This document shows positions 1-64,000 of a stretch of DNA of 64,000 nucleotides, one piece after another. Location: contig CAVTEU010000012.1 in the NCBI GenBank assembly GCA_963733905.1, positions 32,603-96,602 of the forward strand, in the 5' to 3' direction. Under the pieces are notes generated by a model. It saw only the letters and a list, made by a program, of their open reading frames with translations. It was not told the origin of the DNA and searched no databases. Source of the stretch: an uncultured Actinomycetes bacterium. GTDB lineage: Bacteria; Actinomycetota; Acidimicrobiia; Spongiisociales; DATADW01. A program made the position numbers and the translations under genes. The first letter of the stretch is position 1. Every line of letters begins with the position of its first letter.

Positions 1-1486
1 GCCGAGGGGTCGACCGAGCTGAGCACCTCTCTCGTCCCAGATCTGGCTGAGGGCTCCTACATCGTCTCCTGGAGTGTCGTGTCGCTCGATGATCACCCGA
101 TCCGCGGCGCCTTCGTGTTCCAGGTTGGCTCAGGCCCTGGCGCCGATGACGACCTGATCGCCTCGATCCTCAGCGGCGCCGACGCCTCGGGGGCCAGGAC
201 TGCCGGGGTCGCCGTGCGGTGGATCACGTACGCCGCGTCTTTGGTGGCGGTGGGTGCCACCGCCATGCTCTTCTCGCTTGCGCGCCGCGAATGCCCGGCT
301 CGCCATACGCAGGTTGGTGCTCATCGCCGCAGCCGTCGGGGTGATCGGATCGGTCCTGTCGGTGCCCGTCCAGGCGGCCGAAGTGAGCGGTCTGGGCTGG
401 TCGGTGATTTCCGCCCCCGACCTGCTCTCCGAGGTGCTCTCCGGGGGGGTGGGGCGAGCCGCCATTGTGAGGATCGCCGGCCTGGTCGCGTTGATGATCG
501 CCGTCTGGGCTCTGGGCAAGTCGAGGAGCCTCCCGGTTGCGCTCGCCGGGCCGGCGGCGGCGGTCGTGCTGGTCGCCGACCTGCTGACCGGGCACACCGT
601 CACCACCGAGCCGACCTGGCTGGTGATGGCCGCCGACACCGTGCACCTTCTGGCGGCAGCGTTGTGGACCGGCGGCCTGGCCGCCCTGCTGGTGGCGCTC
701 CGATCGCTCCGGACCGACGACGATCCGCTCGGTGCGGCCGAAGGGGTGAGGGCATTCTCCAGAATGGCGACATGGAGCGTCGTCGCGCTGGCCGCCGCCG
801 GTGCCGTGCTGGGTTGGCTCGAGGTCCGCACATTCGATGCGCTCATCAGCACGACCTACGGCCGAACACTTCTGGTCAAAGTCGCTTTGGGCGGGGCGGT
901 GATCGCCGTCGGTGCGTACAACAACCGGGCGCTGGTTCCGGCGATACAGCGGTCCGTCGTAGCCGCCCCGGTGCCGGTGTCGGTTGGTGCGGGGATCGCC
1001 GATCCTCCCGAGCCGCCACCCTCGGAGTCAACCGCCGCTTGGACGAGGCTGCGCCGCACCATGACCTGGGAGTTGGTCGGGCTCGGGCTGGTGATCGCCG
1101 TCACCTCGGTGCTGGTCAACCTTCAGCCGGCGGCCGAGGCCGCAGGTGTGACGGGTGCCTTCTCCACCTATGTCCCGCTGGGTGACGACGGGAGCCAGGT
1201 GAATGTGGTGATCGACCCCAACCGGGCCGGGCCCAACCAGGTTCACGCCTACCTGATCGACCCGAGCGGGAGACCGGCCGACCTCGGCGATGGGGTCGGG
1301 TTTGTCTTCTCGCTGCCCGAGCGCGATGTGGGGCCGATCGAGCGGGAACCGATCCACGCCGGAACGGGGCACTATCTCCACGTCGGCCCGGAGCTGGCGA
1401 TTCCGGGCACATGGGAGATCGAGGTCGTGGTCAGGTCGGAGTTCGAGGACACGACCGCCACGGTCGAGGTCGCGGTGAACCCATGA
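1..1486 (+). CDS. CopC-CopD fusion copper-resistance membrane protein (YcnJ-like); 5' end cut by window edge; one apparent frameshift near nt 280-290
   Basis: Frame 1 from nt 1 reads LVPDLAEGSYIVSWSVVSLDDHPIRGAFVFQVG (CopC-type C-terminus), then a first TM helix VAVRWITYAASLVAVGATAMLF. The poly-TM CopD-like body continues in ORF 254..1486 (next frame). The stop overlaps the next start (ATGA 1483-1486). Confidence 0.75.
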
Positions 1487-2272
1487 GACGGCGAGTCGCC
1501 ACCCTGTTTCTACTCATCGCCGGCGCGGTCGCTCATCGCCTCCCCGGCCTGGGCCCACGTCGAGGTGAGCCCCACCGAACTGCCCGAATCGAGCGCACAG
1601 GAACTGGTGTTCAGTTACCACCACGGGTGCGACGGATTGGCCACAGACGGTCTCGACATCCTGCTGCCCGAGGGGGTCGAGGTGACAGCCGATGGGTGGT
1701 CCGGAGGGGTGGCAGTCGACCATCGAGGAGAGCGACGATGGGCAGGTGATCATCTGGTCGGGTCCCGCCGTTCCCGACGGGGTGGAGGCGGAGTACCCGG
1801 TCGAGTTGAACCTGCCCGCGGGGGCGGGGACGACGCTCTACTTCCCGACCATCCAGCGGTGCGGGCCAGACGACCAGGTCCGATGGATAGAGATCCCGGC
1901 CGAGGGCCAGGATCCGGAGGAGCTTGCCGAGCCGGCGCCGGCCGTTCTCCTGGTGGACAACCCGGACGCAACCACATCCACCACAAGCGAGGCCACGACG
2001 ACCACGGAGGCGACGACCACCACCGCCGAGACTGCGACGACCGTAGAAGCGACGACCACCAACCGCTGAGATCACCACCACCGCAGCGCCCGACACCACA
2101 GCACCGGCCACCGTCTCTACCGCGTCGGTCACGACCACATCGCCGTCACCGTCGACCACGGTGGCCGCAGTCCGAGGGTGGTGGGACCCTGCCCGTGGCG
2201 CTCGCAGTGGGAGGGGCGGCCGTGGTTGCAGTCGGTGCATATGCGCTGGCCAGGAGTCGCAACAAGCAGTGA
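1483..2272 (+). CDS. ycnI: YcnI/DUF1775-family copper-associated surface protein with Thr-rich linker and C-terminal TM anchor; about four frame changes
   Basis: Signal peptide MRRRVATLFLLIAGAV from ATG 1483. Then AWAHVEVSPTELPESSAQELVFSYHHGCDG..LLPEGV (ORF 1565 frame) and PEGWQSTIEESDDGQVIIWSG..TLYFPTIQRCG (ORF 1692..2069). A T/A/P-rich linker follows, then the anchor GGGTLPVALAVGGAAVVAVGAYALARSRNKQ ending at 2272. Confidence 0.7.
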
Positions 2273-3346
2273 GGCGGTGGCTCACCGCAGGCGGGCTCAT
2301 TCTGATGGTGCTCGTCGCGGGAGCGGGCCCGGCGTGGGCCGATCCTGCTCGACCGTCGAACTTCGTGTCCGAGGTGGTACGGGTAGATCCGGCGGGCCTT
2401 CCCGCCGAGTTCCGTGTGGTCGGGGGTGACTCGTTCCTCGAGGTGACGGTCGAACCGGGACACACCGCCGAGATCCCCGGCTACCAGGAGGAGCCCTACA
2501 TCCGGGTCGAGGCCGACGGGACGGTGCTGGTCAACGACCGCTCACCCACCCGGTGGGTCAACGACGACCGCTACGGGTTGGTCACCCCACCGAGCGATGC
2601 CGCCGCCGATGCCCCTCCCGAATGGGTGGAGGTGGCCACCGGCGGGTCGCTACGCGTGGCACGACCATCGCATTCACTGGATGACACCCGATCAACCGCC
2701 GCCGGTTGTTCAAGGCGAGCCGGTGGAGGTGATGGAGTGGACCGTCCCGGTCGTGGTCGACGGCGAGCCCGCAGAGGTCATGGGCACCCTCCGATGGCTC
2801 CCAGCGGTGAGCCCATTGCCGGCACTGGGTCTGGGGCTCCTGGCTGCCGTCCCGGTCCTCTTTGTGTGGAGGGCGCGGCCCTTCCTCGCCGGGGTCATCG
2901 CGGTGGGCGCCGCCGGCGTTGCCGCCCTCGTCGTGGCCTTCTCGTTGCTTGCGGTGTCTCCACCCGGCGCCGGGGGCGAATTCCTCATCTGGGCACCTCC
3001 CGCGCTGGCGGTGGGCGGTGCAGTCGCCGCACCGCTGCTTCGGCGTCGGCGCCCAGAGATCGCCGAGCTGCCGGTGGTGGGTGGTGCCGTGTTGCTGATC
3101 GTGTGGGCTCTGCTCCGGCTTTCGACATTGTGGATGCCGTCGTTGCCCTCGGGTTTGCCCCCGGGTGTCGAGCGGGCCCTGTTGGCGACGACTGCCGTGC
3201 TCGCCCTCGTCGGTCTCGCTGTTTCCGTATTGGGACGTCAGCCGTCCGACGAGCCGGCGAGCGCTGATCGCATCCGGGTGCGATTCTGTGGGCCCGAACT
3301 GTCCCTGTGGCGCGGCTCCGAACCCTGGGTTGGAGCGACCGCCTAG
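2269..3346 (+). CDS. ycnI-linked secreted/membrane protein of unknown function (signal peptide, soluble domain, multi-TM C-terminus); one frameshift near nt 2640
   Basis: GTG 2269 overlaps the ycnI stop (GTGA). VRRWLTAGGLILMVLVAGAGPAWA then DPARPSNFVSEVVRVDP.. lie in the ORF 2161..3267 frame. The protein continues YAWHDHRIHWMTPDQPP plus hydrophobic helices in ORF 2597..3346. Confidence 0.55.
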
Positions 3347-3370
3347 GTAGCTGCCAACCCTGGGTTGGGG

Positions 3371-4360
3371 TCAGTCGACCACGACCGTGAGGACGGTGGT
3401 CTGCACGGTCACCCCGTTCCAGCGCCATCGCCCGACAAACTTGTAGGTGCCCGGCCGGATCGAGCGGAACTGGTAGACGAACACCTTCTTCGCCCTGCCG
3501 CCCGCCGTCCTCAACGTGGGTCCATCCGGGTCCAGCGTCTCGCCATCGACGGTCAGGGCGAAGCGGGTGGCGTCTGACATGAAGATCGAGCGCTCCCCGG
3601 ACAGGTAGGGGAGCTTGTGGACGATGCCTTCGCGGACCACGTATGTCCGCCCGGCGGGGAAGTGCTCGGTCCCGGTGCACCGGGTCCGATCTGCATTGCA
3701 GCCTCCGCGGAAGCGGCCGCTCAGGCTGATCGTGGGGTAGATCAAATCGAGGTCGAGCGCTCTGGCGAGGAAGCTCGCCATCTGGGCGCGGGTTACCGGG
3801 TCCTCGGGGCAGTAGAGCGTCTCGGTGCAACCCTGGGTGATCCCGTCGGCGGCGATGGCCGCGATGGCACGGGCATGCGTGCTCCCCGGGCTCACGTCAT
3901 TGAACACCCGGCCGGGACGGCCGGCCAGTCCCTCGGCCCGGGCCAGGAAGCTGGCCATCTGGGCGCGTGTCACCGGTTCGTCCGGGCAGAAGAGCCTGGG
4001 AGTACATCCCTCGGTGATCCCTTCTTCCTCGATGGCGGCGATGGCGCCGGCGTGCGTGCTCCCCGGGGTCACGTCGTCGAACACCCGTCCTCCCCGTGTC
4101 CCCAATCGGTAGGCGCGGGCCAGGAAACTCGCCATCTGCGCCCTGGTCACCGAGAGGGTCGGGCAGTAGAGGTCCTCGGCGCAGCCCTCGGTGATCCCGG
4201 CGGCGGCGATGGCGTTGATCGCCGCCTCGTGGTAGTCGCCGTTGTCGTCCTTGAATGCCCCGCCTGTGTTGGGGAGGTCGCTCTGACCGGCTGCGGGCGG
4301 CACGGCCAGCGCCGCCACCATCGCGGCCACCACCATCGCCGCCACGAACGCCACTCTCAT
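3371..4360 (-). CDS. Secreted protein with three S-layer-homology (SLH)-type repeats and a C-terminal beta-rich domain
   Basis: Intact 329-aa ORF with signal peptide MRVAFVAAMVVAAMVAALAVPPAAG. Three ~60-aa repeats each end in GIT.GC....CP...VTRAQMASFLARA. ATG 4360 overlaps the upstream stop (ATGA 4357-4360). Confidence 0.75.
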   Translation of the reverse strand: MRVAFVAAMVVAAMVAALAVPPAAGQSDLPNTGGAFKDDNGDYHEAAINAIAAAGITEGCAEDLYCPTLSVTRAQMASFLARAYRLGTRGGRVFDDVTPGSTHAGAIAAIEEEGITEGCTPRLFCPDEPVTRAQMASFLARAEGLAGRPGRVFNDVSPGSTHARAIAAIAADGITQGCTETLYCPEDPVTRAQMASFLARALDLDLIYPTISLSGRFRGGCNADRTRCTGTEHFPAGRTYVVREGIVHKLPYLSGERSIFMSDATRFALTVDGETLDPDGPTLRTAGGRAKKVFVYQFRSIRPGTYKFVGRWRWNGVTVQTTVLTVVVD

Positions 4361-4809
4361 GGTTCCACCTCGAGGGTGGCCAGGAGCTGGTTGACCTCCT
4401 CGACCAGCGCCCTCCGGGATGCGTGGCTGCCAAGCACGACATAGAGGCAGAAGGCGCGTCCTCCTTCCGAGAAGAAGCGTTGGACACCGCTCTGCCCGGG
4501 GATGAGCCGCTGCAGCGTCGAGGTCGAGAAGTCATCCGGGTCCAGATGGTCGGGGCGGTCTGCGGCGAAGAGCGTCTGGGTCGCCGACGCCGGTTCGAAT
4601 TCGAAGAGAGAGACGAAGATGTCGTCGGAGCGCATCATCTCCACGGCTCCGCCGCCGTAGTCGCCCCGCTCGACGGGGAGTGGGAAGGTTGCGGCGTGGA
4701 GGACGGCGCGGTTGGTGCCTTCGGCTTGGGGCACGGCGCTGGTCCGGTAGACCTCCCCCTCCCACCCCGTGGGGAGGTCGATTCGGATCCGCTCGGAGTC
4801 GATCTGCAT
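4357..4809 (-). CDS. Hypothetical protein (150 aa), no signal peptide seen
   Basis: Internal ATG (4809) of ORF 4357..5259 starts MQIDSERIRIDLPTGWEGEV.., 5 nt after the stop of the upstream gene (4815). Composition is coding-like and the stop overlaps the SLH gene start. I recognise no family. Confidence 0.5.
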   Translation of the reverse strand: MQIDSERIRIDLPTGWEGEVYRTSAVPQAEGTNRAVLHAATFPLPVERGDYGGGAVEMMRSDDIFVSLFEFEPASATQTLFAADRPDHLDPDDFSTSTLQRLIPGQSGVQRFFSEGGRAFCLYVVLGSHASRRALVEEVNQLLATLEVEP

Positions 4810-4814
4810 CGCAG

Positions 4815-5396
4815 TCACCAAATCACGATCAGTGCCGTGGCGGCGAGGGCGACGATGGTGGCGATGCGGGCATATGGGGCGACCGCGGTCAGGCGGCGGT
4901 GGAGCAGCCGCAGCCCGCCGGGGTCGCTCACCCGAGACGAAGCGAGAAGGGTCGATGCCCTTGCTGCCCCGAATATCGCCCCCACCACGATTCCGGTCCG
5001 CACCGACCCGGTGAGAGCAGCCAAGACAAAGGTGGCGTAGACCGCGGCGGTCGTGACGATCGTCACCACACCGAGCCCGAGTTGGAATCCGAAGCCGGCG
5101 CCGTACACCCAGCCGCGGTAGCGGTGCAGCCAGTCGTCGTCGACCTGCCGTCTCACCCCGGGAAGACGTCTCCCCGATGCATCGAGCAGCGCGGCCGAGA
5201 GACAGACGACGACGGCCAGCCACGCCACCACCACAGGAGTGGGCGAGGCGATCGCCCAAAGCGCTGCCCCGATGGCGCCGGCGATGCCCCCGGCGACAGC
5301 GCCCCCCGCCACCGACCCGGCGATGTAGGCGGTGGTGGTGACCCAGAATCGGTTGTGTCTTGCCCGCTCACCGAGCGGGTGGATGCTGGCCAGCAT
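4815..5396 (-). CDS. Integral membrane protein (193 aa, about 5-6 TM helices), unknown family
   Basis: Intact ORF with Gly/Ala-rich hydrophobic helices (AYIAGSVAGGAVAGGIAGAIGAALWAI; VVVAWLAVVVCLSAALL; GFGFQLGLGVVTIVTTAAVYATFVLAAL). It sits between the thioredoxin-like gene and the 150-aa gene in the same operon. Confidence 0.6.
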   Translation of the reverse strand: MLASIHPLGERARHNRFWVTTTAYIAGSVAGGAVAGGIAGAIGAALWAIASPTPVVVAWLAVVVCLSAALLDASGRRLPGVRRQVDDDWLHRYRGWVYGAGFGFQLGLGVVTIVTTAAVYATFVLAALTGSVRTGIVVGAIFGAARASTLLASSRVSDPGGLRLLHRRLTAVAPYARIATIVALAATALIVIW

Positions 5397-5485
5397 CGAT
5401 TCCCCTCAGGGTGACCACGCCGAGCGGAGCCCTGCCATCAGGGCCACCAGCGACGCTCCCGCAAAAAGCATCTCGCTCATGTCGT

Positions 5486-6208
5486 TCATGTGGCATCCGC
5501 CGGCGTGTCGTCGCTCCCGGTCGGATAGAGGCTGGAGTGACCAGGTCCGATCCCGCCGGCGAGCAGGTCTCGGGTCTCCCGGTCGGCAACCGGCCCACTC
5601 GCCATCGAGCCATCGGCCCGTGCCCGTTCGAGGAGCGAGACCATCTGCCGCCAGGTGGCGGCGGCGCCCTCACCGGCGACCCGCCCCGAAGGCCCGTCAA
5701 CCAGGATGAAGTAGGGCGCCACGGGTACACGGTAGTGGTCCCAGGCTTCGCTCGACATGGCGATCGTGACACCCGTCGGGGCGAGCGCCGCCACCGTCGA
5801 CTCGCTCTCCGCCTCGGGACCTTTGGTGACGACCACCAGTCGCACCCCGGCGGGCACTCGCCTGTCTTCGCCAAATGCCTTCCAGAACCCGGCGCAGGTG
5901 ACGCAGCCGCTGGTGAGGAAAGCGAGCAGCGTCTGGCGCTCGACACCGACGACGGCCACCTTCACCGCCCCGCCCCCGGGGCGATTGCCAGAGACGTCGA
6001 CTGCGGTGGTGCCCTCGGCACGGGGCGCCGGCACCCCCGGTCTGGTCCGGAGAGGCACCGCTGCCTCACCGACGTCCTCGCTATCGCCCAGTCGGTGCAG
6101 GCTGCGCAGGATGTCTGCGTGGCTCCGCAACAGGCCGAACACCAGGACGCCGAGCACCGCGATCACCACCGCCTCGAGCACAACGAGGGTGAGCAGAGCG
6201 GTGTCCAT
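5486..6208 (-). CDS. Membrane-anchored thioredoxin-fold protein, MauD/TlpA-like (CxxC = CVTC)
   Basis: ATG 6208 overlaps the stop of the upstream gene (ATGA). N-terminal TM helix MDTALLTLVVLEAVVIAVLGVLVFGLL, then a thioredoxin-like core with LLAFLTSGCVTCAGFW and PYFILVD. Confidence 0.7.
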   Translation of the reverse strand: MDTALLTLVVLEAVVIAVLGVLVFGLLRSHADILRSLHRLGDSEDVGEAAVPLRTRPGVPAPRAEGTTAVDVSGNRPGGGAVKVAVVGVERQTLLAFLTSGCVTCAGFWKAFGEDRRVPAGVRLVVVTKGPEAESESTVAALAPTGVTIAMSSEAWDHYRVPVAPYFILVDGPSGRVAGEGAAATWRQMVSLLERARADGSMASGPVADRETRDLLAGGIGPGHSSLYPTGSDDTPADAT

Positions 6209-7545
6209 CACGAAACCCCCCAGACCAAAGGCGTTCCGTCTGATGGCCCGAAGTCGAAGGTGATCTGAGAACCCCCACCGGTGGGGGTCTGGCGCAACCG
6301 CCATGATCCCGAGTTGAAGACCCCGATCCCATCGGTCCCATCCCCGTTCCAGTCACCGACCACCGGGATCCCGGCGGAAGTGCCGAAGGTGAAGATGCGG
6401 TCGGCGGTCCCGCTGGACAGCGAGTCTCGTAGCAGCCACTCACCGTCGCGATAGAGCCCGGGAGAGTCGCCCCCGGTGTCATCCCAGTCGCCCACCACGG
6501 GTATGCCGTCGCCCCCGCCGAACTCGAATTCGATGTCGGGTGGTCCGGACTCGAGGCTTGTCCGCAGCATCCAAGATCCGCCCCGCACCACACCGGGGAG
6601 ATCTCGTCCATCTCCAAGCCAGTCGCCCACCACCGGGATGTCCCCGATGCGGCCGTATTCGAAGGCGATGTCCGGCTCGCCGTCACCCGGTTCGCTGCGG
6701 AGCAGCCAGACAAGGGCTGTGTCGGAGAGGCGGCCAAATCGGGTGCCCCTGACGATTCCCGCGGTTGCGGTCCCCGACGCCGTCCAGTCGCCCATCACGG
6801 GATGGTCGCCGATGATCCCGTATTCGAACTTCCGGTTGGCACCGCCATCGGTCAGCGAGTTGCGCAGCCGCCATGTGTTCCCGTTGACGACCGCGGGACG
6901 CGCCATCAACGGGGGAGGAGCATGCAGGCATGGTCGGTCGTGGAAGCGGGTGTTGTTGTCGGTGGCGACCGTCGTCGTGCACGAGTCGTCGATCTCCCAT
7001 GGTGGGGTGCAAGTCACCACCCGGCATACGATCGGGCCCACGCAGGCGACGTCCTGGTTGCACTGGCCATAGCGGAAGGCGGCACAGCACGCCTTGCGGT
7101 TGCCGCAGGATCCGGCGCCACAGCCGCAGTCGCACAACCCGACACAACCCGACCCGCACGATCCCGACGACCCGCACCCACAGCTGCCGCAGTTGTCGAC
7201 GTTGCAGTCGATGTAGTACCGGGGCAGATCGACGCCATCCTCGACGCAGAACCCGGAGACGTCCGCCTTCCACCACCCGGCGGCGAGCGTCCCGGGGGGG
7301 CACGAGTTGGAGCCGTAGAGAGTGCAGCAGAACTCGGTGTAGCCGTCGCAACACAGCGCCGAGCAGTCGCAGGAAGAACCGGAGCAGCTGCAGATGGCCG
7401 AATACGCCGTCACCGGCCTGAGGGCATATGCCATCGGGGCGGTTGCCAGGGCCGAACCAACTAGAGCGGCGTTCCGGAGGAAGCCGCGCCTGCTGGTCCT
7501 CGAGGCGAGGAACCGGCTGCCCGCATCAACCAGCCTGACGCTCAC
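6208..7545 (-). CDS. TAT-exported Cys-rich methylamine-dehydrogenase-light-chain (MauA)-like domain fused to FG-GAP/VCBS-like beta-propeller repeats (445 aa)
   Basis: GTG 7545 overlaps the MauE-like stop (GTGA). Twin-arginine signal SRRGFLRNAALVGSALATAPMAYA. There are 28 Cys between residues 52 and 206, including SCPPGTLAAGWWKADVSGFC and YIDCNVDNCG (compare MauA NCPPGT..ASWVASC..YRDCCG). Repeats of the form FEYG..GD.PVVGDW.GDG.D..GV follow. Uninterrupted within ORF 6208..8577. Confidence 0.7.
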   Translation of the reverse strand: MSVRLVDAGSRFLASRTSRRGFLRNAALVGSALATAPMAYALRPVTAYSAICSCSGSSCDCSALCCDGYTEFCCTLYGSNSCPPGTLAAGWWKADVSGFCVEDGVDLPRYYIDCNVDNCGSCGCGSSGSCGSGCVGLCDCGCGAGSCGNRKACCAAFRYGQCNQDVACVGPIVCRVVTCTPPWEIDDSCTTTVATDNNTRFHDRPCLHAPPPLMARPAVVNGNTWRLRNSLTDGGANRKFEYGIIGDHPVMGDWTASGTATAGIVRGTRFGRLSDTALVWLLRSEPGDGEPDIAFEYGRIGDIPVVGDWLGDGRDLPGVVRGGSWMLRTSLESGPPDIEFEFGGGDGIPVVGDWDDTGGDSPGLYRDGEWLLRDSLSSGTADRIFTFGTSAGIPVVGDWNGDGTDGIGVFNSGSWRLRQTPTGGGSQITFDFGPSDGTPLVWGVS

Positions 7546-8097
7546 CGACCAGCCCGGGCCGCGTTGAGGCGGGGGAGTTCTGTCATCGCCATCACCACTC
7601 CCGCCACCCCCATCAGGAGGAAGGCGAGGAATGGGATTCCGGCCCACGGCTGCGTGGCGACGATGTCGAGGATCCCGGATGGGGGTGAGGCGATGGCCGT
7701 CGTCAGGCACACCGCGGCGGCGACGAGATCTATGACCAGGTGCGTCATGCCGGGGGGCGCATCCTCCTGGCCGAAGCAGCCACACGAGGCCACCTGGATC
7801 CGGCCCGACATCGCTGCGGCGACGAAACCGGCAAAGACCACATAGAACCCACCGACGACCAGCGCCGCCGTCCGACCGCCGACCACAAGTGCCGCCGAGC
7901 CGGCAATCAGCTCGGCCGCTCCCATCAACCGCGCCGCTGACCGGCGCAGCTGGGACATGGAGCGCAGCCAGGGCGCCGGCGGCGGGACCCGGCCGGACCA
8001 ACTTCATCGCCCCACCCACGGCCAGCACCGCCGCGGCCAGGGCGAATGGACCGCTCAACACGCGGCGAGCATAGGCAGAGACCCCCCTGAAGGCCAT
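7542..8097 (-). CDS. MauE/DoxX-family redox-associated membrane protein; one frameshift near nt 7950
   Basis: N-terminus MAFRGVSAYARRVLSGPFALAAAVLAVGGAMKLVRPGPAAGALAAL lies in the frame of ORF 6208..8577. The rest is in ORF 7542..7958, with the SCGCFG motif and further TM helices. The start may instead be an internal GTG near 8061. Confidence 0.65.
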
Positions 8098-8106
8098 GTG
8101 ACCCAC

Positions 8107-8722
8107 ATGGCCCAGCGATCTTGCCGGGGTATCATCCAAACCCCCAGCTGGCAGGAGGATCCAATCTCCATCCCCGACGCGCTCGCGTTGGTCCGGGTGC
8201 TCCTGGTGCCGGTCATCATGTGGCTGATCAGCGCCAACGAGCGGATCGAGAACGGCTTCGGCATCGCCGCCGTCCTGTTCTTTGTGGCGGCGCTGACGGA
8301 CTTTCTCGATGGCTATTTCGCCAGGCGCTGGGGGATAACCACCGTGCTCGGTGCATTCCTCGACACCACGGCGGACAAGTTCCTCGTCAACGGGTTCCTT
8401 GCTCGCCCTGATCGCAGTCGGCCGGGCATCGATCTGGGTGACGCTCATCATCGTGCTCAGGGAGTTCGTGGTGATGGCGCTGCGAGGTCTCGCGGCCATG
8501 AGCGGGACGATGGTGAAGCCTTCCATCTGGGGAAAGCTCAAGGCGAGCATCCAGTTCCTCGCCATCCTCCTCGCCATCCTCCGGCTTCCCGAGCCGTTGG
8601 GCCGGCTCTACCTCGATGAGTGGGTCATGTGGCTGGCCGCGATCGTGACCATCGCCTCGGGGTGGCAGTACGTGGCCAGCTTCTGGTCGGTGGTGCGCGC
8701 GGTCGATACCCGGACGCCGTGA
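8107..8722 (+). CDS. pgsA: CDP-diacylglycerol--glycerol-3-phosphate 3-phosphatidyltransferase (CDP-alcohol phosphatidyltransferase); one frameshift near nt 8385
   Basis: Motif DFLDGYFARRWGITTVLGAFLDTTADK (D..DG..AR..G...D...D) in the ORF 7957..8619 frame. Continues GSLLALIAVGRASIWVTLIIVLREFVVMALRG in ORF 8351..8722. The junction is at a GGG run. Confidence 0.85.
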
Positions 8723-9736
8723 GCGACGCATCTCCGGGACCTGTCATGGTGACTGGCGCCACCGGTGTGGTGGGGGCGCCGATCCTGCGGCTTCTGGTCG
8801 AATCCGGTCGCCAGGTGGGAGCCCTCGTTCGCTCCGTCGGGTCGGCCGAGTCCGTCGAGAAAGCCGGAGCGGTGGCGGTGAACGGGGACCTGCTCAACCA
8901 TGGCTCGCTGGTCCGCGCCTTCTCCGGGTTCGAGGCGGTCTACCACGTCGGTGGGGTCAACCAGTTCTGTGTCTCGGACCCCGAAGCCATGGACGCGGCC
9001 AACATCGACGGCTCTCGCAATGTCGTCAGAGCATGCGCCGCCGCTGGCGTTCGGCGTCTGGTGTACACGTCGTCGGCCGCGGCGATCGGCGAGGAGAAGG
9101 GCACCGTCGGAGACGAGGGCTCGCCTCACCGCGGACGCTTCCTCTCCCAATACGAGAGGTCCAAGTACCTGGCCGAACAGGCAGTGTTCGCCGAGCGGAC
9201 CCCGGTCGAGGTGGTGGCGGTCAACCCGTCCTCCGTCCAGGGTCCCGGGAGGGCCAGCGGCACGGGGAAGCTCATCCTCCAGGTGATCGATGGCAAGCTC
9301 CCCGTCCTGGTGGACACGAGGGTGAGCATGGTCGACATCGACGATTGCGCCCGCGGGCATCTGCTGGCAGAGGAGAAGGGCACGCCGGGACAGCGCTACA
9401 TCCTCAGCGGTTTCACCCTCGACATCCGACAGGCGCTCGACCTCCTCGGGGAGGTCACCGGACGGCGCGCCAAGGTTCGCTTCCTCCCCGGATGGGTGGC
9501 GCTGGCCGGTGCCGGTGCCTATGGAGCGGTCTCGAGGATGATCGGCAGACACCCCAGGTTCTGTTGCGGAGATGGCGCGCACCATGCTCCACGGCCACGC
9601 CTACGACGGCACCAGGGCGACCCGAGACCTGGGTCTGGTCTACACCCCGGCGGAGGACACGCTGCGCCGCCTCTACACGTGGGCGCTCGGCCAGGGTCTC
9701 GTCGGGCCGCAACCGACGACGCCGGCACCGGCATGA
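8719..9736 (+). CDS. NAD-dependent epimerase/dehydratase (extended SDR); one frameshift near nt 9560
   Basis: GTG 8719 overlaps the pgsA stop (GTGA). Rossmann motif VTGATGVVG and catalytic YERSK. The C-terminus SVAEMARTMLHGHAYDGTRATRDLGLVYTPAEDTLRRLYTWAL is in the +1 frame and ends at TGA 9734-9736. Confidence 0.8.
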
Positions 9737-10164
9737 CCCGTTCGATCGGGCTCACCGCCGACGAGGTGAACGACTACTTCCATTCCGACTACCCATCCGC
9801 CGCCGAGTCCGGCATCCGCTGCGAGGAACTTGGTGATGGTTGGGCGGTGGCCCGCTGGACCTACAACCCGGCTCAACTCCGGCCGGGCGATTACATCAGC
9901 GGCCCGACGCAGTTCACCCTCGCCGACACAGCCATCTGGTTCGCCGTCTTCACCGAGATCGGCATCGCCCCAATGGCGGTGACCACCGATCTCTCCATCT
10001 CGTTCTTGCGACCGGCCACAGGGGCCGATCTCTTGGCCCGTGCCGACCTCGACCGGGTGGGGCGGACCCGGATGTCCGCCCGAGTGCTGCTGTGGGTGGA
10101 CGGCGCCCCCGACCGTCCCGTCTCCCATGCAATCGGCAGCTATGCCCGCCCCCAGGACCTGTGA
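9733..10164 (+). CDS. PaaI-family hotdog-fold thioesterase
   Basis: ATG 9733 overlaps the SDR stop (ATGA). MTRSIGLTADEVNDYF..GPTQFTLADTAIWFAVF..TTDLSISFLRPA..ARVLLWVDG is typical of the 4HBT/PaaI fold pattern. This is the tail of ORF 8620..10164. Confidence 0.65.
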   Translation: MTRSIGLTADEVNDYFHSDYPSAAESGIRCEELGDGWAVARWTYNPAQLRPGDYISGPTQFTLADTAIWFAVFTEIGIAPMAVTTDLSISFLRPATGADLLARADLDRVGRTRMSARVLLWVDGAPDRPVSHAIGSYARPQDL

Positions 10165-10298
10165 GCCCGGCATGGCTCTGACCGGTGGGTCGATCGGGTT
10201 CCGGCTAGGCTTCCCCGCCCCGGGAACCGGGCGCTCCTCGGCGCCGTCTCATTCCGGTCACCACTCACTAGTCGGGTTCGACCCAATCGAGTTGCCAC

Positions 10299-11309
10299 AT
10301 GGACACACTGACCCAGCCGCAAACCAACCCTTCTCGTCCCCCCTCCCGGCAACCGGTGCGCCGCCGCCGCCGGCGGGGCCGGGGGTGGGTGCTCTTCTTC
10401 CTGTTCCTGGCGGTGCTCGCCGTCTTCGCCGCTGCCGGGTACGTCTATCTCGACCAACTCGCCATGGATCGGGTTCCTGTGGACACGCTGTCGGCCGCAG
10501 GGGGACCCACCAACTACCTGATCGTCGGTTCCGACACCCGTGAGGATCTCCCCGATGATCTCGAGGGGAACTTCGGCGATTTCAGCGGCGCCCGCTCCGA
10601 CGTGATCATCCTCGCCCACGTCACCGATGGGCGGCGGCAGCTGCTCAGCCTGCCGCGCGACCTCAAGGTCGACATCCCCGGTGAAGGCACCAACCGGATA
10701 AACGCCGCCTATGCCTTCGGCGGTCCTGAGCTGCTCACCGAGACGGTGGTCGACGCCACCGGTGTTCCTGTCCACCACTATCTCGAGGTCGACTTCGGTG
10801 GGTTCGCATCGATCATCGATGCCGTCGGTGGGATCGAGCTCGACATCCCGTACCCGGCCCGCGATCTCAAGTCCGGTCTCGAGATAGATGCGGGCAAGCA
10901 GACCGTGGATGGCGCAACCGCCCTCGCTTACGCCCGGTCGCGACAGTACGAGGAACTCCGCGATGGAGAGTGGGTCTCTCAGGGTGGCGGCGACCCGGGG
11001 AGGACGTCGCGCCAGCGCGAGGTGATGCTCCAGGTGCTGGCCAAGGTGGGCAGCCCAGCGGTTCTCGTTCGCACCCCCGGGCTGGTCACCGCCGTGTCCT
11101 CCAACCTCACCGCCGACGAGGGCCTCTCGCTTTGGGATCTGCTCCGGACCGGTGTGGGGATGCGGTTTGCCGGCGAGACCGACACCGTCGCCCTGCCCGT
11201 GGTCAGCGCACCGGAAAACGGCGTCGCCTACGTGGCACGTGACGAGCCCGAGGCGAGCGACATGATCGACGCCTTCCTCGACGGCCGCCCCCTGGAGACC
11301 GAGGAGTAG
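10299..11309 (+). CDS. LytR-CpsA-Psr (LCP) family cell-wall glycopolymer transferase
   Basis: Intact 336-aa ORF. Arg-rich cytoplasmic tail plus TM ([27 protein letters not shown]). LCP core NYLIVGSDTRE..RSDVIILAHV..LLSLPRDL..INAAYAFGGPELL..HHYLEVDFGGF..ALAYARSR. Confidence 0.9.
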   Translation: MDTLTQPQTNPSRPPSRQPVRRRRRRGRGWVLFFLFLAVLAVFAAAGYVYLDQLAMDRVPVDTLSAAGGPTNYLIVGSDTREDLPDDLEGNFGDFSGARSDVIILAHVTDGRRQLLSLPRDLKVDIPGEGTNRINAAYAFGGPELLTETVVDATGVPVHHYLEVDFGGFASIIDAVGGIELDIPYPARDLKSGLEIDAGKQTVDGATALAYARSRQYEELRDGEWVSQGGGDPGRTSRQREVMLQVLAKVGSPAVLVRTPGLVTAVSSNLTADEGLSLWDLLRTGVGMRFAGETDTVALPVVSAPENGVAYVARDEPEASDMIDAFLDGRPLETEE

Positions 11310-11411
11310 GGCACTGCTTGCCTCCCCCCGGTCGGCACGGCGGAGGAGTGCCAGGGCGAGCGTCGCAACACGGTGCTGACTCCCCCTGAGGGGCGACGGA
11401 GCGACGGTGTC

Positions 11412-11526
11412 CTCACCGTTGGGAGTTCGCCAGCCCCCCTACCCGCTGCTCCGCAGCGGGTCCCTTCCCCCTGCGGGGGGATTCTTGGCCGCCGTCCGCC
11501 GTCTTCCGTCTTCCGTCTGCCGTCCA
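11412..11526. repeat. Structured intergenic repeat, family 1, copy A (hairpin core plus 5 tandem heptamers CCGTC[CT][GT])
   Basis: Core 11418-11480 is 60/63 identical to the reverse complement of 53917-53979. It contains stems CCCGCTGC/GCAGCGGG and CCCCC/GGGGG. The heptamer array CCGTCCG CCGTCTT CCGTCTT CCGTCTG CCGTCCA is at 11492-11526. GCGACGG AGCGACGG lies in inverse orientation at 11393-11408. Confidence 0.85.
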
Positions 11527-11555
11527 CGGAGCGGCTCCTACCATCTTGCGGGCCC

Positions 11556-14500
11556 GTGCCTGCTCCGCTCGCTTCGCTGGTCGACCGGTGGCGGCCCCAC
11601 GATCTCCCCGGGGCAACCGGGCGGTTGGTGGTGCCGCCCAATGCCCGCGCCATCCTTCTCGGAGGTCTGGCGGCCAAGGCCACGGGAGCGGTGTTGGCCG
11701 TCGTTCCCAGCGAGCGCGATGCCGAGGAGCTTGCCGAGGACCTCGAGCTTTTCGTCGAGAAGGTGGCGCTGCTCCCGGCCTGGGAGACGCTGCCTTTCGA
11801 ACACGTCTCTCCGAACGTCGGGACCATGGCGCGCCGAGCCCATGCCAGGCACCGGCTCCGCCAGAACGAGCCGGGGGCGGTGGTCGTGGCATCGGCCCGT
11901 TCGGTGTCACAGCGGGTCAGCCCATCGTCGGTCGAGCCGATCACCGCGGCGCCGGGCGAGGAAGTCGGTTTCTACCGGCTCATCAGCGACTTGGCCGCGG
12001 CGGGTTATCACCGGACCGACCGGGTCGAGGCGCGCGGCGAGGTGGCGGTGCGGGGTGGGATCATCGACGTGTTCCCCGCACAGGGCGAGGAACCGGTCCG
12101 GATCGAGTTGTGGGGAGACGAGGTGGACTCGATCCGAGTCTTCTCCATCTCCAGTCAGCGGTCGATCGAGCCTGCGCCCCGTTTGGTTGCCTACCCGGCC
12201 CGCGAGTTCCGCCCCGAGGGGGAGGTAGCGAGCGAGGCGCGCCGGTTGCTTTCCACCGAGCAGTGGGCCGCCGCCACCTGGGAGCGGCTGGCCGAAGGGC
12301 TCGTCTTTCCCGGGATGGAGTCGTGGCTCCCCTGGATGACACCGCCGGTCACCGTCCTCGATGAGCTACCCGCCGGTGCACGACTAGTCGTCTTTGACCC
12401 GGTGAGAGCGGGTGACCGCAGCCGCGACCTGGTCAAGGAGGAGGCGGAACTGGCTGCTGCACTCGCCCCGACGTGGGGCCATGGCGCTCCCGAAGCGGGC
12501 GAGCATCCCGCCCTATATCTCGATCTCGGCCAGGCCCTCGAGGGCCGCGACCTGCTGACCGCGCCCGCCGCTGGCGGCCGGGCCTGCCGACGAACGCCTC
12601 GAGGTGCGGGGACTCGACGCCACTCCTGGCGACCCCGAGTCGGTGGCCCGTGGGCTCGACCGGTTGATGCGAGCCGGGACCACGGTGGTGGTGGCGATGG
12701 ACGGGGAAGCAGCCGCCGACCGTGTTGCCGGCGTCCTGGCCGACGAAGGCGTCGCCTTACCGCGCCGATCCTCGCTCGACGAGGTGGCGTCGGCGGTGCT
12801 CCCGGTCGGGATTCACCGCGGTTTCATCCTCCCCGGTCTCGGCGTCTCCGTTCTCGGCGAGCAGGAGATAGCCGGGAGGCGCCGCGCTCACCGCCGCGCT
12901 GCCCGCCGCGCACCGGCAACCGGGGCGGACTATCGCGACCTCACCCCGGGCGACTACGTGGTTCATCACCGGCACGGGATTGGCCGGTTCGAGGGGATGG
13001 TGACCCGGAGCATCGCCGGCGTGGAGCGTGACTACCTGGTGGTGGCGTATGCCGCCGGTGACCGGCTCTATGTCCCCACCGACCAACTGGCCGCGGTCCG
13101 CAAGTACACCGGCGGCGAAGAGCCTCGCATTTCCCGCATGGGGGGCAAGGACTGGGCCGAGACGCGGGCCCGGGTACGGAGGGCGGTGGCCGCGGTTGCG
13201 GAGCAGGTCGTGGCGCTCCACCGCGCCAGGGCGGCCGCCGTCGGGCACGCCTATCCGGTTGACGCACCGTGGCAACGCGAGATGGAATCCGCCTTCCCGT
13301 ACGAGGAGACGCCCGACCAGCTAACCGCCATTGTCGACGTCAAGGAGGACATGGAGCAGGACCGGCCCATGGACCGTCTGGTGTTTGGAGACGTCGGCTA
13401 CGGCAAGACCGAGGTGGCGATCCGTGCCGCCTTCAAGGCGATCCTCGATGGCAGGCAAGTAGCGGTACTGGTGCCCACCACCCTCTTGGCCCAGCAGCAC
13501 CACCAGACCTTCTCGGAGCGTTTCGCCCCTTATCCGGTCAGGGTGGAGGTGCTCTCGCGGTTTCTCACCCAGCGTCAGCAGCGCGTCGTCGTCGACGGCA
13601 TACGGCAAGGAGATGTCGACGTGGTGATCGGCACACACCGCTTGCTCAGCGACGACATCCATTGGAAGGACCTCGGCCTGCTCGTGGTCGACGAGGAGCA
13701 GCGCTTCGGGGTCAACGCCAAGGACGCCATCAAACAACTCCGGGTCGGAGTGGACGTCCTCACCCTTACCGCCACCCCCATCCCACGGACGCTGGAGATG
13801 GCGCTGACCGGGATACGCGACGTGAGCCACATCCGGACCCCGCCCGAGGACAGGCACCCCATCCTCACCTACGTCGGGCCGTACGACGAGCAGGCCGTGG
13901 CGGCGGCGATCCGGCGTGAGGTGCTGCGCGAGGGCCAGGTCTTCTACGTGCACAACAGGGTCCGGTCGATCGAACGTGCCGTGGCTCGGCTCCGTGAGCT
14001 GGTCCCCGACGCCCGCTACGCGGTGGCGCACGGCCAGATGTCAGAGGGCCAATTGGAGCAGGTCATGCTCGACTTCTGGAACCGTGAGGCCGACGTGCTG
14101 GTGGCCACAACCATCATCGAGTCCGGGCTCGATCTGCCCCAGGTGAACACGCTGATGGTGGAGCGCGCCGACCTGTTGGGCCTTGCCCAGCTATATCAGT
14201 TGCGGGGACGGGTCGGCCGGTCCAGCCAGAGGGCCTACGCCTACCTCTTCCACCCGCCTGATCAATCGATCACCGAGGAAGCGCACCGCCGGCTCGAGGC
14301 GATCGGTGAGGCCACCGACCTCGGATCGGGGTTCCAGTTGGCTCTGCGCGACCTGGAGATCCGCGGGGCCGGCTCTGTCCTCGGCGAGATCCAATCGGGG
14401 CAGATCGCCGCGGTCGGCTTCGACCTGTACGCCGAGATGGTGGCAGATGCGATACGCCAGATGGAGGGGAGGGAGGAGGCGCCACCAGAGCCGTCAGAGG

Positions 14501-14934
14501 TTCGGATCGAGCTCCCCGTGGTTGCCCACCTGCCGCCCGAGTACGTGGGTGACGACGAGGCGCGGCTCGAGGCCTACCGCCGTCTGGCCGAGGCCGACAC
14601 GGTGGCCGCGGTGGACGACGTCGCCGTCGAGTGGCAGGACAGATATGGGCCGCCCCCCGAGGCGGCGCTCCAGTTGCTCGACGTGGCGAAGCTCAGGGTC
14701 GAGGCGCTCCGCGTGGGGATCAGCGAGGTGGTCCAGTTGCGCCACGAGATCAGACTCGCCCCGGTAGACCTCACCACGTCGCAGGAGGTCCGGCTGCAAC
14801 GGCTGTCGCCCAGGGCGGTACTCCGGTCCACCGACAGTGCCATGTTCATACCGGCTCCGGTTCCGCTTGTCACCGGGTTGATCGCCTTTCTCGCCGCCAT
14901 GTGGCCCCCATCCCAACCCGCCGCGGGGGAGTGA
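11556..14934 (+). CDS. mfd: Transcription-repair coupling factor Mfd; one frameshift near nt 12580
   Basis: ORF 11373..13031 (N-terminal UvrB-like region: LLPAWETLPFEHVSPN) and ORF 12604..14934 in the +1 frame (CarD-like DYVVHHRHGIGRF; helicase motifs GDVGYGKTEV, DEEQRFG, TATPIPRT, QLRGRVGR). Start assigned to in-frame GTG 11556, downstream of repeat A (uncertain). Confidence 0.9.
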
Positions 14935-16085
14935 TGGCGAAACGGGCCCGGTTGGCGGTCGGTGCGGTCTTCCTGATCAACGGCCTGGGAATAGCCACCT
15001 TCCTGCCTCGGCTCCCCGAGATCCAGCAACGCCTCGGACTGAGCGATGCAGGGCTGGGCGCTGCCCTCACGGGTGCCGGGTTGGGGGGCCTCATCGGCAG
15101 CCTGGTTGCCGGGCCAATCGTCTCCCGGCTGGGGAGTCGCCGGACGACCCTCGCCGCCGGGACGCTCCTTGGTCTGGCCCTCTTTCCGTTGGCGATCGCC
15201 CCGAGCGGCGCCCTCCTGGCCCTCGCCCTCGCCCTTGTCGGGTTTGCCGACGCCGTGACCGACATCGCGATGAACGCCCACGGGATGCGTGTCCAGAAGC
15301 TCTACCCCCGGCCGATCATCAACAGCTTCCACGCCGCATGGAGCGTCGGCGCCATGAGCGGCGCTCTACTCGGGAGCCTGGCGGTGGCTCTTGCCATCCC
15401 GCTACCGGCCCAGATGGCGGTGCTTGCCGCACTGGTGGTGGTGGCGCTCTGGATATCGGTGGCGTCGTTTCTCGCCGACGATCCGGCGGGTGTCGTCGTC
15501 CCCGGTGCCCGTCCCCGCTTGCGCGGGCTGGGAACACTGGCGGTGGTGGCACTGGGCACCGGGATAATCGAGGGGGCCCCCGCCGATTGGGGAGCGGTGT
15601 ATCTGGAGGGGACTGTCGGAGCCCGTGCCGCTGTCGCTGGGCTTGGTTACACCGTCTTCGCCGGCACGATGTTGGTCGGACGGATGGTGGCCGATCGCGT
15701 CGTCCACCGCTTTGGTCGGGTTGCCGTCGTCCGCGTAGGGAGCCTGCTCGGTGTCGCCGGATTTCTGACCGCTCTCGCTTTACCCACCGTTTGGGGGGTC
15801 ATGGTCGGCTTCGCCGTGGCCGGCATCGGGCTCGCCGCCCTGTTCCCGGCCATGTTCGCCGCCGGGAGTGAAGTGCCCGGACTGGGGGAGGGCGTTGGCA
15901 TCGCCGGCACGTCCCTCCTCGCCCGGATCGGGTTCATGGTCGGTCCTCTGACGATTGGGGCGCTCGCCGAGGCAACGGGCAGTCTTCGCTGGGGTTTGCT
16001 GGTAGCCCCCGTCGCCGGGTTGGCGGTCGCCGTCGCCGCCAGGGCAGTCGGTGAGCGCCACACACTCGAGCCGTTGGAAACGTGA
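14934..16085 (+). CDS. MFS transporter
   Basis: ATG 14934 overlaps the mfd stop (TGATG). About 12 hydrophobic helices, with the SRLGSRRT loop between TM2 and TM3. This is the tail of ORF 14631..16085. Confidence 0.8.
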   Translation: MAKRARLAVGAVFLINGLGIATFLPRLPEIQQRLGLSDAGLGAALTGAGLGGLIGSLVAGPIVSRLGSRRTTLAAGTLLGLALFPLAIAPSGALLALALALVGFADAVTDIAMNAHGMRVQKLYPRPIINSFHAAWSVGAMSGALLGSLAVALAIPLPAQMAVLAALVVVALWISVASFLADDPAGVVVPGARPRLRGLGTLAVVALGTGIIEGAPADWGAVYLEGTVGARAAVAGLGYTVFAGTMLVGRMVADRVVHRFGRVAVVRVGSLLGVAGFLTALALPTVWGVMVGFAVAGIGLAALFPAMFAAGSEVPGLGEGVGIAGTSLLARIGFMVGPLTIGALAEATGSLRWGLLVAPVAGLAVAVAARAVGERHTLEPLET

Positions 16086-16142
16086 TTCGCGGATTCCCCT
16101 ACAATGTTGCGGGTTTCCCCCTTGGCGTGAGGTGACCGTCCT

Positions 16143-17058
16143 GTGTTCAAGTTGATATCGGTACTTTCGACCGCGGCCGTCCTGTTGGTCGCCTGCAACG
16201 GATCGACCGGTGAGGCTGCAGTGGTCAATGGTGAGCCGATCACCGTGGACGAAGTCGAGGCGATGCGGGTAAACGAGGGTGAGGAGGTCCCGCCCGAAGC
16301 GTTCGCCGCCGACCTCACCACCGCCATCGTCGAGGTAATCGCCCTCCAGGCAGCCGAAGAGGAGTTCGACGTAATCCCGGACGACGCCGCCGCCGAGACC
16401 AAGCTCGATGAGATCGAGGGGGAGATCGAGGCCAGCGGTCAGACGCTCGAAGAGGTACTCACCGCCCAGAGCATCCCCGAGGAGCGCGCCATCGAGATCG
16501 CCCGCCTTCAGGTGCTGCGCGACCAGGTGCTCGAGCAACTCCAAGAAGGTGAGGAAGTTGCCGAGGCCGACATCGTCGCCGCCTACCGGTTGCGCGAACT
16601 CGGCGCCATCGAGGTCTGCGCCCACCATCTCCTGGTCGCGAGCGAGGAAGAGGCCAATGAGGCCATCCAGCGCATCGAGGACGGAGAGGACTTCGAGGAA
16701 GTGGCTGCCGACGTATCCACCGACCCAGGTGCCGCCGAGAACTCGGGCGACCTCGGGTGTCAGCCGGCGAGCAGCTACGTCCTCCCCTTTGCCGAGGCGG
16801 CCGCAATCGCCGAGATCGGTGAGTTGACGGAACCGGTCCAGACCGACTTCGGCTACCACGTCATACGGGTGGATGAGCGCAACGAGCTCTCCGAGGTTCC
16901 GCCTCTGGAGGATGTGCGTGCTGACATCGAAACCCAGATCCGCACCGAGCGGGGTGGCACGCTGTTTGAAGAGTGGCTGCAGCGTGTGGTCCAGGCGGCC
17001 GAGGTCGAGGTCGACGAGGAGTTCGGAACCTGGTCGGCCGATCCAGCCCCACAGGTGA
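16143..17058 (+). CDS. PpiC/parvulin-type peptidyl-prolyl isomerase lipoprotein (PrsA/SurA-like); 3' end inferred, no in-frame stop in this sequence
   Basis: Lipobox LLVACNGS. Parvulin core HHLLVASEEEANEAIQRIEDGEDFEEVA..SGDLG..FGYHVIRV. It reads on uninterrupted into the next gene (ORF 16143..18602). A GTGA at 17055-17058 would give a stop after a one-base shift. Confidence 0.6.
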
Positions 17059-18602
17059 CCCCGCCGGCCGGTGAGGAAGGCGAGACGCCCGCTCACCAGC
17101 TCGACGGTGGGCGAGCCGACCGGCACCACGGTCGCTCCGACAACCACCACCCCGTGATCACGGTCGTCGGGCTCGGGCCCGGCGATCTCGAACGCGTCGG
17201 GTCGGCCTCGCTCGCCCGACTCACGGACCCGGCCAACCGGGTGATCGTGCGCACTCTCCGCCACCCCGCTGCCGCCACGCTGGCGCAGCAGAGGCCGGTG
17301 GAGAGCTGTGACGACCTCTACGAGGAGGCGGAGAGCTCCGACGATCTCTACGCCGCCGTTGCCGAGCGGTTGCTCGAGGCGGGTGAACGCGGCAACGTGA
17401 TCTATGCCGTGCCCGGCAGCCCCTTGGTGGGGGAATTCGCCGTCGCAACCGTCAGACGACTGGCGAACGAACGCGGGATCGGGCTCGAGGTGGTCCCCGC
17501 CGAGTCGTTCATTGACGCCGTCTTGGCGACGGTGGGCTACGACCCGCTCGACCGCGGGTTGATCGTGCTCAACGGCCAAAGCCTGCCCGATCCTCTCGTG
17601 CTCGACCACCCCACCATCATCGGGCATCTCCCCGATCGAATGCTGTTGTCAGAGGTGATCTCGCGCATCGACAGGGTGCTCCCCGAGGACACCGAGGCAA
17701 CAGTGCTCATCGATCTCGGGACCCCGGCCGCCCAGGCGGTGACCACCACGGTCGCCACGATCGACCCCGGGTACGCCGGGCTTCGGACCTCACTGTTTCT
17801 CGACCCGGCGCCATCGGGTCTGGTCGGGGCAGTGACCGTGATGCGCCGTCTGCGGCGCGAGTGCCCATGGGACAGGCGGCAAACACACCGATCTCTGCTC
17901 ACCCATCTTCTCGAGGAGTCCTCGGAGTTGGTTGATGCCGTCTCCGCCCTGCCCGTCGAGGCTCCAGGTGGCGAGTCGGACTGGGTCGCCTACTCCGCTG
18001 TCGAGGACGAGTTGGGTGATGTCTTGCTCCAGGTGCTGTTCCATACGGTGATGGCGGAGGAAGCTGGCGCGTTCACTATCGACGACGTCGCCGAGGGTCT
18101 GCGCCGCAAGCTGGTCCGCCGCCACCCCCACGTCTTCGGCGATGTCGAGGCGAGCACGCCCAGTGAGGTGCTGCGCAACTGGGAAGCGATCAAGTCCGAC
18201 GAGAAGACGGGCACTCATTCCCTGATGGACGGGGTACCCGTTTCGATGGGTGGTCTGACCCGTGCCGCCAAGCTGCAGAAGAGGGCCGCCTCAGCGGGGT
18301 TCGATTGGGAAGGACCTGACGGGGTCATCCCCAAGCTGACTGAGGAGTTGGCCGAGTTATCCGAGGTAATCGACCAGCCCGAGGAGGCCGAGCGGGAGAT
18401 CGGCGACCTCCTCTTCACCCTGGTCAACTTGGCTCGACACCTCGGTCTCGATAGCGAGTTGGCGCTGCGCGGCGCAGTCTCCAGGTTCGAGGCGCGTTTC
18501 CGCCGGATGGAGGAGCTCGGGGGGAACCTGTCGGGCCGCTCGCTCGAACAACTCGACGAGTTGTGGGAGCAGGCCAAGGTCGAGGAACTCAGGGAACGCT
18601 GA
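17055..18602 (+). CDS. mazG: YabN-like protein: tetrapyrrole-methylase-like domain fused to tandem MazG NTP pyrophosphohydrolase domains
   Basis: VITVVGLGPGDLERV..YAVPGSPLVGE (methylase-like fold), then RRLRRECPWDRRQTHRSLLTHLLEESSELVDA and a second MazG repeat AGFDWEG..EIGDLLFTLVNLARHLGLD. Candidate starts are GTG 17055 or GTG 17154. Position after mfd is typical. Confidence 0.8.
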   Translation: MTPPAGEEGETPAHQLDGGRADRHHGRSDNHHPVITVVGLGPGDLERVGSASLARLTDPANRVIVRTLRHPAAATLAQQRPVESCDDLYEEAESSDDLYAAVAERLLEAGERGNVIYAVPGSPLVGEFAVATVRRLANERGIGLEVVPAESFIDAVLATVGYDPLDRGLIVLNGQSLPDPLVLDHPTIIGHLPDRMLLSEVISRIDRVLPEDTEATVLIDLGTPAAQAVTTTVATIDPGYAGLRTSLFLDPAPSGLVGAVTVMRRLRRECPWDRRQTHRSLLTHLLEESSELVDAVSALPVEAPGGESDWVAYSAVEDELGDVLLQVLFHTVMAEEAGAFTIDDVAEGLRRKLVRRHPHVFGDVEASTPSEVLRNWEAIKSDEKTGTHSLMDGVPVSMGGLTRAAKLQKRAASAGFDWEGPDGVIPKLTEELAELSEVIDQPEEAEREIGDLLFTLVNLARHLGLDSELALRGAVSRFEARFRRMEELGGNLSGRSLEQLDELWEQAKVEELRER

Positions 18603-18951
18603 TGAGCTTGACCCTGCCGCCCCGCTGTGCGACCCAGGCCGCCGGGTCACCGAGTTGTGTCCCTGGCTCGGGCAGGGCGGTGGACCGCACCACCTGGGGG
18701 AGCCGTGTCTCCACGAGCTGTTCGCGGTCCAAGGTGGCGAGCACCCGCCCACCCTCGACCAGCTTTACCGTCTCGGTTGGCGCCGTTCCGAGTGTGGCCG
18801 CCTCTGCGGTGTCGCCGATCCCTTGCAACAGCAGGTCCACCTCGGCCCGGTCGATCGCCGGTGCGGAGAAGACGACCAGGGTCGCTCCATCGGGCAGCGC
18901 CGGTGCCGTGAAAGGCGGCGCACCGGCCACGACGAGTACGCCGGGGATCAC
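18589..18951 (-). CDS. Hypothetical protein (120 aa)
   Basis: Only the last 120 codons of ORF 18589..19746 look coding: VIPGVLVVAGAPPFTAPALPDGATLVVFSAPAIDRAEVDLLLQGIGD..LVEGGRVLATLDREQLV. GTG at 18951. Convergent with mazG, overlapping it by 14 nt. Family not recognised. Confidence 0.4.
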   Translation of the reverse strand: MIPGVLVVAGAPPFTAPALPDGATLVVFSAPAIDRAEVDLLLQGIGDTAEAATLGTAPTETVKLVEGGRVLATLDREQLVETRLPQVVRSTALPEPGTQLGDPAAWVAQRGGRVKLISVP

Positions 18952-18959
18952 CCGCGGGA

Positions 18960-21483
<2,524 letters not shown>

Positions 21484-21487
<4 letters not shown>

Positions 21488-22005
21488 TCGACGAGGCGGC
21501 CGTGGTGGCCGCCCAGGTGGGTCGCCCCCTCCGCTCAGAGGTCACGGTCCTGGGGCGGTGCCATCTCGGGTTGCCGGTTGTGGTCGAAGTCCCCCCGCTG
21601 CTCGACGACGGCACCCCGTTCCCTACCAGGTACTGGTTGAGCTGCCCGCTGGCGGTCCGCAGAATCGGCCGCCTCGAGGCGGCGGGCGGGGTCAAGGAGA
21701 TGGACCGACTGGCCGGCGAGGATCCCGTATTCGGCGAGCGTCTCGCCGCGGCGCATGCTCGTTACGCCGCCGAACGTGATGCTCTCGTGCCCGACGACGC
21801 CCTCCACCGCCCCAGCGGAGGTGTTGGCGGGTCGTCCTCGGTCAAGTGCCTCCACGCCCATTACGCCGACGAGGCGGCGGGAAACCAGAACCCGGTCGGC
21901 GAGATGACTGCCTCGGAGATCGAGCCGCTCGATTGCCCGATACCTTGCGTGGTCGAGGCGCCAGGAGGGGCGGTGCGCAATCCGGAGTGGGTCGAACCTC
22001 GTTGA
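21484..22005 (+). CDS. DUF501 domain protein
   Basis: GTG 21484 overlaps the ftsB stop (GTGA). VLGRCHLGLPVVVEVPPLLDDGTPFPTRYWLSCPL..GGVKCLHAHYA is the family hallmark. Position between ftsB and ppx is typical of actinobacteria. Confidence 0.8.
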
Positions 22006-22028
22006 CCGTCGGGTAGCGTCGCTGTCCA

Positions 22029-22930
22029 ATGCGGGTCGCAGCCGTGGACATAGGAACCAACTCGATGAGGCTCTTCGTCGCCGACGAGATCGACGAAGGG
22101 CTCGAGGAGGTGGAGCGGCACTCGGTTGTCACCCGGTTGGGACAAGGCGTCGACCGGGAGCGGCGGTTGGGCGAGGAGCCGATGCGCCGCACCATCGAGA
22201 CACTCGCCGGCTTCGGGGAACGGATTGCCGCCCTCGGAGCGGAGCGCGTCCGGGTCGTCGCCACCTCCGCCAGCCGCGACGCGGTCAACCGCGAGGAGTT
22301 CTTCGACCGGGCAGAAGCAGCGCTCGGCCAACGCCCCGAGTTGATCCCCGGGCGAGGAGGAGGCGACTCTCGCCTTCAAAGGTGCGACGCTCGGGTCCAG
22401 CGCAACTTCGGCACTCGTCGTGGACATCGGCGGAGGCAGTACCGAGCTCGTCTTCGGCTCGGATGGTCCAGAGATGGCACGAAGCATCGACATCGGTTCG
22501 GTCCGGGTAACCGAGCGCGCCGTCCCTGATCGTCCCGCCCCACCGCATCAGGTCGAAGCTGGAAGAAAGCTGGTGGCGGGGGCGCTGGCAGGAGCCGTTT
22601 TGCCGGGAACGCCTGAACTGACCATCGGCGTTGCCGGGACGATCACCTCGCTTGTCGGCCATGACGCTGCGGCTCGCCGCCTACGACCCCGAGGTCGTCC
22701 ACGGGAGCGACCTGACCATGGCCGATGTGACCCGGCTCATCGAAGAGCTGTCGCAACTCAGCATCGAGAAGACGGCTTCGACCTTTCCGGCGCTCGATCC
22801 GGGGAGGGCACCAGTGATCCTTGGTGGTGCCATTTGCGCCGAGGCCGTGCTGCGCCATTTCGGCCTCGCTGGATACCACGTCTCCGAGAGCGACATGCTC
22901 GATGCGATTGCGCTCTCTCTGCTCGACTGA
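22029..22930 (+). CDS. ppx: Exopolyphosphatase / pppGpp phosphohydrolase (Ppx/GppA family); two frameshifts (near 22350 and 22650)
   Basis: MRVAAVDIGTNSMRL (ORF 22029), EEEATLAFKGAT..VVDIGGGSTELV (ORF 22420 frame), and ..AYDPEVVHGS..GRAPVILGGAICAEAVL (ORF 22631..22930). Each successive fragment is in the +1 frame. Confidence 0.85.
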
Positions 22931-22951
22931 CCGGTTTACCCTCGTCCCATC

Positions 22952-23034
22952 GCCCGGGTGTCGGAATTGGTAGACGAGGGGCTCTTAAACAGCTCTGCTC
23001 TCCGAGCGTGTGGGTTCGAATCCCACCCCGGGCA
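22952..23034 (+). tRNA. tRNA-Leu (anticodon UAA), long variable arm
   Basis: GCCCGGG acceptor pairs with CCCGGGC. D arm has AATTGGTAGA. Anticodon stem GGGCT/AGCTC with loop CTTAAAC (TAA). Variable arm TGCTCTCCGAGCGT. T arm GTGGG-TTCGAAT-CCCAC. Discriminator A. CCA is not encoded. Confidence 0.9.
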
Positions 23035-23059
23035 CGCTCCAATAGCTCGGCGACGCCGG

Positions 23060-23671
23060 CTACTCCTTGGGCTTCTTCCCGATGAGTTCCTCGCGTGACT
23101 GTTCGGCGCGGGCTGCGCCGATGGCGGTGGTGACGGTCTTCTGCTCCTCGGGGGGCGGAAGCACCGCCGGCATGCCAAGCGACTCGATCCACAGTTCCCG
23201 GGTCCAGCCCTGGGTGTGATAGAGGTGGTGGTCCTCTTCTTCCTCAACCTGCTCGTAGGCCTCCTTGAGCACCGAGGCGATCTTCCCTGTCGCCTTCTCG
23301 GCGACGCGGCCGATGAGTTCCCAGTTGGCGTGGTCCTTGATCTCGGCGTCGACCACCGCCTCGGCGGCGACGAGCTGGGCTGCGTCCGGATTGCCGGCGG
23401 CGAGCGCCATCTCCATCGACTTGATGAGTGACTGGCCCTTGAAACGCACCACTTCCCGACCGGGTGTCTCCTTCTCCGGGTCGAGGTCCAACTCGTCGAA
23501 GACCGTGCTGACGATGCGGACGTGGTTCTCCGTCTCGTCGAGGTACTTCTGCCACTCCTCGTGCAGGCCGTCGTTCACGGCGCACCTGAGCGCCGTCTTG
23601 TAGACCTGCACGCCTCCCAGCTCGGTTTCCAACGCTTGGTAGAGCAACTCTTCGACTTGGGCGTCGTCCAC
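23060..23671 (-). CDS. Ferritin-like (four-helix-bundle) domain protein
   Basis: Intact 203-aa ORF. Helical and acidic, with paired E..H-type motifs (ETENHVR; EEEDHHLYH). Family assignment is from general resemblance only. Confidence 0.55.
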   Translation of the reverse strand: MDDAQVEELLYQALETELGGVQVYKTALRCAVNDGLHEEWQKYLDETENHVRIVSTVFDELDLDPEKETPGREVVRFKGQSLIKSMEMALAAGNPDAAQLVAAEAVVDAEIKDHANWELIGRVAEKATGKIASVLKEAYEQVEEEEDHHLYHTQGWTRELWIESLGMPAVLPPPEEQKTVTTAIGAARAEQSREELIGKKPKE

Positions 23672-23749
23672 GATCCCTCCGGGTTTTGCGGTGCCTTGTT
23701 CGGCGGGATCCGGTGCTACCCCGGTCGGGTGGCGTGCAAACCTGCGGGG

Positions 23750-24123
23750 TTACTTGGCCGCGGCGTCGGTCTCGGCGATGCGGGCCTTGACCAGCTTCTG
23801 CACCAGTTGGGACGGGAGTGGCGCTTCGGGGGTGAAGTGGACGGTGCCTTTGGCGGTGTCGTATCCCTCGAGGTCGTCCCGGTGCGCCTCCATCACCGCC
23901 GGACTCTGCACGTAGAAGGAGCAATGGGTCTTACTCGACCCGTAGGAGACGAGCGGCCGCCCGCGGTATTTGAACGCAGGCACCCCATAGCTGACCGATT
24001 CCACCGCATCGGGCGCGGCTTCGGCGATGACATCGCGCAACGCGAGGAGGGCGGTGCGTCTGTCGTCCGGCAGCGCAGCCAGGAAAGCCTCGACTTCTGA
24101 GGAGGGCTCGCCACGACCGGCAC
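23750..24123 (-). CDS. DUF1801 (YdhG-like) domain protein; one frameshift near nt 24095
   Basis: ORF 23750..24040 (..YGVPAFKYRGRPLVSYGSSKTHCSFY..GTVHFTPEAPLP). The same frame continues upstream as SEVEAFLAALPDDRRTALLALRDV without a start codon. GTG 24123 (VPVVASPP) lies in the adjacent frame. Confidence 0.65.
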
Positions 24124-24200
24124 CCTAGACGCCGACTCGACCGATGAGAACGGCCGCCGCGGTGACGTTCATTTCTGACGAGACACGACATGGAGATGTA

Positions 24201-24900
24201 ATGGCCACCTACGTCCTGATCCACGGCGCAGCCTCGGACTCCTGGTACTGGCACCGGGTCGTCCCTTTGCTCGAGGAGCGCGGCCACTCCGTGGTTGCCC
24301 CCGACCTTCCCTCCGACAGCGATTCGGCCGGGTTCCCCGAGTACGCCTGCGCCGTGGCACGCGCCGTGGCCGAATGGTCGGGAGTGACAGTGGTGGCGCA
24401 GTCGATGGGGGCGTTCACCGTGCCGCTGGTGTGCGACCTGGTCCCCGTCGACCTGATCGTCCTGGTGGCCCCCATGATCCCGCTCCCGGGCGAGCACCCC
24501 GGCGAGTGGTGGGTGACGAGCGGCCAGGAGGCGGCGCGGCGCGCCTTCGACGTTCAAGAAGGCCGCGACCCGGACGCGCCATTCGACGTTCGCACCACGT
24601 TCTTCCACGACGTGCCCGAATCCGGTGGTCGCCGAGGCATTCGCCCGCGGGGAGAGATACCAGTCGGGGACTCCTTTCGAGCAGCCGTGGCCGGTGGATA
24701 GATGGCCGGCCGTGCCGACCCGGGTGGTGGCGGGGCGAAAGGACCGGTTGTTCCCGCTGGATATGGTGCGCCGGCTCTCGCGGCGACCGGCTCGGGATCA
24801 CCCCTGACGTGATCGATAGCGGTCATCTCCCTGCGCTCAGCCGGCCTCGCGAACTGGTGGAACTGGTCGAGTCCTACCGGTTGGAGCTGCCTTCCGAAGG
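24201..24900 (+). CDS. Alpha/beta hydrolase (SABP2/methylesterase-like); at least two frameshifts; 3' end approximate
   Basis: MATYVLIHGAASDSWYWHRVVPLLEERGHSVVAPDLP..VVAQSMGAF (nucleophile elbow) in ORF 24144..24701. Then AEAFARGERYQSGTPFEQPW..VVAGRKDRLFPLD (ORF 24625..24807) and LGITPDVIDSGHLPALSRPRELVELV (tail of ORF 24374..25006). Confidence 0.7.
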
Positions 24901-25421
24901 ACCAGGCTCCAGGATCCTTGCGGTAGCGCACCTCGGTCGCATCGCGCCCGAAGATGACCATTGGTTTCGGAGGTGCCGTCGTGCGGTCCATCCGACCGCT
25001 TCGTAGAAGCGACGCGCTCTCTCGTTCTGATCGAGCACCCAGAGAATCGCTGTGGAGAAGCGCTCGCTGAGCGTCTTCTCCGAGGCGAGCATCAGAGCCC
25101 GCCCGATTCCCCGCCGCCAAACCTCAGGGTCGAGGTAGATGGCGAGGATCTTGCCCCTGGATCGGTCGTCTCGATCGGCGCCGAGTAGGGCGAATCCGAC
25201 GACGATTCCATCGATTTCGGCGACGAGCGTGGCGCTGTCGTCGTCGGATAGATGCCGTTCCCATAACGGGCAACCGCTCCTCCACCGTCAGGCGATCGAG
25301 CCACTCATCCGGGAAGAAACCGCGGTAGGCCGACCGCCATGACCTGACTTGGACTCCTGCGATCTGAGATGCATCAGTCGGGTTGGCCCGCTCTGATGAC
25401 TAGTCCGCTGGGTGTCGTCAC
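24874..25421 (-). CDS. GNAT-family N-acetyltransferase; three or more frameshifts
   Basis: Pieces in three frames: IAGVQVRSWRSAYRGFFPDEWLDRL; LVAEIDGIVVGFALLGADRDDRSRGKILAIYLDPEVWRRGIGRALMLASEKT..AILWVLDQNERARRFYEAVGW (includes ORF 24874..25092); then DGTTAP..EVRYRK. Start and stop are approximate. Confidence 0.65.
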
Positions 25422-25440
25422 GACCTCGCAGGCTATTTGC

Positions 25441-25635
25441 TCAGACGGAGCGCCGGAGCCGCTCCTTGAGCACCTCGTCGGTGCGACGACGGCGCGTCCG
25501 TGCGCCGACGAAGGCGATGGCCACGGCAGCCCCCGCCCCGATCACCCATCCGATGGGGCCGCCAATCACCAGCGCAAGCAGGACACCGATGAGGACGCCG
25601 CAACCGGCGATCGCCCACGTCAAGAGAGAATCCAT
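25441..25635 (-). CDS. Small membrane protein (64 aa, two TM helices)
   Basis: Intact ORF MDSLLTWAIAGCGVLIGVLLALVIGGPIGWVIGAGAAVAIAFVGARTRRRR.. It lies 19 nt upstream of the GNAT gene on the same strand. Confidence 0.5.
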   Translation of the reverse strand: MDSLLTWAIAGCGVLIGVLLALVIGGPIGWVIGAGAAVAIAFVGARTRRRRTDEVLKERLRRSV

Positions 25636-25775
25636 CAGCTCCTCATATCCCTGACCCCCGGGAACACCCTGACTGTTGGCCGTATATCGGCTCCGGAGGC
25701 GGGTAGCTGAATACGTGTCGACGGGGTATTTGAGGGCCGGTTCGGGTACCTTGGCCGAGTAGACCGAGGAGAAAG

Positions 25776-26412
25776 ATGCAGTTCAAGGCCGGAATGGATG
25801 TGTTCCTCTGGGACGGGACGCAGGTGGGCCGTATCGACCGGATCGTGATCGATCCGGTGACCGCGCAGGTCACAGACCTGGTCGTTCACAAGGGGTTCTT
25901 CTTCAAGGAGGACCGCGTGGTTCCCGTCGACGCCGTGGTCAGCACCGACGAGGGCGCCGTGGTCCTCGAGCAGCGGTGGACGGTTGACAGCCTCTCCCAT
26001 TTCGAGGAGACCACCTACGTGACGGTCGATGAGGAGACCCGCGCTCGCGGCCAGCTCCCCGGTGACTCGGTGATCTGGGTGACGCCAATGGGCGGAGGAC
26101 CCGACGCCGTCACCATCCCCGCTGAGGGCGGAGCACCTACACCACGAGAGGCAGAACATCCCCGAGGGCACGGTGGCGGTCGAGGTGGGATCACCCGTGC
26201 TCGGTGTCGATGGCGCCCATCTGGGGAGGGTCGAGGAGGTCGTCGTCGATGCCAATACCGATCGGATGACCCATATCGTCGTCGAGCGGGGGTTGGTCAG
26301 CAGGGAGCGCCGGCTGATCCCCACCGAGTGGGTGGAGGTTCTCACCGAGCGCGAGGTCCGCCTCGCCGTCGCCGCCGAGGCAGTGGACCAGCTGCCGCTC
26401 TACGAGCCATGA
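25776..26412 (+). CDS. Tandem PRC-barrel-like domain protein; one frameshift near nt 26130
   Basis: GAGGAG Shine-Dalgarno-like motif before ATG 25776. Two similar modules: GMDVFLWDGTQVGRIDRIVIDPVTAQVTDLVVHKG and GSPVLGVDGAHLGRVEEVVVDANTDRMTHIVVERG (ORF 26173..26412). Confidence 0.55.
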
Positions 26413-26998
26413 ACGAGATCGAGTACGACGCGTCCACCGCTCTGCTCGTCGTCGACATGCAGAACGATTTCGCCCATCCCGATGGCAGCCTCTATGTCGG
26501 CGGGGGCGAAGACGTGGTCCATGCCGTCAACCGCGAGATCGAGAAGGCCGAGGCCGCCGATGCCCTGGTGGTCTACACCCAGGACTGGCACCCGCCGGTG
26601 ACCCCCCACTTCGAGAAGGACGGAGGCATCTGGCCGGTTCACTGCGTCGGCGATACCTGGGGAGCCGAGTTCGTCGATGGACTGAGAGTGACCGGGGCGT
26701 CGGTCAAGAAGGGGACCGGCGGCGAGGACGGCTATTCGGGTTCACCGTCCGGCACCCGGAGAGCGGTCACGAGACCGACACCGAGATGGCAGACCTTCTC
26801 GAGGCGAGAGGAATCACCCGGGTGGTGGTGGTCGGCTTGGCGCTCGACTACTGCGTCAAGGACACCGCCATCGACTCCGCCGAGCTCGGTCTTCCCACGA
26901 CCGTGCTGCTGGAGGCGACCAGGCCGGTCGACCTCCAACCGGGCGATGGCGATCGGGCCACCGAGGCGCTGCGCGCCGCCGGAGTGACGGTGGCCTAG
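26409..26998 (+). CDS. pncA: Nicotinamidase/pyrazinamidase (isochorismatase family); one frameshift near nt 26741
   Basis: ATG 26409 overlaps the upstream stop (ATGA). ALLVVDMQNDFAHPDGSLYV..VVYTQDWHP..HCV, then GITRVVVVGLALDYCVKDTAID (ORF 26786..26998). The junction fits a missing T in gggTTcacc. Confidence 0.85.
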
Positions 26999-27072
26999 AC
27001 AGGCCTCGCGGTTCTGGCGTGACTGAGGTACCTATCCGGTGGTTCAGCCACGCAAGAACTGATACCTCGCCG

Positions 27073-27086
27073 CCGACGGCCGTCGG
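27073..27086. promoter_or_regulatory. Perfect 14-bp palindrome CCGACGGCCGTCGG upstream of pncB
   Basis: Read directly from the sequence, 35 nt upstream of ATG 27121. It is built from the same GACGG/CCGTC pentamer as the intergenic heptamer arrays. Function is unknown. Confidence 0.3.
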
Positions 27087-27120
27087 TCGGCGCCTCCGGG
27101 GGTACGCTTCGCGCCGCTTC

Positions 27121-28702
27121 ATGACTCCCCGGCATCTTCTCGGCGGGATCCTCTTCACCGACCTCTACCAGTTGACGATGGCCCAGGTCTATCTCCGGAT
27201 GGGCCTCCAGGACCAGCGGGCCCAGTTCGATCAGTTCTTCAGGAAGTACCCCGACTACGGAAACCACCAGGCCGGCTACTGCATCGCCGCCGGGTCTCGA
27301 GTGGCTGGTGGAGTGGATGCAGACCACGAGGGTGACCAACGAGGATCTCGATGCGCTGCGCTCGATCAAAGGGGTCACCGGGACGCCGGTCTGTTCGGCG
27401 AGGACTTCCTCTCCTGGCTTGAGTCGCCAGGGCGGATTCGAGTCGCTGACGCTGCGGGCGGTACCCGAGGGGAGGGTCATCCACATCGACGTGCCGCAGG
27501 CGGTGGTGGAGGGGCCGCTGGCGATGGCGCAGATCGTGGAGACGTCGCTGCTCAACCATCTCAACTACCCGACGCTGGTGGCGACCAAGGCATCGCGCGT
27601 CGTGGACGCCGGGCGGGGCCGCCCGGTGATCGAGTTCGGGTTGCGACGGGGCCCCGAGCGCGCCGCCAACGCCGGCGCCAGGGCTGCTCTGGTCGGCGGG
27701 GCCGTCTCCACCTCGAATGTCGGCGTGGCCGTTTCCCTCGGCTTCGCCCCGAAGGGCACCCACGCCCACTCCCTCGTCCAGGTGTACCTCGCCATGGGGA
27801 GGGGTGAACTCGAGGCGTTCCGGGCCTTCGCCGAGGTATATCCGGATGACACCGTCCTCCTCGTCGACACCGTCGACACCCTCGAGTCGGGTGTCCCCAA
27901 CGCCATCACCGTGTTCGAAGAGCTGAGGGCTCGGGGGCACGAGCCGCTCGGGATCAGGCTCGACTCGGGCGACCTCGCCTACCTTGCGATCCGCTCCGCC
28001 GAGATGCTCGACAAAGCCGGGTTCCCCGACGCGTCGATAGTCCTCTCCAGCGGCCTCGACGAGCTCTCCATCTGGCAGATCCTCCGTCAGATCGAAGACG
28101 AGGCACCCCGCTACGGGATGGACGCCGACGGTGTGATCGGCCGGCTCACCTACGGCGTCGGCTCCAACCTGATCACGTCGCAGGGTGACGCCGTACAGGA
28201 CGGCGTGTACAAGTTGGTGGCGCTGCACCACGACGGGGGCTGGGTGCCGGCCATCAAGATCTCGGAGACCGCAGAGAAGGTGCCCAACCCGGGCCGCAAG
28301 TCGGTGTGGCGCGTCTACGACGAACGGGGCAGGGCAACGGCCGACCTGATGGCCACCGATGACGAGCAGGTGGCTGCGGGCGCACGGCTCGAGTTGCACC
28401 ACCCCACCCGGCACGAGCTGCGGCGGGTGCTCGAACCCGGAAGGGTGTCCGAGGTGGAGCCCCTGCTGACCGATGTCCTGGTGGAGGGCGACCTGGTCGG
28501 GGACCTGCCGCCGATCGAGGTCCTGCAAGAACGCCGCCTACGCGACCTGGAGCGGCTCGACCCTGGGGTGCGCCGGCTGGTCAACCCGCACATCTACCAC
28601 GTGTCGCTCACACCGAAGCTCTGGGCCTTGAAGCAGCGCCTCATCGAAGAGGCGCTCGGCCCCGACGTGGACCCGGAGTCCGGCGGAACCGCCGATGGCT
28701 GA
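27121..28702 (+). CDS. pncB: Nicotinate phosphoribosyltransferase; three frame changes between nt 27290 and 27430
   Basis: LFTDLYQLTMAQVYL..YPDYGNHQAGYCIAAG (ORF 27019 frame), EWMQTTRVTNEDLDALRSIKGVTG (ORF 27308 frame), LFGEDFLSWLES (back in the first frame), then GGFESLTLRAVPEGRV..GLRRGPE..GIRLDSGDL.. to 28702. Confidence 0.85.
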
Positions 28703-29185
28703 GCTCGACATCCTGTGGGCAGGCTGGCGATCGCAGTACGTGCAGGGTCTCGGGCAGGAGGAGGCAGAGGAGTGCATCTTCTGCCGGCTCCCCGGGCAAG
28801 ACGACGAGGAGGGGCTCATCATCCGGCGGGGCGAGCATGCCTTCGCCGTGCTCAACCGCTACCCGTACGCCAGCGGGCATCTCATGGTCGGCCCCTACCG
28901 GCACGTCGCCGGGCCGGGCGATCTCGATGATGACGAGCGCTCCGAGATGTGGTCGCTGCTCGCACTCGGTGAAGAGGTTCTCGCGGCGCGCCTTCAATCC
29001 CGACGGCTTCAACATCGGCGCCAATCTGGGGCGTGTGGCCGGGCGCGGGGGTGCCCGGCCACCTCCATCTCCACCTCGTTCCCCGATGGGCAGGTGACAC
29101 CAATTTCATGAGCGTCGTGGGCGGCACCCGGGTGATCCCGGAGGACCTCGCCGACACCTGGACCCGGCTCCGCGCTCAGCTGTGA
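28695..29185 (+). CDS. HIT-superfamily protein, GalT-branch/Ap4A-phosphorylase-like; two frameshifts
   Basis: [34 protein letters not shown] (ORF 28695), [17 protein letters not shown] (ORF 28837 frame), then [31 protein letters not shown] ending TGA 29183-29185. Overlaps the pncB end by 8 nt. Confidence 0.75.
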
Positions 29186-29232
29186 GCGACCTCCGGTAGA
29201 ATTCCGGCTTTCCCCACGAGAGGTCGAGTCGC

Positions 29233-30037
29233 ATGCCGAACCCTGTCCTGCAGCGTCAATTCGCGCCGACTCCCACCACCAATAACGGTAGCGGGTTCGG
29301 CGGCAGCCACGGCCGACACCGCAATGACCACCTCGGCGCCCCCTGCGCCCACCGTCCCGGTGACCGAAGGTGGCATGTCGATTGGCGGTACCACCCGGGC
29401 CACGTTCGTCCTTCTGGTGATTCTCATGGGTGCCGGAGTCTTCGGGTGGCGCTCGGTGGACGAGTTCGAGGGGATGCAGAACCCGGGTTTGCTGTTCGGC
29501 GCGCTGATCGGCGCCGTGGTCCTCGCCATCGCCGCTTCGTTCGTCCCCAAGCTGGCGGCGGTGCTCGGTCCGCTCTACGCGGCGGTGGAGGGCTTCCTGC
29601 TCGGCGCCATCTCCCACGTCTACGAGATCCAGTTCGAGGGGATCGTCCTCCAGGCAGTGCTGGCGACCGGTGCGGTGTTCGTGGTGATGCTCACCCTCTT
29701 CGTCACCCGCACCATCAAGGTGACCCAGCGGATGCGGTCCTGGGTGATCGGCGCCACGATCGGAGTCGCTCTGTTCTACCTGGTGTCGATCGTGCTCTCG
29801 TTCTTCAACGTCGGCATCCCCTTCGTCTGGGACACCGGTCCTATCGGGATCATCTTCAGCCTGGTGGTGATCGGCGTGGCCGCCTTCAACCTGCTGCTCG
29901 ACTTCGACCTGATCGAGCGGGGTACCGCAGCGGGGATGCCCCGCTTCATGAACTGGTATGCCGCGTTCGGCTTGATGGTGACGATCGTCTGGTTGTACCT
30001 GGAGATGCTGCGGCTGCTGGCCAGGGTTCGGCAGTAG
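29233..30037 (+). CDS. Bax-inhibitor-1/YccA-family membrane protein; one frameshift near nt 29310
   Basis: MPNPVLQRQF N-terminus at ATG 29233. The seven-TM body is in ORF 29324..30037 (..FLLGAISHVYE..AAFNLLLDFDLIERG..MNWYAAFGLMVTIVWLYLEMLRLL). Confidence 0.8.
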
Positions 30038-30043
30038 AGGTAC

Positions 30044-30796
30044 TCAGCTGAAGGGGGAGCGGGGCCGCTCCTGGGGGACACCGTCGATCTCCATGTCCAC
30101 CTTCTCGTTGTAGAAGCACACCATCCCGGCCACACCCATGCTCTCGGGCAAGGGATAGGGGTAGCTCCAAACCACGTTTGGATGCTCCACCCCGTTGACG
30201 GTGAGGGTCCAGTAGCTGGCGGTCCCCTTGTAGGGGCACCGGGTGTGACGATCGGTGGGGGTGAGCAGGTCGAACCGCACGTCGGTCTTGGGGAGGTAGT
30301 AGCGCACCGGTAGACCGGTCTCGAAGAGCAGCGTCGGGTGGCTGCTGTCGGCGACCTTCACGCCGTCGACCTCGATCACGACGTGACGTGAGCTGGGGAG
30401 AGTGTCGATCCGGGTATAGGGGTCTCTGGCGTGTGTGTGGACTTCGACGTCCTCCTCGAACCACGAGTCCATGGCGTCCCAGCGAAAGGCGTACAGGTCG
30501 CGAAGCGCCTCCACCGGCGATTCGGGATGGTGATAGGCGGCGTCCACCACCTCGCCGTCGCCGTTCTTGACGGTGAAGTACCTGATGTCACCCCTGCTCG
30601 GCATCCGTTCGGTGGTCGAGCTTTGGACCAGGAGGTCGGTGCGAACGTCCTCTTGGGGGAAGTAGTAGGTCGGGTAGAACGGCTTCTCCCAAACCAACCA
30701 CGGCTCGGTGGAGTCGGCGATGGCGACTCCGCCCAGGTAGGCCCGGACCCTCTTGGCCGACCGCTCCATGCGGACCCGTTGCCGCTCGTCTGCCAT
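30044..30796 (-). CDS. Tandem DUF427 domain protein
   Basis: Internal ATG 30796 of ORF 30044..30880 (MADERQRVRMERSAKRVRAYLGG). Two DUF427-like halves, the second with RCPYKGTASYWT. Confidence 0.75.
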   Translation of the reverse strand: MADERQRVRMERSAKRVRAYLGGVAIADSTEPWLVWEKPFYPTYYFPQEDVRTDLLVQSSTTERMPSRGDIRYFTVKNGDGEVVDAAYHHPESPVEALRDLYAFRWDAMDSWFEEDVEVHTHARDPYTRIDTLPSSRHVVIEVDGVKVADSSHPTLLFETGLPVRYYLPKTDVRFDLLTPTDRHTRCPYKGTASYWTLTVNGVEHPNVVWSYPYPLPESMGVAGMVCFYNEKVDMEIDGVPQERPRSPFS

Positions 30797-30854
30797 AGCT
30801 CCTCCCGGGATGCCGCTGCAACCGGCACAACCGCCACGACCGCCGGGTGATTCC

Positions 30855-32025
30855 TCAGACCCAGCCGGCCATCCCCGCAAGGTAGCCGACGATCCCGCCG
30901 ATCGGGATGAGGACCAAACCGCTGATCCGGGTTCGGAGGACCACGATCAGTGCCAAGATCCCGAGGACGGCGGGAACCCAGCCGGTGATCACCCTCTGCC
31001 CCAATTGGAAAGTCACCGCCGCCATCACACCGATCACGGCGGCCACCAAGCCGCGTAAGTACGGGCCTGGCCCAGGCGGCCCGCTCCAGCGCCGGCATGA
31101 AGCGGCCCACCAGCATGGCGATGAGGAAAGCGGGAAGAAACATGGCGACTGTGGCTACGGCGGCGCCGGGCACGCCGAGGACCAGGTAACCGATCGCGGT
31201 AGAAGTGGTGAAGAGCGGTCCTGGAGTGATCTCCCCGATGGCCACTGATGCGATCAACTGGTCGGCGTCGAGCCATCCCAATTGATCGACCAGGACCGAG
31301 TCGAGATAGGCGATCAGCAGGTATCCACTACCGAAGATGGTGGCCCCGAAGCGGAGGAACAGCAGACCAAGTCTTCCAAGCGTCGGTGGATCATCTGCCG
31401 ATGCGCCCTGCAACCACAACGGCAGGACGAGGAGAGTTGGTGCGGCCGGCCGGTAGAAGACAGCGAGACCGATGATCGCCCCACCGGCCAGCACGACGAG
31501 CTCGTTGCCACCGAGCAGCGCTGCCACCAACGCGGTCACCGCCACCGCCCAGGCCACCGGGTGGTCGAGCGCCTGCTGCGCCAGCTTCACCAGCGCAGCA
31601 GCAACCAGAGCAACAACGACCGCGTAGACACCGGCGAGGAAGTTCTGGACGGCGGGCAGAGCTCCGTATCGACGTAAGCCCAGCTGATCGCCAGGGTTAT
31701 CAGAGCGGCCGGGACGATGAACCCTGCCCCCGCCGCCCAAACCCCCCGTACCCCCCGCTGCACGTAGCCGACGTGCATCGTCATCTCGGTCGAGTTCGGG
31801 CCGGGGAGGAGATTGGTCACCCCGATGAGATCGAGAAAGTGCTCGCGCGTCACCCACCGGCGCCGCTCGACCACCTCCCGCTCCATCACGCTGATGTGCG
31901 CCACCGGCCCCCCGAATGCCACCACCCCCAGCCACAAGAAGAAGCGAAGCAGCTGACCGAGGCTGGCGGACTCCTCGGCGTATTGCGGTTGGTGTGGGGT
32001 GCTCCGGCGGCGGCGAGCCGCTCAC
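30855..32025 (-). CDS. chrA: Chromate transporter ChrA; about three frameshifts
   Basis: Fragments: GTG 32025 (overlaps the upstream stop, GTGA), then SLGQLLRFFLWLGVVAFGGPVAHISVMEREVVERRRWVT..LLPGPNSTEM (ORF 31587..31937), FGSGYLLIAYL..ITPGPLFTTSTAIGY (part of ORF 30376..32568), and the C-terminus in ORF 30855..31049. Confidence 0.8.
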
Positions 32026-33330
32026 CTTCCCAGCCGATCGAGCACCCCGTACCACCCTGCGGCCACGGGCAGGAACCAAGGGCGGCGCCGGTAGTACCAC
32101 CTCGCCGGGTGCAACAGCTTCTCGAACGGGCCCGGGTTGGGGGTCTCGCCGCTGATCCTCCCCGCAACCTCGTCTCCCAAATAGGTGGCAAGCGCCACAC
32201 CATGGCCGCCGTACCCAAGCGCATACCACACCTCGCCGATCCGGCCGATGTGGGGGAGGAGGTCGAAGGTGGCGCCGAGCGTGCCGCCCCAACTGTGCGT
32301 GATGACGACGTCGGCAAGCTCGGGGAAGATGGCGGCGATGCGCCTTCGGAGCTTGGCGGCGCTGTCCACGAGGTCTCTTCCGGTCCGAAGGTCGTGACGC
32401 CCACCCAGCAGCAGACGGTCGTCCGGGGTGCGGCGGAAGTAGGTGAGCAGCCGCTCCATGGTCCAGAGCATGCGGTTGCCCGGGATGAGCCGCTCGGCCA
32501 GCCCTCCCGGCAGTGGCTCGGTCACTGCGATGTAGCTGCCAACCGGTACCACTCGGCGGCGGAGCCAAGGGACGAGGTCACCGGTGAGCCCGTTGGTTGC
32601 CACCAGCACCGACTGTCGCTTCGATCTCGCCTTCAGGGGTGCTGACACGCACACCCGAACCGGTCGGTGTCAGTTCGAGCGCCGGGGTCTGCTCGCAGAG
32701 CACCGCACCCGCCGCCACCACGGCTTTGGCCAGCCCGAAGGCGTATCGAGCCGGATGCAGTCCACCGCCGGCCGGCTCGTTGACGGCGGCGGCGAACCGG
32801 TCGCTCCCCACCACGTCATGGATCCTGTCCTGTCCCGACCACTTCGGTCGGATATCCCATTTCAGACTCGAACCAGGCAGCTTCATCTCGAAGTGCGGGG
32901 AGCAACTCGGGCCGCTCGGTCAGCCCGGCCATCCCCACCCGCCGCCACCCGGCATCGATGCCCTCGCTGGTGACGATCTCCTCGACCAGATCCACGGCGC
33001 GCTCGGTGGCCTTCCACATCTCCTGGGCGACGTCCATACCCCGCTCTTTGGCAACGGCCCTGCACACCGCGCTTGACATCGGGGCTGACCATCCCGGCGT
33101 TGATGCTCGATGCACCCGAGGCAACGCTTCCTGCTTCGAGGATGACCACGTCATGCCCCGATCGCACCAGCCGGCGAGCCGCAGATAAGCCCGGTGTAGC
33201 CCGAGCCAACCACGACCACGTCGCACTTGGCGGGAAGGTCGGACGAGAGCCCTGACGGCGGGGGATGGTCCTCGATCCAGAACGGCACAGTGGACAGTTG
33301 CGGTCCTGCCGTGCCGTCTCCAGTGCTCAC
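32022..33330 (-). CDS. FAD-dependent amine/amino-acid oxidoreductase (DAO family, PuuB-like); four or more frameshifts
   Basis: GTG 33330 overlaps the aminotransferase stop (GTGA). CDVVVVGSGYTGLSAARRL (ORFs 33151..33468 and 32883..33209), middle pieces in 32816..33367 and 32578..32886, and the C-terminal 210 aa intact in ORF 32022..32654 (..SWGGTLG..LGYGGHGVA). Confidence 0.7.
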
Positions 33331-34569
33331 GGAGCTGTGGACGCCTCGATCCCTCGCCGTAGGCCATCGGCGAGCTCGTCGACCTGCTCGGTGGTGAGGA
33401 TCAGTGGCGGGGAGACCTGGAGGGCGCCACCACCCATTGCCCGGGTGATGACGCCGGCATCGCGGCACGCCGATGCCGTCGCTCCCGCCCTGGCCGGGTC
33501 GTCTGCGGTGAGCTGCACCGCGCCAAGGACCCCAACGCCACCCCTGATGTGGTCCACTCCCTCCAGGTCGGCCAGCGGGGCAAGCGCCGTCTTCAGTTCC
33601 CCCTCCAGTTCCTTGGCGCGCTCGAGGACTCCCTCGCGTTCGATGATGTCGAGGACTACGAGGGCGGCCACGCAGGCGCTGGCATGACCCGAGTAGGTGT
33701 AACCGTGGCGCCAGATCACCCCGGGACGCTCGAAGAAAGGCTCGGCGACTCGAGGAGCGGCGATGACCCCTCCGAGCGGTAGGTAGCCGGCGGTGACTCC
33801 CTTGGCAAAGGTGATGATGTCCGGCTGGAGATCGAAACGGGTCGAGGCGAACCAGTCACCACACCGTCCGAACCCGGTGATCACCTCGTCGGCGACAAAG
33901 AGAGCACCGGCTCGCCGCACCGCCTCGCGCACCGATGGCGAGATAGCCCTCTGGCGCGGGTCTCACCCCGCCGGCGCCGATGACCGGCTCGCAGATCATC
34001 GCCGCCACCCGCTCCGCCCCGACGTGGTCGATCGCCTTCTCCACCGCCTCGGGGTCGTCGTGGGGAACCAGGACCACATCCTCGATGAGCGGCCCGTACC
34101 CGATCCGGTTTGGCTCCATCCCCCCCAGCGAGGTGCCGAAACCGTGCATCCCGTGGTATGCCCACTCCCGGGCGATGAGCACGGTCCGCTCGGGCTGACC
34201 GATCTCGTGGAAATACCGCCTTGCCAGCTTGGCGGCGGTGTCCACCGCGTCGGATCCTCCACTGGTGAGAAACACCTTGCTTCCTTCGATGGGAGCGAGC
34301 GATGCGATCCGGTCGGCCAGCTCGAGGGCGGGGGGCGTGGCGAAGTCGACGAAGAGGTGATAGGCGTGGAGCTCCTCCATCTGCCGAGCGACGGCCTCGG
34401 CGACTTCCCGACGTCCATACCCGATGTTGGAGTACCACAGCGACGCGGCCCCATCGAGATAGCGGCGCCCGGCTTCGTCGAACACGTAAGCGCCTTCGCC
34501 GCGGACCACCACGAAGGGGTGCTCGGCGACGTGGGCCATCGGGGCGAATGGATGCCACAAGCTGCCCAT
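33327..34569 (-). CDS. Class III (omega) aminotransferase; one frameshift near nt 33945
   Basis: MGSLWHPFAPMAH..LWYSNIGYGR..LTSGGSDAVDTA..EPVIGAGGV (ORF 33856..34689), then ALFVADEVITGFGRCG..FAKGVTAGYLPLGG..YTYSGH (ORF 33327..33932). Confidence 0.85.
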
Positions 34570-34591
34570 GGGGGGTTGGACACTAGACGGA

Positions 34592-34680
34592 GGCTCGCCT
34601 CGCTGCGCTCGCTCGCGGTTCTGGGTGATGGGTTTTGGGTTTGAGTTCTCCCACGAGCGACGGACGGCGGTCGGCGAACC
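34592..34680. repeat. Structured intergenic repeat, family 2, copy F (GGCTCGC..CGCTCGC box plus 7-bp arrays)
   Basis: GGCTCGCCTCGCTGCGCTCGCTCGCG, then GTTCTGG GTGATGG GTTTTGG GTTTGAG (34618-34645), then GACGG-rich heptamers (ACGAGCG ACGGACG GCGGTCG GCGAACC). Lies in the divergent spacer between the aminotransferase and amidohydrolase genes. Confidence 0.75.
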
Positions 34681-34722
34681 ACCGACCACCTACCACCCCC
34701 TTCCTTGGCATACTGCCCGGCC

Positions 34723-36344
34723 ATGCCGGCCAGCCTCGCCTTCGTCAACGGAGCGGTGTTCACCGCCGACGCGGCGCGCAGCTGGTGTCGGGCTCTGGCG
34801 GTCGAGGGTGGCCGGATTGCCGCCGTCGGCAGCGACAGAGAGATCGCCGAGCACATCGGGACCGGGACAGACGTCGTAGATCTCGGCGGCCGTCTGCTCC
34901 TCCCCGGGTTCCAGGACGCCCACTGTCATCCCGTCACCTCCGGGCTGGAACTGCTCGGGCTGGCCATGTTGGGGATAGAGACCCGATCCGAATCGCTCGA
35001 GGCGATCGCCGCCTATGCCGCCGCCCAACCCGGAGAAGGAGTGGATCCTGGGCGGCGGGTGGTCGATGGGGGCCTTCCCCGGTGGCACCCCGCGTGCGGG
35101 AGGATCTCGATGCGATCGTCCCCGACCGACCCGTCTTCCTCACCAATCGAGACGGCCACGGCGCCTGGGTCAACAGCCGCGCCCTCGAGATCGCCGGTGT
35201 GGACGATGGCACCCCCGATCCTCCCGACGGCCGGATCGAGCGACGCCCCGACGGCACCCCTGCGGGCACCCTCCAAGAGGGGGCGATGGCTCTCGTTCAG
35301 CGTCATCAGCCCCCGACCACCGAATCAGAGTGGCGCGCCGCCCTCGAAGCGGGTCAGCGGTACATGCTCGATCTCGGGATCACCGGATGGCAGGACGCAT
35401 CGGTCGAGAGCGACGTGGAGGGTGCATACCGTTGGGCGGCTGCCAACGGGAAGCTGCGGGCGCGGGTCGTCGGTTGTTTGTGGTGGGAGCGGGACCGGGG
35501 AGCCGAGCAGATCGAGGAGTTGACGGAGAGGCGGGGGGTCACCGGTCGGTTCTCGCCGACCACGGTCAAATTGATGCTCGACGGTGTCGCCGAGAATTTC
35601 ACCGCCTCGATGCTCGAGCCATACCTCGACGAGGAAGGCCGGCCATCGGAGCGCCGCGGGATCGACTTCATCGATCCAGACAGGCTCGGCGCCTACGTCG
35701 CCGCACTCGACGCGGCCGGGTTCCAATGCCACTTCCACGCCATCGGTGACCGAGCCGTCCGCAGCGCCCTCGATGCGGTCGCCGCCGCCCGCGGCGCCAA
35801 CGGGTGGAACGACCTCCGGCACCACGTAGCTCACATCCAGGTTGTCCACCCCGACGACCTGCCCCGCTTCCGCCGGCTCGGTGTCGCAGCCAACGCCCAA
35901 CCCCTTTGGGCCCAGCACGAGGAGTACCAGCGCGACCTGACCATCCCCTACCTGGGAGAACCGCGCTGGCGCTGGCAGTACCCCTTCGCCAGCCTGATCC
36001 GCCACGGAGCCCAGTTGGCGGTGGGGAGCGACTGGGGTGTTTCCACAGCCGACCCCTGGAAGATCCTCGAGGTGGCGGTGCGCCGGATCGACCCGGAGAA
36101 TCGGGGCGCCGACCCCTTCCTGCCGGATGAGCGGCTGGATCTGCCCACCGCCCTGGCTGCCGCTACGGCAGGGTCGGCTTGGGTCAACCACCTCGACCGG
36201 GATACCGGGACCATCGAGGCGGGAAAGCTCGCCGACCTGGTCGTGGCCGACCGCGACCCATTTGAGGCACTCGATGCGATCGGGGACACCCGGACGGCAG
36301 CGACGCTGATCGAGGGTGAGGTGGTGGCGGGTTCTCTCCCGTGA
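34723..36344 (+). CDS. Metal-dependent amidohydrolase (YtcJ-like, amidohydrolase 3 family); two frameshifts (near 35030 and 35090)
   Basis: MPASLAFVNGAVFT..LLLPGFQDAHCHP (ORF 34705 frame), EKEWILGGGWSMGAFPGG (ORF 35015 frame), then DRPVFLTNRDGHGAWVNS..HFHAIGD..HIQVVHPDD..VGSDWGVS..GTIEAGKLADLVV in ORF 34635..36344. Confidence 0.8.
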
Positions 36345-36388
36345 GGTTTCTGCTCGATGCCCGAGCGTCCTCGGCTCGCCGCGGCTAC

Positions 36389-37045
36389 TTAGCCCTGCTT
36401 GACCAGCCTCTCCACCGCCCGGTGCCCGTTGCCATTGCCCGGCATGGTGATCGACCGCCGATCGAGCACCCGATCGACCAAGCCGTACCCAACCGCTTCC
36501 TCGGCGGTCATCCACCGGTCCCGGTCGGTGTCCAACTCGATCTGCTCCCTGGACTGGCCGGTGTGCATCGCGAGAATGTCGAGCATCTGCTGCTTCATCC
36601 GGATCACCTCGCGGGCGTGGATCTCGATGTCGCTCGCCTGCCCTTGGAGCTGACCGGTGATCACCGGCTGGTGGATGAGGACCCGGCTGTGGGGGAGAGC
36701 GGCTCGTTTCTCAGGTGCGCCGCCGGCGAGGATGACTGCCCCGGCCGATGCCGCCAGACCCACACAGGTGGTGGCGATGTCGGGCCGAACGTGCTGCATG
36801 GCGTCGTAGATCGCCATCATCGCCGACATCTCGCCGCCGGGTGAGTTGACGTAGAGGTTGATGTCCTTTTCTGGATCGTCGGCCTCGAGATGGAGCAGTT
36901 GAGCCACCACCAAGTTGGCGACCTGATCGTCGATTTCCGATCCGAGGAACACCACCCTCGATCCGAGGAGGCGGGAGTAGAGGTCGACAGCTCGCTCGCC
37001 GCGGGGGGTGTCCTCGATGACGGTGGGGACGAGCAGTTGGACCAT
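36389..37045 (-). CDS. clpP: ATP-dependent Clp protease proteolytic subunit
   Basis: Intact 218-aa [50 protein letters not shown] (Ser), LIHQP (His), [13 protein letters not shown] (Asp). It has a C-terminal extension of about 20 residues. No adjacent tig, clpX or second clpP. Confidence 0.9.
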
Positions 37046-37058
37046 GGTGACCTCCTAA

Positions 37059-37076
37059 CGCAACCAAACGGTTGCG
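37059..37076. promoter_or_regulatory. Inverted repeat CGCAACC-AAAC-GGTTGCG in the clpP / SRPBCC-arsR divergent spacer
   Basis: Perfect 7-bp arms, just upstream of the clpP Shine-Dalgarno (CCTCCT 37051-37056 on the top strand) and 37 nt before ATG 37113. It shares the half-site GCAAC with 37106-37123. Confidence 0.4.
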
Positions 37077-37105
37077 GTTAATCATAGGACGCCTGGGTGC
37101 TAACC

Positions 37106-37123
37106 TGCAACCATGGAGTTGCA
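37106..37123. promoter_or_regulatory. Inverted repeat TGCAAC-CATGGA-GTTGCA overlapping the SRPBCC start codon
   Basis: Perfect 6-bp arms spanning ATG 37113. This is the second GCAAC-type palindrome in the 67-bp spacer. Candidate operator for the co-transcribed ArsR-family regulator. Confidence 0.4.
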
Positions 37124-37523
37124 AGACGAGCCCAGGGTGGTGCGCCGTATCGAGATCGAGCTAGGGCCCGATCGGGTGTGGGAGGTGGTGACCGGGTCGC
37201 TGGGCGACTGGCTCGGCGGTGACATCGAGATCGAGCTTCGGCCGGGGGGCAAGATCCACTTCCGCTCGACGCAGCAGCGGGCGGGAGTCATCGAGGAGTT
37301 TGAGCCGGGTCGCCGGCTGACCTGGCGCTGGTGGGAGGTGGGCGACGACGACGGCTCCACCGACACCGTGGTGGAACTGGCGATCGCCGAAACCGACCGG
37401 GGCAGCGTCCTCACCATCACCGAGATTCGGTCGCCGGCTTGGACCTGGGAGCTCGTCGAGACGACCTGGATCGACCCGCCCTCATCCGACCTCGGTGGGA
37501 TCCTCGCCCTCGCCGGTCGATGA
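37113..37523 (+). CDS. SRPBCC/AHSA1-like domain protein
   Basis: Intact 136-aa ORF (..VWEVVTGSLGDWLGG..GGKIHFRS..IEEFEPGRRLTWRW). The stop overlaps the arsR start (ATGA 37520-37523). The ArsR plus SRPBCC pairing is common. Confidence 0.7.
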   Translation: MELQDEPRVVRRIEIELGPDRVWEVVTGSLGDWLGGDIEIELRPGGKIHFRSTQQRAGVIEEFEPGRRLTWRWWEVGDDDGSTDTVVELAIAETDRGSVLTITEIRSPAWTWELVETTWIDPPSSDLGGILALAGR

Positions 37524-37849
37524 GCGTCGAGGCCGTGTTCTCGGCTCTGGCCGACCCCACCAGACGGCTGGTCCTGCAGCGGGTGGCCGAGCATGGAGAC
37601 GTAACCGCCACCGAGTTGGCTGCCCACCTTCCAGTCAGCAGGCAGGCGGTGTCCAAGCACCTGGATGCGCTGGGCGCCGCCGGGCTGATCCATGGCTCGA
37701 AGGTCGGACGGGAGGTCCAGTATCGGGTCACTCCCGAGCCGCTCACCGGGGCGGTGCGATGGATGCTCGACGTTGGATCGGAGTGGGACGAGCGGGTGAC
37801 CCGGCTGCGGTCCCTCTTCGAGGCCGAAGACGGTTCTGGCGTCACCTGA
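37520..37849 (+). CDS. ArsR/SmtB-family winged-helix transcriptional regulator
   Basis: MSVEAVFSALADPTRRLVLQRVAEHGDVTATELAAHLPVSRQAVSKHLDALGAAGLI (HTH). This is the tail of ORF 37331..37849. Confidence 0.85.
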   Translation: MSVEAVFSALADPTRRLVLQRVAEHGDVTATELAAHLPVSRQAVSKHLDALGAAGLIHGSKVGREVQYRVTPEPLTGAVRWMLDVGSEWDERVTRLRSLFEAEDGSGVT

Positions 37850-37881
37850 GGGGCCATAGCCGCCTCAAGTGACGCCAAAAA
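37838..37881. terminator. Long hairpin at the arsR stop (candidate terminator, orientation ambiguous)
   Basis: GGCGTCACCTGAGG (37838-37851) pairs with CCTCAAGTGACGCC (37863-37876), 13 of 14 positions. It is followed by AAAAA rather than a T-run on the top strand. Confidence 0.4.
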
Positions 37882-37947
37882 CGGGGGGTCCCTCGGCCGA
37901 CCTGACGTCGAACGCTTCCCTATCCTCCCCGCACGCTGAGCAGAGAG

Positions 37948-39024
37948 GTGGGGTTGGCCGAGCCGGCGGTCGAACTCGATGGTGTCGTAAAGCGGTTCGG
38001 CGAGGTGGTGGCGGTCGAGGAGCTCCATCTCGCCATCGCCGACGGTGAGTTCTTCTCGCTGCTCGGCCCTTCGGGGTGTGGCAAGACCACCACCCTCCGC
38101 ATGATCGCCGGTCTCGAGTTCCCCACCGAGGGGAGCATCCGGGTCCACGGGTTCGAAATGGGGCTTCGCCCGCCAAACGAGCGGCCCATCAACACCGTGT
38201 TCCAGTCCTACGCCCTTTTCCCCCACATGACCGTCGCCGGGAACGTCGCCTTCGGGCTGGAGATGCGGAAGGTGCCGAAGTCCGAGGTCAAGGAGCGGGT
38301 GGAGCGCACCATCGACCTTGTCCGGCTCGGCGGGATGGAGGAGCGCAAGCCACGCCAGCTATCCGGTGGTCAGCAGCAGCGGGTGGCGCTGGCAAGGGCG
38401 CTGGTCAACGAGCCGCAGGTGCTTCTCCTCGACGAGCCGCTCGGCGCGCTCGACCTCAAGCTGCGCGAGGCCATGCAGCTCGAGCTCAAGGACCTGCAGC
38501 AGCGGGTCGGGATCACCTTCATCTACGTGACCCACGACCAGGAGGAAGCGCTCACCATGTCGAACCGGATCGGGGTGATGAACCACGGCCGGTTGCTCCA
38601 GGTCGGGCCGCCCGAGGAGATCTACGAGCGCCCCGCCGACCGGTTCGTGGCCGGATTCATCGGCGAGACGAACTTCATCGACGGAAACGTCGTCGAGGAG
38701 GGGCGGGTTTCGATCGCCGACGGGGTGGTGGTGGGGGCGGTGACCACGAGCTCCCCCGGGACCCAAGTGACCCTCCTCCTGCGACCGGAGAGCGTGACGC
38801 TCTACGGCTCGGAGGACGACGTGCCCGCCGGTCATGTGCGGCTCGATGGCAAGGTACGGCGCCGGCTCTACTACGGCGACACCCTCTACTACGAGGTGGA
38901 TCTCGATGCGGGGCCGTTGGTCGATGCCCGGATGGAGAACATCGGCGGCGTTCGCCGGTATGAGTCGGGGGACCGGGTGGTGATCTGCTTCGCGCCCGAC
39001 GCAGCGGAAGCCCTGGAGAACTGA
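37948..39024 (+). CDS. potA: Spermidine/putrescine ABC transporter ATP-binding protein
   Basis: Intact 358-aa ORF. Walker A GPSGCGKTT, signature LSGGQQQRV, Walker B LLLDEP, and a C-terminal TOBE-like domain. Confidence 0.9.
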   Translation: MGLAEPAVELDGVVKRFGEVVAVEELHLAIADGEFFSLLGPSGCGKTTTLRMIAGLEFPTEGSIRVHGFEMGLRPPNERPINTVFQSYALFPHMTVAGNVAFGLEMRKVPKSEVKERVERTIDLVRLGGMEERKPRQLSGGQQQRVALARALVNEPQVLLLDEPLGALDLKLREAMQLELKDLQQRVGITFIYVTHDQEEALTMSNRIGVMNHGRLLQVGPPEEIYERPADRFVAGFIGETNFIDGNVVEEGRVSIADGVVVGAVTTSSPGTQVTLLLRPESVTLYGSEDDVPAGHVRLDGKVRRRLYYGDTLYYEVDLDAGPLVDARMENIGGVRRYESGDRVVICFAPDAAEALEN

Positions 39025-39030
39025 GCGGGG

Positions 39031-39908
39031 ATGGCGGCACCGGCGGTAACACCCGAATTGGAAGCAGCCGCCGAGCGGGCGGAGTCCCGCCGCGGCTTCC
39101 TTCTGGCGGTCCCGGGCTGGGTCTACCTGATCATCTTCTTCGCAATACCACTCGCCATAGTCGTTGTCTACTCATTCGCCTCGCGCAGCGCCACGGGGCA
39201 GACACCTGCTCCAGGACTGGAACCTCGACTCGTACCAGAGGCTGGCTTCGTCGCTGGTCGTCGAGGTCGTGTTCCGCTCGCTCTGGTTGGCGGCGGCGAC
39301 CACCATCATCTGCCTCCTCCTCGGCTACCCATTCGCCTACTACATCGCCACCAGGGGAACGACGATGCGCAACGTCCTGCTCGTCCTGGTGCTCATCCCC
39401 TTCTGGTCCAACTTCCTCGTGCGCACCTATGCCTGGAGGGTGCTGCTCGGGTCTGAGGGCCCTATCTCTCAACTGAGCGAATTGCTCGGGTTGGGGGAGA
39501 CCGGTTGCTGTTCACCACCACTGCGGTCCTGGTGGGCCTCGTCTACGGGTTTCTGCCGTTCATGGTGCTCCCGCTATATGCAGCGATAGAACGGATCGAC
39601 TGGAGCCTGGTCGAGGCGGGTCGCGACCTCTACGCATCCGGATGGAACGCCTTCCGCCGGATCACCTGGCCGCTATCTCGACCGGGGGTGATCGCCGGGA
39701 GCGTGCTCGTCTTCATCCCGACCCTCGGCGCATACGTCACCCCCGAGATCCTGGGCGGCGCCCGAACCACGCTCCTCGGCAGCTTCGTCGTCTCCCAGTT
39801 CCTCGCGGCGCGCAACTGGCCGTTCGGGTCGGCGCTGTCGGTGGCCATCCTCGCCGTGATGCTCGGGGCGACCATGGTCTATTTCCGAACCGGGGGCCGA
39901 ACCTGTGA
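39031..39908 (+). CDS. potB: Spermidine/putrescine ABC transporter permease; about three frameshifts
   Basis: Fragments 39031..39456, 39164..39589 and 39505 onward: WNLDSYQRL..LLLGYPFAYYIA..LIPFWSNFLVRTYAWRVLLG..LLFTTTAVLVGLVYGFLPFMVLPLYAAIERIDWSLVEAGRDLYAS. Probable TGA 39906-39908 overlaps the potC GTG after a GGGGG run (39892-39896). Confidence 0.8.
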
Positions 39909-40740
39909 GGAGGGACCCGGCCCAGCGGGTGGTCCAGCGGCTGTTGGGGCTCCAGGCCTGGCTCGTGTTCCTCTTCCTCTACGCCCCGATCATCGTTCTG
40001 ATCGTCTACTCGTTCAACGACAACCGCAACGTCGGGGTGTGGACCCGTCCTCGCTCCGCTGGTACGAGGCGATGCTCCAGGACGACAAGGTCCTACGGTC
40101 GCTCCGCAACTCGTTGGTAGTCGCCCTGGTTTCGACCATCGTCGCCACCGTCCTCGGCACCGGCCGGCCTCGCACTGGAGCGGTTCAGATTCCGCGGGCA
40201 ACGGGTGTTCGACGGGCTGCTCTACCTACCGATCATCATCCCTGACGTCACCATGGCGGTGATGCTCCTCCTCTTCTTCACCCAAGCCTTCGCCATCGTC
40301 AACGGGGCGCTCGGCACTAGGCTAAACCTCGGGCTCACCTCGATATCACTGGCGCACATCGCCTTCAACATCTCATTTGTCGCCGTGGTGGTCCGTGCCC
40401 GACTCGGCCGATGGACGCCCACCTCGAGGAGGCTGCCTCCGCCCTCTACGCCAACCGATGGCGACGTTCCGTAGGGTCACGCTCCCGTTGATCATGCCGG
40501 GTGGCGGGCGGTGCACTGCTGGCCCAGACCTCTCGCTCGACGATGTCGTCGTCACCAGCTTCGTCACCGGCCCGGGGTCGACGACCCTCCCGGTGTACGT
40601 TTGGGTCCGTCCGACGCGGCGTGTCGCCCCTGATCAACGCGGTATCCACCGCTATGTTGGTCGCGTCGATGATCCTCGTCGGGGTCTCACTCGGTTTTCA
40701 GCGAAGGACCAGGCCAGCGGCAGTGGTAGGACAGGAGTGA
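39905..40740 (+). CDS. potC: Spermidine/putrescine ABC transporter permease; about three frameshifts
   Basis: Fragments 39905..40120 (LVFLFLYAPIIVLIVYSFNDN), part of ORF 39505..40245 (LRWYEAMLQDDKVLRSLRNSLVVALVSTIVATVLG), 40205..40474 (LPIIIPDVTMAVMLLLFF..SLAHIAFNISFVAVVVRARL), and 40501..40740 (..INAVSTAMLVASMILVGVSLGF). Confidence 0.75.
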
Positions 40741-40744
40741 TCCC

Positions 40745-41971
40745 ATGACCCGGCAACCCATTCGTTCCCTTTGGTCTCTATTAGCGCTGGTCGCCCTAGT
40801 GGTCGCCGTTGCGGCGGTGACGAAGGCGGTGGCGCCGGCACGACAGTTGCGGCGGTGGCGCCGGCACAGGTTGCCGGAGGAGCCGGTGAAGCTCCTGCGT
40901 GCGAGCCGGGTCAGACCGATGGTGATCTGACCTCTACACTGGACGGAGTACATCGACCCCGAGTTGCTCTCGCCTTCGAGGAGGAGTCCGGGGTAGCGGT
41001 CAGCGAGACCTTCTACGACTCGAACGAGACGATGTTGGCTCAGATCCAGACGGGCCAGGTTTACGACCTGATCGTTCCATCGGACTACATGGTTTCGATC
41101 ATGATCACCGACGGCTTGCTGCTGCCGCTGCAGAAAGACGCAATACCCAACATCGAGAACCTGGGAGAGGATTTCCGGTCCCCGCCATACGACCCGGACC
41201 TCACCTACTCCGTGGGCTACCAATGGGGAACCACCGGGCTCGGGGTGGATACCGAGGTGGTCGGGACCGATTTCCCCGCTGCTGGGCGCTGGTGTTCGAC
41301 CCTGCGGTGACCGAACCCTACGCCGGGCAGATCTCGTTGCTCAACGACGCCCGGGAGACCTTGGGGGCGGCCTCAAGTACCTCGGCTACTCGCTCAACAG
41401 CGAGAGCCAGGAGGAGGTGGACGCCGCCGCCGCACTGATGAGCGACAACATCGACCGGATCACCAAGTTCGACTCGGACCTCTACACCGACGATCTGGTC
41501 AACGGCGAGGTGGCGGTCTCGCACGGCTACAGCGGCAACTTCTTTACGGCCTTCGCCGCCACCGACAACCCCGACCGCTATGCCTATGTGATCCCCGAGG
41601 AGGGCGCCACCCTGTGGACGGACAACATGGCGATTCCGTCCGGGGCAGAGCATCCATGCACGGCGCACGCCTTCATCAACTTCCTACTCGACGCCGAACG
41701 GGGGGCCCAGTTGACCAACTGGAACTACTACGCCAGCCCCAACGAGGCCTCCGCCGAATTCATCCTTCCCGAGATCCTCGAAGACCCCACCATCTACCCG
41801 CCGCCGGACATCCGTGACGGGCTCGAGATCATCCAGAACACCGGGGACTTCGAGATCGCCTACACCGACGCCTTTGCAGCGGCGAGGAGTGAGAGGAGGC
41901 TCGCTTCGCTCGCCGTATTGGGTTATGGGTTCTGGGTTATGGGTTCAGACCCTCCAACACGTCGAGGATGA
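40745..41971 (+). CDS. potD: Spermidine/putrescine-binding periplasmic/lipoprotein component; four or more frameshifts; stop uncertain
   Basis: Fragments 40745..40930 (signal MTRQPIRSLWSLLALVALVVAVAAV), 40771..41310 (FEEESGVAVSETFYDSNETMLAQIQTG..DLIVPSDYMV..YQWGTTGLGV), 41223..41438, and 41417..41971 (VAVSHGYSGNFF..WTDNMAIPSGAEHPCTAHAFINFLLD). The ORF reads through repeat G. Confidence 0.75.
41898..41946. repeat. Structured intergenic repeat, family 2, copy G
   Basis: GGCTCGCTTCGCTCGCC, then GTATTGG GTTATGG GTTCTGG GTTATGG (41915-41942). Lies at the convergent junction of potD and the GrpB gene. Confidence 0.75.
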
Positions 41972-42713
41972 AGGCGGTCTTGGCGTCGGTGTAGGCGTAG
42001 CGGTCGTCCTTCCATTGCGTCGCTAGTTCCATCTTGAGCCGCCCGTAACCGGCCGCCACCTCGGGGTGGGTCCGAGGTGGTCGCGGAACGCGGTGGTCGC
42101 GTTCCCAGGTGCCGCCGGCATCGCAGACGTGGATCTGAACGACACGCGGCTGATCGGATGGCGGTCGGAAGTAGCGGTGTTTGTCGTCGCGGGAGCGGAG
42201 CGGAACCCCGGTCGACTCGATAGCCGGGACATAGCTCGCCTCGTCGTCGATGTCGGCGACGCTCACCTGGATGTCCACAATCGGCTTGGCTGCCAGACCG
42301 GGGACGGCGGTCGAGCCGACGTGCTCGATGCGGATGGCGGCAGGGCCCAGCGCGGAGGCAAGGCGGCGGTGCCACAAGTCGAAGGTCCCGGGCCACTCCT
42401 CGTCGTAGGGGACGACCTCGATGGGAGTCCTCGAAGTCGGTCCCAGGATCTCGATCCCCGGGTACTGGACGGCGAGCACCTCCACCGCCAACCGCGACCG
42501 GAGCTCCGGGTCGAGCTGGGCGACCTCGATACCCCTCCGGTGCGCCTCCAACTCGTAACGGTCGACCAGGGTGGTCCGCCGCCCGAAACGCTCGAAGAGC
42601 CGCCGCCAGACCTCGGCCGGGTCACCGACGTCATCGGGATCGGCCCCGATCTCGCCCAGCCTGGCGACGAGACAGGGATCCATCCCGAGAGGGTAGGTGG
42701 CAAGGTCAGCCAT
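41937..42713 (-). CDS. GrpB/UPF0157-family protein with an N-terminal extra domain
   Basis: Intact 258-aa ORF. VVPYDEEWPGTFDLW..IEHVGSTAVPGLAAKPIVDIQVSV..HVCDAGG..YGRLKMELA..YTDAKTAFI. Confidence 0.8.
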   Translation of the reverse strand: MADLATYPLGMDPCLVARLGEIGADPDDVGDPAEVWRRLFERFGRRTTLVDRYELEAHRRGIEVAQLDPELRSRLAVEVLAVQYPGIEILGPTSRTPIEVVPYDEEWPGTFDLWHRRLASALGPAAIRIEHVGSTAVPGLAAKPIVDIQVSVADIDDEASYVPAIESTGVPLRSRDDKHRYFRPPSDQPRVVQIHVCDAGGTWERDHRVPRPPRTHPEVAAGYGRLKMELATQWKDDRYAYTDAKTAFILDVLEGLNP

Positions 42714-43646
42714 GCGGCCGCAGCCGCGGCGCTCCGCGTCGCTCCTTGCCCCGCACCACCAGCCAGACGATCCCGGCTGGTATAGCTATTACGGCGAGCA
42801 CAGGCAGCACGTACAGACCGAACCAGATGATCCCGTCCGCGATCGTCTGGAATGCCTCGGTCGTGTTGCGCACCGGCCTCGCGGAGCGGTCCCCTCCCTT
42901 GGCTGCCAACCTTCGTCCACGACTGGGGCGACAGTCGGCGACGGCTGCACCGAGACCGTATGGTGGCCAGGGCCACGAGGTCATCTAGGACCCTCTGCCG
43001 GCCGGCAAGTACCTCGATCTCTTCTGGCGCGCCTGATCTCGTCGTACACCTGGAGCAGAGCCGCCCGGCTTGCCCGCTGCGTCCTCCCGCACGTCGGCAA
43101 GCAGAGCTCTTAGCTCCGTCTCCAGAGCTTCGAGGTTGGTGAGTACGAGCCTCGACGTCGACGTACTCCTCGGTTACGTCCTGCGTGCCCATCTCGAGTT
43201 CGACCACCCCGTCGCCTAGCTCCTCATCCTGTCAAGAAGACCGGGCACGACCTCTGCGGGCACGCGGACCGTGGCCCGCACCACGGGCTGGTCCTTCTCC
43301 CCCTGCGGATCGGATATAGAGGCATCGGCGATGAATCCACCGGATCTCTCCACGGCGGTGATCAAGGCGTCGTACGCACCGCGGGTGTCTTTCGCTTCGA
43401 GCTCGACGGTGGCATTGGTGATGACTTTCCGCCCATCTCAATGGCTATCGGCACGCCCATGGGGTCTGTCGTGCCATCAACCTCTCCCTCCGTGACCCTC
43501 GGCCGGCGACCCTCCCGCCGTCGCCTCGGCGCCACTCGAAGTGACGTCGTTGCGCCTTGCTCATCAACCGCCTCGCTCCCGCCGCCGGCGCACGCGAAGA
43601 GCACAATCGCCGCCAGCATCACTATCAGCGTGATTCGTGTTCGCAT
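42706..43646 (-). CDS. DUF4349-like lipoprotein; three or more frameshifts
   Basis: Lipobox in ORF 43362..43646 (MRTRITLIVMLAAIVLFACAGG). Middle pieces ITNATVELEAKDTRGAYDALITAVERSGGFIAD.. and VELEMGTQDVTEEYVDVEAR, plus a coiled-coil stretch. C-terminal TM region IIWFGLYVLPVLAVIAIPAGIVWLVV in ORF 42706..42984. Confidence 0.55.
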
Positions 43647-43766
43647 TTCGGACCTCCACTAGTTGATGGGCGTGGGCCCGCCGCTTGGACGAGTCGCCCG
43701 GCCCGTGGGTTCCGACACCGCGTACGTCGTTTCCCGTGCAAAGATCAGCCGGCGGGAAGGGACGGG

Positions 43767-46700
43767 ATGGACGAGATCGCACAACTGGAAGCGGCGAAGC
43801 GCGCTCTCGAAGGACAGCGGCCGGTGCTGGGAGACGACGTTGTGGCCACGGCCCTCCGACCCATCGAGGAGAGACTCGCGACACTCCGCTCGCTCGCCGC
43901 CGCCGAGCAGCGGAAGGTGGTGACGGTGCTCTTCGCCGACCTGGTCGGGTTCACCGCCATGACCGCCCGGCTCGATGCAGAGGACGTCGGCGGGATCGTC
44001 GACGACTACTTCCGTTTGTGGTCACAGTCGATCGAGCAGCACGGTGGTGTGGTCGAGAAGTTCATCGGTGACGCCGTCATGGCGGCGTTCGGGATCCCGG
44101 TGGCGGCCGAGGACGACGCCGTCCGGGCGGTGCAAGCCGCCCTCGAGATGCGTGATGCCCTGCACGGGCTCAACGACAAACTGGAAGCAGGTCCATGGCT
44201 TGCGGCTGGCGATGCGGGTCGGCATCACCGCCGGACCCGTCTTGGTCAGCTATGTCGGCGGACGCTCGGGACACGACGTCGTTCTGGTCGGCGACACGGT
44301 GAACATGGCGAGCCGGCTCGAAACGGCGGCTCCGGAGGACAGCATCCTCATCTCCTCGGAAGTGCTCTCGTTGGTTCGCGACCGCTTCGAGGTGGAGCCG
44401 TTGGCGCCTCTCACCGTGAAGGGCAAGCGCGAGCCTGTGCCCGCCTACGAGGTCGTGGGCACCCGGAAGCCGGCGTTCGGCGGGGCGGAGGGGTCCGGGC
44501 CCATCGTCGGTCGGGAGGAGGAGTTGACCCGGCTCAACGCCTTGCTCGACGAGGTGATCGACACCGGCCGCCCGGCGCTAGCCGTGGTGGCGGGAGACGC
44601 TGGAATTGGCAAGTCACGCCTCCTCGTCGAGTTCGACCGGACGGTGGCCGACCGCGGTGAGCCGGTGATCAGGCTCACAGGGAGGGCGACCCGGGAGACG
44701 GCGGGAAGCGCCTTCGCCGTGCTGCGCGCCGTGGTCTCAGAGAGGCTTGGACTCTCCGAGAACAGCTCGGCGAGCGAGGTGCGTGAGCGCGTCCAGCGGG
44801 CCTTCGCCGGTGAGGGCTCTGCCGTGCGCGGGGCCCGGTTGGCGCAGCTGCTCGGCCTGGCCACCGACTCGGCAGACCTCGACCCCAGGGAAGTGCGCGA
44901 GGGCGGCACCGCCGACCTGATCGCCCTGCTCGAGGAGCTTTCCGTCACTGCTCCCGTAGTCGTCCTCATCGAGGACGTGCAGTGGGCGGACGACGCCTCT
45001 CTCGAGGTGATCGAGCAGCTGCTGTCGTCGGTGAGGGGCCCGGTGATGGGAGTGGTCGGCGCCCGGCCGGAGTTCGACGAGCTTCGCCCCCGTTGGCGCT
45101 CAGAACTGGCCGCGCGTCTGGATCGACCTCGACCCACTCGATGAGGCTGAAACACTGCTTCTGCTGGCTAGGCAACTCGGCGACGCCGAGGTGGCCGAAG
45201 AGGTGGCCGCCCGGATCCAGGGGTCTGCAGAGGGGAACCCCTACTACCTCGAGGAAATAGCGCGCATGCTGATGGAGGAGGGTGTGATCCGTCACGAAGG
45301 GGGCCGGGTAGTGGCGGATCGGTCTGCCTTGGAGCGCGGGCAGGTCCCGGTAACGCTGACCGGGGTCCTCCAGGCTCGGCTCGACACGATCACCTCGGGC
45401 GAGCGCCAGGTTGCCGACCGGGCGGCAGTGATCGGCCGCACCTTCTGGGAAAGGGCGATCGAGGCCATGGCCGAGTTCGCAGTATCGGACGAGCTCGCCG
45501 GGCTGGAAGGGAAGGGCCTGGTCAGAGCGACGGAGCAGTCGTCTTTCGCCGACACACGCCAGTTCGGTTTCGCCCACGGGTTGCTGCGTGACGTCACTTA
45601 CGAGGCGTTGTTGCGAAGCAGACGCGCCGACTATCACGCTCGGGCAGCGCGTTGGTTGACCGAGGTGACCGAGGCTGCAGGTCGGGCCGAGGACTGGGCG
45701 GCAACCATCGCCTGGCACCACCAAGAAGCCGGAGATTCTGCGGAGGCTTCTGCCTGGTATCTCGTCGCCGGGCGGAGGGCGGCGGAGAGGTTCGCCAACG
45801 TCGATGCCCTTGGACTGTTGCAGAAGGCCGCCGATCTGGCGCCGGAGACCGACCTTGCGCTGCGCTGGGACATAGCCGACCTCACCGAGCGCATCCACGA
45901 CACCCTGGGCGAGCGCCCCCAGCAGGCAGCGGACCTGGAGGTGATGGCTGCGATTGCCGGAGAGTCTGGGGAACCGTGGAGACAGGCCGAGTATTGGCTC
46001 CGCAAGGGCCATCGCTCCGAGCGGCTCGGGGAGTACGAGGAGGGACTCGCCGCCGGCGAGCAGGCTTGGCACTTCGCCGACTCTCGTCGACGACACCGAG
46101 CGCCAGGTGCGGGCGCTACGCAACGAGGGCGCGATCAAATGGCGTCAAGGCGACCTCGCCGGATCGCAGGAAGCGCTCGACCGCGGGATCGAATTGGCCT
46201 TGGCCGCCGGCTTGGCCGATTGGCACGGACGGCTCCACCGCAACTTGGGAATGGTCAAGGAGCACCTAGGTGACTACCCCGGTGCCGAGGCGGCCTACCG
46301 GACAGCACTCAACGGTGCACGCCAGCGCGGTGACCGCCGGGAGATCGCGCTAGGGCTGAACGACATCGGGATCGCCTCGTACTACCAGAACGATCTGGAG
46401 CGAGCCCGCCGTTTCGAGGAGGAGGCTCTGCGCATCCGGGTCGAGATGGGGGACCGACCGGGTGAGGCGCTGGTTCTCAACAACCTGGCTCTGACCACCG
46501 CCGCTCTGGGCGATGCCGCCGCCGCACGCGACATGTTCAAGCGCACCGGCCAAATATGCGGGGTCACGGGCGATCGCGAAGGCGTTGCCGCCACCGACCA
46601 GGGAATGGGCGTCATGGCGTTCCGTCTCGGGGATCACGCTGAGGCGGCGACGCTCATGCAGCGCGCCCGAGCCGGATTTCACGACCTCGGTGACACCCAG

Positions 46701-47283
46701 GGGGAGTGCCAGTGCATGGAGGAGCTGGGTTGGCAGGCGCTGGCCAGTGGGGAGGCAGCAAATGCCCTCGACATTGCTCGGGAGACGGTGACGCTTGCCG
46801 AGCAAGGCGATTTCGCACCAGAAGCAGCCAACGCTCGCCGGTTGATGGGAAGGGCGCTCGGGGCGATGGGTCGGCACGAGGAAGCGCTCGATGCGCTGCG
46901 ACAAGCCGTGGCCGAGCAGGAGGAGGTTGGGAACGAGCCGTTCGCCGCCTCTGCGCTGGCCTGGGTAGCCGAGGAGCTGGTTGCCATCGGGGACATCGAG
47001 GCGGCATTGCCGGTTGCTGAAGAGGCGCTGACACGTCTTTTGGCCACACGCGGCTGGGGTGGCGACGACCCTGTGGGGGCGCTCACGGTCCTGCGCCCGG
47101 GTGCTTCGACTGGGGGACACGGCTCGCGCTTCGGAGGCGATCGGCGAGGCGAAACGGATCATCGAGGAACGCGCCGCCATGATCGACGACCCCGAGGAGC
47201 GGAACCGATACCGGACCGAGGTGCCCTCGCACGGTGAGCTGGCCCGCGTCGCCGCGATGATTCACCTCCCGGACTCCGACTGA
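43767..47283 (+). CDS. Class III adenylate/guanylate cyclase fused to an AAA/STAND-type P-loop NTPase and TPR-like repeats (about 1170 aa); four frameshifts
   Basis: Fragments 43557..44660, 43975..45144, 45191..46273, 45954..47237 and 47059..47283, each in the +1 frame of the previous one. VTVLFADLVGFTAMT..KFIGDAVMAAFG..GDTVNMASRLE; P-loop AGDAGIGKSRL; VVVLIEDVQWAD; then TPR-like helices. Confidence 0.8.
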
Positions 47284-47341
47284 TCGGACCGAGTTCCACA
47301 GACACCGATAGGGTCGAGTCGCTCAGAGGAGAGGAGCAGCG

Positions 47342-48558
47342 ATGCGCAGAATCAGCGTTGTCATGATCATTTGTGCGCTTGCGCTTGGTGCATTCGCCGC
47401 ACCAGCCTCAGCCGCCCGGGAGAAGCCGGTCCGGTTCGCCACCTTCAACGCCTCGCTCAACCGCTCCGCCGAGGGCCAGTTGATCACCGACTTGTCGACC
47501 CCCGACAACGTCCAGGCGCAGGTGATCGCAGAGATAGTCCAGCGAACGCGGCCCGATGTCCTTCTCATCAACGAGTTCGACTTCGACGCAGCCGGCGAGG
47601 CCGCTGCCCTGTTCCAGTCCAACTACCTCTCGGTCGGTCACAACGGTGCCAGACCCATCCGGTACCGGTACCGGTATGTCGCACCTTCGAACACCGGAAT
47701 CCCCTCCGGCTTCGACCTCAACAACGACGGCACGGTGGGTGGTCCCGACGATGCATTCGGTTTCGGCTTCTTCCCGGGCCAGTTCGGGATGGTGGTCTAC
47801 TCGCGCTACCCAATCGTCTCCGACCGGACCTTCCAGAACTTCCTTTGGAGGGACATGCCGGGAGCGCTCCTCCCCGATGACCCGAGCACACCCGATCCCG
47901 CCGATTGGTACTCACCCGAAGAACTCGATGTGTTCCGTCTCTCCTCGAAGAGCCATGGGATCTGGGCATTCGGATTGGGAGACGGGTCGTCCACTTCCTG
48001 GCGAGTCACCCCACGCCGCCCGTCTTCGACGGTGACGAAGATCGCAACGGGAGACGAAACCATGACGAGATCAGATTCTGGTCCGACTACGTGATACCGG
48101 CACGCAGCGGCTACGTGTACGACGACAGCGGGGCGAGCGGCGGACTGGGCGCGGGCAATCTCTTCGTGATCGCCGGCGACATGAATGCCGACCCATTCGA
48201 CGGAGACAGCGTCGCCGGGAGCGGCCCAACAGTTGCTGGAGAATCCCAGGGTCAACACGTCTCGACACACCGTCGAGCGCAGGCGGTCCCGAGCAGGCGC
48301 TCCTCCAGGGTGGCGTGAACCTCGAGCATGAGGGCGACCCCGCCTTCGACACGGCCGACTTCGCCGAGCCCCCGGCAATCTGAGGGTCGACTACGTGCTC
48401 CCCTCCAAGGGTCTTCGCATCCTCGACAGCGGTGTCTTCTGGCCGACAACCGATGATCCACTCTTCAGCCTCGTCGGGACCTTCCCCTTCCCCAGCTCCG
48501 ACCACCGTCTCGTCTGGGTCGATGTGGCGAGTGCCCGGCGGCAGGCCGCCGGGCAGTT
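47342..48558 (+). CDS. Secreted endonuclease/exonuclease/phosphatase (EEP) family protein; about four frameshifts; 3' end approximate
   Basis: Signal [44 protein letters not shown] (ORF 47342), [36 protein letters not shown] (ORF 47905), then ..[21 protein letters not shown] (ORF 48395 frame). Confidence 0.75.
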
Positions 48559-48566
48559 GAAAGCGT

Positions 48567-48726
48567 GCGGCCCTGCGGGCCGCGCTGACTTGTGCTGGTC
48601 GGGCCGTACACGCCGACCCGACCAGGCCGAGGGGGCTGGGAGGACCCGCCCCCTCGGGCACCCCCATCCAGGTACGTCTGCCGCTGCCGTCCGCCGTCTC
48701 TGGTTCCGTCCGCCGTCCGCCGTCTA
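48567..48726. repeat. Structured intergenic repeat, family 1-like, copy C (three hairpins plus CCGTC heptamer array)
   Basis: Stems GCGGCCC-tgc-GGGCCGC (48567-48583), CTGGTCGGG/CCCGACCAG (48594-48625), and GCCGAGGGGG/CCCCCTCGGGC (48626-48659). Then ACGTCTG CCGCTG CCGTCCG CCGTCTC .. CCGTCCG CCGTCCG CCGTCTA (48674-48726), overlapping the aldehyde dehydrogenase stop. Confidence 0.7.
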
Positions 48727-50155
48727 CCTGAGCGTGAACACCACCGTCTGTAGGTCGGTGAACTCCTCGATGCGCTGGCGGCCCCAACCGGTGTCGGTGC
48801 CGGCGGCGCCGCCGAACGGCTGGAATGTCTCCCAGAAGTCGGTCGAGTCGTTGACCACGACGGTGCCCGAGCGGATCCGGTCGGCGTACCACCAGGCGCG
48901 TGACAGGCTCTCGGTGAACACCGCCGCCTGTAGCCCGAGGCGGCTCCTATTGGCCAGGGCGACCGCTTCATCGTCGTCCTCGACGGTGAGGATGGGGAGC
49001 ACCGGACCAAACGACTCCTCTTGCGAGATCATGCTGTCCTCAGACACCCCGTCGACCACGGTGAACTCGTAGTAGAGGTCGGTGGGGTGCCCCGATGCCC
49101 TCCGGCCACCCAGCAGGATCTCGGCGCCCCGCTCTCGGGCATCCTCGAGGTGGCGGTCCATCTTCTCGGCGGTGGGTGCGTTGTTGAGCGGCCCCATGGT
49201 GGTGGCCTCGTCGAATGGGTCTCCCAGCCGCACCACGTCGGCAGCCTTGATCGTCGCCGCCACGAACTCGTCGTGGACCTCCTCGAGCACCACGACCCGC
49301 TCGGTGGCGCAACAGACCTGCCCGGCGTTGTAATAGGCGCCATAGACAGCTGCCTCGGCCGCGGCGGCGACATCGCCGTCTCCGGTGACGATGAGTGGTC
49401 CGTTGCCCGACATCTCCATGATCGAGCGCTTCAGCCCCATCTGGGAGACGATGCGGCGCCCGGTCTGCGACGACCCGGTGAACCCGATGGCGTCCACCCC
49501 GGGGTGGGTCACCAGCGCCTCGCCGATATCGCCCCCGCCGGGGATCACGTTGATGGCCCCGGCGGGCGCCCCCGCCTCTTCGAACACCTTCGCCATCTCG
49601 AGCAGCGCCCAGCAGGTGAACTCGGGGGGCTTGACGATCATGGCGTTCCCGGTCGCCAGGCCCGGGCCGACGTACTCCATCGGGATCATCACCGGGAAGT
49701 TCCACGGGGTGATCGCCGCCCAAACCCCCACCGGGCGGCGCACGGTGAACATCCTCCGGTTCCGTTCCGTTGTCGGGATCAGGTCACCGCTCAGACGCTT
49801 GACGTCCTCGGCGGCGATCTGGAAGTAGTCCCCCGACTCGGCGATGTCGTCGATCGCCTCGGCGTGGAACGGCTTCCCCTGCTCGAGCGTGAGGATCCTG
49901 GCTACCTCGTCCACCCGCTCCTGCCACAACTTGTATATGCGGAGGCACAGGTCTGCCCGCTCGAAAGCGGTCCAGTGCCTCATCTCAGCTGCAGCTTCCC
50001 TGGCGGAGGCGACCGCCCGGTCGATGTCTGCAGGCGAGGCCTTGGGGACCGTAGTAGATGTGCTCCCCGGTCACCGGAGAGCGGACCTCGTAGGCGTCGT
50101 CCCCGGTTCCGTCGGTCCAGCCACCCGCGATGTAGAGCTGCAGATCGACCGCCAC
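48724..50155 (-). CDS. NAD(P)-dependent aldehyde dehydrogenase; one frameshift near nt 50020
   Basis: ORF 48724..49983 (419 aa: [41 protein letters not shown]). The N-terminus [25 protein letters not shown] is in ORF 49985..50221. GTG 50155 is preceded by GGAGG. Confidence 0.9.
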
Positions 50156-50244
50156 CGCCGTACCTCCTCGACCCCCTTTCTGCCTTCTGGATCCGCCAAG
50201 ATACCGATGCCGGAACCGCAAAGGCGACTGCCTACCGTTCCCTG

Positions 50245-51346
50245 GTGGTGAAGATCCCGGCCGCCGTTTTGGCTCTCCTGCTGGTCGCGGCGTGTGCGCG
50301 CCGGACAGGCCACTACCACTCTCGAGCCCGCCGGTACCACGGTTCCTGCAGCTACCACGACCACCGTGGCCGCCTCATCGTCCACGACCGCAGCCGCGGT
50401 GACCACCGTCCCGACCTCGACGACCTTGGTGGCGCCCACGACGTCGATGGCGCCGGTCGGTGATCCTGCAGGAGTACTCATCGGCAACTCATCGGGGATC
50501 TTCTTCGCCGAACTGGGTGAGGAACCGCAACCGGTGGCGGACGGGCCGGTGCTATCGGTGCGCGACGACCTCGCCGGCGGGTTGGTGGTGCAGTTCGCCG
50601 GGCCGGAGGGTCGTCCCGGCGTGGTGTCGCACGTGCCCGCCCAAGGGAACCCTTGGATGGTCCTGGTCCGGAGAGAGATGGGTGGGTGATCCTGGAAGAC
50701 GTCGAGCGGATCGGGGGCAACCCCACAGTGGTCGCCACGGTTAGGACCCGTTTTGGCAATCCAGACGCTGAACGATTGACGCTCGAGACGGTCGACCTCA
50801 CGACCCGGGAGCGGCGGCAGGTGGCGGTGGTCGGTGGGCACAAGTCGGGGGCGGGACCAGCAAGCGCTGACCCGGAGGGATTTGTCGTAAACAGGTATCG
50901 TCGTGGCCATGTCGTCGGTGGAGTTTCTCGACCCCGACGGGGAGGCGCGCCGACCACCGTTCAACCCCAACCCGGAGTGCCAGGACGACGTCACCTGCCC
51001 CCGCTCGGTGGTGGCATCACCGGACGGGACCAGGCTCGCCTACCTGGTGACGGTCCCCGGGCAAGGCGTGGCCGATGGCGTGGACCTCGTCGTCGTCGAC
51101 GCGGCAACCGGTGAGGAGGTTGCCAGGGAGGGCATGCCTGTCGCCGGGTTCGCCACGGTTGGGGTGGACATTGTGGGAGATCTCGTGCTGGTCAACCGTC
51201 TCGCCGCCGGCGCAAGCGGTGAGCCCACCGAGCCGACCTTCCCCATGGTCTTCGATCTCGCCAGCGGAGAGCTCACCGAGGTCCCACTCGCCGGTGTCGG
51301 CTCGTTGGCCAGGAGCGTCCCCGAGGTCAGCGGAGCCTTGCGCTGA
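50245..51346 (+). CDS. Hypothetical lipoprotein with Thr-rich linker; about three frameshifts
   Basis: VVKIPAAVLALLLVAACA lipobox (tail of ORF 49021..50463). T/A-rich linker and body in ORFs 50294..50689, 50653..51114 and 50903..51346. No family recognised. Confidence 0.5.
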
Positions 51347-51407
51347 TCAGAGCGGCCGACCCGGCTTCCTCGTTACCATCCTCCTCCTGACCGCTAGGAG
51401 GCAGAAG

Positions 51408-52718
51408 ATGGGTTTCCAGGGCCCGGAGACGGCGAAGTGGTATCGGCGGGGGACTGAATCGTTGGTCAAGGGTACGTCGAGCATGTTCCGCTATTGGAGC
51501 GACGACGACACCATGGTCATCGCCCGCGGCGAGGGCGGCGCCGTGTTCGACATGGACGGCAAGCGCTATGTCGACTACCAGCTTGGCTTCGGACCGGTGA
51601 TCCTCGGTCACGGGCGGGCGGAGGTGGCCGCCGCCGTCGCCGAGGCCGCTGCCGACGGCACCACGTTCGCCATGACCCAGCGGCGTGAGATCGAGGCCGC
51701 CGAGGCCTTCAAGAAAGCCGTGCCGTGGGTTGAGCATCTCCGGTTCACCAACACCGGAACCGAGGCAACGATGCATGCCATCAGGCTCGCCCGCGGGTTC
51801 ACCGACCGCGAGGTGGTGGTCAAGTTCGAGGGTCAGTACCACGGGGTCCACGACACGGTGATGTTCTCCACCGCGGGAGCACCTCCCGGCCACCTCGGTG
51901 CCCGCACTGCCCCGGTCCCATGGCAGAACTCATCGGGCATCCCCGAGGCGACCCGGACCTCGGTTCGCACCATGCCCTTCAACGACCTCGAGCTACTGGA
52001 GCGGCTCTTCGCCGACCAGGGCCGCAGGATCGCCGCCGTCATCGTCGAGCCGATACTGGGCAATGCCTTCGGGATCATGCCCCAACCCGGGTTCCTCGAA
52101 GGGTTGCGACGGCTTTGCGACGAGTACGGGTCGGTGCTGATTTTCGATGAGGTGAAGACCGGGTTCCGGGTCTCTCTGGGCGGGGCCCAGGAGTTGTTCG
52201 GTGTCACCCCCGACCTGGGCACTTTCGCCAAGGCAATGGGGAACGGGTTCCCGGTGGCAGCGGTCGCCGGGCGCAGCCCGGTGATCGATGCACTAGGTGC
52301 AGGCGGGATCGGCCAGGCGGGTACATACAGCGGCAATGGTGTTGCCGTGGCTGCAGCCAAGGCCACGATCGGCATCCTCTCCACCGGTGAGCCTTACGAC
52401 AGGATCGATCAGGTGGGGACGGCCTTGATGGAGGGGATCCGGAAGGTGCTCGCCGATCGCGGCGTGCCCGGGCACGTCACCGGTCACCCCGCGATGTTCT
52501 CCATCTTCCTGGCCGAGGAAGAGCCCACCGAGTTCCGACACGCGGTGAACCACGACGAGCCGAGGTACGAGGAGATCTGTGCCGGGCTCATCCATCGTGG
52601 GGTGATGCCCTGCCCGGACGCCCTCGAGCCATGGTTCACCAGTTCGGCCCACACCGACGAGGACGTGGCGCTCACCCTTCAAGCCTTCGACGAGGCGCTG
52701 GCCGACACCGTTTCGTGA
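51408..52718 (+). CDS. Class III aminotransferase, glutamate-1-semialdehyde-2,1-aminomutase-like
   Basis: AGGAGG 8 nt before ATG 51408, then 436 intact codons. DYQLGFGPVILGH..FTNTGTEATMHAIRLAR..EPILGN..IFDEVKTGFR (PLP Lys)..GTYSGN. Confidence 0.85.
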   Translation: MGFQGPETAKWYRRGTESLVKGTSSMFRYWSDDDTMVIARGEGGAVFDMDGKRYVDYQLGFGPVILGHGRAEVAAAVAEAAADGTTFAMTQRREIEAAEAFKKAVPWVEHLRFTNTGTEATMHAIRLARGFTDREVVVKFEGQYHGVHDTVMFSTAGAPPGHLGARTAPVPWQNSSGIPEATRTSVRTMPFNDLELLERLFADQGRRIAAVIVEPILGNAFGIMPQPGFLEGLRRLCDEYGSVLIFDEVKTGFRVSLGGAQELFGVTPDLGTFAKAMGNGFPVAAVAGRSPVIDALGAGGIGQAGTYSGNGVAVAAAKATIGILSTGEPYDRIDQVGTALMEGIRKVLADRGVPGHVTGHPAMFSIFLAEEEPTEFRHAVNHDEPRYEEICAGLIHRGVMPCPDALEPWFTSSAHTDEDVALTLQAFDEALADTVS

Positions 52719-53881
52719 GTCGGATCGCGCTGCTCGGTGCCGGGATCATCGGGCGGGTCATCGCCCGTGACCTGGCCACATGGGATCGCCCCGACGAGGT
52801 GGTGGTGGGTGACGTCGACGTGGAGAGGGCCAAGACGGCAGCCGGAGAACATGGCTTCGAGGGCGCCGAGGTGGACGTGCTCGACCCGGACTCCCTCGAT
52901 GCATTCCTTGCCGGCGCCTCGGTGGTGGTGAACGCCGCCCAGTACCACGTCAACCTCGCCGTAATGGAGGGGGCGCTTCGGGCGGGTTGTCACTACCTCG
53001 ATCTCGGCGGGCTGTTCCACACCACGCGACGCCAGCTCGAACTGGGGGAGCGGTTCGAGGAAGCCCGGCTCAGCGCCGTCCTCGGGATCGGTTCGTGCCC
53101 CGGGATCGCCAACGTCCATGCCGGCGACCTGGGGGCCAGGCTGGAACACGTTCGCTCGGTCCGGATCTTCAACGGCGCCACCGTGGACCCCTCCGATCGG
53201 ATCACCTGGCCCTACTCGCTTTGGACGATCCTCGATGAGGTCACTCAACGCCCTGTCGTCTTCCGCGACGGCGAGTTCGTCGAGGTGGAACCGCTTGTCC
53301 GAGGAGGAGCCCTTCCCGTTCCTCGAGCCGATCGGCTACGCCACCACCCACCTCTCGCTCCACTCCGAGGTGGCGACCATCCCGGTGAGCCTGGCGGCGA
53401 AGGGGATCGAGCGGTGTGAGTTCAAGATCCGGTTCTTCGGGCTGTCCGAGCCGGCCCTCCGCAAGCTCGCCTTCCTCGCCTCGATCGGTCTCGCCTCCAC
53501 CGACCCCAGGACCGTCGGGGAAGTCGAGGGAGTCGTCCCCCGCCGCCTCTTGGTCGACCTGCTCGAGGAGACCACACCACCTCCTCCGGACCACGCCGGG
53601 TTCAAGGACATCGCCACCGTGGCCGAGGGCACGGTCGACGGCGTACCCACCCGGCTCAGGCTGGACGCAACCGCATGGCCATCATCCGAACTGGGCGTCG
53701 GCGGGGGCACGGTCGCTGTCGCCGCCCCCCGGCCGTGGTCGCCCGCTGGCTGGCCGGCGACGCCCTCCGTCCCGGTGTCCACCCCCCGGAGACCGTGATC
53801 GAACCGGCTCCCTTCTACGAGGAATTGGCGCGGCGGGGGATCAGGACCACTCTCAGCGAGGAAACCGTTCTGGCGGGATAG
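52715..53881 (+). CDS. Saccharopine-dehydrogenase-like NAD(P)-binding oxidoreductase; two to three frameshifts
   Basis: GTG 52715 overlaps the aminotransferase stop (GTGA). IALLGAGIIGRVIARDL Rossmann motif..NAAQYHVNLAVMEGALRAGCHYLDLGG (ORF 52631..53419). Continues in ORFs 53118..53798 and 53675..53881. Confidence 0.7.
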
Positions 53882-53991
53882 TCGGAAGACGGAAGTCGGA
53901 AGGCGATCTGCTCCGTCCCCCCGCAGGGGGAAGGGCCCCGCTGCGGAGCAGCGGGTAGGGGGGCTGCCGAATTCCCAACTGTGCTCGCCAC
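53881..53991. repeat. Structured intergenic repeat, family 1, copy B1 (inverted relative to copy A)
   Basis: GTCGGAA GACGGAA GTCGGAA (53881-53901). The 63-nt core at 53917-53979 is 60/63 identical to the reverse complement of 11418-11480. Confidence 0.85.
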
Positions 53992-54006
53992 ACCGGCTAT
54001 CGCGCT

Positions 54007-54135
54007 CTTGGGAGTGAACCAGCCCCCCTCCCCCGACGCCTGCGGCCTCGGGTACTCCCCCCGCCGGGGGAGAGAAACTCAGGGACGGCTCGATTTGGAC
54101 GCCTCGCTACCCTCGTCTCGTCGCCTTGCCGTCTA
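54007..54135. repeat. Structured intergenic repeat, family 1, diverged copy B2 (same orientation as copy A, tail-to-tail with B1)
   Basis: CTTGGGAGTGAACCAGCCCCCCT.. parallels GTTGGGAGTTCGCCAGCCCCCCT.. of copy A. Hairpins are kept with different sequence (CCCGA..GCC-tgc-GGC..TCGGG; CCCCC..GGGGG). A degenerate CCGTC-type tail lies at about 54105-54135. Confidence 0.65.
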
Positions 54136-54148
54136 GGGGGATAGCGCA

Positions 54149-54994
54149 ATGGGAACCGCGATGACACTCGGGTTCCGGACCAGGACACGCCTCATGACCC
54201 GCGTATTGATCGGGTCGTGCATTCTCTCCACCGCGGCGTTCGTGCTCACCTACGTCCTCGCCGAGGACACGGAGCAGTACTTCGCTTGGACGGTCCAACC
54301 TCCGCTCAGCGCCGCCTTCTTCGGTGCCGGTTACGGGGCGGGCGCACTCCTCGCCGGGTTGTGCTTGCGTGAGCGGTCCTGGGCTCGGATCCGCCCCGGC
54401 GTCCTCGCCATCATCATCTTCGCCACCCTCACTCTGGTGGTCACCTTGCTCCACCGTGACCGGTTCCACTTCGGGGTGGGCGGTTTCGCAGAAGGATCGG
54501 CATGGCTCTGGCTCGCCATCTACGTCGTGTTCCCCATCGCCGGGGTGGTCGCCCTGGTGACCGAGTGGCGGGCGCTGGGCAGCGACCCTCCTTATGCGGG
54601 TCCTCTCCCTTCTGCGCTCCGGGGGATCCTCGCCATCCAGGCCGTGGTGCTTGGTCTGCTCGGTTTGGGACTTCTGCTCTTCCCCGAGCCAGTGGCCACC
54701 TTCTGGCCTTGGACCCTCACGCCCCTCACCGCTCGTGCGATCGGCGCCTGGCTGCTCCCGATCGGGTTGGCCGGGGTGTGGGTGGTGTTCGAGAACGACC
54801 TGGGGCGGTCGCGGATCCTTTCCACCGTCTACGTCTTCTACGCCATCCTCGTTATCGGTGCGCTGGCGCGGTTCCGGGAGGAGGTCGACTGGAGTCACTC
54901 GTCGGCTTGGGCGCTGGGGGCGATGGTTGCGCTGATCCTGGTTACCGGGATTGCCGGGAGGGTCGCTGCGGCTCGGCTCCCCGCCGGTAGTTGA
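54149..54994 (+). CDS. Integral membrane protein (281 aa, about 7-8 TM), unknown family
   Basis: Intact ORF, hydrophobic throughout (LIGSCILSTAAFVLTYVL; GVLAIIIFATLTLVVTLL; WLWLAIYVVFPIAGVVALV..). Confidence 0.6.
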   Translation: MGTAMTLGFRTRTRLMTRVLIGSCILSTAAFVLTYVLAEDTEQYFAWTVQPPLSAAFFGAGYGAGALLAGLCLRERSWARIRPGVLAIIIFATLTLVVTLLHRDRFHFGVGGFAEGSAWLWLAIYVVFPIAGVVALVTEWRALGSDPPYAGPLPSALRGILAIQAVVLGLLGLGLLLFPEPVATFWPWTLTPLTARAIGAWLLPIGLAGVWVVFENDLGRSRILSTVYVFYAILVIGALARFREEVDWSHSSAWALGAMVALILVTGIAGRVAAARLPAGS

Positions 54995-55037
54995 AATCCC
55001 GCGTGCTAGGGACCAAGGCTCTTCTAACCTGCCGCCC

Positions 55038-56252
55038 ATGGACCTGACCCTCCGCCCCGTCACCGAGGACGAGCTTCCCGAATTCGCCCGCTGGGTGAGC
55101 CGCGCTTTCCACGGCGACGTCAAGGACGAGGATCTCGAGGACTGGAAGATCTGGTTCGAGATCGAGCGCAGCCTGGCCGCCTTCGATGGCGACCGGATCG
55201 TCGGGACCGCGGGTGCCATCAGTTATGAGCTCACCGTGCCCGGAGGCAGTCTTCCCGCCGCCGGCGTGACCGTGGTCTCGGTGCGCTCCACCCACCGGCG
55301 ACGCGGCGTGCTGTCGGCCATGATGCGCCACCAGCTCGACGACGTCCGTGACCGGGGTGAGGCGATCGCCATCCTCTGGGCTTCGGAGAGCATCATCTAC
55401 GGCCGGTTCGGCTACGGGATGGCTGCTCCCGATGTGACCCTCGAGATCGAGCGTCGCCACGGCCGGCTGGCGATGCCTTTCGAGTCCCCAGGTGAGATCC
55501 AACTGCTCGAGCGCGAAGAGGCCGAAAAGATCCTCCCCTCGCTGTACGAGCAGATCCGACCGACCTACCCAGGGATGCTGGGAGAGGACCCGAGCCGCTG
55601 GCAGCTCATGTTCAACGACCGGGAGAGCCACCGCGACGGCATGAGCTCCAACCGGTACGTGTCCTACGAGGAAAACGGCGAGTCATTGGGCTTTCTCCGC
55701 TACCGGGCAAAGGGGGAATGGGACGAGGGTTTTGCCCGTGGAAAGGTGACCACCCCGCAACTCATGGCGCTGACGCCCAACGCATACAAGGCGCTTTGGT
55801 CTCATCTGCTCAACCTCGACTTGGTGGAGTCGATCGCCGCCTACCACCGACCCGCCACGGAGCCGCTCGGCATGATGCTCGCCGACCCTCGCCGGCTCCG
55901 GGCCAGGCTCAGCGATGGCCTCTGGCTGCGGATACTCGACGTGCCGACCGCCCTGGGAACCCGGCGCTATCGCCAAGCGGGGAGCCTGGTCCTCGAGGTG
56001 GCCGACCCGCTGGGATACGCCGCCGGCCGGTTCCGGTTGGAGGGTGACGTCGATGGGGCCGAGGTGACGAGCACCGATGCCGAGCCCGATCTCACCCTTG
56101 ACGCCGCGGCGCTCGGTGCCGCCTACCTCGGGGGCACCAAGGTCATGGCTCTGGCCGAGGCTGGTCTGATCCAGGGCGAGCCGGAGGCAATCCGACGGGC
56201 CGACATCATGTTCGGTTGGGACCGACCCACCTGGATCCCCTGGATCTTCTGA
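55038..56252 (+). CDS. Eis-family GNAT acetyltransferase (GNAT-GNAT-SCP2 architecture)
   Basis: ATG 55038 within ORF 54951..56252. VSVRSTHRRRGVLSAMM, ILWASESIIYGRFGYGMA, and a C-terminal sterol-carrier-like part (GRFRLEG..LTLDAAALGAAYLGG). Confidence 0.8.
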   Translation: MDLTLRPVTEDELPEFARWVSRAFHGDVKDEDLEDWKIWFEIERSLAAFDGDRIVGTAGAISYELTVPGGSLPAAGVTVVSVRSTHRRRGVLSAMMRHQLDDVRDRGEAIAILWASESIIYGRFGYGMAAPDVTLEIERRHGRLAMPFESPGEIQLLEREEAEKILPSLYEQIRPTYPGMLGEDPSRWQLMFNDRESHRDGMSSNRYVSYEENGESLGFLRYRAKGEWDEGFARGKVTTPQLMALTPNAYKALWSHLLNLDLVESIAAYHRPATEPLGMMLADPRRLRARLSDGLWLRILDVPTALGTRRYRQAGSLVLEVADPLGYAAGRFRLEGDVDGAEVTSTDAEPDLTLDAAALGAAYLGGTKVMALAEAGLIQGEPEAIRRADIMFGWDRPTWIPWIF

Positions 56253-56279
56253 CCGTCCAGCCCGGTTAGCGTCGGGTTC

Positions 56280-57913
56280 ATGGCCAAGATCCACGGCGGT
56301 CAGATCGTCGCCCGGGCGCTGCGCGCCGAGGGGGTCGACGCCATCTTCACCCTCACCGGCGGGCACATCGTCCCCATCCTCGACGGGTGCGTCCAAGAGG
56401 GGATCCGGGTGGTTGATGTCCGCCACGAGCAGGCCGCGGCCCACGCCGCCGAGGCCTACACGCGACTCACCGGGCGGCTCGGAGTGGCCGCGGTCACCGC
56501 CGGTCCCGGGGTGACCGATGCCATCACCGGGGTGGCAACCGCCTGGTATTCGCAGACGCCGATGCTGCTCCTCGGCGGCCGCCACCTTCTCCGTCAAGAG
56601 CTCAGGGGTGGGCTCCAGGAGATGGATCATCCCCGGCTCTTTGGATCCATCACCGCCTGGTCGGGCACCTGCTGGCAGGTGGAGAGGCTGGCCGACCACA
56701 TTGCGGTGGCGGCGCGCCACGCCTTTGCCGGTCGGGGGGCCCCCGTGTTCCTCGACATACCGATGGACGTCCAGTTCGACATGGTGGAGGAGACCGCCGT
56801 CAGTTGGCCGGCCCGATACCGGGCTTCCGAGCCGAGCGGGGTCGACCCCGAAACGCTGGATCAGATGGTCGATGCGCTGGCCAAGAGTCAGCGACCGATG
56901 GTGTTCGCCGGGGGAGGATTGCGCGGTCCCGAGGCGGCGAGCCTGGTCGACCTGGTGGAGGCTCTCCAGGCGCCGGCATACCTCAACAGCCGGGCGAGAG
57001 GCGCCCTCCCGCACGGTCATCCGCTGCTGGGCAACCATGCCCGGTCGCTCGCCTTCTCGGGATGCGACCTGGTGCTTGCGCTCGGGGTCGACTGGGACTT
57101 CCGCACGTCCTATGGGGACAAGATCGGTGCCGAGGCCGTGGTCATCCAGGTGGATGCCGACCCGGAGAAGATCGGGTGGAACCGGGCGGCGAACATCGGG
57201 GTGGTGGCCGACCCGGCTCGTGTCGCCGCCCAGTTGGCGATCTGCTGCCGACCGCTTTGCACGCGCCGATACGCCGGGGTGGACCAAGGAGATAATGGAC
57301 GAGGAGGAGAGCCGGCAAGCCTCCGCCGAGGCCGAGGCAGCGTCGGACGACTCACCCGTCCAACCGCAGCGTTTTGGCCGCGAGGTCGGCGCGTTCTTCG
57401 GCACCGAATCGATCGTCGCCGTGGATGGTGGCGACATCGTCTCCACCACCGCCCGCTGGCTCCAGGTCTCCACCCCGGGTCACGTGCTCGACCCGGGCCC
57501 GTTCGGGACGCTTGGCACCGGCGTGCCATACGCCATCGCCGCCAAGGTGGCCTACCCCGACAAGCTCGTCGGGATCGTGTTCGGCGACGGCGCCTTCGGC
57601 TTCAACGGGTTCGAATACGACACCCTGGTCCGCCTCGACCTCCCCGTGGTCGGCGTCTTGGGGAACGACGGGGTGTGGAACAACATCAGGACCTTCCACC
57701 GAGCCATGTTCCCCGAACAGGCTCGTCGCCTCGGAACTCGGCCGCCGCCCCTACCACGCGGTGGTAAACGCCCTGGGCGGTCACGGCGAGTTGGTCGAGG
57801 ATCCCGCCGACCTCACTCCCGCCCTGGAGCGCGCCCGCGCCTCCGGCAAGCCTTCACTGGTCGATGTCCACATCGCCGAGACGATGCGCATGTCGAGCAA
57901 CTACAGCCAATAG
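56280..57913 (+). CDS. Thiamine-pyrophosphate-dependent enzyme (acetolactate-synthase/oxalyl-CoA-decarboxylase-like); two frameshifts (near 57240 and 57715)
   Basis: [49 protein letters not shown] (ORF 56280). TPP motif [34 protein letters not shown] (ORF 56518 frame). Tail ..[10 protein letters not shown] in ORF 57374..57913. Confidence 0.8.
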
Positions 57914-58084
57914 GGCTCGCTGCGCTCGCAGCTCGCTGCGCCGTTCTGGGTTTTGGGTTCTGGGCCTCGGAGCGGAAGACGGAACGCCGAACCCGTCGCC
58001 ACCTGCAGCGGGCTCCCACTGCCGCCGTACGCCGTCCGCCGTCCGCCGTACCGCCGTCCGCCGTCGGCGGCGGAGCCGCCGGCC
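57914..58084. repeat. Composite structured repeat, copy D (family 2 box, phased heptamer run, short core, inverted CCGTC array)
   Basis: GGCTCGCTGCGCTCGCAGCTCGCTGCGCC. Then seven in-phase heptamers GTTCTGG GTTTTGG GTTCTGG GCCTCGG AGCGGAA GACGGAA CGCCGAA (57943-57991). Core with GGCTCCCACT. Then CCGTACG CCGTCCG CCGTCCG CCGTACC .. CCGTCCG CCGTCGG (58025-58067). Hairpin GGCGGC-gga-GCCGCC. Confidence 0.8.
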
Positions 58085-58846
58085 CTACAACAGCACGATC
58101 AGGGCGAAGGTGCCGAAGACGAAGCAGTAGATGGCGAAGGGGAGCAGGCCGACGGTCTGCAGGGCACGCAACAGCAGGGCGATGGCGAAGTAGCCCGAAA
58201 TCGCCGCCACCACCATCCCGACCCAGACCTGCGAGGAGATTCCGCCGTCGTTGACCAGGTCGACCACCCCGAACAACCCGGCGGCGGCGATGGTGGGAAC
58301 CCCGAGCAGGAACGAGAAGCGAGCCGCCTCCACCGGAGTGAGCCCTCTCCCTTCCCCCACGGTGATCGTGGTGCCCGACCGGGAGATCCCGGGGAGCAGC
58401 GCAACTAGCTGAACCAGACCCACCAGGAAGGCGTCGAGCGGTCGCGCCTCCTCCAGTCGCATCCGCCCCGAGGTGAGACGGCTCCCCACCACCAGGATGA
58501 ACCCGTTGACGATGAGCAGCGCCGCAGCAACCCAGGCGATCGCCTGCAGTTGCTCGATCGGACCCTCCAGTGCCAGTGCGGCCACCGCAGGAAGGGTGCC
58601 GACCACCACCAGGAGGAGCATCCGACGGGCCACCGGGTCCGAACGGAAGCGGAGCATGCGGAGCAGGTCCACCCGGAAATAGGCGACCACCGCCACCAGG
58701 GTCCCCAGATGGAGCACCGCGGTGGTGGCGAGATCGGGCGGCTCAAGACCGAGCAGCGCCGGGATCAAGACGAGGTGGCCGTCCGAGGAGATGGGGAGGA
58801 ACTCGGTGATCCCTTGGACGAGCCCCCACACGATGGCTTGCAGCAC
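58085..58846 (-). CDS. uppP: Undecaprenyl-diphosphate phosphatase
   Basis: Intact 253-aa ORF. GLVQGITEFLPISSDGHL..LPGISRSGTTI..FSFLLGVP are BacA/UppP signatures. Confidence 0.9.
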   Translation of the reverse strand: MLQAIVWGLVQGITEFLPISSDGHLVLIPALLGLEPPDLATTAVLHLGTLVAVVAYFRVDLLRMLRFRSDPVARRMLLLVVVGTLPAVAALALEGPIEQLQAIAWVAAALLIVNGFILVVGSRLTSGRMRLEEARPLDAFLVGLVQLVALLPGISRSGTTITVGEGRGLTPVEAARFSFLLGVPTIAAAGLFGVVDLVNDGGISSQVWVGMVVAAISGYFAIALLLRALQTVGLLPFAIYCFVFGTFALIVLL

Positions 58847-58873
58847 GGGCCGGGGAGGTTAGCCCTCGGCCTC

Positions 58874-59974
58874 CTACCCGTCGTCGTTGCCGTGGGGACG
58901 CAGCCCCACGACGATCACGTCGCGGCCCAGATCCACGGTGTCGACCGCGCCGGTGGCGACGTTGAGCACCCGCACCTCTGGCCCTGGCCCGCCAACCACC
59001 AGGCGCCAAACATCCCACGACCAGTCGACCGAGGCGCTGGGGATCCATCGGTATCGACCACAGCCTCTCGGCCCGCATCGCCCAGACCTCGAGACGCGAC
59101 CGCCTCCCGGGCGGTTCCAGGAGCAGCGCGATATGACGACCGTCGGGCGACCACCACGCCCGGGTGACATGGTCGGGAACCCAGGACAACTCGACCACGG
59201 TGGAGAGCATCGTGTCGGCGAAGGCGATCTCCCCCTCACCGGCATCGAGCATCAGCCGGCCTCCGGGACCGACGTCATGGATCTCGGCGCCCTCCCGGGT
59301 CCACACCGGAGCACCTGCGAAGTCGAGCCGCTCGAATTCCTGCCCTCGTCGCCGAGGATGAAGCCCCAACCTCCCCACCCCCGAAGCTGGGCGTCTCCCT
59401 CCAGCCGTGCCACCCGCCCGGTTCGGTCGTTAGCCCAGACAACGGTTTTGTCCCCGACCTTCTCCGTCCAGGCGATGGCGCCGCCCACCTGATCGTGCCA
59501 TGCGGCACTGCTCACGTTGCGGGCCAATATGGGGAGGAACCCGGAATTGCCCGCCCGGAGGACCCCGTCATCGGACAGCAGGAACATGCTCGTCCCGGAG
59601 GCGTCGATGTCATAGGTGCCCGGAGTGATCTCGAAGCGACGGGTGGTGACACCGCGGTCCCATGGCCACCTGAAAAGCTCGAGCACGGTCGAGTTGCTCA
59701 CGATGGCGACGAGGTCCGACCTCACTCCAGGGACCCTTCCGGCGAGACCGGGCCCGACGACGGTCCCGACAGTGGTGGTGGCCACCGGCGGCGGAGGCTC
59801 CGGGTCGGTGCGACCCACGGTCGCCGGGTCCCATCTGGACACCACGAGAGCAACCAGGCCGACCACCACGGCAACGGCCAGCAGCGGGAACAATGAGGGA
59901 CGGGGCGGCCTTACCGGATCAGGTTCGACCCCGATGAGCGGTGGCGAGGTGGGTGCTGGCATTGGTGCCTTCAC
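58874..59974 (-). CDS. Hypothetical membrane-anchored protein; two to three frameshifts
   Basis: ORF 59252..59974 (Pro-rich N-terminus, TM SLFPLLAVAVVVGLVALVV, beta-rich body). Continues in ORFs 58743..59378 and 58874..59245. No family recognised. Confidence 0.45.
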
Positions 59975-60000
59975 TGAACGCTATCCGACAGGGACCGGTA

Positions 60001-60553
60001 TCAGGGGGCGAATCCACCCCCGATCATCACCACGGCACGGCCCTCGGCCACGGCGGCGGCCGCCGGAGCGGCCGCCTCGGCAGGTATGGCCACGAGCCCA
60101 GTTGGCTCTCCTGGGTTGAGCGGATCCTGTGGCATGCCCGCCATGACCTCCCCGTCGACGACGCGAGGTTCGCCCTGAGCGCCGAGGCCCGGCAGCAGGA
60201 CCAAACGCACCGTCCCACCGGGGAGGGCACCAGGGGGCAGCGGCACCTCGAGCGCCCACCAGTTGTCAGGTGGCTTGACCGAATCGGTTCCGACCAGCGC
60301 AGGTGACAGCGGAGTGCCGGCTGGGATGTCTACCAGTGCCAATCCGCCGAGCTCGACGGGGGGCAGCACCCCTCCCGACACCTGCCGCCACTCCACGCTC
60401 TCCTCATCGACGACACTGCCCGCGGCGAGATCGATCCTGGCGTAGGGATGGTCCACCTCCTGCGCGGGGCCGGACTTCGATCCAGAGAGCCAGCCCCAGG
60501 ATCGCAACCGCCCCAAGCCAGCGCAGGTAGGGCGGGCGCGACAGCCAGAGCAC
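60001..60553 (-). CDS. SAF-domain protein (CpaB/RcpC-like N-terminal architecture); one frameshift near nt 60470
   Basis: GTG 60553 gives VLWLSRPPYLRWLGAVAILGLALWIEVRP (TM). ORF 60001..60516 then follows (ARIDLAAGSVVDEESVEWRQV.. SAF-like, ..RAVVMIGG). Confidence 0.55.
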
Positions 60554-60592
60554 CGCGGAAACGTATCGACAGTGGGTCCCCGAGGGAAGGGG

Positions 60593-61377
60593 TCAGCCGG
60601 TGGCGCCCTCGAGGGCGGTGGCGCAAGGACACTTGCCGGCCGGTCTCCGCCGCCCTCGGGATGAGCAGCCGGACCGCCTCGCGCAGCGTTCCCAGCGTCT
60701 CCTTGAACAACTCGAGCACGGCGTGGTGGGTGACCGCCTCGATCTCACCCTCGACGCCGACGTCGTAATCGGTGACCACCGCGATATTGACGTAACAGAT
60801 CTCCAACTCCCGGGCGAGGAGAGCCTCGGGGAGCTGGGTCATGTTGATCACCTTGAAGCCCGGACTGGGCGAACCAGCGGCTCTCGGCCCGGGTGGAGAA
60901 CCGAGGCCCTTGGATGACGACCGTGGCGCCCCCGTCGTGGACGGTCGCCCCGGCATCACGGCACGAGTCGAGCGCCAGCGGGCGCAACTCCGGGCAATAG
61001 GGATCGGCGAAGGCGATGTGGACCACTTCGGGACCGTCGTAGAAGGTCGAGGGCCGGCCCCAGGTGCGATCGACCAGTTGGTCGGGGACCACCAGGTGGC
61101 CAGGGCCGTATTCGCTCACCAGGCTCCCGGCGGCACAGGGCCCGATGATGCGGTCGACCCCGAGCTCGCGCATCGCCCACAGGTTGGCCCGGTACGGCAC
61201 CAGGTGCGGCGGGTACTGGTGGTCATGACCATGGCGGGGGATGAAGGCGACCTCCACCCCGTCCACCTCGCCGACGGTCGCCGGTGCCGAGGGCGGCCCA
61301 TAGGGGGTGTCCACATCGACGGTGCGCGCCTCGTCGAGGAACTCGTAGAAGCCGGTCCCGCCAAATACGCCGATCAT
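60593..61377 (-). CDS. mtnP: S-methyl-5'-thioadenosine phosphorylase; two frameshifts (near 60870 and 60650)
   Basis: ATG 61377 overlaps the upstream stop (ATGA). MIGVFGGTGFYEF..FIPRHGHDHQYPPHLVPYRANLWAMRELGV..GPRFSTRAES (ORF 60745..61614). VINMTQLPEALLARELEICYVNIAVVTDYD (ORF 60330..60959). Tail CPCATALEGATG ends at TGA 60595-60593. Confidence 0.85.
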
Positions 61378-61706
61378 TCGTCGCTCTTGTCGGATGAGCC
61401 TGAAGACGAGCCCGAGGACGATCCGGCTTCTGCGGCGGCTTTGGCGGTCTTGCCGTCGCTCTTTTCCTTCTCCTTGTCCTTCTCCTTGTCCTTGTCCTTG
61501 TCCTTGGCCGGGCTGACCGACGACGACTTCGAGCGAGAGTCGGTGGAGTAGAAGCCACTGCCCTTGAACACCACCCCGGCTGGATGGAACACCTTCTGAA
61601 GAGGCCCGCCGCACACTTCATGCTTCTTCAGCAGCTTCGCCGAGAACGGCTGGAAGATCTCGAACCGGTCCCCGCATTGTTTGCAGACGTATTCGTAAGT
61701 GGGCAT
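61374..61706 (-). CDS. FmdB-family zinc-ribbon protein with low-complexity K/D/E and Ser-rich tail
   Basis: MPTYEYVCKQCGDRFEIFQPFSAKLLKKHEVCGGPLQKVFHP (CxxC..C) from internal ATG 61706 of ORF 61374..61769. Tail is AKDKDKDKEKDKEKEKSDGK..SSSGSSSGSS. Confidence 0.8.
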   Translation of the reverse strand: MPTYEYVCKQCGDRFEIFQPFSAKLLKKHEVCGGPLQKVFHPAGVVFKGSGFYSTDSRSKSSSVSPAKDKDKDKEKDKEKEKSDGKTAKAAAEAGSSSGSSSGSSDKSDE

Positions 61707-61809
61707 ACCGCCGTCGTGTTGACTGGGCCGGGAGGTTAGTGGTCGGTGTGCGCCGTCGAAGACGCCCACTTAGACTCGCCGACGTGCCCCCAACACCTCT
61801 TGCGCGCCC

Positions 61810-62622
61810 GTGACCATTGAGGTAGCCGTCATCCCGGCAGCGGGACGGGGAACGAGGATGCGTCCGGCCACCCGGGTGGTCCCCAAGGCGCTGATCACTG
61901 TGATCGATCGCCCCGCCATCCAGTACGCCGTCGAGGAAGCGGCGCGGGCGGGTGCCACCGAGGCGGTGATCGTCGTCGATCTGGACGCCGGCCACCTCAT
62001 CCAGCAGCACTTCCTCGTCGACGACAGGCTCCCCGGTCTGGAGCACGTCAAGGTGAGGCCCATCGTCCAGGAGGAGCCGCTCGGACTGGGTCACGCCGTG
62101 CTCGAGGCCCGTGAGGTGGTTCACGACCGGCCGTTCTTCTGCCTGCTCGCCGACAACATCGTCTACCCCGGCGCCGACGTGCTGCCCTCTTTGGCGGCGG
62201 CCTACGAGGGGAGCTCGGTGGTGTGCCTGCGGCGGCTTTCCGACGAATTCCTCGACCGCTATGGGGTGATCGTCCCCGGAGAGGAACGCTCGGAGTCGGT
62301 GATCGAGGTTCGCGGCGCCGTCGAGAAGCCGGGTGCAGCGGCCGCCCCGTCGCGCCTCGGGCTCATCGGCCGCTACCTGTTCACCTCCGAGATCTTCGAG
62401 GCCCTGACCAAGGTCGAGCCCGGCCACGGTGGCGAGATCCAGTTGACCGACGCCATCGACGCCTTGGGTCGTGCCAACCGCTGCCTCGGTTCGATCGCCG
62501 ATGAGGACCTGCTCGATGTGGGTACGCCCTTCGGATTGGCCGAGGCCACCGCGGTGCTCGGCGCCGCCCATGAAGAGTGGGGCGAGGACTTCCGCCGACT
62601 GGCGGCGACGGTCGCCAAGTGA
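61810..62622 (+). CDS. galU: UTP--glucose-1-phosphate uridylyltransferase
   Basis: Intact 270-aa ORF. VIPAAGRGTRMRPATRVVPKAL..GLGHAV..RYGVI..IGRYLFT..GEIQLTDAI. Confidence 0.9.
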   Translation: MTIEVAVIPAAGRGTRMRPATRVVPKALITVIDRPAIQYAVEEAARAGATEAVIVVDLDAGHLIQQHFLVDDRLPGLEHVKVRPIVQEEPLGLGHAVLEAREVVHDRPFFCLLADNIVYPGADVLPSLAAAYEGSSVVCLRRLSDEFLDRYGVIVPGEERSESVIEVRGAVEKPGAAAAPSRLGLIGRYLFTSEIFEALTKVEPGHGGEIQLTDAIDALGRANRCLGSIADEDLLDVGTPFGLAEATAVLGAAHEEWGEDFRRLAATVAK

Positions 62623-63857
62623 TGCGCCCCCTGCGCGATGCGCAGGCAACCGTGCTGTCGGCGATCCGGCGGCTCCCCGTCACCGAGGTCGAGTTGGGCG
62701 ATGCACTCGGACTGGTGCTGGCCGAAGAGGTGCGGGCCCCACACGACGTGCCCCCCTTCGCCAACTCGGCGATGGACGGCTACGCCGTCATCGCCGCCGA
62801 CGTTGCCGCGGCTCCGGTGACGTTGCAGGTGGTCGAGGATGTGGCTGCCGGACGCGTCCCCACCTTGGCGGTGACACCGGGGAGCGCCATCAAGATCATG
62901 ACCGGCGCCACCATCCCCGAGGGTGCCGACGCCGTGGTCCCCGTTGAGGTGACCCGTCAGGACGGCGACCGGGTCGAGATCCTGGAGGGGGTGCCCAAGG
63001 GCGCCTCGGTGCGCGCCGCCGGGGGAGACGTCGCCGCCGGCTCCACCGTGCTCCGCACCGGGGAGAGGATGGGGCCGGCCCACCTTGCGGTCCTCGCCTC
63101 CATCGGTGTGGGCCGGGTCAAGACCTACGCCCGCCCCAAGGTGGCGATCATGTCAACCGGCGACGAGTTGCGTCCCCCCGACACCGCCGAGCTCGGTCCC
63201 GGTCTGATCCGCGACACCAACCGACCGCTCCTTGGCGCACTGCTCGCTGAGGTGGGCGTCGAGGTGATCGATCTCGGGATCATCCCCGACGACGAGGCGA
63301 CGCTCCGCTCGGCGCTCCGCCGCGCCTCTTCCGAAGCGGACGCAGTGGTCACCTCGGGCGGGGTTTCGATGGGGGAGTACGACCTGGTCAAGCAGTTGGT
63401 AGGGGAGTTGGGGGGCATCGAGGTCTGGCAGACGGCGATGCAGCCGGCCAAGCCTTTCGCCTTCGGGCGGCTTGGCGGCACCCCCTTCTTCGGGCTCCCC
63501 GGCAACCCGGTATCGGTGATGGTCGCCTTCGAGCAGTTCACCCGCCCGGCGCTCCTCCAGATGATGGGTTCGGAGAAGCTGTTCCGCCCCCGTCTCGAAG
63601 GTGTCCTGGTGGGTGGTGCCGAGACCGATCCCGCCAAGACGGTCTTCCTCCGGGTCCGTACCTGGTGGGAGCACGGAGCATTGTTCGCCGAGTCCTCCGG
63701 CGTCCAGTCATCCAACGTCCTCTCCGCCCTGGCCGCCGCCGACGCCTTCGCCGTGGTCCCCGAGGGCGTCTCCACCGTCCCCGACGGTGGCCCGGTGACG
63801 CTCGAGATGTTCCGTCAACCCGAGTCCCGCACCGCCGCCGAGGCCCTGGCGCAATGA
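62622..63857 (+). CDS. moeA: Molybdopterin molybdenumtransferase
   Basis: ATG 62622 (or GTG 62619) overlaps the galU stop. PPFANSAMDGYAV..IMTGATIPEGADAVV..STGDEL..IRDTNRPLL..TSGGVSMGEYD..PGNPVS. This is the tail of ORF 62577..63857. Confidence 0.9.
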   Translation: MRPLRDAQATVLSAIRRLPVTEVELGDALGLVLAEEVRAPHDVPPFANSAMDGYAVIAADVAAAPVTLQVVEDVAAGRVPTLAVTPGSAIKIMTGATIPEGADAVVPVEVTRQDGDRVEILEGVPKGASVRAAGGDVAAGSTVLRTGERMGPAHLAVLASIGVGRVKTYARPKVAIMSTGDELRPPDTAELGPGLIRDTNRPLLGALLAEVGVEVIDLGIIPDDEATLRSALRRASSEADAVVTSGGVSMGEYDLVKQLVGELGGIEVWQTAMQPAKPFAFGRLGGTPFFGLPGNPVSVMVAFEQFTRPALLQMMGSEKLFRPRLEGVLVGGAETDPAKTVFLRVRTWWEHGALFAESSGVQSSNVLSALAAADAFAVVPEGVSTVPDGGPVTLEMFRQPESRTAAEALAQ

Positions 63858-63975
63858 GACGGCAGACGGCAGACGGCAGACGGCAGCCAGAGGGTCGCGC
63901 TGCGAGCAGCGCCCTTCTTCAATTCAGCAGTCCCCCGCGTAGGCGGGGCCGCCGAACTCCAATGGTGCTCGCTCT
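63858..63975. repeat. Structured intergenic repeat, family 1-like, copy E (four perfect GACGGCA heptamers plus hairpin core); may extend beyond the window
   Basis: GACGGCA x4 (63858-63885) starts immediately after the moeA stop. Stems GCGCTG-cgag-CAGCGC and CCCCGC-gtag-GCGGGG. The tail CGAACTCCAATGGTGCTCGC matches CGAATTCCCAACTGTGCTCGC of B1 and CGAACTCCCAACGGTG of copy A. Confidence 0.75.
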
Positions 63976-64000
63976 CGACTCCAGGACAGCCATGACCTTC

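Follow-up and report, generated by a model that had tools for sequence, protein, structure and literature searches.

We judge it moderately probable that an operon conserved across the Acidimicrobiia, found here in a 64-kb stretch of DNA (the window), serves to produce, fold and display a single disulfide-rich surface protein and contains a new selenoprotein family. An earlier note on this DNA had suggested a dedicated system for disulfide maturation and surface display, and this is supported as the best reading of the evidence, reached in part by inference. The six co-directional ORFs on the minus strand between positions 3371 and 8097 are real and lie where they had been placed (Table 1), with small mistakes at the junctions in their first description. 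Checks against the sequence agreed with the GTGA at 7542–7545, the 5-nt gap at 4810–4814 and the ATGA at 4357–4360, where the start of the SLH gene overlaps the 150-aa gene. At 6207–6210, on the other hand, where another ATGA had been read, the sequence is GTGATG, and the stop codon TGA (6210–6208) of the 445-aa gene overlaps the thioredoxin ATG (6208–6206) by 1 nt, or forms a GTGA overlap if the thioredoxin starts at the GTG at 6211–6209. From the thioredoxin stop (5486) to the ATG of the 193-aa ORF (5396) there are 89 nt, on which the earlier note was silent, and these are coding. Judged from their overlapping start and stop codons, the genes of the operon are translationally coupled.

Table 1. 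Positions of genes and features of the operon within the window
Feature	Position	Strand	Remarks
MauE-like gene	7542..8097	-	intact ORF 7542-7958 plus frameshifted N-terminal part to ~8097
CGC active-site motif of MauE-like protein	7776..7784
445-aa Cys-rich protein gene	6208..7545	-
Twin-arginine RR of 445-aa protein	7486..7491
Cys-rich N-domain	~6916..7383		26 of the 28 cysteines of the mature protein
GWW motif	7270..7278		invariant
Propeller region	6211..6900		four clear G..GD.PV.GDW repeats
Thioredoxin-fold MauD-like gene	5486..6208	-	CxxC (CVTC) at 5894-5905
MauF-like gene, extended	4815..5489	-	224 codons; DsbD/CcdA superfamily; predicted selenoprotein
193-aa ORF as first called	4815..5396	-
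In-frame UGA	5406..5408	-	predicted Sec codon 28 of MauF-like gene
Candidate bacterial SECIS	5363..5397	-	two tandem hairpins
Hairpin 1	5382..5397		GAUGCU-GGCC-AGCAUC
Hairpin 2	5363..5379		CCCGCUC-GGU-GAGCGGG
150-aa protein gene	4357..4809	-	no significant family match
SLH protein gene	3371..4360	-	Pfam SLH x3

Relatives of the 445-aa protein are present in at least 583 species genomes, and the presence of its neighbours was counted over 52 well-flanked species-level loci. The thioredoxin and 150-aa genes are each kept in 51 of these loci and the MauE gene in 49, whereas the MauF-like gene is found in 34 (about two thirds of the species) and the SLH gene in 23. The six-gene unit described earlier is in this way reduced to a four-gene core, encoding the MauE-like, 445-aa Cys-rich, thioredoxin-like and 150-aa proteins (49–51 of 52 loci), to which the MauF-like and SLH genes are accessory; the co-occurrence of the MauE and thioredoxin genes with the Cys-rich gene nearly holds but does not extend to every locus. 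Since one third of the loci lack it, the MauF-like gene is not essential to the system, and the SLH gene is a sixth gene that is lineage-specific. The arrangement is far beyond chance: dozens of species-level genomes have this gene set between flanks that are unrelated. In distant relatives the gene order has changed to MauE, thioredoxin, U-containing MauF, 150-aa and Cys-rich protein, with the same families retained through the rearrangement, including the 150-aa gene, and the Cys-rich domain fused there to LGFP, CWB2 or DUF4214 wall-binding domains. MauB, MauG and amicyanin were found neither in the window, as had been reported, nor in 84 related loci, and MauJ, MauM and MauN are likewise not present in the cluster.

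The 445-aa protein has more than 2274 homologues, all unnamed or annotated as hypothetical. Its proposed TAT signal was recognised by TIGR01409 (17.0 against a cut-off of 16.7). All 28 cysteines of the mature protein lie N-terminal to residue 211, with none in the propeller, and 17 are conserved over 149 representative clusters. The C-terminal β-propeller suggested earlier was recovered in an AlphaFold model (pLDDT 83), in which this region is matched by Foldseek to integrin αIIb and the Psathyrella lectin (PVL), and its repeats carry a GDWNGDG.D loop. The propeller differs from those of the FG-GAP, integrin α and PVL types in that no Pfam FG-GAP/VCBS profile matches the repeats of the window protein and in that only four to five blades are evident. 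For the mature surface protein a binding or adhesin-like role is the likeliest.

The resemblance to MauA that had been claimed for this protein holds for the TAT leader and a short CPPGT motif but not for the Cys-rich domain, which has no family, PDB or fold match. Residues 50–210 gave no significant match to the MauA profile, and the protein had no Pfam or NCBIfam match to the MauA family even at E≤10; no PDB sequence was matched by the Cys-rich domain with phmmer or by profile, and Foldseek gave an E-value of 5.3. With hhalign the protein matched the MauA family with a probability of 96.6%, a value driven by the leader (97% and a score of 49.1 for leader against leader), whereas the mature domain against mature MauA gave P of only about 0.01, and 3 of 200 permutations did as well. 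The leader profile scored single MauA leaders at 22.7–43.1 against 11.3–22.8 for 11 generic TAT leaders, the latter being sequences from distant bacteria, and by these scores the leader belongs to the unusual MauA type and stands well clear of TAT leaders in general. The motif C..DG..CC.G..CPPGT is also common to both proteins.

Were the Cys-rich domain nevertheless a true quinoprotein, it would be a cell-surface redox enzyme with a TTQ/CTQ-type cofactor on the GWW motif, in which an unknown oxidase replaces MauG and the MauE, MauD and MauF homologues serve cofactor and disulfide maturation as for methylamine dehydrogenase. The shared leader and CPPGT motif would fit this, as would the co-occurrence of three small-subunit accessory families with the Cys-rich protein, and Trp 92 of the GWW motif, which is invariant in a 28-sequence alignment and at least 90% conserved across the 149 clusters, aligns in hhalign with Trp 57 of MauA, the quinone-bearing residue. 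However, the likeness of the mature domains is weak in the permutation test, Trp 108 lies in the second half of MauA, to which nothing aligns, and the family-model and Foldseek results and the absence of MauG, MauB and amicyanin from the window and the 84 loci all count against it; the cluster has no other conserved oxidase, and we regard a quinoprotein as very unlikely. A further alternative is that the N-domain cysteines bind metal, the protein being metallothionein-like or a Cu- or Zn-binding wall protein, and that the redox proteins would keep these cysteines reduced instead of oxidising them. The 445-aa protein contains runs such as CGSCGCGSSGSCGSGC, the window has CopD and DUF1775/YcnI copper genes just downstream, and an older study, as cited in a preprint (10.64898/2026.03.05.709764), suggested that MauE may be a reductase. 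The copper genes, however, are not conserved beside the cluster in other species, the Gly/Ser/Cys-rich stretch is less conserved than any other part of the domain whereas the conserved cysteines are spread through the predicted folded core, and the only experiments to address MauE directly (preprint 10.64898/2026.03.05.709764) found it to act as an oxidase, which makes metal binding a quite improbable explanation.

Two proteins of the core are predicted to take part in disulfide formation. By its profile scores the MauE-like protein is a true family member, as had been proposed: the 138-aa ORF reaches 35.1 bits on PF07291 (cut-off 27) and the frameshift-repaired protein of 184 aa reaches 46.7 bits, and the CGC-FG motif is present, SCGCFG being invariant among 74 orthologues. 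The frameshift noted earlier in this gene proved to be one extra T at nucleotide 7940, called against a contig (L082) of about 95% identical DNA, probably from the same species, that is without that T. Its start codon is placed only tentatively at 8097. Inspection by eye shows a Lys in membrane helix 1 and a Glu in membrane helix 2. A MauE with a CXC site substitutes for DsbB in E. coli (preprint 10.64898/2026.03.05.709764), and we predict by analogy that the protein generates disulfides as DsbB does. The membrane-anchored CxxC thioredoxin was found to be as described. Its sole Pfam/NCBIfam match is to the MauD model TIGR02661, where its 24.7 bits fall well short of the equivalog cut-off (188.6), and a profile built from 79 orthologues matches Methylobacterium MauD with an E-value of 1.9e-8, which together place it weakly as closest to MauD. 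The orthologues do not vary in the motif GC..C..FW or in PYF, the cis-Pro motif. The N-terminus of the membrane anchor has no positive charges, and the side of the membrane on which the protein lies is for this reason not certain.

The MauE-like, thioredoxin and MauF-like proteins might instead form a general disulfide system, with the 445-aa protein as one client among many; MauE has been argued to be a generalist (preprint 10.64898/2026.03.05.709764), and an unsystematic look at the window noticed no DsbB or VKOR gene. On the other hand, the Cys-rich gene stays with the MauE, thioredoxin and 150-aa genes in nearly all loci, this linkage survives both rearrangement of the gene order and swaps of the C-terminal domain, and the overlapping start and stop codons couple the genes to one another. 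The substrate, moreover, has a leader type otherwise seen on MauA, which is a known client of MauE, MauD and MauF, and a general role is in our view unlikely.

The 193-aa polytopic membrane protein is, from profile comparison, homologous to MauF and belongs to the DsbD/CcdA superfamily; its family profile matches canonical MauF with 49.7 bits (E 2e-16). The ORF stands but its start does not, the true start lying 93 nt upstream across an in-frame UGA: the gene begins at the ATG at 5489–5487, which overlaps the thioredoxin stop as ATGA, and runs in the same frame through the TGA at 5408–5406. When U is taken as C, the protein exceeds the cut-offs of Pfam DsbD_TM (29.1 against 27.1) and DsbD_2 (27.4 against 24.9), and the start positions of both profiles are reached only by the joined protein. 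The upstream mini-ORF occurs only with, and almost always with, the 193-aa ORF. The codon lies in a WSP-U-GES motif with invariant flanking residues and is TGA, always in frame, in all 49 loci found by motif scan (the window, L082 and L046 included) and also in one additional, distant locus (L086); it aligns with Cys 86 of Methylobacterium MauF (WSPCG), and one orthologue (L020) has Cys in its place. Directly 3' of the UGA are two hairpins, in which 99.6% of pair cells are paired over 44 species, with CG-to-UA covariation at two pairs; RNAalifold recovers identical helices, and synonymous sites do not change in the stems but vary freely in loops and flanking sequence. The distant locus keeps both hairpins with a different sequence, and neither is present in the Cys form.

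No Sec genes or tRNA-Sec were found in the window. In one relative (L073), selD, selA and selB, all above their NCBIfam equivalog cut-offs, lie with tRNA-Sec directly upstream of the cluster, and Sec machinery has been reported in another order of the Acidimicrobiia. We predict from these features that the MauF-like protein is a selenoprotein of a previously unlisted family; NCBIfam, TsoB model included, gave only a chance-level DsbD match to the repaired protein, and the table of prokaryotic selenoprotein families in a 2026 review has no MauF-type or CcdA-type entry. If the UGA were an ordinary stop, a membrane peptide of ~27 aa and the 193-aa protein would be linked by termination/re-initiation coupling, the hairpins serving this coupling or mRNA stability. 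An ATG (GTG in one species) does follow three codons past the UGA in every locus, and public gene calls begin there. The three "intergenic" codons, however, are invariant Gly-Glu-Ser with third positions free at Gly, TAA or TAG was never seen in the 49 motif-scan loci, and the ORF of the Cys form is continuous and has lost the hairpins. The alignment of the UGA with Cys in both MauF and that form, the profile starts reached by the joined protein alone and the complete sel locus abutting the cluster in L073 argue against a stop as well, which we hold to be extremely improbable. A selenocysteine would pinpoint the likely active residue of the MauF-like helper, and the three helper proteins of mau clusters that have relatives here are poorly understood.

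The 150-aa protein remains without an assignable family, as stated before: it has no significant Pfam, NCBIfam or PDB match, its more than 4670 homologues of ~152 aa are all hypothetical, and neither a signal peptide nor a membrane segment is visible by eye. The triple SLH repeat of the last protein, which is secreted, was confirmed (Pfam, E 4.5e-22); its C-terminal domain of ~120 aa has no Pfam match, and the two halves are always found together where the gene is present. We infer its attachment to the wall and any contact with the propeller.

In the mechanism that we propose, the thioredoxin would oxidise the cysteines of the 445-aa protein after export, and the CGC loop of MauE would re-oxidise the thioredoxin and pass the electrons to the quinone pool, by analogy with the DsbB/DsbA pair. 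The MauF-like protein may be a membrane thiol/selenol relay that uses Sec (Cys in some species) and brings cytoplasmic reducing power to correct wrong disulfides, in the manner of CcdA/DsbD; its single redox residue counts against such a relay, CcdA and DsbD having two. The leader common to MauA-type substrates could be the tag that couples them to the machinery, the cytoplasmic 150-aa protein possibly, as a guess, binds this leader, and the SLH protein, or the fused CWB2 or LGFP domains in relatives, would anchor the product on the cell wall. Folding after export fits poorly with the TAT route, whose cargo is normally folded already, although MauA is a precedent for it.

As in the mau cluster (mauFBEDACJGMN), MauE, MauF and MauD homologues adjoin an exported Cys-rich protein, which like MauA has a long twin-arginine leader. 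Unlike in that cluster, which belongs to a Proteobacterium whereas the host here is of an Actinomycetota class, the Cys-rich domain is not a member of PF02975 and is fused to a β-propeller, or in relatives to wall-binding domains; the MauF homologue is without the first ~60 residues of canonical MauF and carries the predicted Sec, and the operon has a 150-aa protein and an SLH protein in addition. The predicted pairing of a quinone-linked membrane protein that has a redox Cys pair (MauE, CGC) with a CxxC thioredoxin-fold partner resembles DsbB-DsbA, and a membrane protein of the DsbD_TM/DsbD_2 families with its redox residue in an SP-C/U motif resembles DsbD-DsbC or CcdA-ResA/CcmG. The Dsb pathways differ in that MauE is unrelated in sequence to DsbB, that one thioredoxin-fold protein would here serve both arms, that only one redox residue, predicted to be Sec, occurs in the DsbD-like protein, and that the genes of the system lie with that of a single substrate, to which the system appears to be dedicated. 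The triple-SLH protein, and relatives of the Cys-rich protein that have CWB2 or LGFP repeats, are like the SLH-, CWB2- and LGFP-anchored wall proteins of monoderms. Among thiol-oxidoreductase selenoproteins (DsbA-like, DsbG-like, UGC-type TlpA and the rhodanese/DsbD fusion TsoB), Sec likewise replaces a redox Cys, Cys homologues exist and a hairpin directly follows the UGA, whereas the WSP-U-G motif in a polytopic membrane protein sets the MauF-like protein apart from the known selenoprotein families.

The cluster on the minus strand is real and strongly conserved. All six ORFs listed for this stretch in the earlier note are present, and the GTGA overlap, the 5-nt gap and the downstream ATGA overlap are found in the sequence where that note placed them (see the table). 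The ATGA claimed for the junction between the gene of the 445-aa protein and that of the thioredoxin-like protein is in fact GTGATG, and the note passes over 89 nt that separate the thioredoxin stop from the start codon (ATG) of the 193-aa ORF. At the other end, the candidate ATGs of the MauE-like gene and of the divergent phosphatidyltransferase gene are separated by only 9 nt; either both transcripts are leaderless or the true starts are located deeper inside the two genes. Promoter and terminator scans of this DNA, which has a G+C content of about 68%, gave nothing informative. Just past the SLH gene lie CopD (PF05425) and DUF1775/YcnI-type copper-handling genes, which were not seen beside the cluster in other species. 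About 2 kb upstream of the cluster is a gene of the LytR-CpsA-Psr (LCP) family, whose members attach wall polymers, and the sole tRNA gene found with Rfam in the 64-kb window is a tRNA-Leu with anticodon taa.

Coordinates of the features discussed (window positions unless a related locus is named)
Feature	Locus	Coordinates	Strand	Remark
Six-gene cluster	window	8097-3371	minus	MauE-like to SLH gene
Divergent candidate ATGs	window	8095-8109		MauE-like 8097 (minus); phosphatidyltransferase 8107 (plus)
Surplus T in MauE-like gene	window	7940		
GTGA overlap	window	7542-7545	minus	
445-aa/thioredoxin junction, GTGATG	window	6210-6206	minus	stop 6210-6208; ATG 6208-6206
Thioredoxin N-terminus	window	6130-6208	minus	
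In-frame TGA of MauF-like gene	window	5408-5406	minus	
5-nt gap	window	4810-4814	minus	
ATGA overlap	window	4357-4360	minus	
CopD and DUF1775/YcnI-type genes	window	254-2069	opposite to cluster	copper handling
Split CDP-alcohol phosphatidyltransferase gene	window	8107-8722	plus	frameshift
Epimerase ORF running into 4HBT thioesterase	window	8620-10164		frameshift
LCP gene	window	10299-11309		
tRNA-Leu (taa)	window	22952-23035		
Frameshifted region	L082	8001-9343		several frameshifts
TGC in place of TGA	L020	2930-3060		uninterrupted ORF
selD, selA, selB, tRNA-SeC	L073	3225-7382		immediately upstream of MauE-like gene
Distant cluster	L086	3477-8160		other gene order; Cys-rich domain fused to LGFP, CWB2 or DUF4214, not propeller
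Distant cluster	L087	67-4359		as L086

When one genome per species was scanned, a relative of the 445-aa protein turned up in at least 583 genomes, and among the matches listed the carriers were almost all labelled Acidimicrobiia or relatives. Within the 52 loci that had adequate flanks, the thioredoxin-like and 150-aa proteins were each found in 51, the MauE-like protein in 49, the 193-aa ORF in 34 and the SLH protein in 23, and the genes flanking the unit varied from locus to locus. In two distant loci, confirmed with profiles, the genes are reordered as MauE, thioredoxin, (the 193-aa ORF), the 150-aa gene and the Cys-rich protein. From these counts and the reordered loci, the unit is therefore described as four core and two accessory genes, every one of which is annotated as hypothetical in public sources. 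The absence of MauB, MauG and amicyanin from the 64-kb window, as the earlier note had it, was borne out by tblastn (E≤0.01) with the Methylobacterium MauB, MauG, amicyanin, MauJ, MauM and MauN sequences, none of which was found in the window itself or in any of 84 related loci, and for this reason the cluster is not a methylamine dehydrogenase cluster.

Assignment of the first gene to the MauE family holds: deletion of one surplus T restores a 184-aa protein that scores 46.7 bits with PF07291 (35.1 unrepaired, against a cut-off of 27). The sequence SCGCFG is invariant in 74 MauE-like orthologues, and in the window protein the conserved Lys of helix one and Glu of helix two are present as well. 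MauE proteins have been reported to stand in for DsbB in E. coli by means of a CXC motif followed by Phe-Gly, and most MauE-bearing species are without MauA (10.64898/2026.03.05.709764); the same CXC-Phe-Gly motif is present in the window MauE. A database protein of 626 aa (P0049) has the Cys-rich protein joined behind a MauE domain in one chain, and could be either a real fusion or a miscalled gene spanning the GTGA overlap.

Decay of the MauE-like gene was considered as the cause of its frameshift and rejected, as the related locus L082, about 95% identical in DNA and for this reason probably of the same species, does not have the surplus T and reads through at that site. Many single-base frameshifts are found in the window and in its closest relatives, including the neighboring phosphatidyltransferase and epimerase/thioesterase ORFs in the table. 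L082 breaks different genes, and a single metagenome series, with contig names that hint at long-read assembly, is the source of the closest relatives; both points suggest that the frameshifts are most simply assembly errors and not pseudogenes. The 445-aa gene itself is one of those broken in L082, and these errors account for its 49% identity by tblastn, which had suggested hypervariability of this gene among strains, an idea now rejected.

The thioredoxin-like protein carries a single membrane anchor along with invariant GC..C..FW and PYF cis-proline motifs. Its description as MauD-like stands in that MauD (TIGR02661) is its sole family match and the anchor, CxxC and cis-proline are held in common, but at 24.7 bits it falls far below the equivalog cut-off of 188.6. 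When a profile of 79 orthologues was compared with twelve canonical mau-cluster proteins, Methylobacterium MauD was matched with an E-value of 1.9e-8. At the N-terminus (LLRSHADILRSLHR) there is no positive charge before the anchor and there are several after it, as in canonical MauD, and on charge grounds the side of the membrane that the thioredoxin domain faces is uncertain. The 150-aa protein has over 4670 homologues, about 152 aa long and all unnamed or hypothetical; it showed no significant match in Pfam, NCBIfam or the PDB and did not resemble any Mau protein, MauJ included. The SLH protein was correctly named, with three SLH stretches (PF00395) scoring 78.2 bits over a cut-off of 20.8 (E 4.5e-22).

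The 193-aa ORF had been described only as a polytopic membrane protein, a label under which its kinship with MauF and its link to DsbD_2 went unrecognised. MauF is without any curated family model, and BLASTP alone relates the two at an E-value of 3e-4, but a profile of 47 members of the family matches residues 88–243 of Methylobacterium MauF with 49.7 bits (E 2e-16). The ORF also touches Pfam DsbD_2. The stretch upstream of it, which begins with an ATG overlapping the stop codon of the thioredoxin gene, encodes MNDMSEMLFAGASLVALMAGLRSAWSP, and the same frame continues from this piece through a TGA codon and Gly-Glu-Ser codons to the annotated ATG. A motif scan found this arrangement in 49 loci, including the window, L082 and the related locus L046, with the invariant motif R[SA]xWSP-TGA-GES[MV]L; the codon is TGA in 49/49, always in frame and never TAA or TAG, and the upstream piece is missing from loci that do not have the 193-aa ORF. 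Canonical MauF reads LLSTWSPCGYSSLCLLRPVGR in this region, its Cys86 is aligned with the UGA, and W-S-P-C/U-G is invariant in the joint alignment. When the UGA is read as Cys, the joined 224-aa protein scores 29.1 versus 27.1 with DsbD_TM (PF02683) and 27.4 versus 24.9 with DsbD_2 (PF13386), and these matches begin at profile positions 3–6, that is, at the profile start. No match to PDB sequences was obtained with a profile of the repaired family.

Two hairpins lie directly 3′ of the UGA. Over 44 species, 99.6% of the pair cells are paired, CG-to-UA covariation is seen at two pairs, and RNAalifold recovers the same helices. Synonymous sites are frozen within the stems (Ser TCG 44/44, Ser AGC 43/44, Pro CCG 44/44, Arg CGG 43/44), while just outside them the same amino acids, and the loop glycine, use all their codons. 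The single-sequence folding z-scores of −0.5 to −1.8 are not significant, so the case for the hairpins is a comparative one. The distant locus L086 has the same TGA arrangement and retains the two hairpins, the second stem being of a different sequence. In the orthologous cluster L020, the UGA position is occupied by TGC within an uninterrupted ORF (ESP-C-TQSMVSSLHPLGER) and both hairpins are missing; this locus is a natural Cys form of the gene. In L073, from a Microthrixaceae MAG, selD, selA and selB, each above its NCBIfam equivalog cut-off, and tRNA-SeC are encoded next to the cluster. Among the 84 related loci, no other is flanked by sel genes, and neither sel genes nor tRNA-Sec were found within the 64-kb window. 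A complete Sec machinery has been described in another order of Acidimicrobiia in a 2026 preprint.

Six lines of evidence support the MauF homologue as a predicted selenoprotein. It adds a predicted membrane family to those in the 2026 review of the prokaryotic selenoproteome, whose table of families has no MauF-type or CcdA-type entry and does not list the present one. The gene is truncated by gene callers in hundreds of Acidimicrobiia genomes. The Sec/Cys pair would mark MauF Cys86 as a catalytic redox residue and place MauF in the DsbD/CcdA superfamily, which makes the function of MauF directly testable, with Cys86 as a target for mutagenesis in Paracoccus or Methylobacterium.

The 445-aa protein was called MauA-like in the earlier note, with a profile match of residues 50–210 to the MauA family as the test; that test fails, as no significant match was found. 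Pfam and NCBIfam searches gave no match to the MauA models PF02975 and TIGR02659 (at E≤0.1 or E≤10, the Pfam search being empty even at E≤10), and a TAT-signal model is the only family model that the protein passes. The PDB holds many light chains of methylamine and aromatic amine dehydrogenases, and neither phmmer nor a 28-sequence profile of the 445-aa protein matched any of them or any other PDB sequence. Foldseek run with the N-domain modelled by itself in AlphaFold (pLDDT 75) found nothing significant; a pre-MADH light chain ranked third with an E-value of 5.3 over 41 columns. Comparison by hhalign of the 445-aa family with MauA at full length gave 96.6% probability (E 4.8e-10), but splitting of the alignment places this signal in the leader peptides: the mature domain against mature MauA gave a probability of 4–5% (P ~0.01, with 3/200 column permutations as good), no higher when the N-domain family was enlarged four-fold to 119–136 sequences, whereas the leaders alone gave 97% with a score of 49.1 (residues 3–27 against MauA 8–32). 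Against the leader profile of the 445-aa family, single MauA leaders scored 22.7–43.1 and 11 generic TAT leaders scored 11.3–22.8. Judged by these scores, the leader likeness to MauA exceeds the twin-arginine consensus. What is left of the MauA likeness is this long twin-arginine leader with its conserved n-region, as in MauA, and the short MauA-type motif C..DG..CC.G..CPPGT; on the family, PDB and fold comparisons, the Cys-rich domain cannot be placed in the MauA family.

The mature protein has 28 cysteines, all of them N-terminal to residue 211 and none in the C-terminal half. Across 149 representative clusters, the N-domain family conserves 17 cysteines together with GWW, RY.DC and FRYGQC. 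Weak, low-confidence hhalign alignments put W92, from the invariant GWW, opposite MauA Trp57, and the region of MauA Trp108 is not covered. It appears very improbable to us that the Cys-rich domain is a cell-surface quinoprotein in which GWW forms a TTQ-like cross-linked quinone without MauG, with the operon as a minimal machine, sufficient in itself, for the maturation of quinone cofactor and disulfides and with the Sec-MauF homologue and MauE supplying the chemistry given by MauG in methylotrophs.

The propeller-type repeats reported earlier for the C-terminal part hold at the level of the fold and not as a Pfam assignment. The full-length AlphaFold model (pLDDT 83) predicts a C-terminal β-propeller, Foldseek with this model returned propeller matches only, with integrin αIIb and the Psathyrella lectin (PVL) among the best (E 1e-3 to 1e-2), and four clear G..GD.PV.GDW repeats can be read in this region. 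Neither the whole protein nor its C-terminal 230 aa matched Pfam FG-GAP/VCBS; a match to PF13517 was found in one homologue. N-domain relatives are 187 to 1137 aa long, and in several of them the propeller is replaced by CWB2, LGFP or DUF4214, a swap that points to the 445-aa protein being wall-associated. The cluster points to an uncharacterised surface protein that is widespread in a lineage abundant in soil and water.

The earlier note is in part right to propose that Mau accessory families here make up a dedicated system for folding and display; it overstated the MauA relationship and missed the predicted MauF-like selenoprotein. In the mechanism that we propose, MauE would be a quinone-linked oxidase, and the MauD-like thioredoxin would carry disulfides to the client protein. 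The MauF-like Sec protein may act as a CcdA/DsbD-type transmembrane relay that corrects wrong disulfides, and the leader common to MauA and the 445-aa protein may couple the client to the machinery. The product would then be held on the wall by the SLH protein, or in relatives by the fused wall-binding domains.

In shape, the candidate SECIS hairpins are unlike the fdhF model of E. coli. DsbD and CcdA have a redox cysteine in each half, whereas the MauF-like family conserves the first redox position (U or C) alone, no second Cys being conserved across 47 orthologues. MauF, MauE and MauD have been since the 1990s required yet mechanistically unexplained genes of methylamine dehydrogenase clusters, and for MauE a link to the formation of disulfides has been reported only by a preprint of 2026. 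Here the same three families are found outside methylamine metabolism, beside a different Cys-rich client with a leader of the same kind, which argues for MauF, MauE and MauD as a portable module for folding exported proteins rich in disulfides.

Follow-up and report, generated by a model that had tools for sequence, protein, structure and literature searches.

A large cysteine-rich domain family of Acidimicrobiia with a MauA-type leader and candidate mau-type maturation genes

The locus and its gene products

The reverse strand of the 64-kb window, by which we mean the whole stretch of DNA that was analysed, carries the gene of a 445-residue protein in which a cysteine-rich domain is placed between an N-terminal leader and a C-terminal repeat region (Table 1). 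Its start codon, a GTG at 7545, shares nucleotides with the TGA that ends the upstream MauE-like reading frame; a longer form of the gene, the 789-residue ORF at 6208-8577, was considered and rejected as an open frame in DNA of 68% G+C. The gene is real, since a 99%-identical protein of 445 residues (P0001) is encoded on an independent contig, and it aligns from end to end with more than 2,200 homologues at 50-60% identity. An earlier reading of this DNA, made from the sequence only, had counted 28 cysteines in about 155 residues. Translation yields exactly this number, all of them within residues 52-206, while both the leader (residues 1-51) and residues 207-445 are free of cysteine. Given the 0.68% cysteine of the neighbouring genes, 28 or more cysteines would occur in 155 residues with a binomial probability of about 4e-31. 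The full-length AlphaFold2 model of the protein has a mean pLDDT of 89.9.

Table 1. Genes and protein segments of the locus, with the evidence for their assignment
Feature	Position	Strand	Evidence or description
MauE-like putative membrane disulfide oxidase, SCGCFGQ motif	7542..8097	-	Pfam MauE, E 1.9e-8
Gene of the Cys-rich protein	6208..7545	-	445 aa + stop; TAT leader, Cys-rich domain, predicted β-propeller (translation)
Predicted TAT leader, MauA-type, residues 1-41	7423..7545	-	TIGR01409 and hhalign
Cys-rich domain, residues 52-206, 28 Cys	6928..7392	-	
N-S-C-P-P-G-T-L-A-A-G-W-W motif, residues 80-92	7270..7308	-	hhalign and invariance in 257/257
Gly/Ser/Cys-rich loop, residues 119-147 (CGSCGCGSSGSCGSGCVGLCDCGCGAGSC)	7105..7191	-	
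F-R-Y-G-Q-C motif, residues 157-162	7060..7077	-	in 251-257/257 sequences
Predicted C-terminal β-propeller, residues 214-445, five repeats, Cys-free	6211..6906	-	
MauD-like putative membrane-anchored thioredoxin, CVTC (CxxC)	5486..6211	-	TIGR02661, family profile, BLASTP
MauF-like polytopic membrane protein	4815..5396	-	DsbD_2, E 3.2e-6, and family profile
p150, about 150 aa, no signal peptide, no known family	4357..4809	-	
Protein with three SLH repeats, a Cys pair in each	3371..4360	-	Pfam SLH, E 4.5e-22

The C-terminal part of the protein is predicted to be an FG-GAP-type β-propeller. It contains five copies of the repeat ...W.LR...F.FG..GD.PVVGDW.GDG.D..GV.R and has a pLDDT of 92-98 in the full-length model, and a Foldseek search with it returned UmbA4 bound to teichuronic acid (9oee_A, E 9e-7), fungal PVL-type lectins and integrin α. 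On the sequence level, the Pfam family FG-GAP_3 (PF13517) is matched by 45 of 112 homologues (best E 1.9e-5), and the 445-residue protein itself stays below the detection limit. With other FG-GAP/PVL-type propellers, namely those of UmbA4, the Psathyrella velutina lectin and the integrin α head, it has FG-GAP_3-type repeats with D-x-N-x-D-G-x-D loops in common, but there are five repeats in its C-terminal 230 residues, whereas those propellers have seven. In relatives of the protein, LGFP, CWB2, SLH, ricin or tectonin modules are found in the propeller's place.

The thioredoxin-like and MauE-like neighbours that the sequence-only reading had pointed out are both present. The family profile of the MauE-like protein recognizes the canonical MauE of the Methylobacterium mau cluster with 19.3 bits. 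As assembled, the gene contains a 1-nt frameshift near 7940, with its first transmembrane helix in another reading frame. Judged relative to L052 and L007, this frameshift is most likely an indel error; on its other reading, the gene may be a pseudogene in this assembly. Two database entries with apparent fusions of MauE to another protein (P0049 and P0129), which we considered as signs of functional coupling, were set aside as probable indel artefacts of the kind seen in L052. On the other side of the cysteine-rich gene, the start of the MauD-like gene (GTG 6211 or ATG 6208) overlaps the stop codon. Its product matches TIGR02661 (MauD) with an E-value of 1.7e-5, far under the cut-off, and shares 25% identity with MauD in BLASTP over 104 residues spanning the CxxC motif, both cysteines of which are conserved in the family; the family profile in turn finds the canonical MauD of the Methylobacterium cluster with 31.2 bits (E 1.7e-9).

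The ORF at 4815-5396 scores 27.6 bits with DsbD_2 and could be taken for a CcdA/DsbD-type protein that passes on reducing equivalents for disulfide isomerisation. We dropped this reading because the family has no conserved cysteine, 42 of its 63 members being entirely without one, and adopted a MauF-like identity instead. The profile of this family matches the first gene of the Methylobacterium mau cluster, in the mauF position, with 47.4 bits (E 2e-14), compared with 6.9 bits for the best match outside the operon family in 0.93 Mb. For the next protein, p150, we found no Pfam or PDB match and no counterpart among the ORFs of the canonical mau cluster, all of which were compared, including those in the mauJ and mauL positions. 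Its stop codon is overlapped by the ATG of the SLH gene, which also follows the operon in L001 and L005 and was detected by tblastn in 10 of 47 loci.

In the same 47 loci, which have enough flanking sequence for the comparison, a MauD-like protein and p150 are each encoded in 46, MauE in 42 and the MauF-like protein in 41; the operon also occurs in L004, with a different gene order. Taken together, translation of the cysteine-rich gene is coupled to that of the MauE, MauD and MauF homologues, and p150, a cytoplasmic protein, completes the set. By type, MauE belongs to the quinone-linked disulfide generators with a CXC motif, MauD is a thioredoxin with a CxxC motif and a membrane anchor, and the MauF-like protein is a membrane protein without cysteines; the CXC-F-G active-site motif of MauE has been described (bioRxiv 10.64898/2026.03.05.709764).

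Conservation and pairing of the cysteines

The cysteine-rich domain represents a large, unannotated family that is widely conserved in Acidimicrobiia. With FRYGQC as the scan pattern, it was found in at least 563 species genomes, almost all of this class, and its members fall into 469 clusters at 50% identity. Our literature search found no description of it. Likewise, neither the protein, nor profiles of 25 and 33 sequences, nor the 112 homologues gave a sequence or profile match to the domain in Pfam, NCBIfam or the PDB, where profile searches returned nothing at E-values up to 10. The sequence-only reading had considered that an unrelated cysteine-rich family might match the region better. 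None emerged from the Pfam, NCBIfam and PDB sequence searches, and Pfam gave no match to a metallothionein-like or low-complexity class; the domain instead combines conservation of individual positions with a confident, β-rich model (pLDDT about 86-96 in the full-length model).

Conservation of the cysteine pattern and of the two tryptophan positions, on which that reading depended, is borne out by the family alignment. Cysteines are conserved column by column, with a core of about 16, and all 257 sequences have W91 and W92 as well as N80, C82, P83 and G90 of the same motif. W183 is a tryptophan in 233 of these sequences and a tyrosine in 23. Further invariant positions are D113, the FRYGQC motif, C174-R175 and C179, with FRYGQC forming the most conserved stretch of the family apart from plain cysteine spacing.

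The Gly/Ser/Cys run, previously described as a low-complexity insert, is a conserved and confidently modelled loop rather than low-complexity drift. In the close family, the cysteine spacing of residues 119-147 is nearly invariant, and the loop is modelled with a pLDDT of about 87-95. It varies only across the wider family, in which the cysteines at 119-138 are present in just 53-89% of the members and most are lost together with C168. The accompanying claim that the run has no counterpart in MauA holds in part: in the hhalign alignment, MauA has a gap of 13 residues opposite a portion of the CGSCGCGSS... run.

The number of cysteines per domain is even (20, 22, 24, 26 or 28) in 107 of 112 close homologues, and variable cysteines are present or absent in pairs, most clearly C138/C153 (phi 0.97), C130/C134 (phi 0.92) and C74/C206 (phi 0.90). 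From these almost always even numbers and from the gain and loss of variable cysteines in pairs, we infer that the cysteines of the family form roughly 10-14 disulfides. The same observations bear on a different idea, in which the cysteines would bind metal, as Fe-S clusters or as a metallothionein-like thiolate cluster; assembly of the cluster in the cytoplasm would then account for the TAT export of a folded protein. Typical TAT substrates are cofactor proteins, cysteine density in the domain reaches 18%, and C52, C54, C61 and C66 vary as a block of four, all of which would fit metal binding. Yet pairwise variation and even counts are at odds with it, instead of genes for cluster assembly the operon contributes a thioredoxin and an extracytoplasmic thiol oxidase, there is no match to a ferredoxin or metallothionein family, and the β-rich model is confident without any ligand. 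We regard metal binding as highly improbable.

Leader, mature domain and tryptophans compared with MauA

The TAT signal claimed in the sequence-only reading is upheld by the curated threshold of TIGR01409 (TAT_signal_seq), which the leader reaches with 17.0 bits over residues 17-45 (cut-off 16.7), and 95-96% of the family members retain the twin arginines R19 and R20. The leader consists of a conserved LVDAGSRFLAS segment before the twin arginines, followed by RTSRRGFL, a hydrophobic region and AYA. In hhalign, it matches MauA leaders with a probability of 97.3% (E 2.7e-11), and the whole N-terminal region matches MauA precursors with a probability of 97.2% (E 3.5e-11). When columns were shuffled as a control, the score of the whole leader fell from 48.5 to 9.7±2.0, and that of the segment before the twin arginines alone from 15.7 to 5.5±1.5. 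This segment is normally not conserved between TAT substrates. Conversely, the family's leader profile scores up to 29.4 bits on MauA precursors, compared with 9.7 bits for its best unrelated match in 0.93 Mb of Acidimicrobiia DNA. Judged by these profile comparisons and by a small control set of unrelated TAT leaders, the leader is specifically MauA-like.

For the mature domain, the MauA-like fold assumed in the sequence-only reading is not established. PF02975 does not match the 445-residue protein at E-values up to 1, nor any of the 112 homologues at E-values up to 10, and an HMM of the MauA mature domain scores about 3 bits, and at most 6, on members of the family. With hhalign, the domain matches an alignment of 116 MauA sequences with a probability of 6.2% (score 22.5) and a single MauA sequence with one of 1.5%. 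We considered assigning the domain to PF02975, the TTQ light chains, from its sequence and rejected this: with these two hhalign probabilities, and with profiles below threshold, membership is not claimed from the mature domain. The score of 22.5 nevertheless exceeds those of all 150 column shuffles (13.4±2.6), in a setting where cysteine-rich alignments are prone to spurious Cys-Cys matches. The previously proposed line-up of NSCPPGT..GWW with NCPPGT..SW of MauA is recovered as the sole local hhalign alignment between the mature domains. As for structure, we made a domain-only AlphaFold2 model (mean pLDDT 66) to stop the propeller from dominating Foldseek searches. The top two of 350,542 PDB chains were 3sle_C, a pre-methylamine-dehydrogenase light chain, and 2agw_D, the small subunit of an aromatic amine dehydrogenase, with E-values of 1.9 and 2.1 and TM-scores of 0.19-0.29. 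These matches of a predicted structure to TTQ light chains are suggestive, not significant.

The statistically weak similarity of the mature domains would be expected if the domain were a cystine-knot module that is unrelated to MauA and has a purely structural or binding role, and if a general oxidative-folding pathway based on MauE, open to any cysteine-rich TAT substrate, had been adopted convergently or as a module, which the MauA-like leader and the accessory genes would reflect. A 2026 preprint indeed reports MauE as a general disulfide generator, a generalist and functional replacement of DsbB that occurs in about 10 times more species than MauA (bioRxiv 10.64898/2026.03.05.709764), and in Streptomyces, mauE/mauD homologues adjoin unrelated cysteine-rich candidate precursors (PMC7794033). 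However, the likeness of the leaders extends to the segment before the twin arginines, and the leader match runs collinearly into the CPPGT..W match, with a combined hhalign score of 75, roughly what the two parts add up to. In addition, a MauF homologue accompanies MauE and MauD, and the two PDB chains that match best in structure are TTQ light chains. On balance, we find an unrelated knot unlikely. The link to MauA is genuine, resting mainly on the leader and the operon, which the sequence-only reading had left unused as evidence, and the domain is probably related, very distantly, to the light chains of TTQ enzymes.

The explanation that we favour, and to which we give a fair though far from complete measure of confidence, is a wall-tethered, disulfide-knotted module that is matured by a mau-type pathway. 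Its precursor would leave the cell in reduced form through the TAT system, and MauE, acting through MauD, would then oxidise it on the outside, with MauF and p150 aiding export or folding. The lectin-like propeller would tether the product, with the cell wall or a glycan as its anchor. A role of the domain in redox chemistry or in binding at the cell surface is a guess.

The tryptophans raise the question of a quinone cofactor. In MauA, β-Trp57 is the quinone-bearing residue and β-Trp108 its cross-linking partner. Within the NCPPGT..W segment, β-Trp57 pairs with either W91 or W92, as the registers of two hhalign runs are one residue apart. W183, which had been put forward as a candidate second TTQ tryptophan, is not established as such: in a low-confidence region of the alignment, MauA Trp108 falls opposite position 167 instead, which is variable in the family (Ala, Pro, Glu, Gly or Arg, mostly Ala or Pro). 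C119 and C168 co-vary with a phi of 0.59, which agrees with the C78-C109 disulfide of MauA without being specific to it; we discarded this co-variation as a test of this disulfide, as it does no better than block loss of the whole loop.

Canonical TTQ is probably not made by the domain, given that neither a MauG nor a MauB gene is found nearby and that the partner tryptophan is not conserved. No MauG (CCP_MauG), MauB (Me-amine-dh_H) or amicyanin domain occurs among the listed neighbours in L001, L004 and L005, and an ORF with two CxxCH haem motifs is found neither in the window nor in 84 of 85 related loci. The operon likewise contains no LodB- or QhpG-type flavoprotein. These absences, together with the variable residue opposite Trp108 and the tyrosine that replaces W183 in some members, weigh against the domain being a true quinoprotein module, in which W91 or W92 would be turned into a tryptophylquinone-type cofactor, cross-linked to another tryptophan or cysteine or not cross-linked at all. 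Such a module would have to mature without MauG or by means of an enzyme encoded elsewhere, and the wall-tethered domain would work at the cell surface, oxidising amines or other substrates. It would agree with the invariance of the two tryptophans aligned with Trp57, with the MauA-type leader and the MauE, MauD and MauF homologues, and with a set of strictly conserved polar and aromatic residues (R109, Y110, D113, FRYGQ, R175, T199 and H202) that resembles an active site, and we consider it improbable. Slightly more doubtful still is that the family constitutes an unrecognised class of wall-displayed quinoproteins, or of other proteins with a self-derived cofactor, that shares an ancestor with MauA and is matured without MauG or a separate heavy chain; in the subfamily of the 445-residue protein, the propeller might then even stand in for the heavy chain. 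If this were true, the MauE/MauD/MauF trio would be a general machine for light-chain maturation, and Acidimicrobiia would gain an extracellular redox enzyme.

Significance and comparison with known systems

Under the favoured explanation of a disulfide-knotted module matured by a mau-type pathway, MauE, MauD and MauF, together with a MauA-type leader, would serve a different and far more cysteine-rich substrate in the at least 563 Acidimicrobiia species, in which there is no local sign of methylamine dehydrogenase. This suggests that the trio is a portable export and oxidative-folding module for TAT substrates with many disulfides. The compact operon would offer a simpler system for asking why such proteins use the TAT pathway, and it bears on the roles of MauF and MauD and on the leader segment before the twin arginines as a possible recognition element. 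Furthermore, the domain is consistently fused to cell-wall-binding or lectin modules, which points to a conserved function at the surface of cells that belong to an abundant, poorly cultured class of Actinomycetota.

The closest comparison is with the TTQ light chains, i.e. MauA and the small subunit of aromatic amine dehydrogenase. Both groups have a long TAT leader of the form ..LV[DE]..SR.[LV]A.RTSRRG.., a small, cysteine-dense and β-rich mature domain, an N-x-C-P-P-G-T-x(3-5)-W segment, which bears the quinone tryptophan in MauA, and mauE, mauD and mauF homologues in the same operon. By contrast, the new family contains 20-28 cysteines, with extra cysteine-rich loops, whereas MauA contains 12; it does not match PF02975, does not conserve the Trp108 partner, and has no MauB heavy chain, MauG or amicyanin nearby. 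While MauA docks on a separate, seven-bladed heavy chain, the domain described here is fused to lectin or cell-wall-binding modules. The hosts differ as well, being Gram-positive-type Acidimicrobiia in the new family and Proteobacteria in the case of the TTQ light chains.

With the MauE-centred folding pathway (bioRxiv 10.64898/2026.03.05.709764), the system shares the CXC-F-G motif, a thioredoxin-like partner and a disulfide-rich exported substrate. Unlike in that generalist pathway, MauE does not stand alone here but is translationally coupled to one substrate, in the company of MauD-like, MauF-like and p150 proteins in 41-46 of 47 loci.

Finally, the candidate RiPP clusters with mauE/mauD that decRiPPter identified in Streptomyces encode precursors with at least 8 cysteines, in genomes for which no other orthologues of the mau cluster were reported (PMC7794033). 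In both cases, actinobacterial mauE and mauD occur outside a methylamine pathway and beside a cysteine-rich exported product. However, the Streptomyces products are short candidate peptide precursors, whereas ours is a 445-residue TAT protein with a folded domain of about 155 residues, and it comes with a MauF homologue.

The Cys-rich gene and its family

All 28 cysteines of the protein encoded by the Cys-rich gene fall within residues 52–206 (window 6928–7392), exactly the position and count reported in the sequence-only reading, and translation places none in the leader or in the last 239 residues. The cysteine content of seven neighbouring genes is 0.68%, and the binomial probability of 28 in 155 residues is about 4e-31. 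The GTG start at 7545 and the upstream ORF's TGA share bases in a GTGA arrangement, and the leader exceeds the cut-off of the curated TAT model TIGR01409 (17.0 versus 16.7 bits), in agreement with the proposed TAT signal. Because a 445-aa protein of 99% identity is encoded on an independent contig and the full length is covered by more than 2,200 homologues at 50–60% identity, this is a real gene. A 789-aa ORF at 6208–8577 is simply its frame remaining open upstream in DNA of 68% G+C.

When each species was scanned through a single genome, the domain occurred in at least 563 genomes, nearly all of them Acidimicrobiia, with hosts including Acidimicrobiales, Microthrixaceae and Iamia; searching exhaustively with a profile of just this domain yielded 469 clusters at 50% identity. 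Every named member bears the annotation ‘hypothetical’ or ‘twin-arginine translocation signal domain-containing’, and we found no description of the family in the literature. A few domain-bearing loci are labelled Acidobacteriota, Gammaproteobacteria or Gemmatimonadaceae (L068, 407 kb; L080, 1.36 Mb; L032; L062); short contigs with odd taxon labels are probably binning errors.

Among 112 close homologues, the invariant tryptophans and cysteines include W91, W92, W183, C59, C65, C73, C82, C100, C140, C142, C147, C154, C162, C174, C179 and C189; F72, N80, P83, R109, Y111 and D113 are likewise invariant, as is most of the FRYGQC motif (F157, R158, G160, Q161, C162). Across 257 aligned domains, a universal core retains about 16 cysteines (59, 65, 73, 74, 82, 100, 114, 140, 142, 147, 154, 162, 174, 179, 189, 206), which bears out the cysteine part of the suspected Trp/Cys conservation, together with G90-W91-W92, R109-Y110, D113, FRYGQC, G170, R175, P182, T199 and H202. 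The count per domain is even in 107 of the 112 close homologues (20, 22, 24, 26 or 28), variable cysteines are gained and lost in pairs (phi 0.97 for C138/C153, 0.92 for C130/C134, 0.90 for C74/C206), and C52, C54, C61 and C66 vary as one block. Since counts are even and variable cysteines come and go together, the alignments point to disulfide bonds, not to metal ligands or drift in composition.

Residues 119–147, a Gly/Ser/Cys run, had been described as a low-complexity insert. In close homologues its cysteines keep a nearly invariant spacing, its AlphaFold2 pLDDT is around 87–95, and in the wider family its cysteines occur in just 53–89% of members, most going missing jointly with C168. On these grounds, the run is instead a structured, lineage-variable, disulfide-stapled loop.

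The full-length AlphaFold2 model has a mean pLDDT of 89.9, with 92–98 in the C-terminal half, where 45 of the 112 homologues match Pfam FG-GAP_3. For this half, Foldseek retrieved beta-propellers, the best being teichuronic acid-bound UmbA4 of Streptomyces griseus (E 9e-7); fungal PVL-type lectins and integrin alpha come next. LGFP repeats follow the N-terminal domain in 26 of 99 family representatives, and further members carry CWB2, SLH, DUF4214, ricin-type lectin or tectonin modules. Given such varied modules behind the same N-terminal domain, the Cys-rich domain appears to be the unvarying functional part, with the C-terminal region serving as an exchangeable cell-wall or glycan anchor.

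The operon and its mau-type helper genes

The operon runs from the MauE-like gene through the Cys-rich gene, the MauD-like gene, ORF 4815–5396 and p150 to the SLH protein, and at four of its five junctions the start codon either overlaps the neighbouring stop codon or is 6 nt away from it.

Features of the Cys-rich gene and its operon
Feature	Position	Strand	Description
MauE-like	7542–~8097	minus	Pfam MauE match; SCGCFGQ motif
Cys-rich gene	GTG start 7545, stop 6208–6210	minus	translation, 445 aa
C-terminal half of its product	residues 214–445		five repeats of the type W.LR...F.FG..GD.PVVGDW.GDG.D..GV.R
MauD-like	5486–6211	minus	membrane-anchored CxxC thioredoxin
MauF-like ORF	4815–5396	minus	weak DsbD_2 match; profile match to mauF-position gene
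p150	4357–4809	minus	conserved, about 150 aa, without signal peptide
SLH protein	3371–4360	minus	three SLH repeats; last gene of operon

MauE, MauD and MauF are mau accessory proteins needed for methylamine dehydrogenase's small subunit, MauA. Our canonical reference was one mau cluster, from Methylobacterium (locus L086), whose gene order corresponds to mauFBEDACJGLMN. The operon profiles matched its MauD at 31.2 bits (E 1.7e-9), its MauE at 19.3 bits and, for ORF 4815–5396, its first gene (mauF position) at 47.4 bits (E 2e-14). BLASTP pairwise matches support these assignments, and the MauF-like profile had no other match above 7 bits in 0.93 Mb. p150 belongs to no known family: neither Pfam, the PDB nor the L086 mau cluster holds a counterpart. 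Among 47 related loci with enough flank, the MauD-like gene and p150 are each present in 46, MauE in 42 and the MauF-like gene in 41; the same set, differently ordered, lies beside a CWB2-bearing family member. From these profile matches and the conservation of the locus, it follows that all three small-subunit accessory proteins accompany the Cys-rich protein.

The SCGCFGQ motif fits MauE's active site, CXC-F-G; a 2026 preprint shows that MauE is able to replace DsbB and presents it as a generalist oxidase (bioRxiv 10.64898/2026.03.05.709764). A role of ORF 4815–5396 as thiol electron conduit is ruled out, because 42 of its 63 orthologues contain no cysteine whatever. The SLH protein, whose ATG overlaps the p150 stop codon, has a cysteine pair (GC.....CP) in each SLH repeat, and its C-terminal domain adds two further cysteines; this oxidative-folding system may thus have the SLH protein as another substrate. 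A LytR-CpsA-Psr family gene (cell-wall polymer attachment; 10299–11306, +) lies on the opposite strand at a distance of about 3 kb.

As assembled, the MauE-like gene is frameshifted at 7930–7960 (minus strand): the first transmembrane helix (..GAMKLVRPGPAAGALAALHVPAA) shares the reading frame of the long ORF 6208–8577, and the remainder begins at 7958 in another frame. One base fewer in the relatives L052 (95% identical DNA) and L007 gives a single MauE ORF; the frameshift is probably an assembly indel, a pseudogene being less likely. Two further genes look frameshifted: a CDP-alcohol phosphatidyltransferase is split into ORFs 7957–8616 (+) (profile positions 2–72) and 8351–8719 (+) (75–151), and Mfd/TRCF into 11373–13028 (+) and 12604–14931 (+); ORF 8620–10161, which joins epimerase and 4HBT thioesterase domains, may be another frameshift. 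The assembly looks prone to indels. At 5200–6200 of L052, a frameshift takes the MauE frame into that of the Cys-rich gene, and the database MauE/Cys-rich ‘fusions’ P0049 and P0129 are probably likewise indels merging two overlapping genes.

Comparison with MauA and the cofactor question

The MauA resemblance proposed earlier fared differently in the mature domain and in the precursor. No family member matched PF02975 in a profile search of the 112 homologues, and even with E values as high as 10 allowed, the family profiles retrieved no PDB entry. Against the single Paracoccus MauA (reference sequence identical to 1mg2_B), hhalign aligned 17 columns only (NCPPGT..W; probability 1.5%). When 126 family representatives were aligned with 116 MauA precursors, the mature parts gave a probability of 6.2% and a score of 22.5, higher than any of the 150 scores from shuffled columns (13.4±2.6, maximum 21.1; reversed control 16.7), a resemblance above background but weak. 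For the domain-only model (pLDDT 66), the top two Foldseek matches among 350,542 PDB chains were 3sle_C, a pre-methylamine-dehydrogenase light chain, and 2agw_D, an aromatic amine dehydrogenase small subunit (E about 2, TM-score 0.2–0.3). Alone, the mature domain is not demonstrably MauA-like by profile or model.

The precursor as a whole, by contrast, does align as MauA-like: its N-terminal 213 residues matched MauA precursors with a probability of 97.2% (E 3.5e-11, score 75), along a collinear path from the leader start to the CPPGT..W region. Most of this score comes from the leader (alone, probability 97.3%, score 48.5; column shuffles 9.7±2.0). The match includes the segment ahead of the twin arginines (SVRLVDAGSRFLASRTSRRGFL in the window, FDNLVEKMSRRVAGRTSRRGAI in MauA), which is ordinarily unconserved among TAT substrates and here scored 15.7 versus 5.5±1.5 for column shuffles. 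With a family-leader HMM, MauA precursors reached as much as 29.4 bits (median 17.0), and the best unrelated match in 0.93 Mb of Acidimicrobiia DNA translated in six frames reached 9.7 bits; reciprocally, a MauA-leader HMM gave family leaders up to 20.8 bits and other TAT-like segments, a small control set, about 10 bits.

Neighbours at three annotated loci include no MauG, MauB or amicyanin domains, and neither the window nor 84 of 85 loci contain an ORF with two CxxCH motifs. In hhalign, the quinone-bearing Trp57 of MauA pairs with W91 or W92, depending on the run, and Trp108 with the variable position 167 instead of W183, the second-Trp candidate of the sequence-only reading; at W183, 23 of 257 members have Tyr. 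Because these loci lack such partners, the position paired with Trp108 is variable and W183 is not universal, canonical TTQ is unlikely; the protein may carry another Trp-derived cofactor.

Proposed maturation and relation to known systems

We propose that the Cys-rich gene encodes a domain exported through TAT and tied together by roughly 10–14 disulfides; it would be matured by the mau-type MauE/MauD/MauF system plus p150 and tethered at the cell surface by its lectin-like propeller. The domain is probably related, though very distantly, to TTQ light chains. By its gene content, the operon shows that oxidation would be supplied outside the cell, and presumably the precursor therefore crosses the membrane reduced. 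We infer roles in this pathway for MauF, p150 and the leader segment ahead of the twin arginines; one guess is that p150 acts as an export chaperone that binds the leader. The family itself is undescribed; already known are MauE as a generalist oxidase and, in Streptomyces, mauE/mauD homologues beside Cys-rich candidate precursors (PMC7794033). The puzzle of TAT export combined with many disulfides, as first raised, is real, and MauA shares it.

Follow-up and report, generated by a model that had tools for sequence, protein, structure and literature searches.

An undescribed REP/BIME-type family of hairpin modules located almost only where genes end in uncultured soil Acidimicrobiia

Inverted 63-nt repeats and their neighboring genes

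The window, i.e., the whole stretch of 64,000 nucleotides analyzed here, harbors a 63-nt core in two near-identical inverted copies, as had been claimed in a preliminary description of this DNA. The reverse complement of 11418-11480 differed from 53917-53979 at 3 of 63 positions, a match that never occurred in 100 dinucleotide-preserving shuffles. The similarity extended to 68 nt (94%; 11414-11481 and 53916-53983), and the pair was by far the top inverted repeat of the window, followed by a runner-up of 50 nt (70%). Both copies were located in intergenic spacers and both folded into two adjacent stem-loops, in agreement with the preliminary description. Copy 1, on the minus strand, lies between a gene of the LytR_cpsA_psr (LCP) family ending at 11309 and mfd, and is antisense relative to both neighbors. 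The UvrB-interaction domain of mfd was detected from ~11950, with a GTG at ~11556 as the likely start codon. Copy 2, on the plus strand, is located 3' of the TAG stop codon (53879-53881) of a saccharopine-dehydrogenase-like gene and 5' of an unannotated ORF starting at ~54149.

Further elements were detected in the window (Table 1), and modules were scored with a covariance model, R1, built from module sequences. The diverged third copy reported at 54007-54070 proved to be real, as the model matched 54002-54078 on the minus strand. The two looser relatives proposed earlier were less well supported: 63886-63975 does share CGAACTCCAAT with one mismatch, but its match to the model was weak (14 bits), and 48567-48660 dropped out of the family, with no model match and no CGAAYTCC motif. 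The hairpin cluster at 48560-48675 was locus-specific and belonged to neither of the two module types (A and B) described below, the adjacent heptad array being all that it has in common with the family. The stretch at 48567-48660 was 85% identical to part of locus L023 from a close relative (MFD00962.bin.2.219), which is probably the orthologous site of the cluster.

In addition to the modules, five 7-nt tandem arrays (GACGGMR) were identified in the 64 kb, four of which start 1-36 nt past a same-strand stop codon. Their unit, in the form GACGGAA, is the reverse complement of the head tag TTCCGTC of the A modules. A minus-strand ORF (11538-11906) was considered as a gene ending at the heptads beside copy 1 and was rejected, as it had no Pfam match and overlaps the N-terminus of mfd. 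Apparent frameshifts were observed in mfd and in the saccharopine-dehydrogenase-like gene; these suggest long-read homopolymer errors, and the lengths of the C-runs and G-runs given here may therefore be wrong by one nucleotide. At locus L049, mfd as publicly annotated begins at a TTG within the heptad array, and long ORFs cross modules.

Table 1. Modules, heptad arrays, and related elements annotated in the window, with scores from covariance model R1.
Feature	Position	Strand	Description
Degenerate partner half beside copy 1	11338..11412	(-)	CGTC-tagged CCCC-TCA-GGGG mini-hairpin
A module, copy 1	11413..11487	(-)	C6-GCA-G5 hairpin, CCCGCTGC-GGA-GCAGCGGG hairpin, GTAGGGGGGCTG, CGAACTCCCAAC tail; R1 93.1 bits, E 3.5e-22
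Heptad array (GACGGMR) x5.3	11489..11525	(-)	Head side of copy 1, ~30 nt upstream of likely mfd start; TRF period 7
Heptad array	48675..48725	(-)	Directly 3' of aldehyde dehydrogenase stop
Heptad array (TCGGAAG ACGGAAG TCGGAAG)	53882..53902	(+)	Begins 1 nt past TAG stop of upstream gene
A module, copy 2	53910..53984	(+)	TCCGTC head tag; R1 97.8 bits, E 1.9e-23
Tail-to-tail A/B linker	53985..54001	.	17 nt; top of long composite hairpin
B module (third copy)	54002..54078	(-)	TCTC tag, C5-GGC-G6 hairpin, AGTA, CCCGAGGCC-GCA-GGCGTCGGG, GGAGGGGGGCTG, GTTCACTCCCAAG tail; R1 58.8 bits, E 6.2e-13
Heptad array (GACGGCG type, 6 copies)	58022..58065	(-)	3' of bacA-like gene stop; faces second array at 57971-57991
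Perfect heptad array (GACGGCA) x4.3	63857..63886	(+)	From last base of moeA TGA (63855-63857); TRF 100% matches; MoeA Pfam match
Degenerate, rearranged element	63887..63975	(+)	GCGCTGC-GA-GCAGCGC hairpin, CCCCGC-GTAG-GCGGGG hairpin, CGAACTCCAAT tail; R1 14.1 bits, E 0.63 at 63917-63968

Module types, arrays, and family size

A strict pattern, CCCCCNNNGGGGGN{10,40}GGGGGGCTGNNNNANTCCCAA, was searched for in one genome per species across 185,579 species, and yielded 53 matches at 48 loci, found only in five uncultured Acidimicrobiia MAGs (24, 18, 6, 4, and 1 matches per MAG), namely four Microflora Danica long-read bins and one short-read SMAG (DATADW, k141 contig). R1 detected 95 modules (E<1e-7) in 446 kb from the five MAGs, and three in the window. 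The earlier assignment to a REP/MITE-like structured family was borne out by these dozens of copies, their intergenic location, and their bias toward gene 3' ends. An assembly artefact was rejected, given that the family occurs in five MAGs including a short-read assembly, as were a CRISPR array, since the linkers repeat too and there are no unique spacers, and an integron attC site, since the neighbors are housekeeping genes.

Two types of module, A and B, were distinguished, with both 63-nt copies of the window belonging to type A and the third copy to type B. An A module consists of a CGTC tag, a C6/G6 hairpin, and an 8-bp hairpin, followed by GTAGGGGGGCTG..CGAACTCCCAA. In the order A then B, the consensus modules carry the tags ..TCCGTC and ..TCTC / CCTC, the first hairpins CCCCCC-GNA-GGGGGG and CCCCCC-GGC-GGGGGG, the spacers AAGGG and AGTA between the hairpins, the second hairpins CCCGCTGC-GGA-GCAGCGGG and CCCGACGCC-GGA-GGCGTCGGG, the G blocks TAGGGGGGCTG and GGAGGGGGGCTG, and the tails sCGAACTCCCAAC and GTTCACTCCCAA. 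Common to both types are the tag, the C-run/G-run hairpin, the second hairpin, a G6CTG block, and a tail ending ..A.TCCCAA. The unit measures 63-75 nt and includes two hairpins, perhaps three, as well as a tail of ~25 nt. Hairpin 1 is made of 5-6 C-G pairs closed by a GCA, GGA, GTA, or GGC loop, and the tag is flush with it, being CGTC in 50 of 58 A modules (TGTC in 2) and CCTC, TCTC, or GCTC in 26 of 28 B modules. Copy 1 of the window departs from this layout in having AGAATC in place of the usual CGTC tag. The B module of the window is slightly damaged as well, the B consensus containing a perfect 9-bp second stem that is intact in the orthologue at locus L044.

Modules occurred singly, as tail-to-tail A-b dimers of ~170 nt, or in alternating arrays, with clusters of the architectures Ab, aB, aBa, AbAb, and AbAbAb (lower case denoting the inverted module) and, at locus L043, seven alternating modules with a 172-nt period. 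The type of linker at 53985..54001 was found again at many loci. Alignment of the degenerate half beside copy 1 to the B half of the composite at 53.9 kb was weak (72% over 191 nt, with the A part included), and no second copy of this half was present in the collected locus DNA. Identity among A modules was 0.82 within genomes and 0.83 between genomes, and the consensus did not differ across species. As for the heptads, 16 of 47 intergenic runs adjoin the head of a same-strand module, and ~38 of the 47 look like true GACGG-type arrays; at L013 and L049 an inverted heptad array is present on the far side of the element, lengthening the palindrome.

The pattern without the tail was also used to scan metagenomes. 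The matches listed were mostly other repeat families with C6/G6 hairpins, among them a 65-nt family (Ga0272446/Ga0209162-type samples), low-GC families, and a B-like AGTAC family with a GAA loop, and none of the 100 metagenome loci examined with R1 exceeded 45 bits. These loci illustrate a widespread style of motif and not the A/B family itself.

Folding and covariation

The stretch 53879-54085 folds as one long hairpin (-116 kcal/mol, z -3.7), and single modules folded barely better than shuffles (z -0.4 to -2.6). In the model-made alignment of A and B modules, 95.7% of the cells were paired, compared with 41-81% for slid partners, and two-sided changes were found in 5 of the 8 pairs of hairpin 2; most of the covarying cells represent one A/B split inherited by many copies. 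Within A modules alone (MAFFT alignment), 97.2% of the cells were paired and 8 double changes were counted against 1.2 expected from shuffles (U-A to C-G five times, G-C to A-U twice, and C-G to A-U once). Also, the B-like modules among the metagenome matches listed carried four different 5-bp stems around the GAA loop. Hairpin 2 therefore covaries, and no covariation was detected for hairpin 1 in either the A+B or the A-alone alignment. The compensatory changes previously suspected between 53917-53979 and 54007-70 are mostly a difference between the A and B subfamilies, with the pairing of hairpin 2 kept through two-sided changes. G-U wobbles and A-C mismatches were nearly equal in number (13 and 12), thus giving no pointer to one RNA strand as the selected one.

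Neither a canonical intrinsic terminator (a hairpin with a U-tract) nor a promoter-like site was detected in 53700-54300 or 11250-11650. Given modules without U-tracts, hairpin blocks may be a main way to end or protect transcripts. The Rfam search returned a single tRNA for the whole window, located far from the elements, which themselves had no match at the gathering score (best E 0.1-0.3, far below threshold), in keeping with the earlier description, which had assigned them to no named family. A tRNA-like/T-loop reading of GGTTCACTCC was rejected, the sole Rfam tRNA of the window lying far away. Among public sequencing runs, no RNA run containing the locus was found, and the best DNA run held 18% of the sampled words.

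Placement relative to genes

Spacer occupancy was determined with our own crude codon-bias gene caller on loci that had been selected for containing a module, and amounted to 16 of 47 convergent spacers (34%), 21 of 155 tandem spacers (14%), and 2 of 56 divergent spacers (3.6%), with a clear difference between convergent and divergent spacers (Fisher's test, OR 13.9, p 5e-5). A total of 39 clusters fell in called spacers, and two were flagged within ORFs by the same crude caller. The orientation of the modules relative to the flanking genes was mixed, including in tandem spacers, and the flanking genes were unrelated to one another (LCP, mfd, saccharopine-dehydrogenase-like, moeA, leuS, ROK gene, purB, and others). 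With few exceptions, modules in either orientation lay in spacers that contain the end of at least one gene.

Turnover of spacer content among close relatives

Two loci of MFD00962.bin.2.219, L044 and L012, share ~95% DNA identity with 52146-63859 of the window, yet the three element-bearing spacers of this region do not align with them, whereas the flanking genes do. After the saccharopine-dehydrogenase-like gene, an A-b dimer is present in both genomes, but the heptad array of the window (53882..53902) is missing from L044, where another degenerate hairpin block is found instead. Downstream of moeA, four perfect heptads and a degenerate element are found in the window, whereas L012 lacks the array at 63857..63886 and carries a clean, full A module at the site orthologous to 63887..63975. 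At 57.9 kb, two facing heptad arrays in the window correspond to a partial A-like module in L044. In the LCP-mfd spacer of MFD00962.bin.2.16 (L049; LCP protein 93% identical), an A-b dimer is followed by (TTCCGTC)n, whereas the window shows a degenerate stretch, an inverted A module at the position of the relative's b module, and heptads with other units, the array orthologous to 11489..11525 being present in L049 with different units. All four compared spacers were occupied in both genomes, and no pair of a filled and an empty site was observed. These swaps at four orthologous spacers indicate that occupied sites persist while the modules and heptads in them are replaced, and the content of a spacer changes much more rapidly than the genes on either side.

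Insertion of an IS110-family element into A modules

Locus L038 contains a 1.29-kb insert with an IS110-family transposase gene (Pfam DEDD_Tnp_IS110 2e-22, Transposase_20 5e-16). The insert interrupts an A module at the junction of GGCAGCCCCCC and TACCCGCTGC. In the same MAG, a 98% identical copy of the element at L172 splits a second A module at the identical point. Relatives of this element in other assemblies (62-63% protein identity) have the same IS ends and module-like targets, and the left-end hexamer of the IS tracks the right flank of the target, GGGTAG being found with CTACCC and AGGTAG with CTACCT. IS110-family elements are known to be RNA-guided, and the left-end hexamer appears to vary with the target as a bridge-RNA guide would. 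The ends of the element, AGGGATAATCG.. and ..CTATAGGAGCAT, are unrelated to the module dimer, which is itself a palindrome, and no IS with ends related to the dimer was found in the searched locus DNA. The IS110-family element uses the modules as a landing site and is not their origin, and its insertion argues for modules as stable, recognizable DNA landmarks.

Proposed role and alternative explanations

The 63-nt core is likely the A module of a REP/BIME/REPIN-like family of extragenic palindromes with a role as a barrier at the 3' ends of transcripts. Judging from their placement and the stability of their folds, the modules probably form hairpin barriers at these ends. When transcribed as the tail of an upstream mRNA, a copy would fold into very stable hairpins and could act as a 3'-end barrier in either direction, through protection from 3'-5' exonucleases, through U-tract-independent or factor-assisted termination, or both. 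Such a role would account for copies being tolerated, and perhaps kept, after genes, and for their exclusion from promoter-only spacers. Recombination or gene conversion between copies may generate new copies and swap modules, possibly with an enzyme recognizing the hairpin and tag as an extra route, and the heptad arrays may lengthen and shorten through slippage.

Alternatively, the modules could be selfish REPIN/MITE-type DNA copied by a transposase encoded elsewhere, e.g., a RAYT-like HUH/Y1 enzyme cutting at the CGTC tag, which we consider unlikely although several features agree with it. The tags lie flush with hairpin 1 in nearly all A and B modules, the change of CGTC to TGTC or CCTC parallels that in CGTC-tagged REPs (PMC3733652), and the A-b dimers form long, REPIN-like hairpins. 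Moreover, the numbers of strict matches differ between related genomes, and content turns over rapidly at fixed sites. Under this explanation the elements would have no host function, and the 3'-end bias would mark the places where insertion is harmless, which we regard as unlikely to the same degree. However, a tblastn search of 1.3 Mb of collected DNA, a weak test using an approximation of the E. coli RAYT as query, detected no RAYT-like ORF below E 1, and the sole transposase beside modules is that of the IS110-family element, for which they serve as target. The four orthologous spacers are occupied in both genomes, and the equal conservation of modules within and between species fits constraint better than decay after insertion.

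A related reading, which should be treated as doubtful, is that modules and heptad arrays are substrates of a single-strand DNA enzyme (HUH/Y1-like or other) recognizing the C6/G6 hairpin and the CGTC tag. It would follow, with the same small likelihood, that repeated rounds of cutting and joining, rather than slippage, produced the (GACGGAA)n arrays or used them as landing sites. If true, this would explain how heptads and modules replace each other at fixed spacers in close relatives, and would offer a first handle on the propagation of CGTC-tagged REPs.

It is still less probable, and in our estimate very improbable, that the modules are protein-binding or structural sites at the DNA level (nucleoid-associated protein or gyrase sites, cruciforms, or G-quadruplex/i-motif structures) acting on supercoiling or chromosomal domains and not through RNA. 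Wobble pairs and A-C mismatches without strand asymmetry, an orientation independent of the flanking genes, and single-stranded blocks (GGGGGGCTG, A.TCCCAA) invariant beyond the needs of a hairpin would all be in line with such sites, as would the quadruplex potential predicted from four G-runs per A module and a GG every 7 nt in the heptads. The avoidance of divergent spacers is nevertheless explained more simply by transcription-linked effects, and we know of no module-binding protein. Finally, it is highly improbable that the modules are genes for small RNAs or RNA leaders regulating in cis, with each copy acting on its own neighbor: hairpin 2 is conserved and covarying and copy 1 lies ~30 nt upstream of the likely mfd start, but neighbors are unrelated, modules occur in both orientations and in arrays, promoter-like sites (in the two regions searched) and an Rfam match are both absent, and close relatives (95% identical in DNA, or 93% in LCP protein) differ in what one and the same spacer contains.

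Whatever their role, the modules constitute a family absent from Rfam that affects gene calling, and their C- and G-runs are prone to consensus errors in long-read assemblies. They are also natural targets of an IS110-family element, which is of interest given the RNA-guided nature of these elements, and the heptad arrays, given how fast they change, could be used as markers of strains, like MIRU-VNTR loci.

Comparison with known repeat families

REP-targeting members of the IS110 family include IS621 in E. coli, ISPpu9/ISPpu10, and ISPa11, and the element described here, which occupies one fixed position of the repeat at two loci, resembles IS621 in E. coli REPs. Like REPs and BIMEs in general, the modules are short imperfect palindromes dispersed in many intergenic copies, located after genes or between co-directional genes and rare in divergent spacers. 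The similarity to the BIMEs of E. coli and Salmonella, with their Y and Z REPs, goes further, as two related palindromic units alternate in inverted orientation with conserved linkers to form dimers and arrays, occupied sites persist across relatives with differing composition, and IS110-family elements insert into them. BIMEs are bound by IHF, DNA gyrase, or Pol I. Unlike the REP, a single palindrome of 20-40 bp, the A/B unit is 63-75 nt long and contains two hairpins, or perhaps three, with stems made of G/C homopolymers, and unlike BIMEs it is flanked by tandem heptad arrays and hosted by a high-GC actinobacterial class.

Compared with the REPINs of Pseudomonas, which are associated with RAYT, the modules likewise form inverted dimers that make one long imperfect hairpin, are dispersed, and vary in copy number between related genomes, but the A/B dimers are heterodimers joined by their tails. 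In contrast to GTAG REPs and REPINs, the foot of the hairpin carries CGTC in A modules and TCTC, CCTC, or GCTC in B modules, and GTAG is found only internally in A modules, at the start of the G-run (GGGTAGGGGGG). The size of the unit also departs from that of GTAG REPs.

The CGTC-tagged REP super-family (Di Nocera, De Gregorio, Rocco 2013) was reported from five phyla, Actinobacteria not being mentioned, with no dedicated transposase known (PMC3733652). Like these REPs, the modules have a CGTC flush with the hairpin foot and a CCTC-like tag in the sister type, are mostly located downstream of genes, and frequently form dimers. The CGTC-tagged REPs have an 8-9 bp stem starting with two A-T pairs, a 4-5 nt loop, and a CCA tail, and changes of CGTC to TGTC or CCTC have been described for them (PMC3733652). 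The A/B modules differ in their stem of 5-6 C-G pairs, their 3-nt loop, the presence of a second hairpin with a long conserved tail after it, and the amplification of the complement of the tag into heptad arrays. In the full-text literature, no paper was found linking Acidimicrobiia with REPs, or REPIN/RAYT with Actinobacteria. In summary, the A/B modules fit the general REP/BIME kind and fall outside the definitions of both GTAG REPs and CGTC REPs. They represent an undescribed REP/BIME-type family in a few uncultured soil Acidimicrobiia rather than a new kind of system, and extend the BIME style of organization, with its two unit types, inverted dimers, and arrays, to a high-GC actinobacterial class.

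Modular organization of the intergenic repeats

In addition to the A and B modules (the two unit types of the REP/BIME-like palindromic family), a second repeat family was identified immediately 3' of stop codons, in which T-rich heptads, (TGGGTTY/GTTCTGG)n, come after a GGCTCGC..CGCTCGC box. The CCGCTCGCTCCGCTCGC box of this family was also found 3' of the tail in many A modules of relatives (L008, L015, L017, L021, L025, L036, and L041), which suggests that the family is a third module type, alongside A and B, in one mosaic system. Moreover, the convergent spacer at 57943-58067 was filled almost entirely with heptads (tandem 7-nt units), in which GTTNTGG graded into GACGGAA, followed by a short core and then six inverted CCGTNCG units; at the matching spacer of a close relative (L044), an A-like module occupied the place of the heptads.

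The GC-rich hairpin chain after the aldehyde dehydrogenase gene was rejected as a member of the A/B family and is instead a terminator-like block specific to this locus. A heptad array precedes the chain, which comprised CCGAGGGGGC/GCCCCCTCGG, GGTCGGG../..CCCGACC, GCGGCCC-GCA-GGGCCGC, and CCCGGCGGC-CTG-GCCGCCGGG, and shared 85% identity with a stretch of L023 in the close relative MFD00962.bin.2.219, probably its orthologous site.

Features identified in the window and in the compared loci
Feature	Location	Description
B-like module	L053, L066, L069, L079, L087, L088, L093, L107, L120, L128, L142, L143, L147, L149, L154, L161-L166	metagenome contigs
IS110-family insertion sequence	L038:4656-5941; L172:1278-2572 (both MFD00962.bin.2.219)	363-aa ORF, DEDD_Tnp_IS110 + Transposase_20
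Second repeat family	window 34592-34645, 41898-41946, 57914-57964; L004 1662-1712, 6446-6495	
Chain of four GC-rich hairpins	window 48560-48675	3' of aldehyde dehydrogenase gene

Effects on gene annotation and consensus accuracy

Annotated N-termini are inflated by the repeat elements. The deposited mfd call of a relative (L049:3690) starts at a TTG within a (TTCCGTC)n heptad array, and a 552-codon ORF in the window reads through an A module and heptads. The mfd gene of the window was represented by two overlapping frames (11373-13031/12604-14934), that of the relative was also split (L049, 3690-5741/5750-) with its break at another place, and the saccharopine-dehydrogenase-like gene (52631-53881) changed frame mid-gene. 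These breaks are probably homopolymer errors in the long-read MAG consensus, and for this reason the run lengths given for the C6/G6 hairpins may be wrong by one base.

Distribution and interruption of the modules

Among the metagenome matches listed, the B-like module (TCTC-C6-NNN-G6-AGTAC, then a GAA-loop hairpin with a 5-bp stem, and GGGAGGGGGGCTG) adjoined unrelated genes on many soil contigs, frequently partnered by a CCCCCTCCACCCCTTCGGGGTCCCCCTCCCCC-NNN-GGGGGAGGAG block, and a separate 65-nt C6/G6 family predominated on the Ga0272446/Ga0209162 contigs. C6/G6-stem hairpin repeats seem widespread in high-GC environmental bacteria.

At two loci (L038 and L172), A modules were interrupted by the IS110-family element at a single fixed point, GGCAGCCCCCC/TACCCGCTGC, and relatives with 62-63% identity were inserted in module-like targets in other assemblies (L173, L174, and L175). 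Within the 190-nt left end, one hexamer varied in step with the flank of the target, GGGTAG occurring with CTACCC and AGGTAG with CTACCT, as would be expected of a putative bridge-RNA guide.
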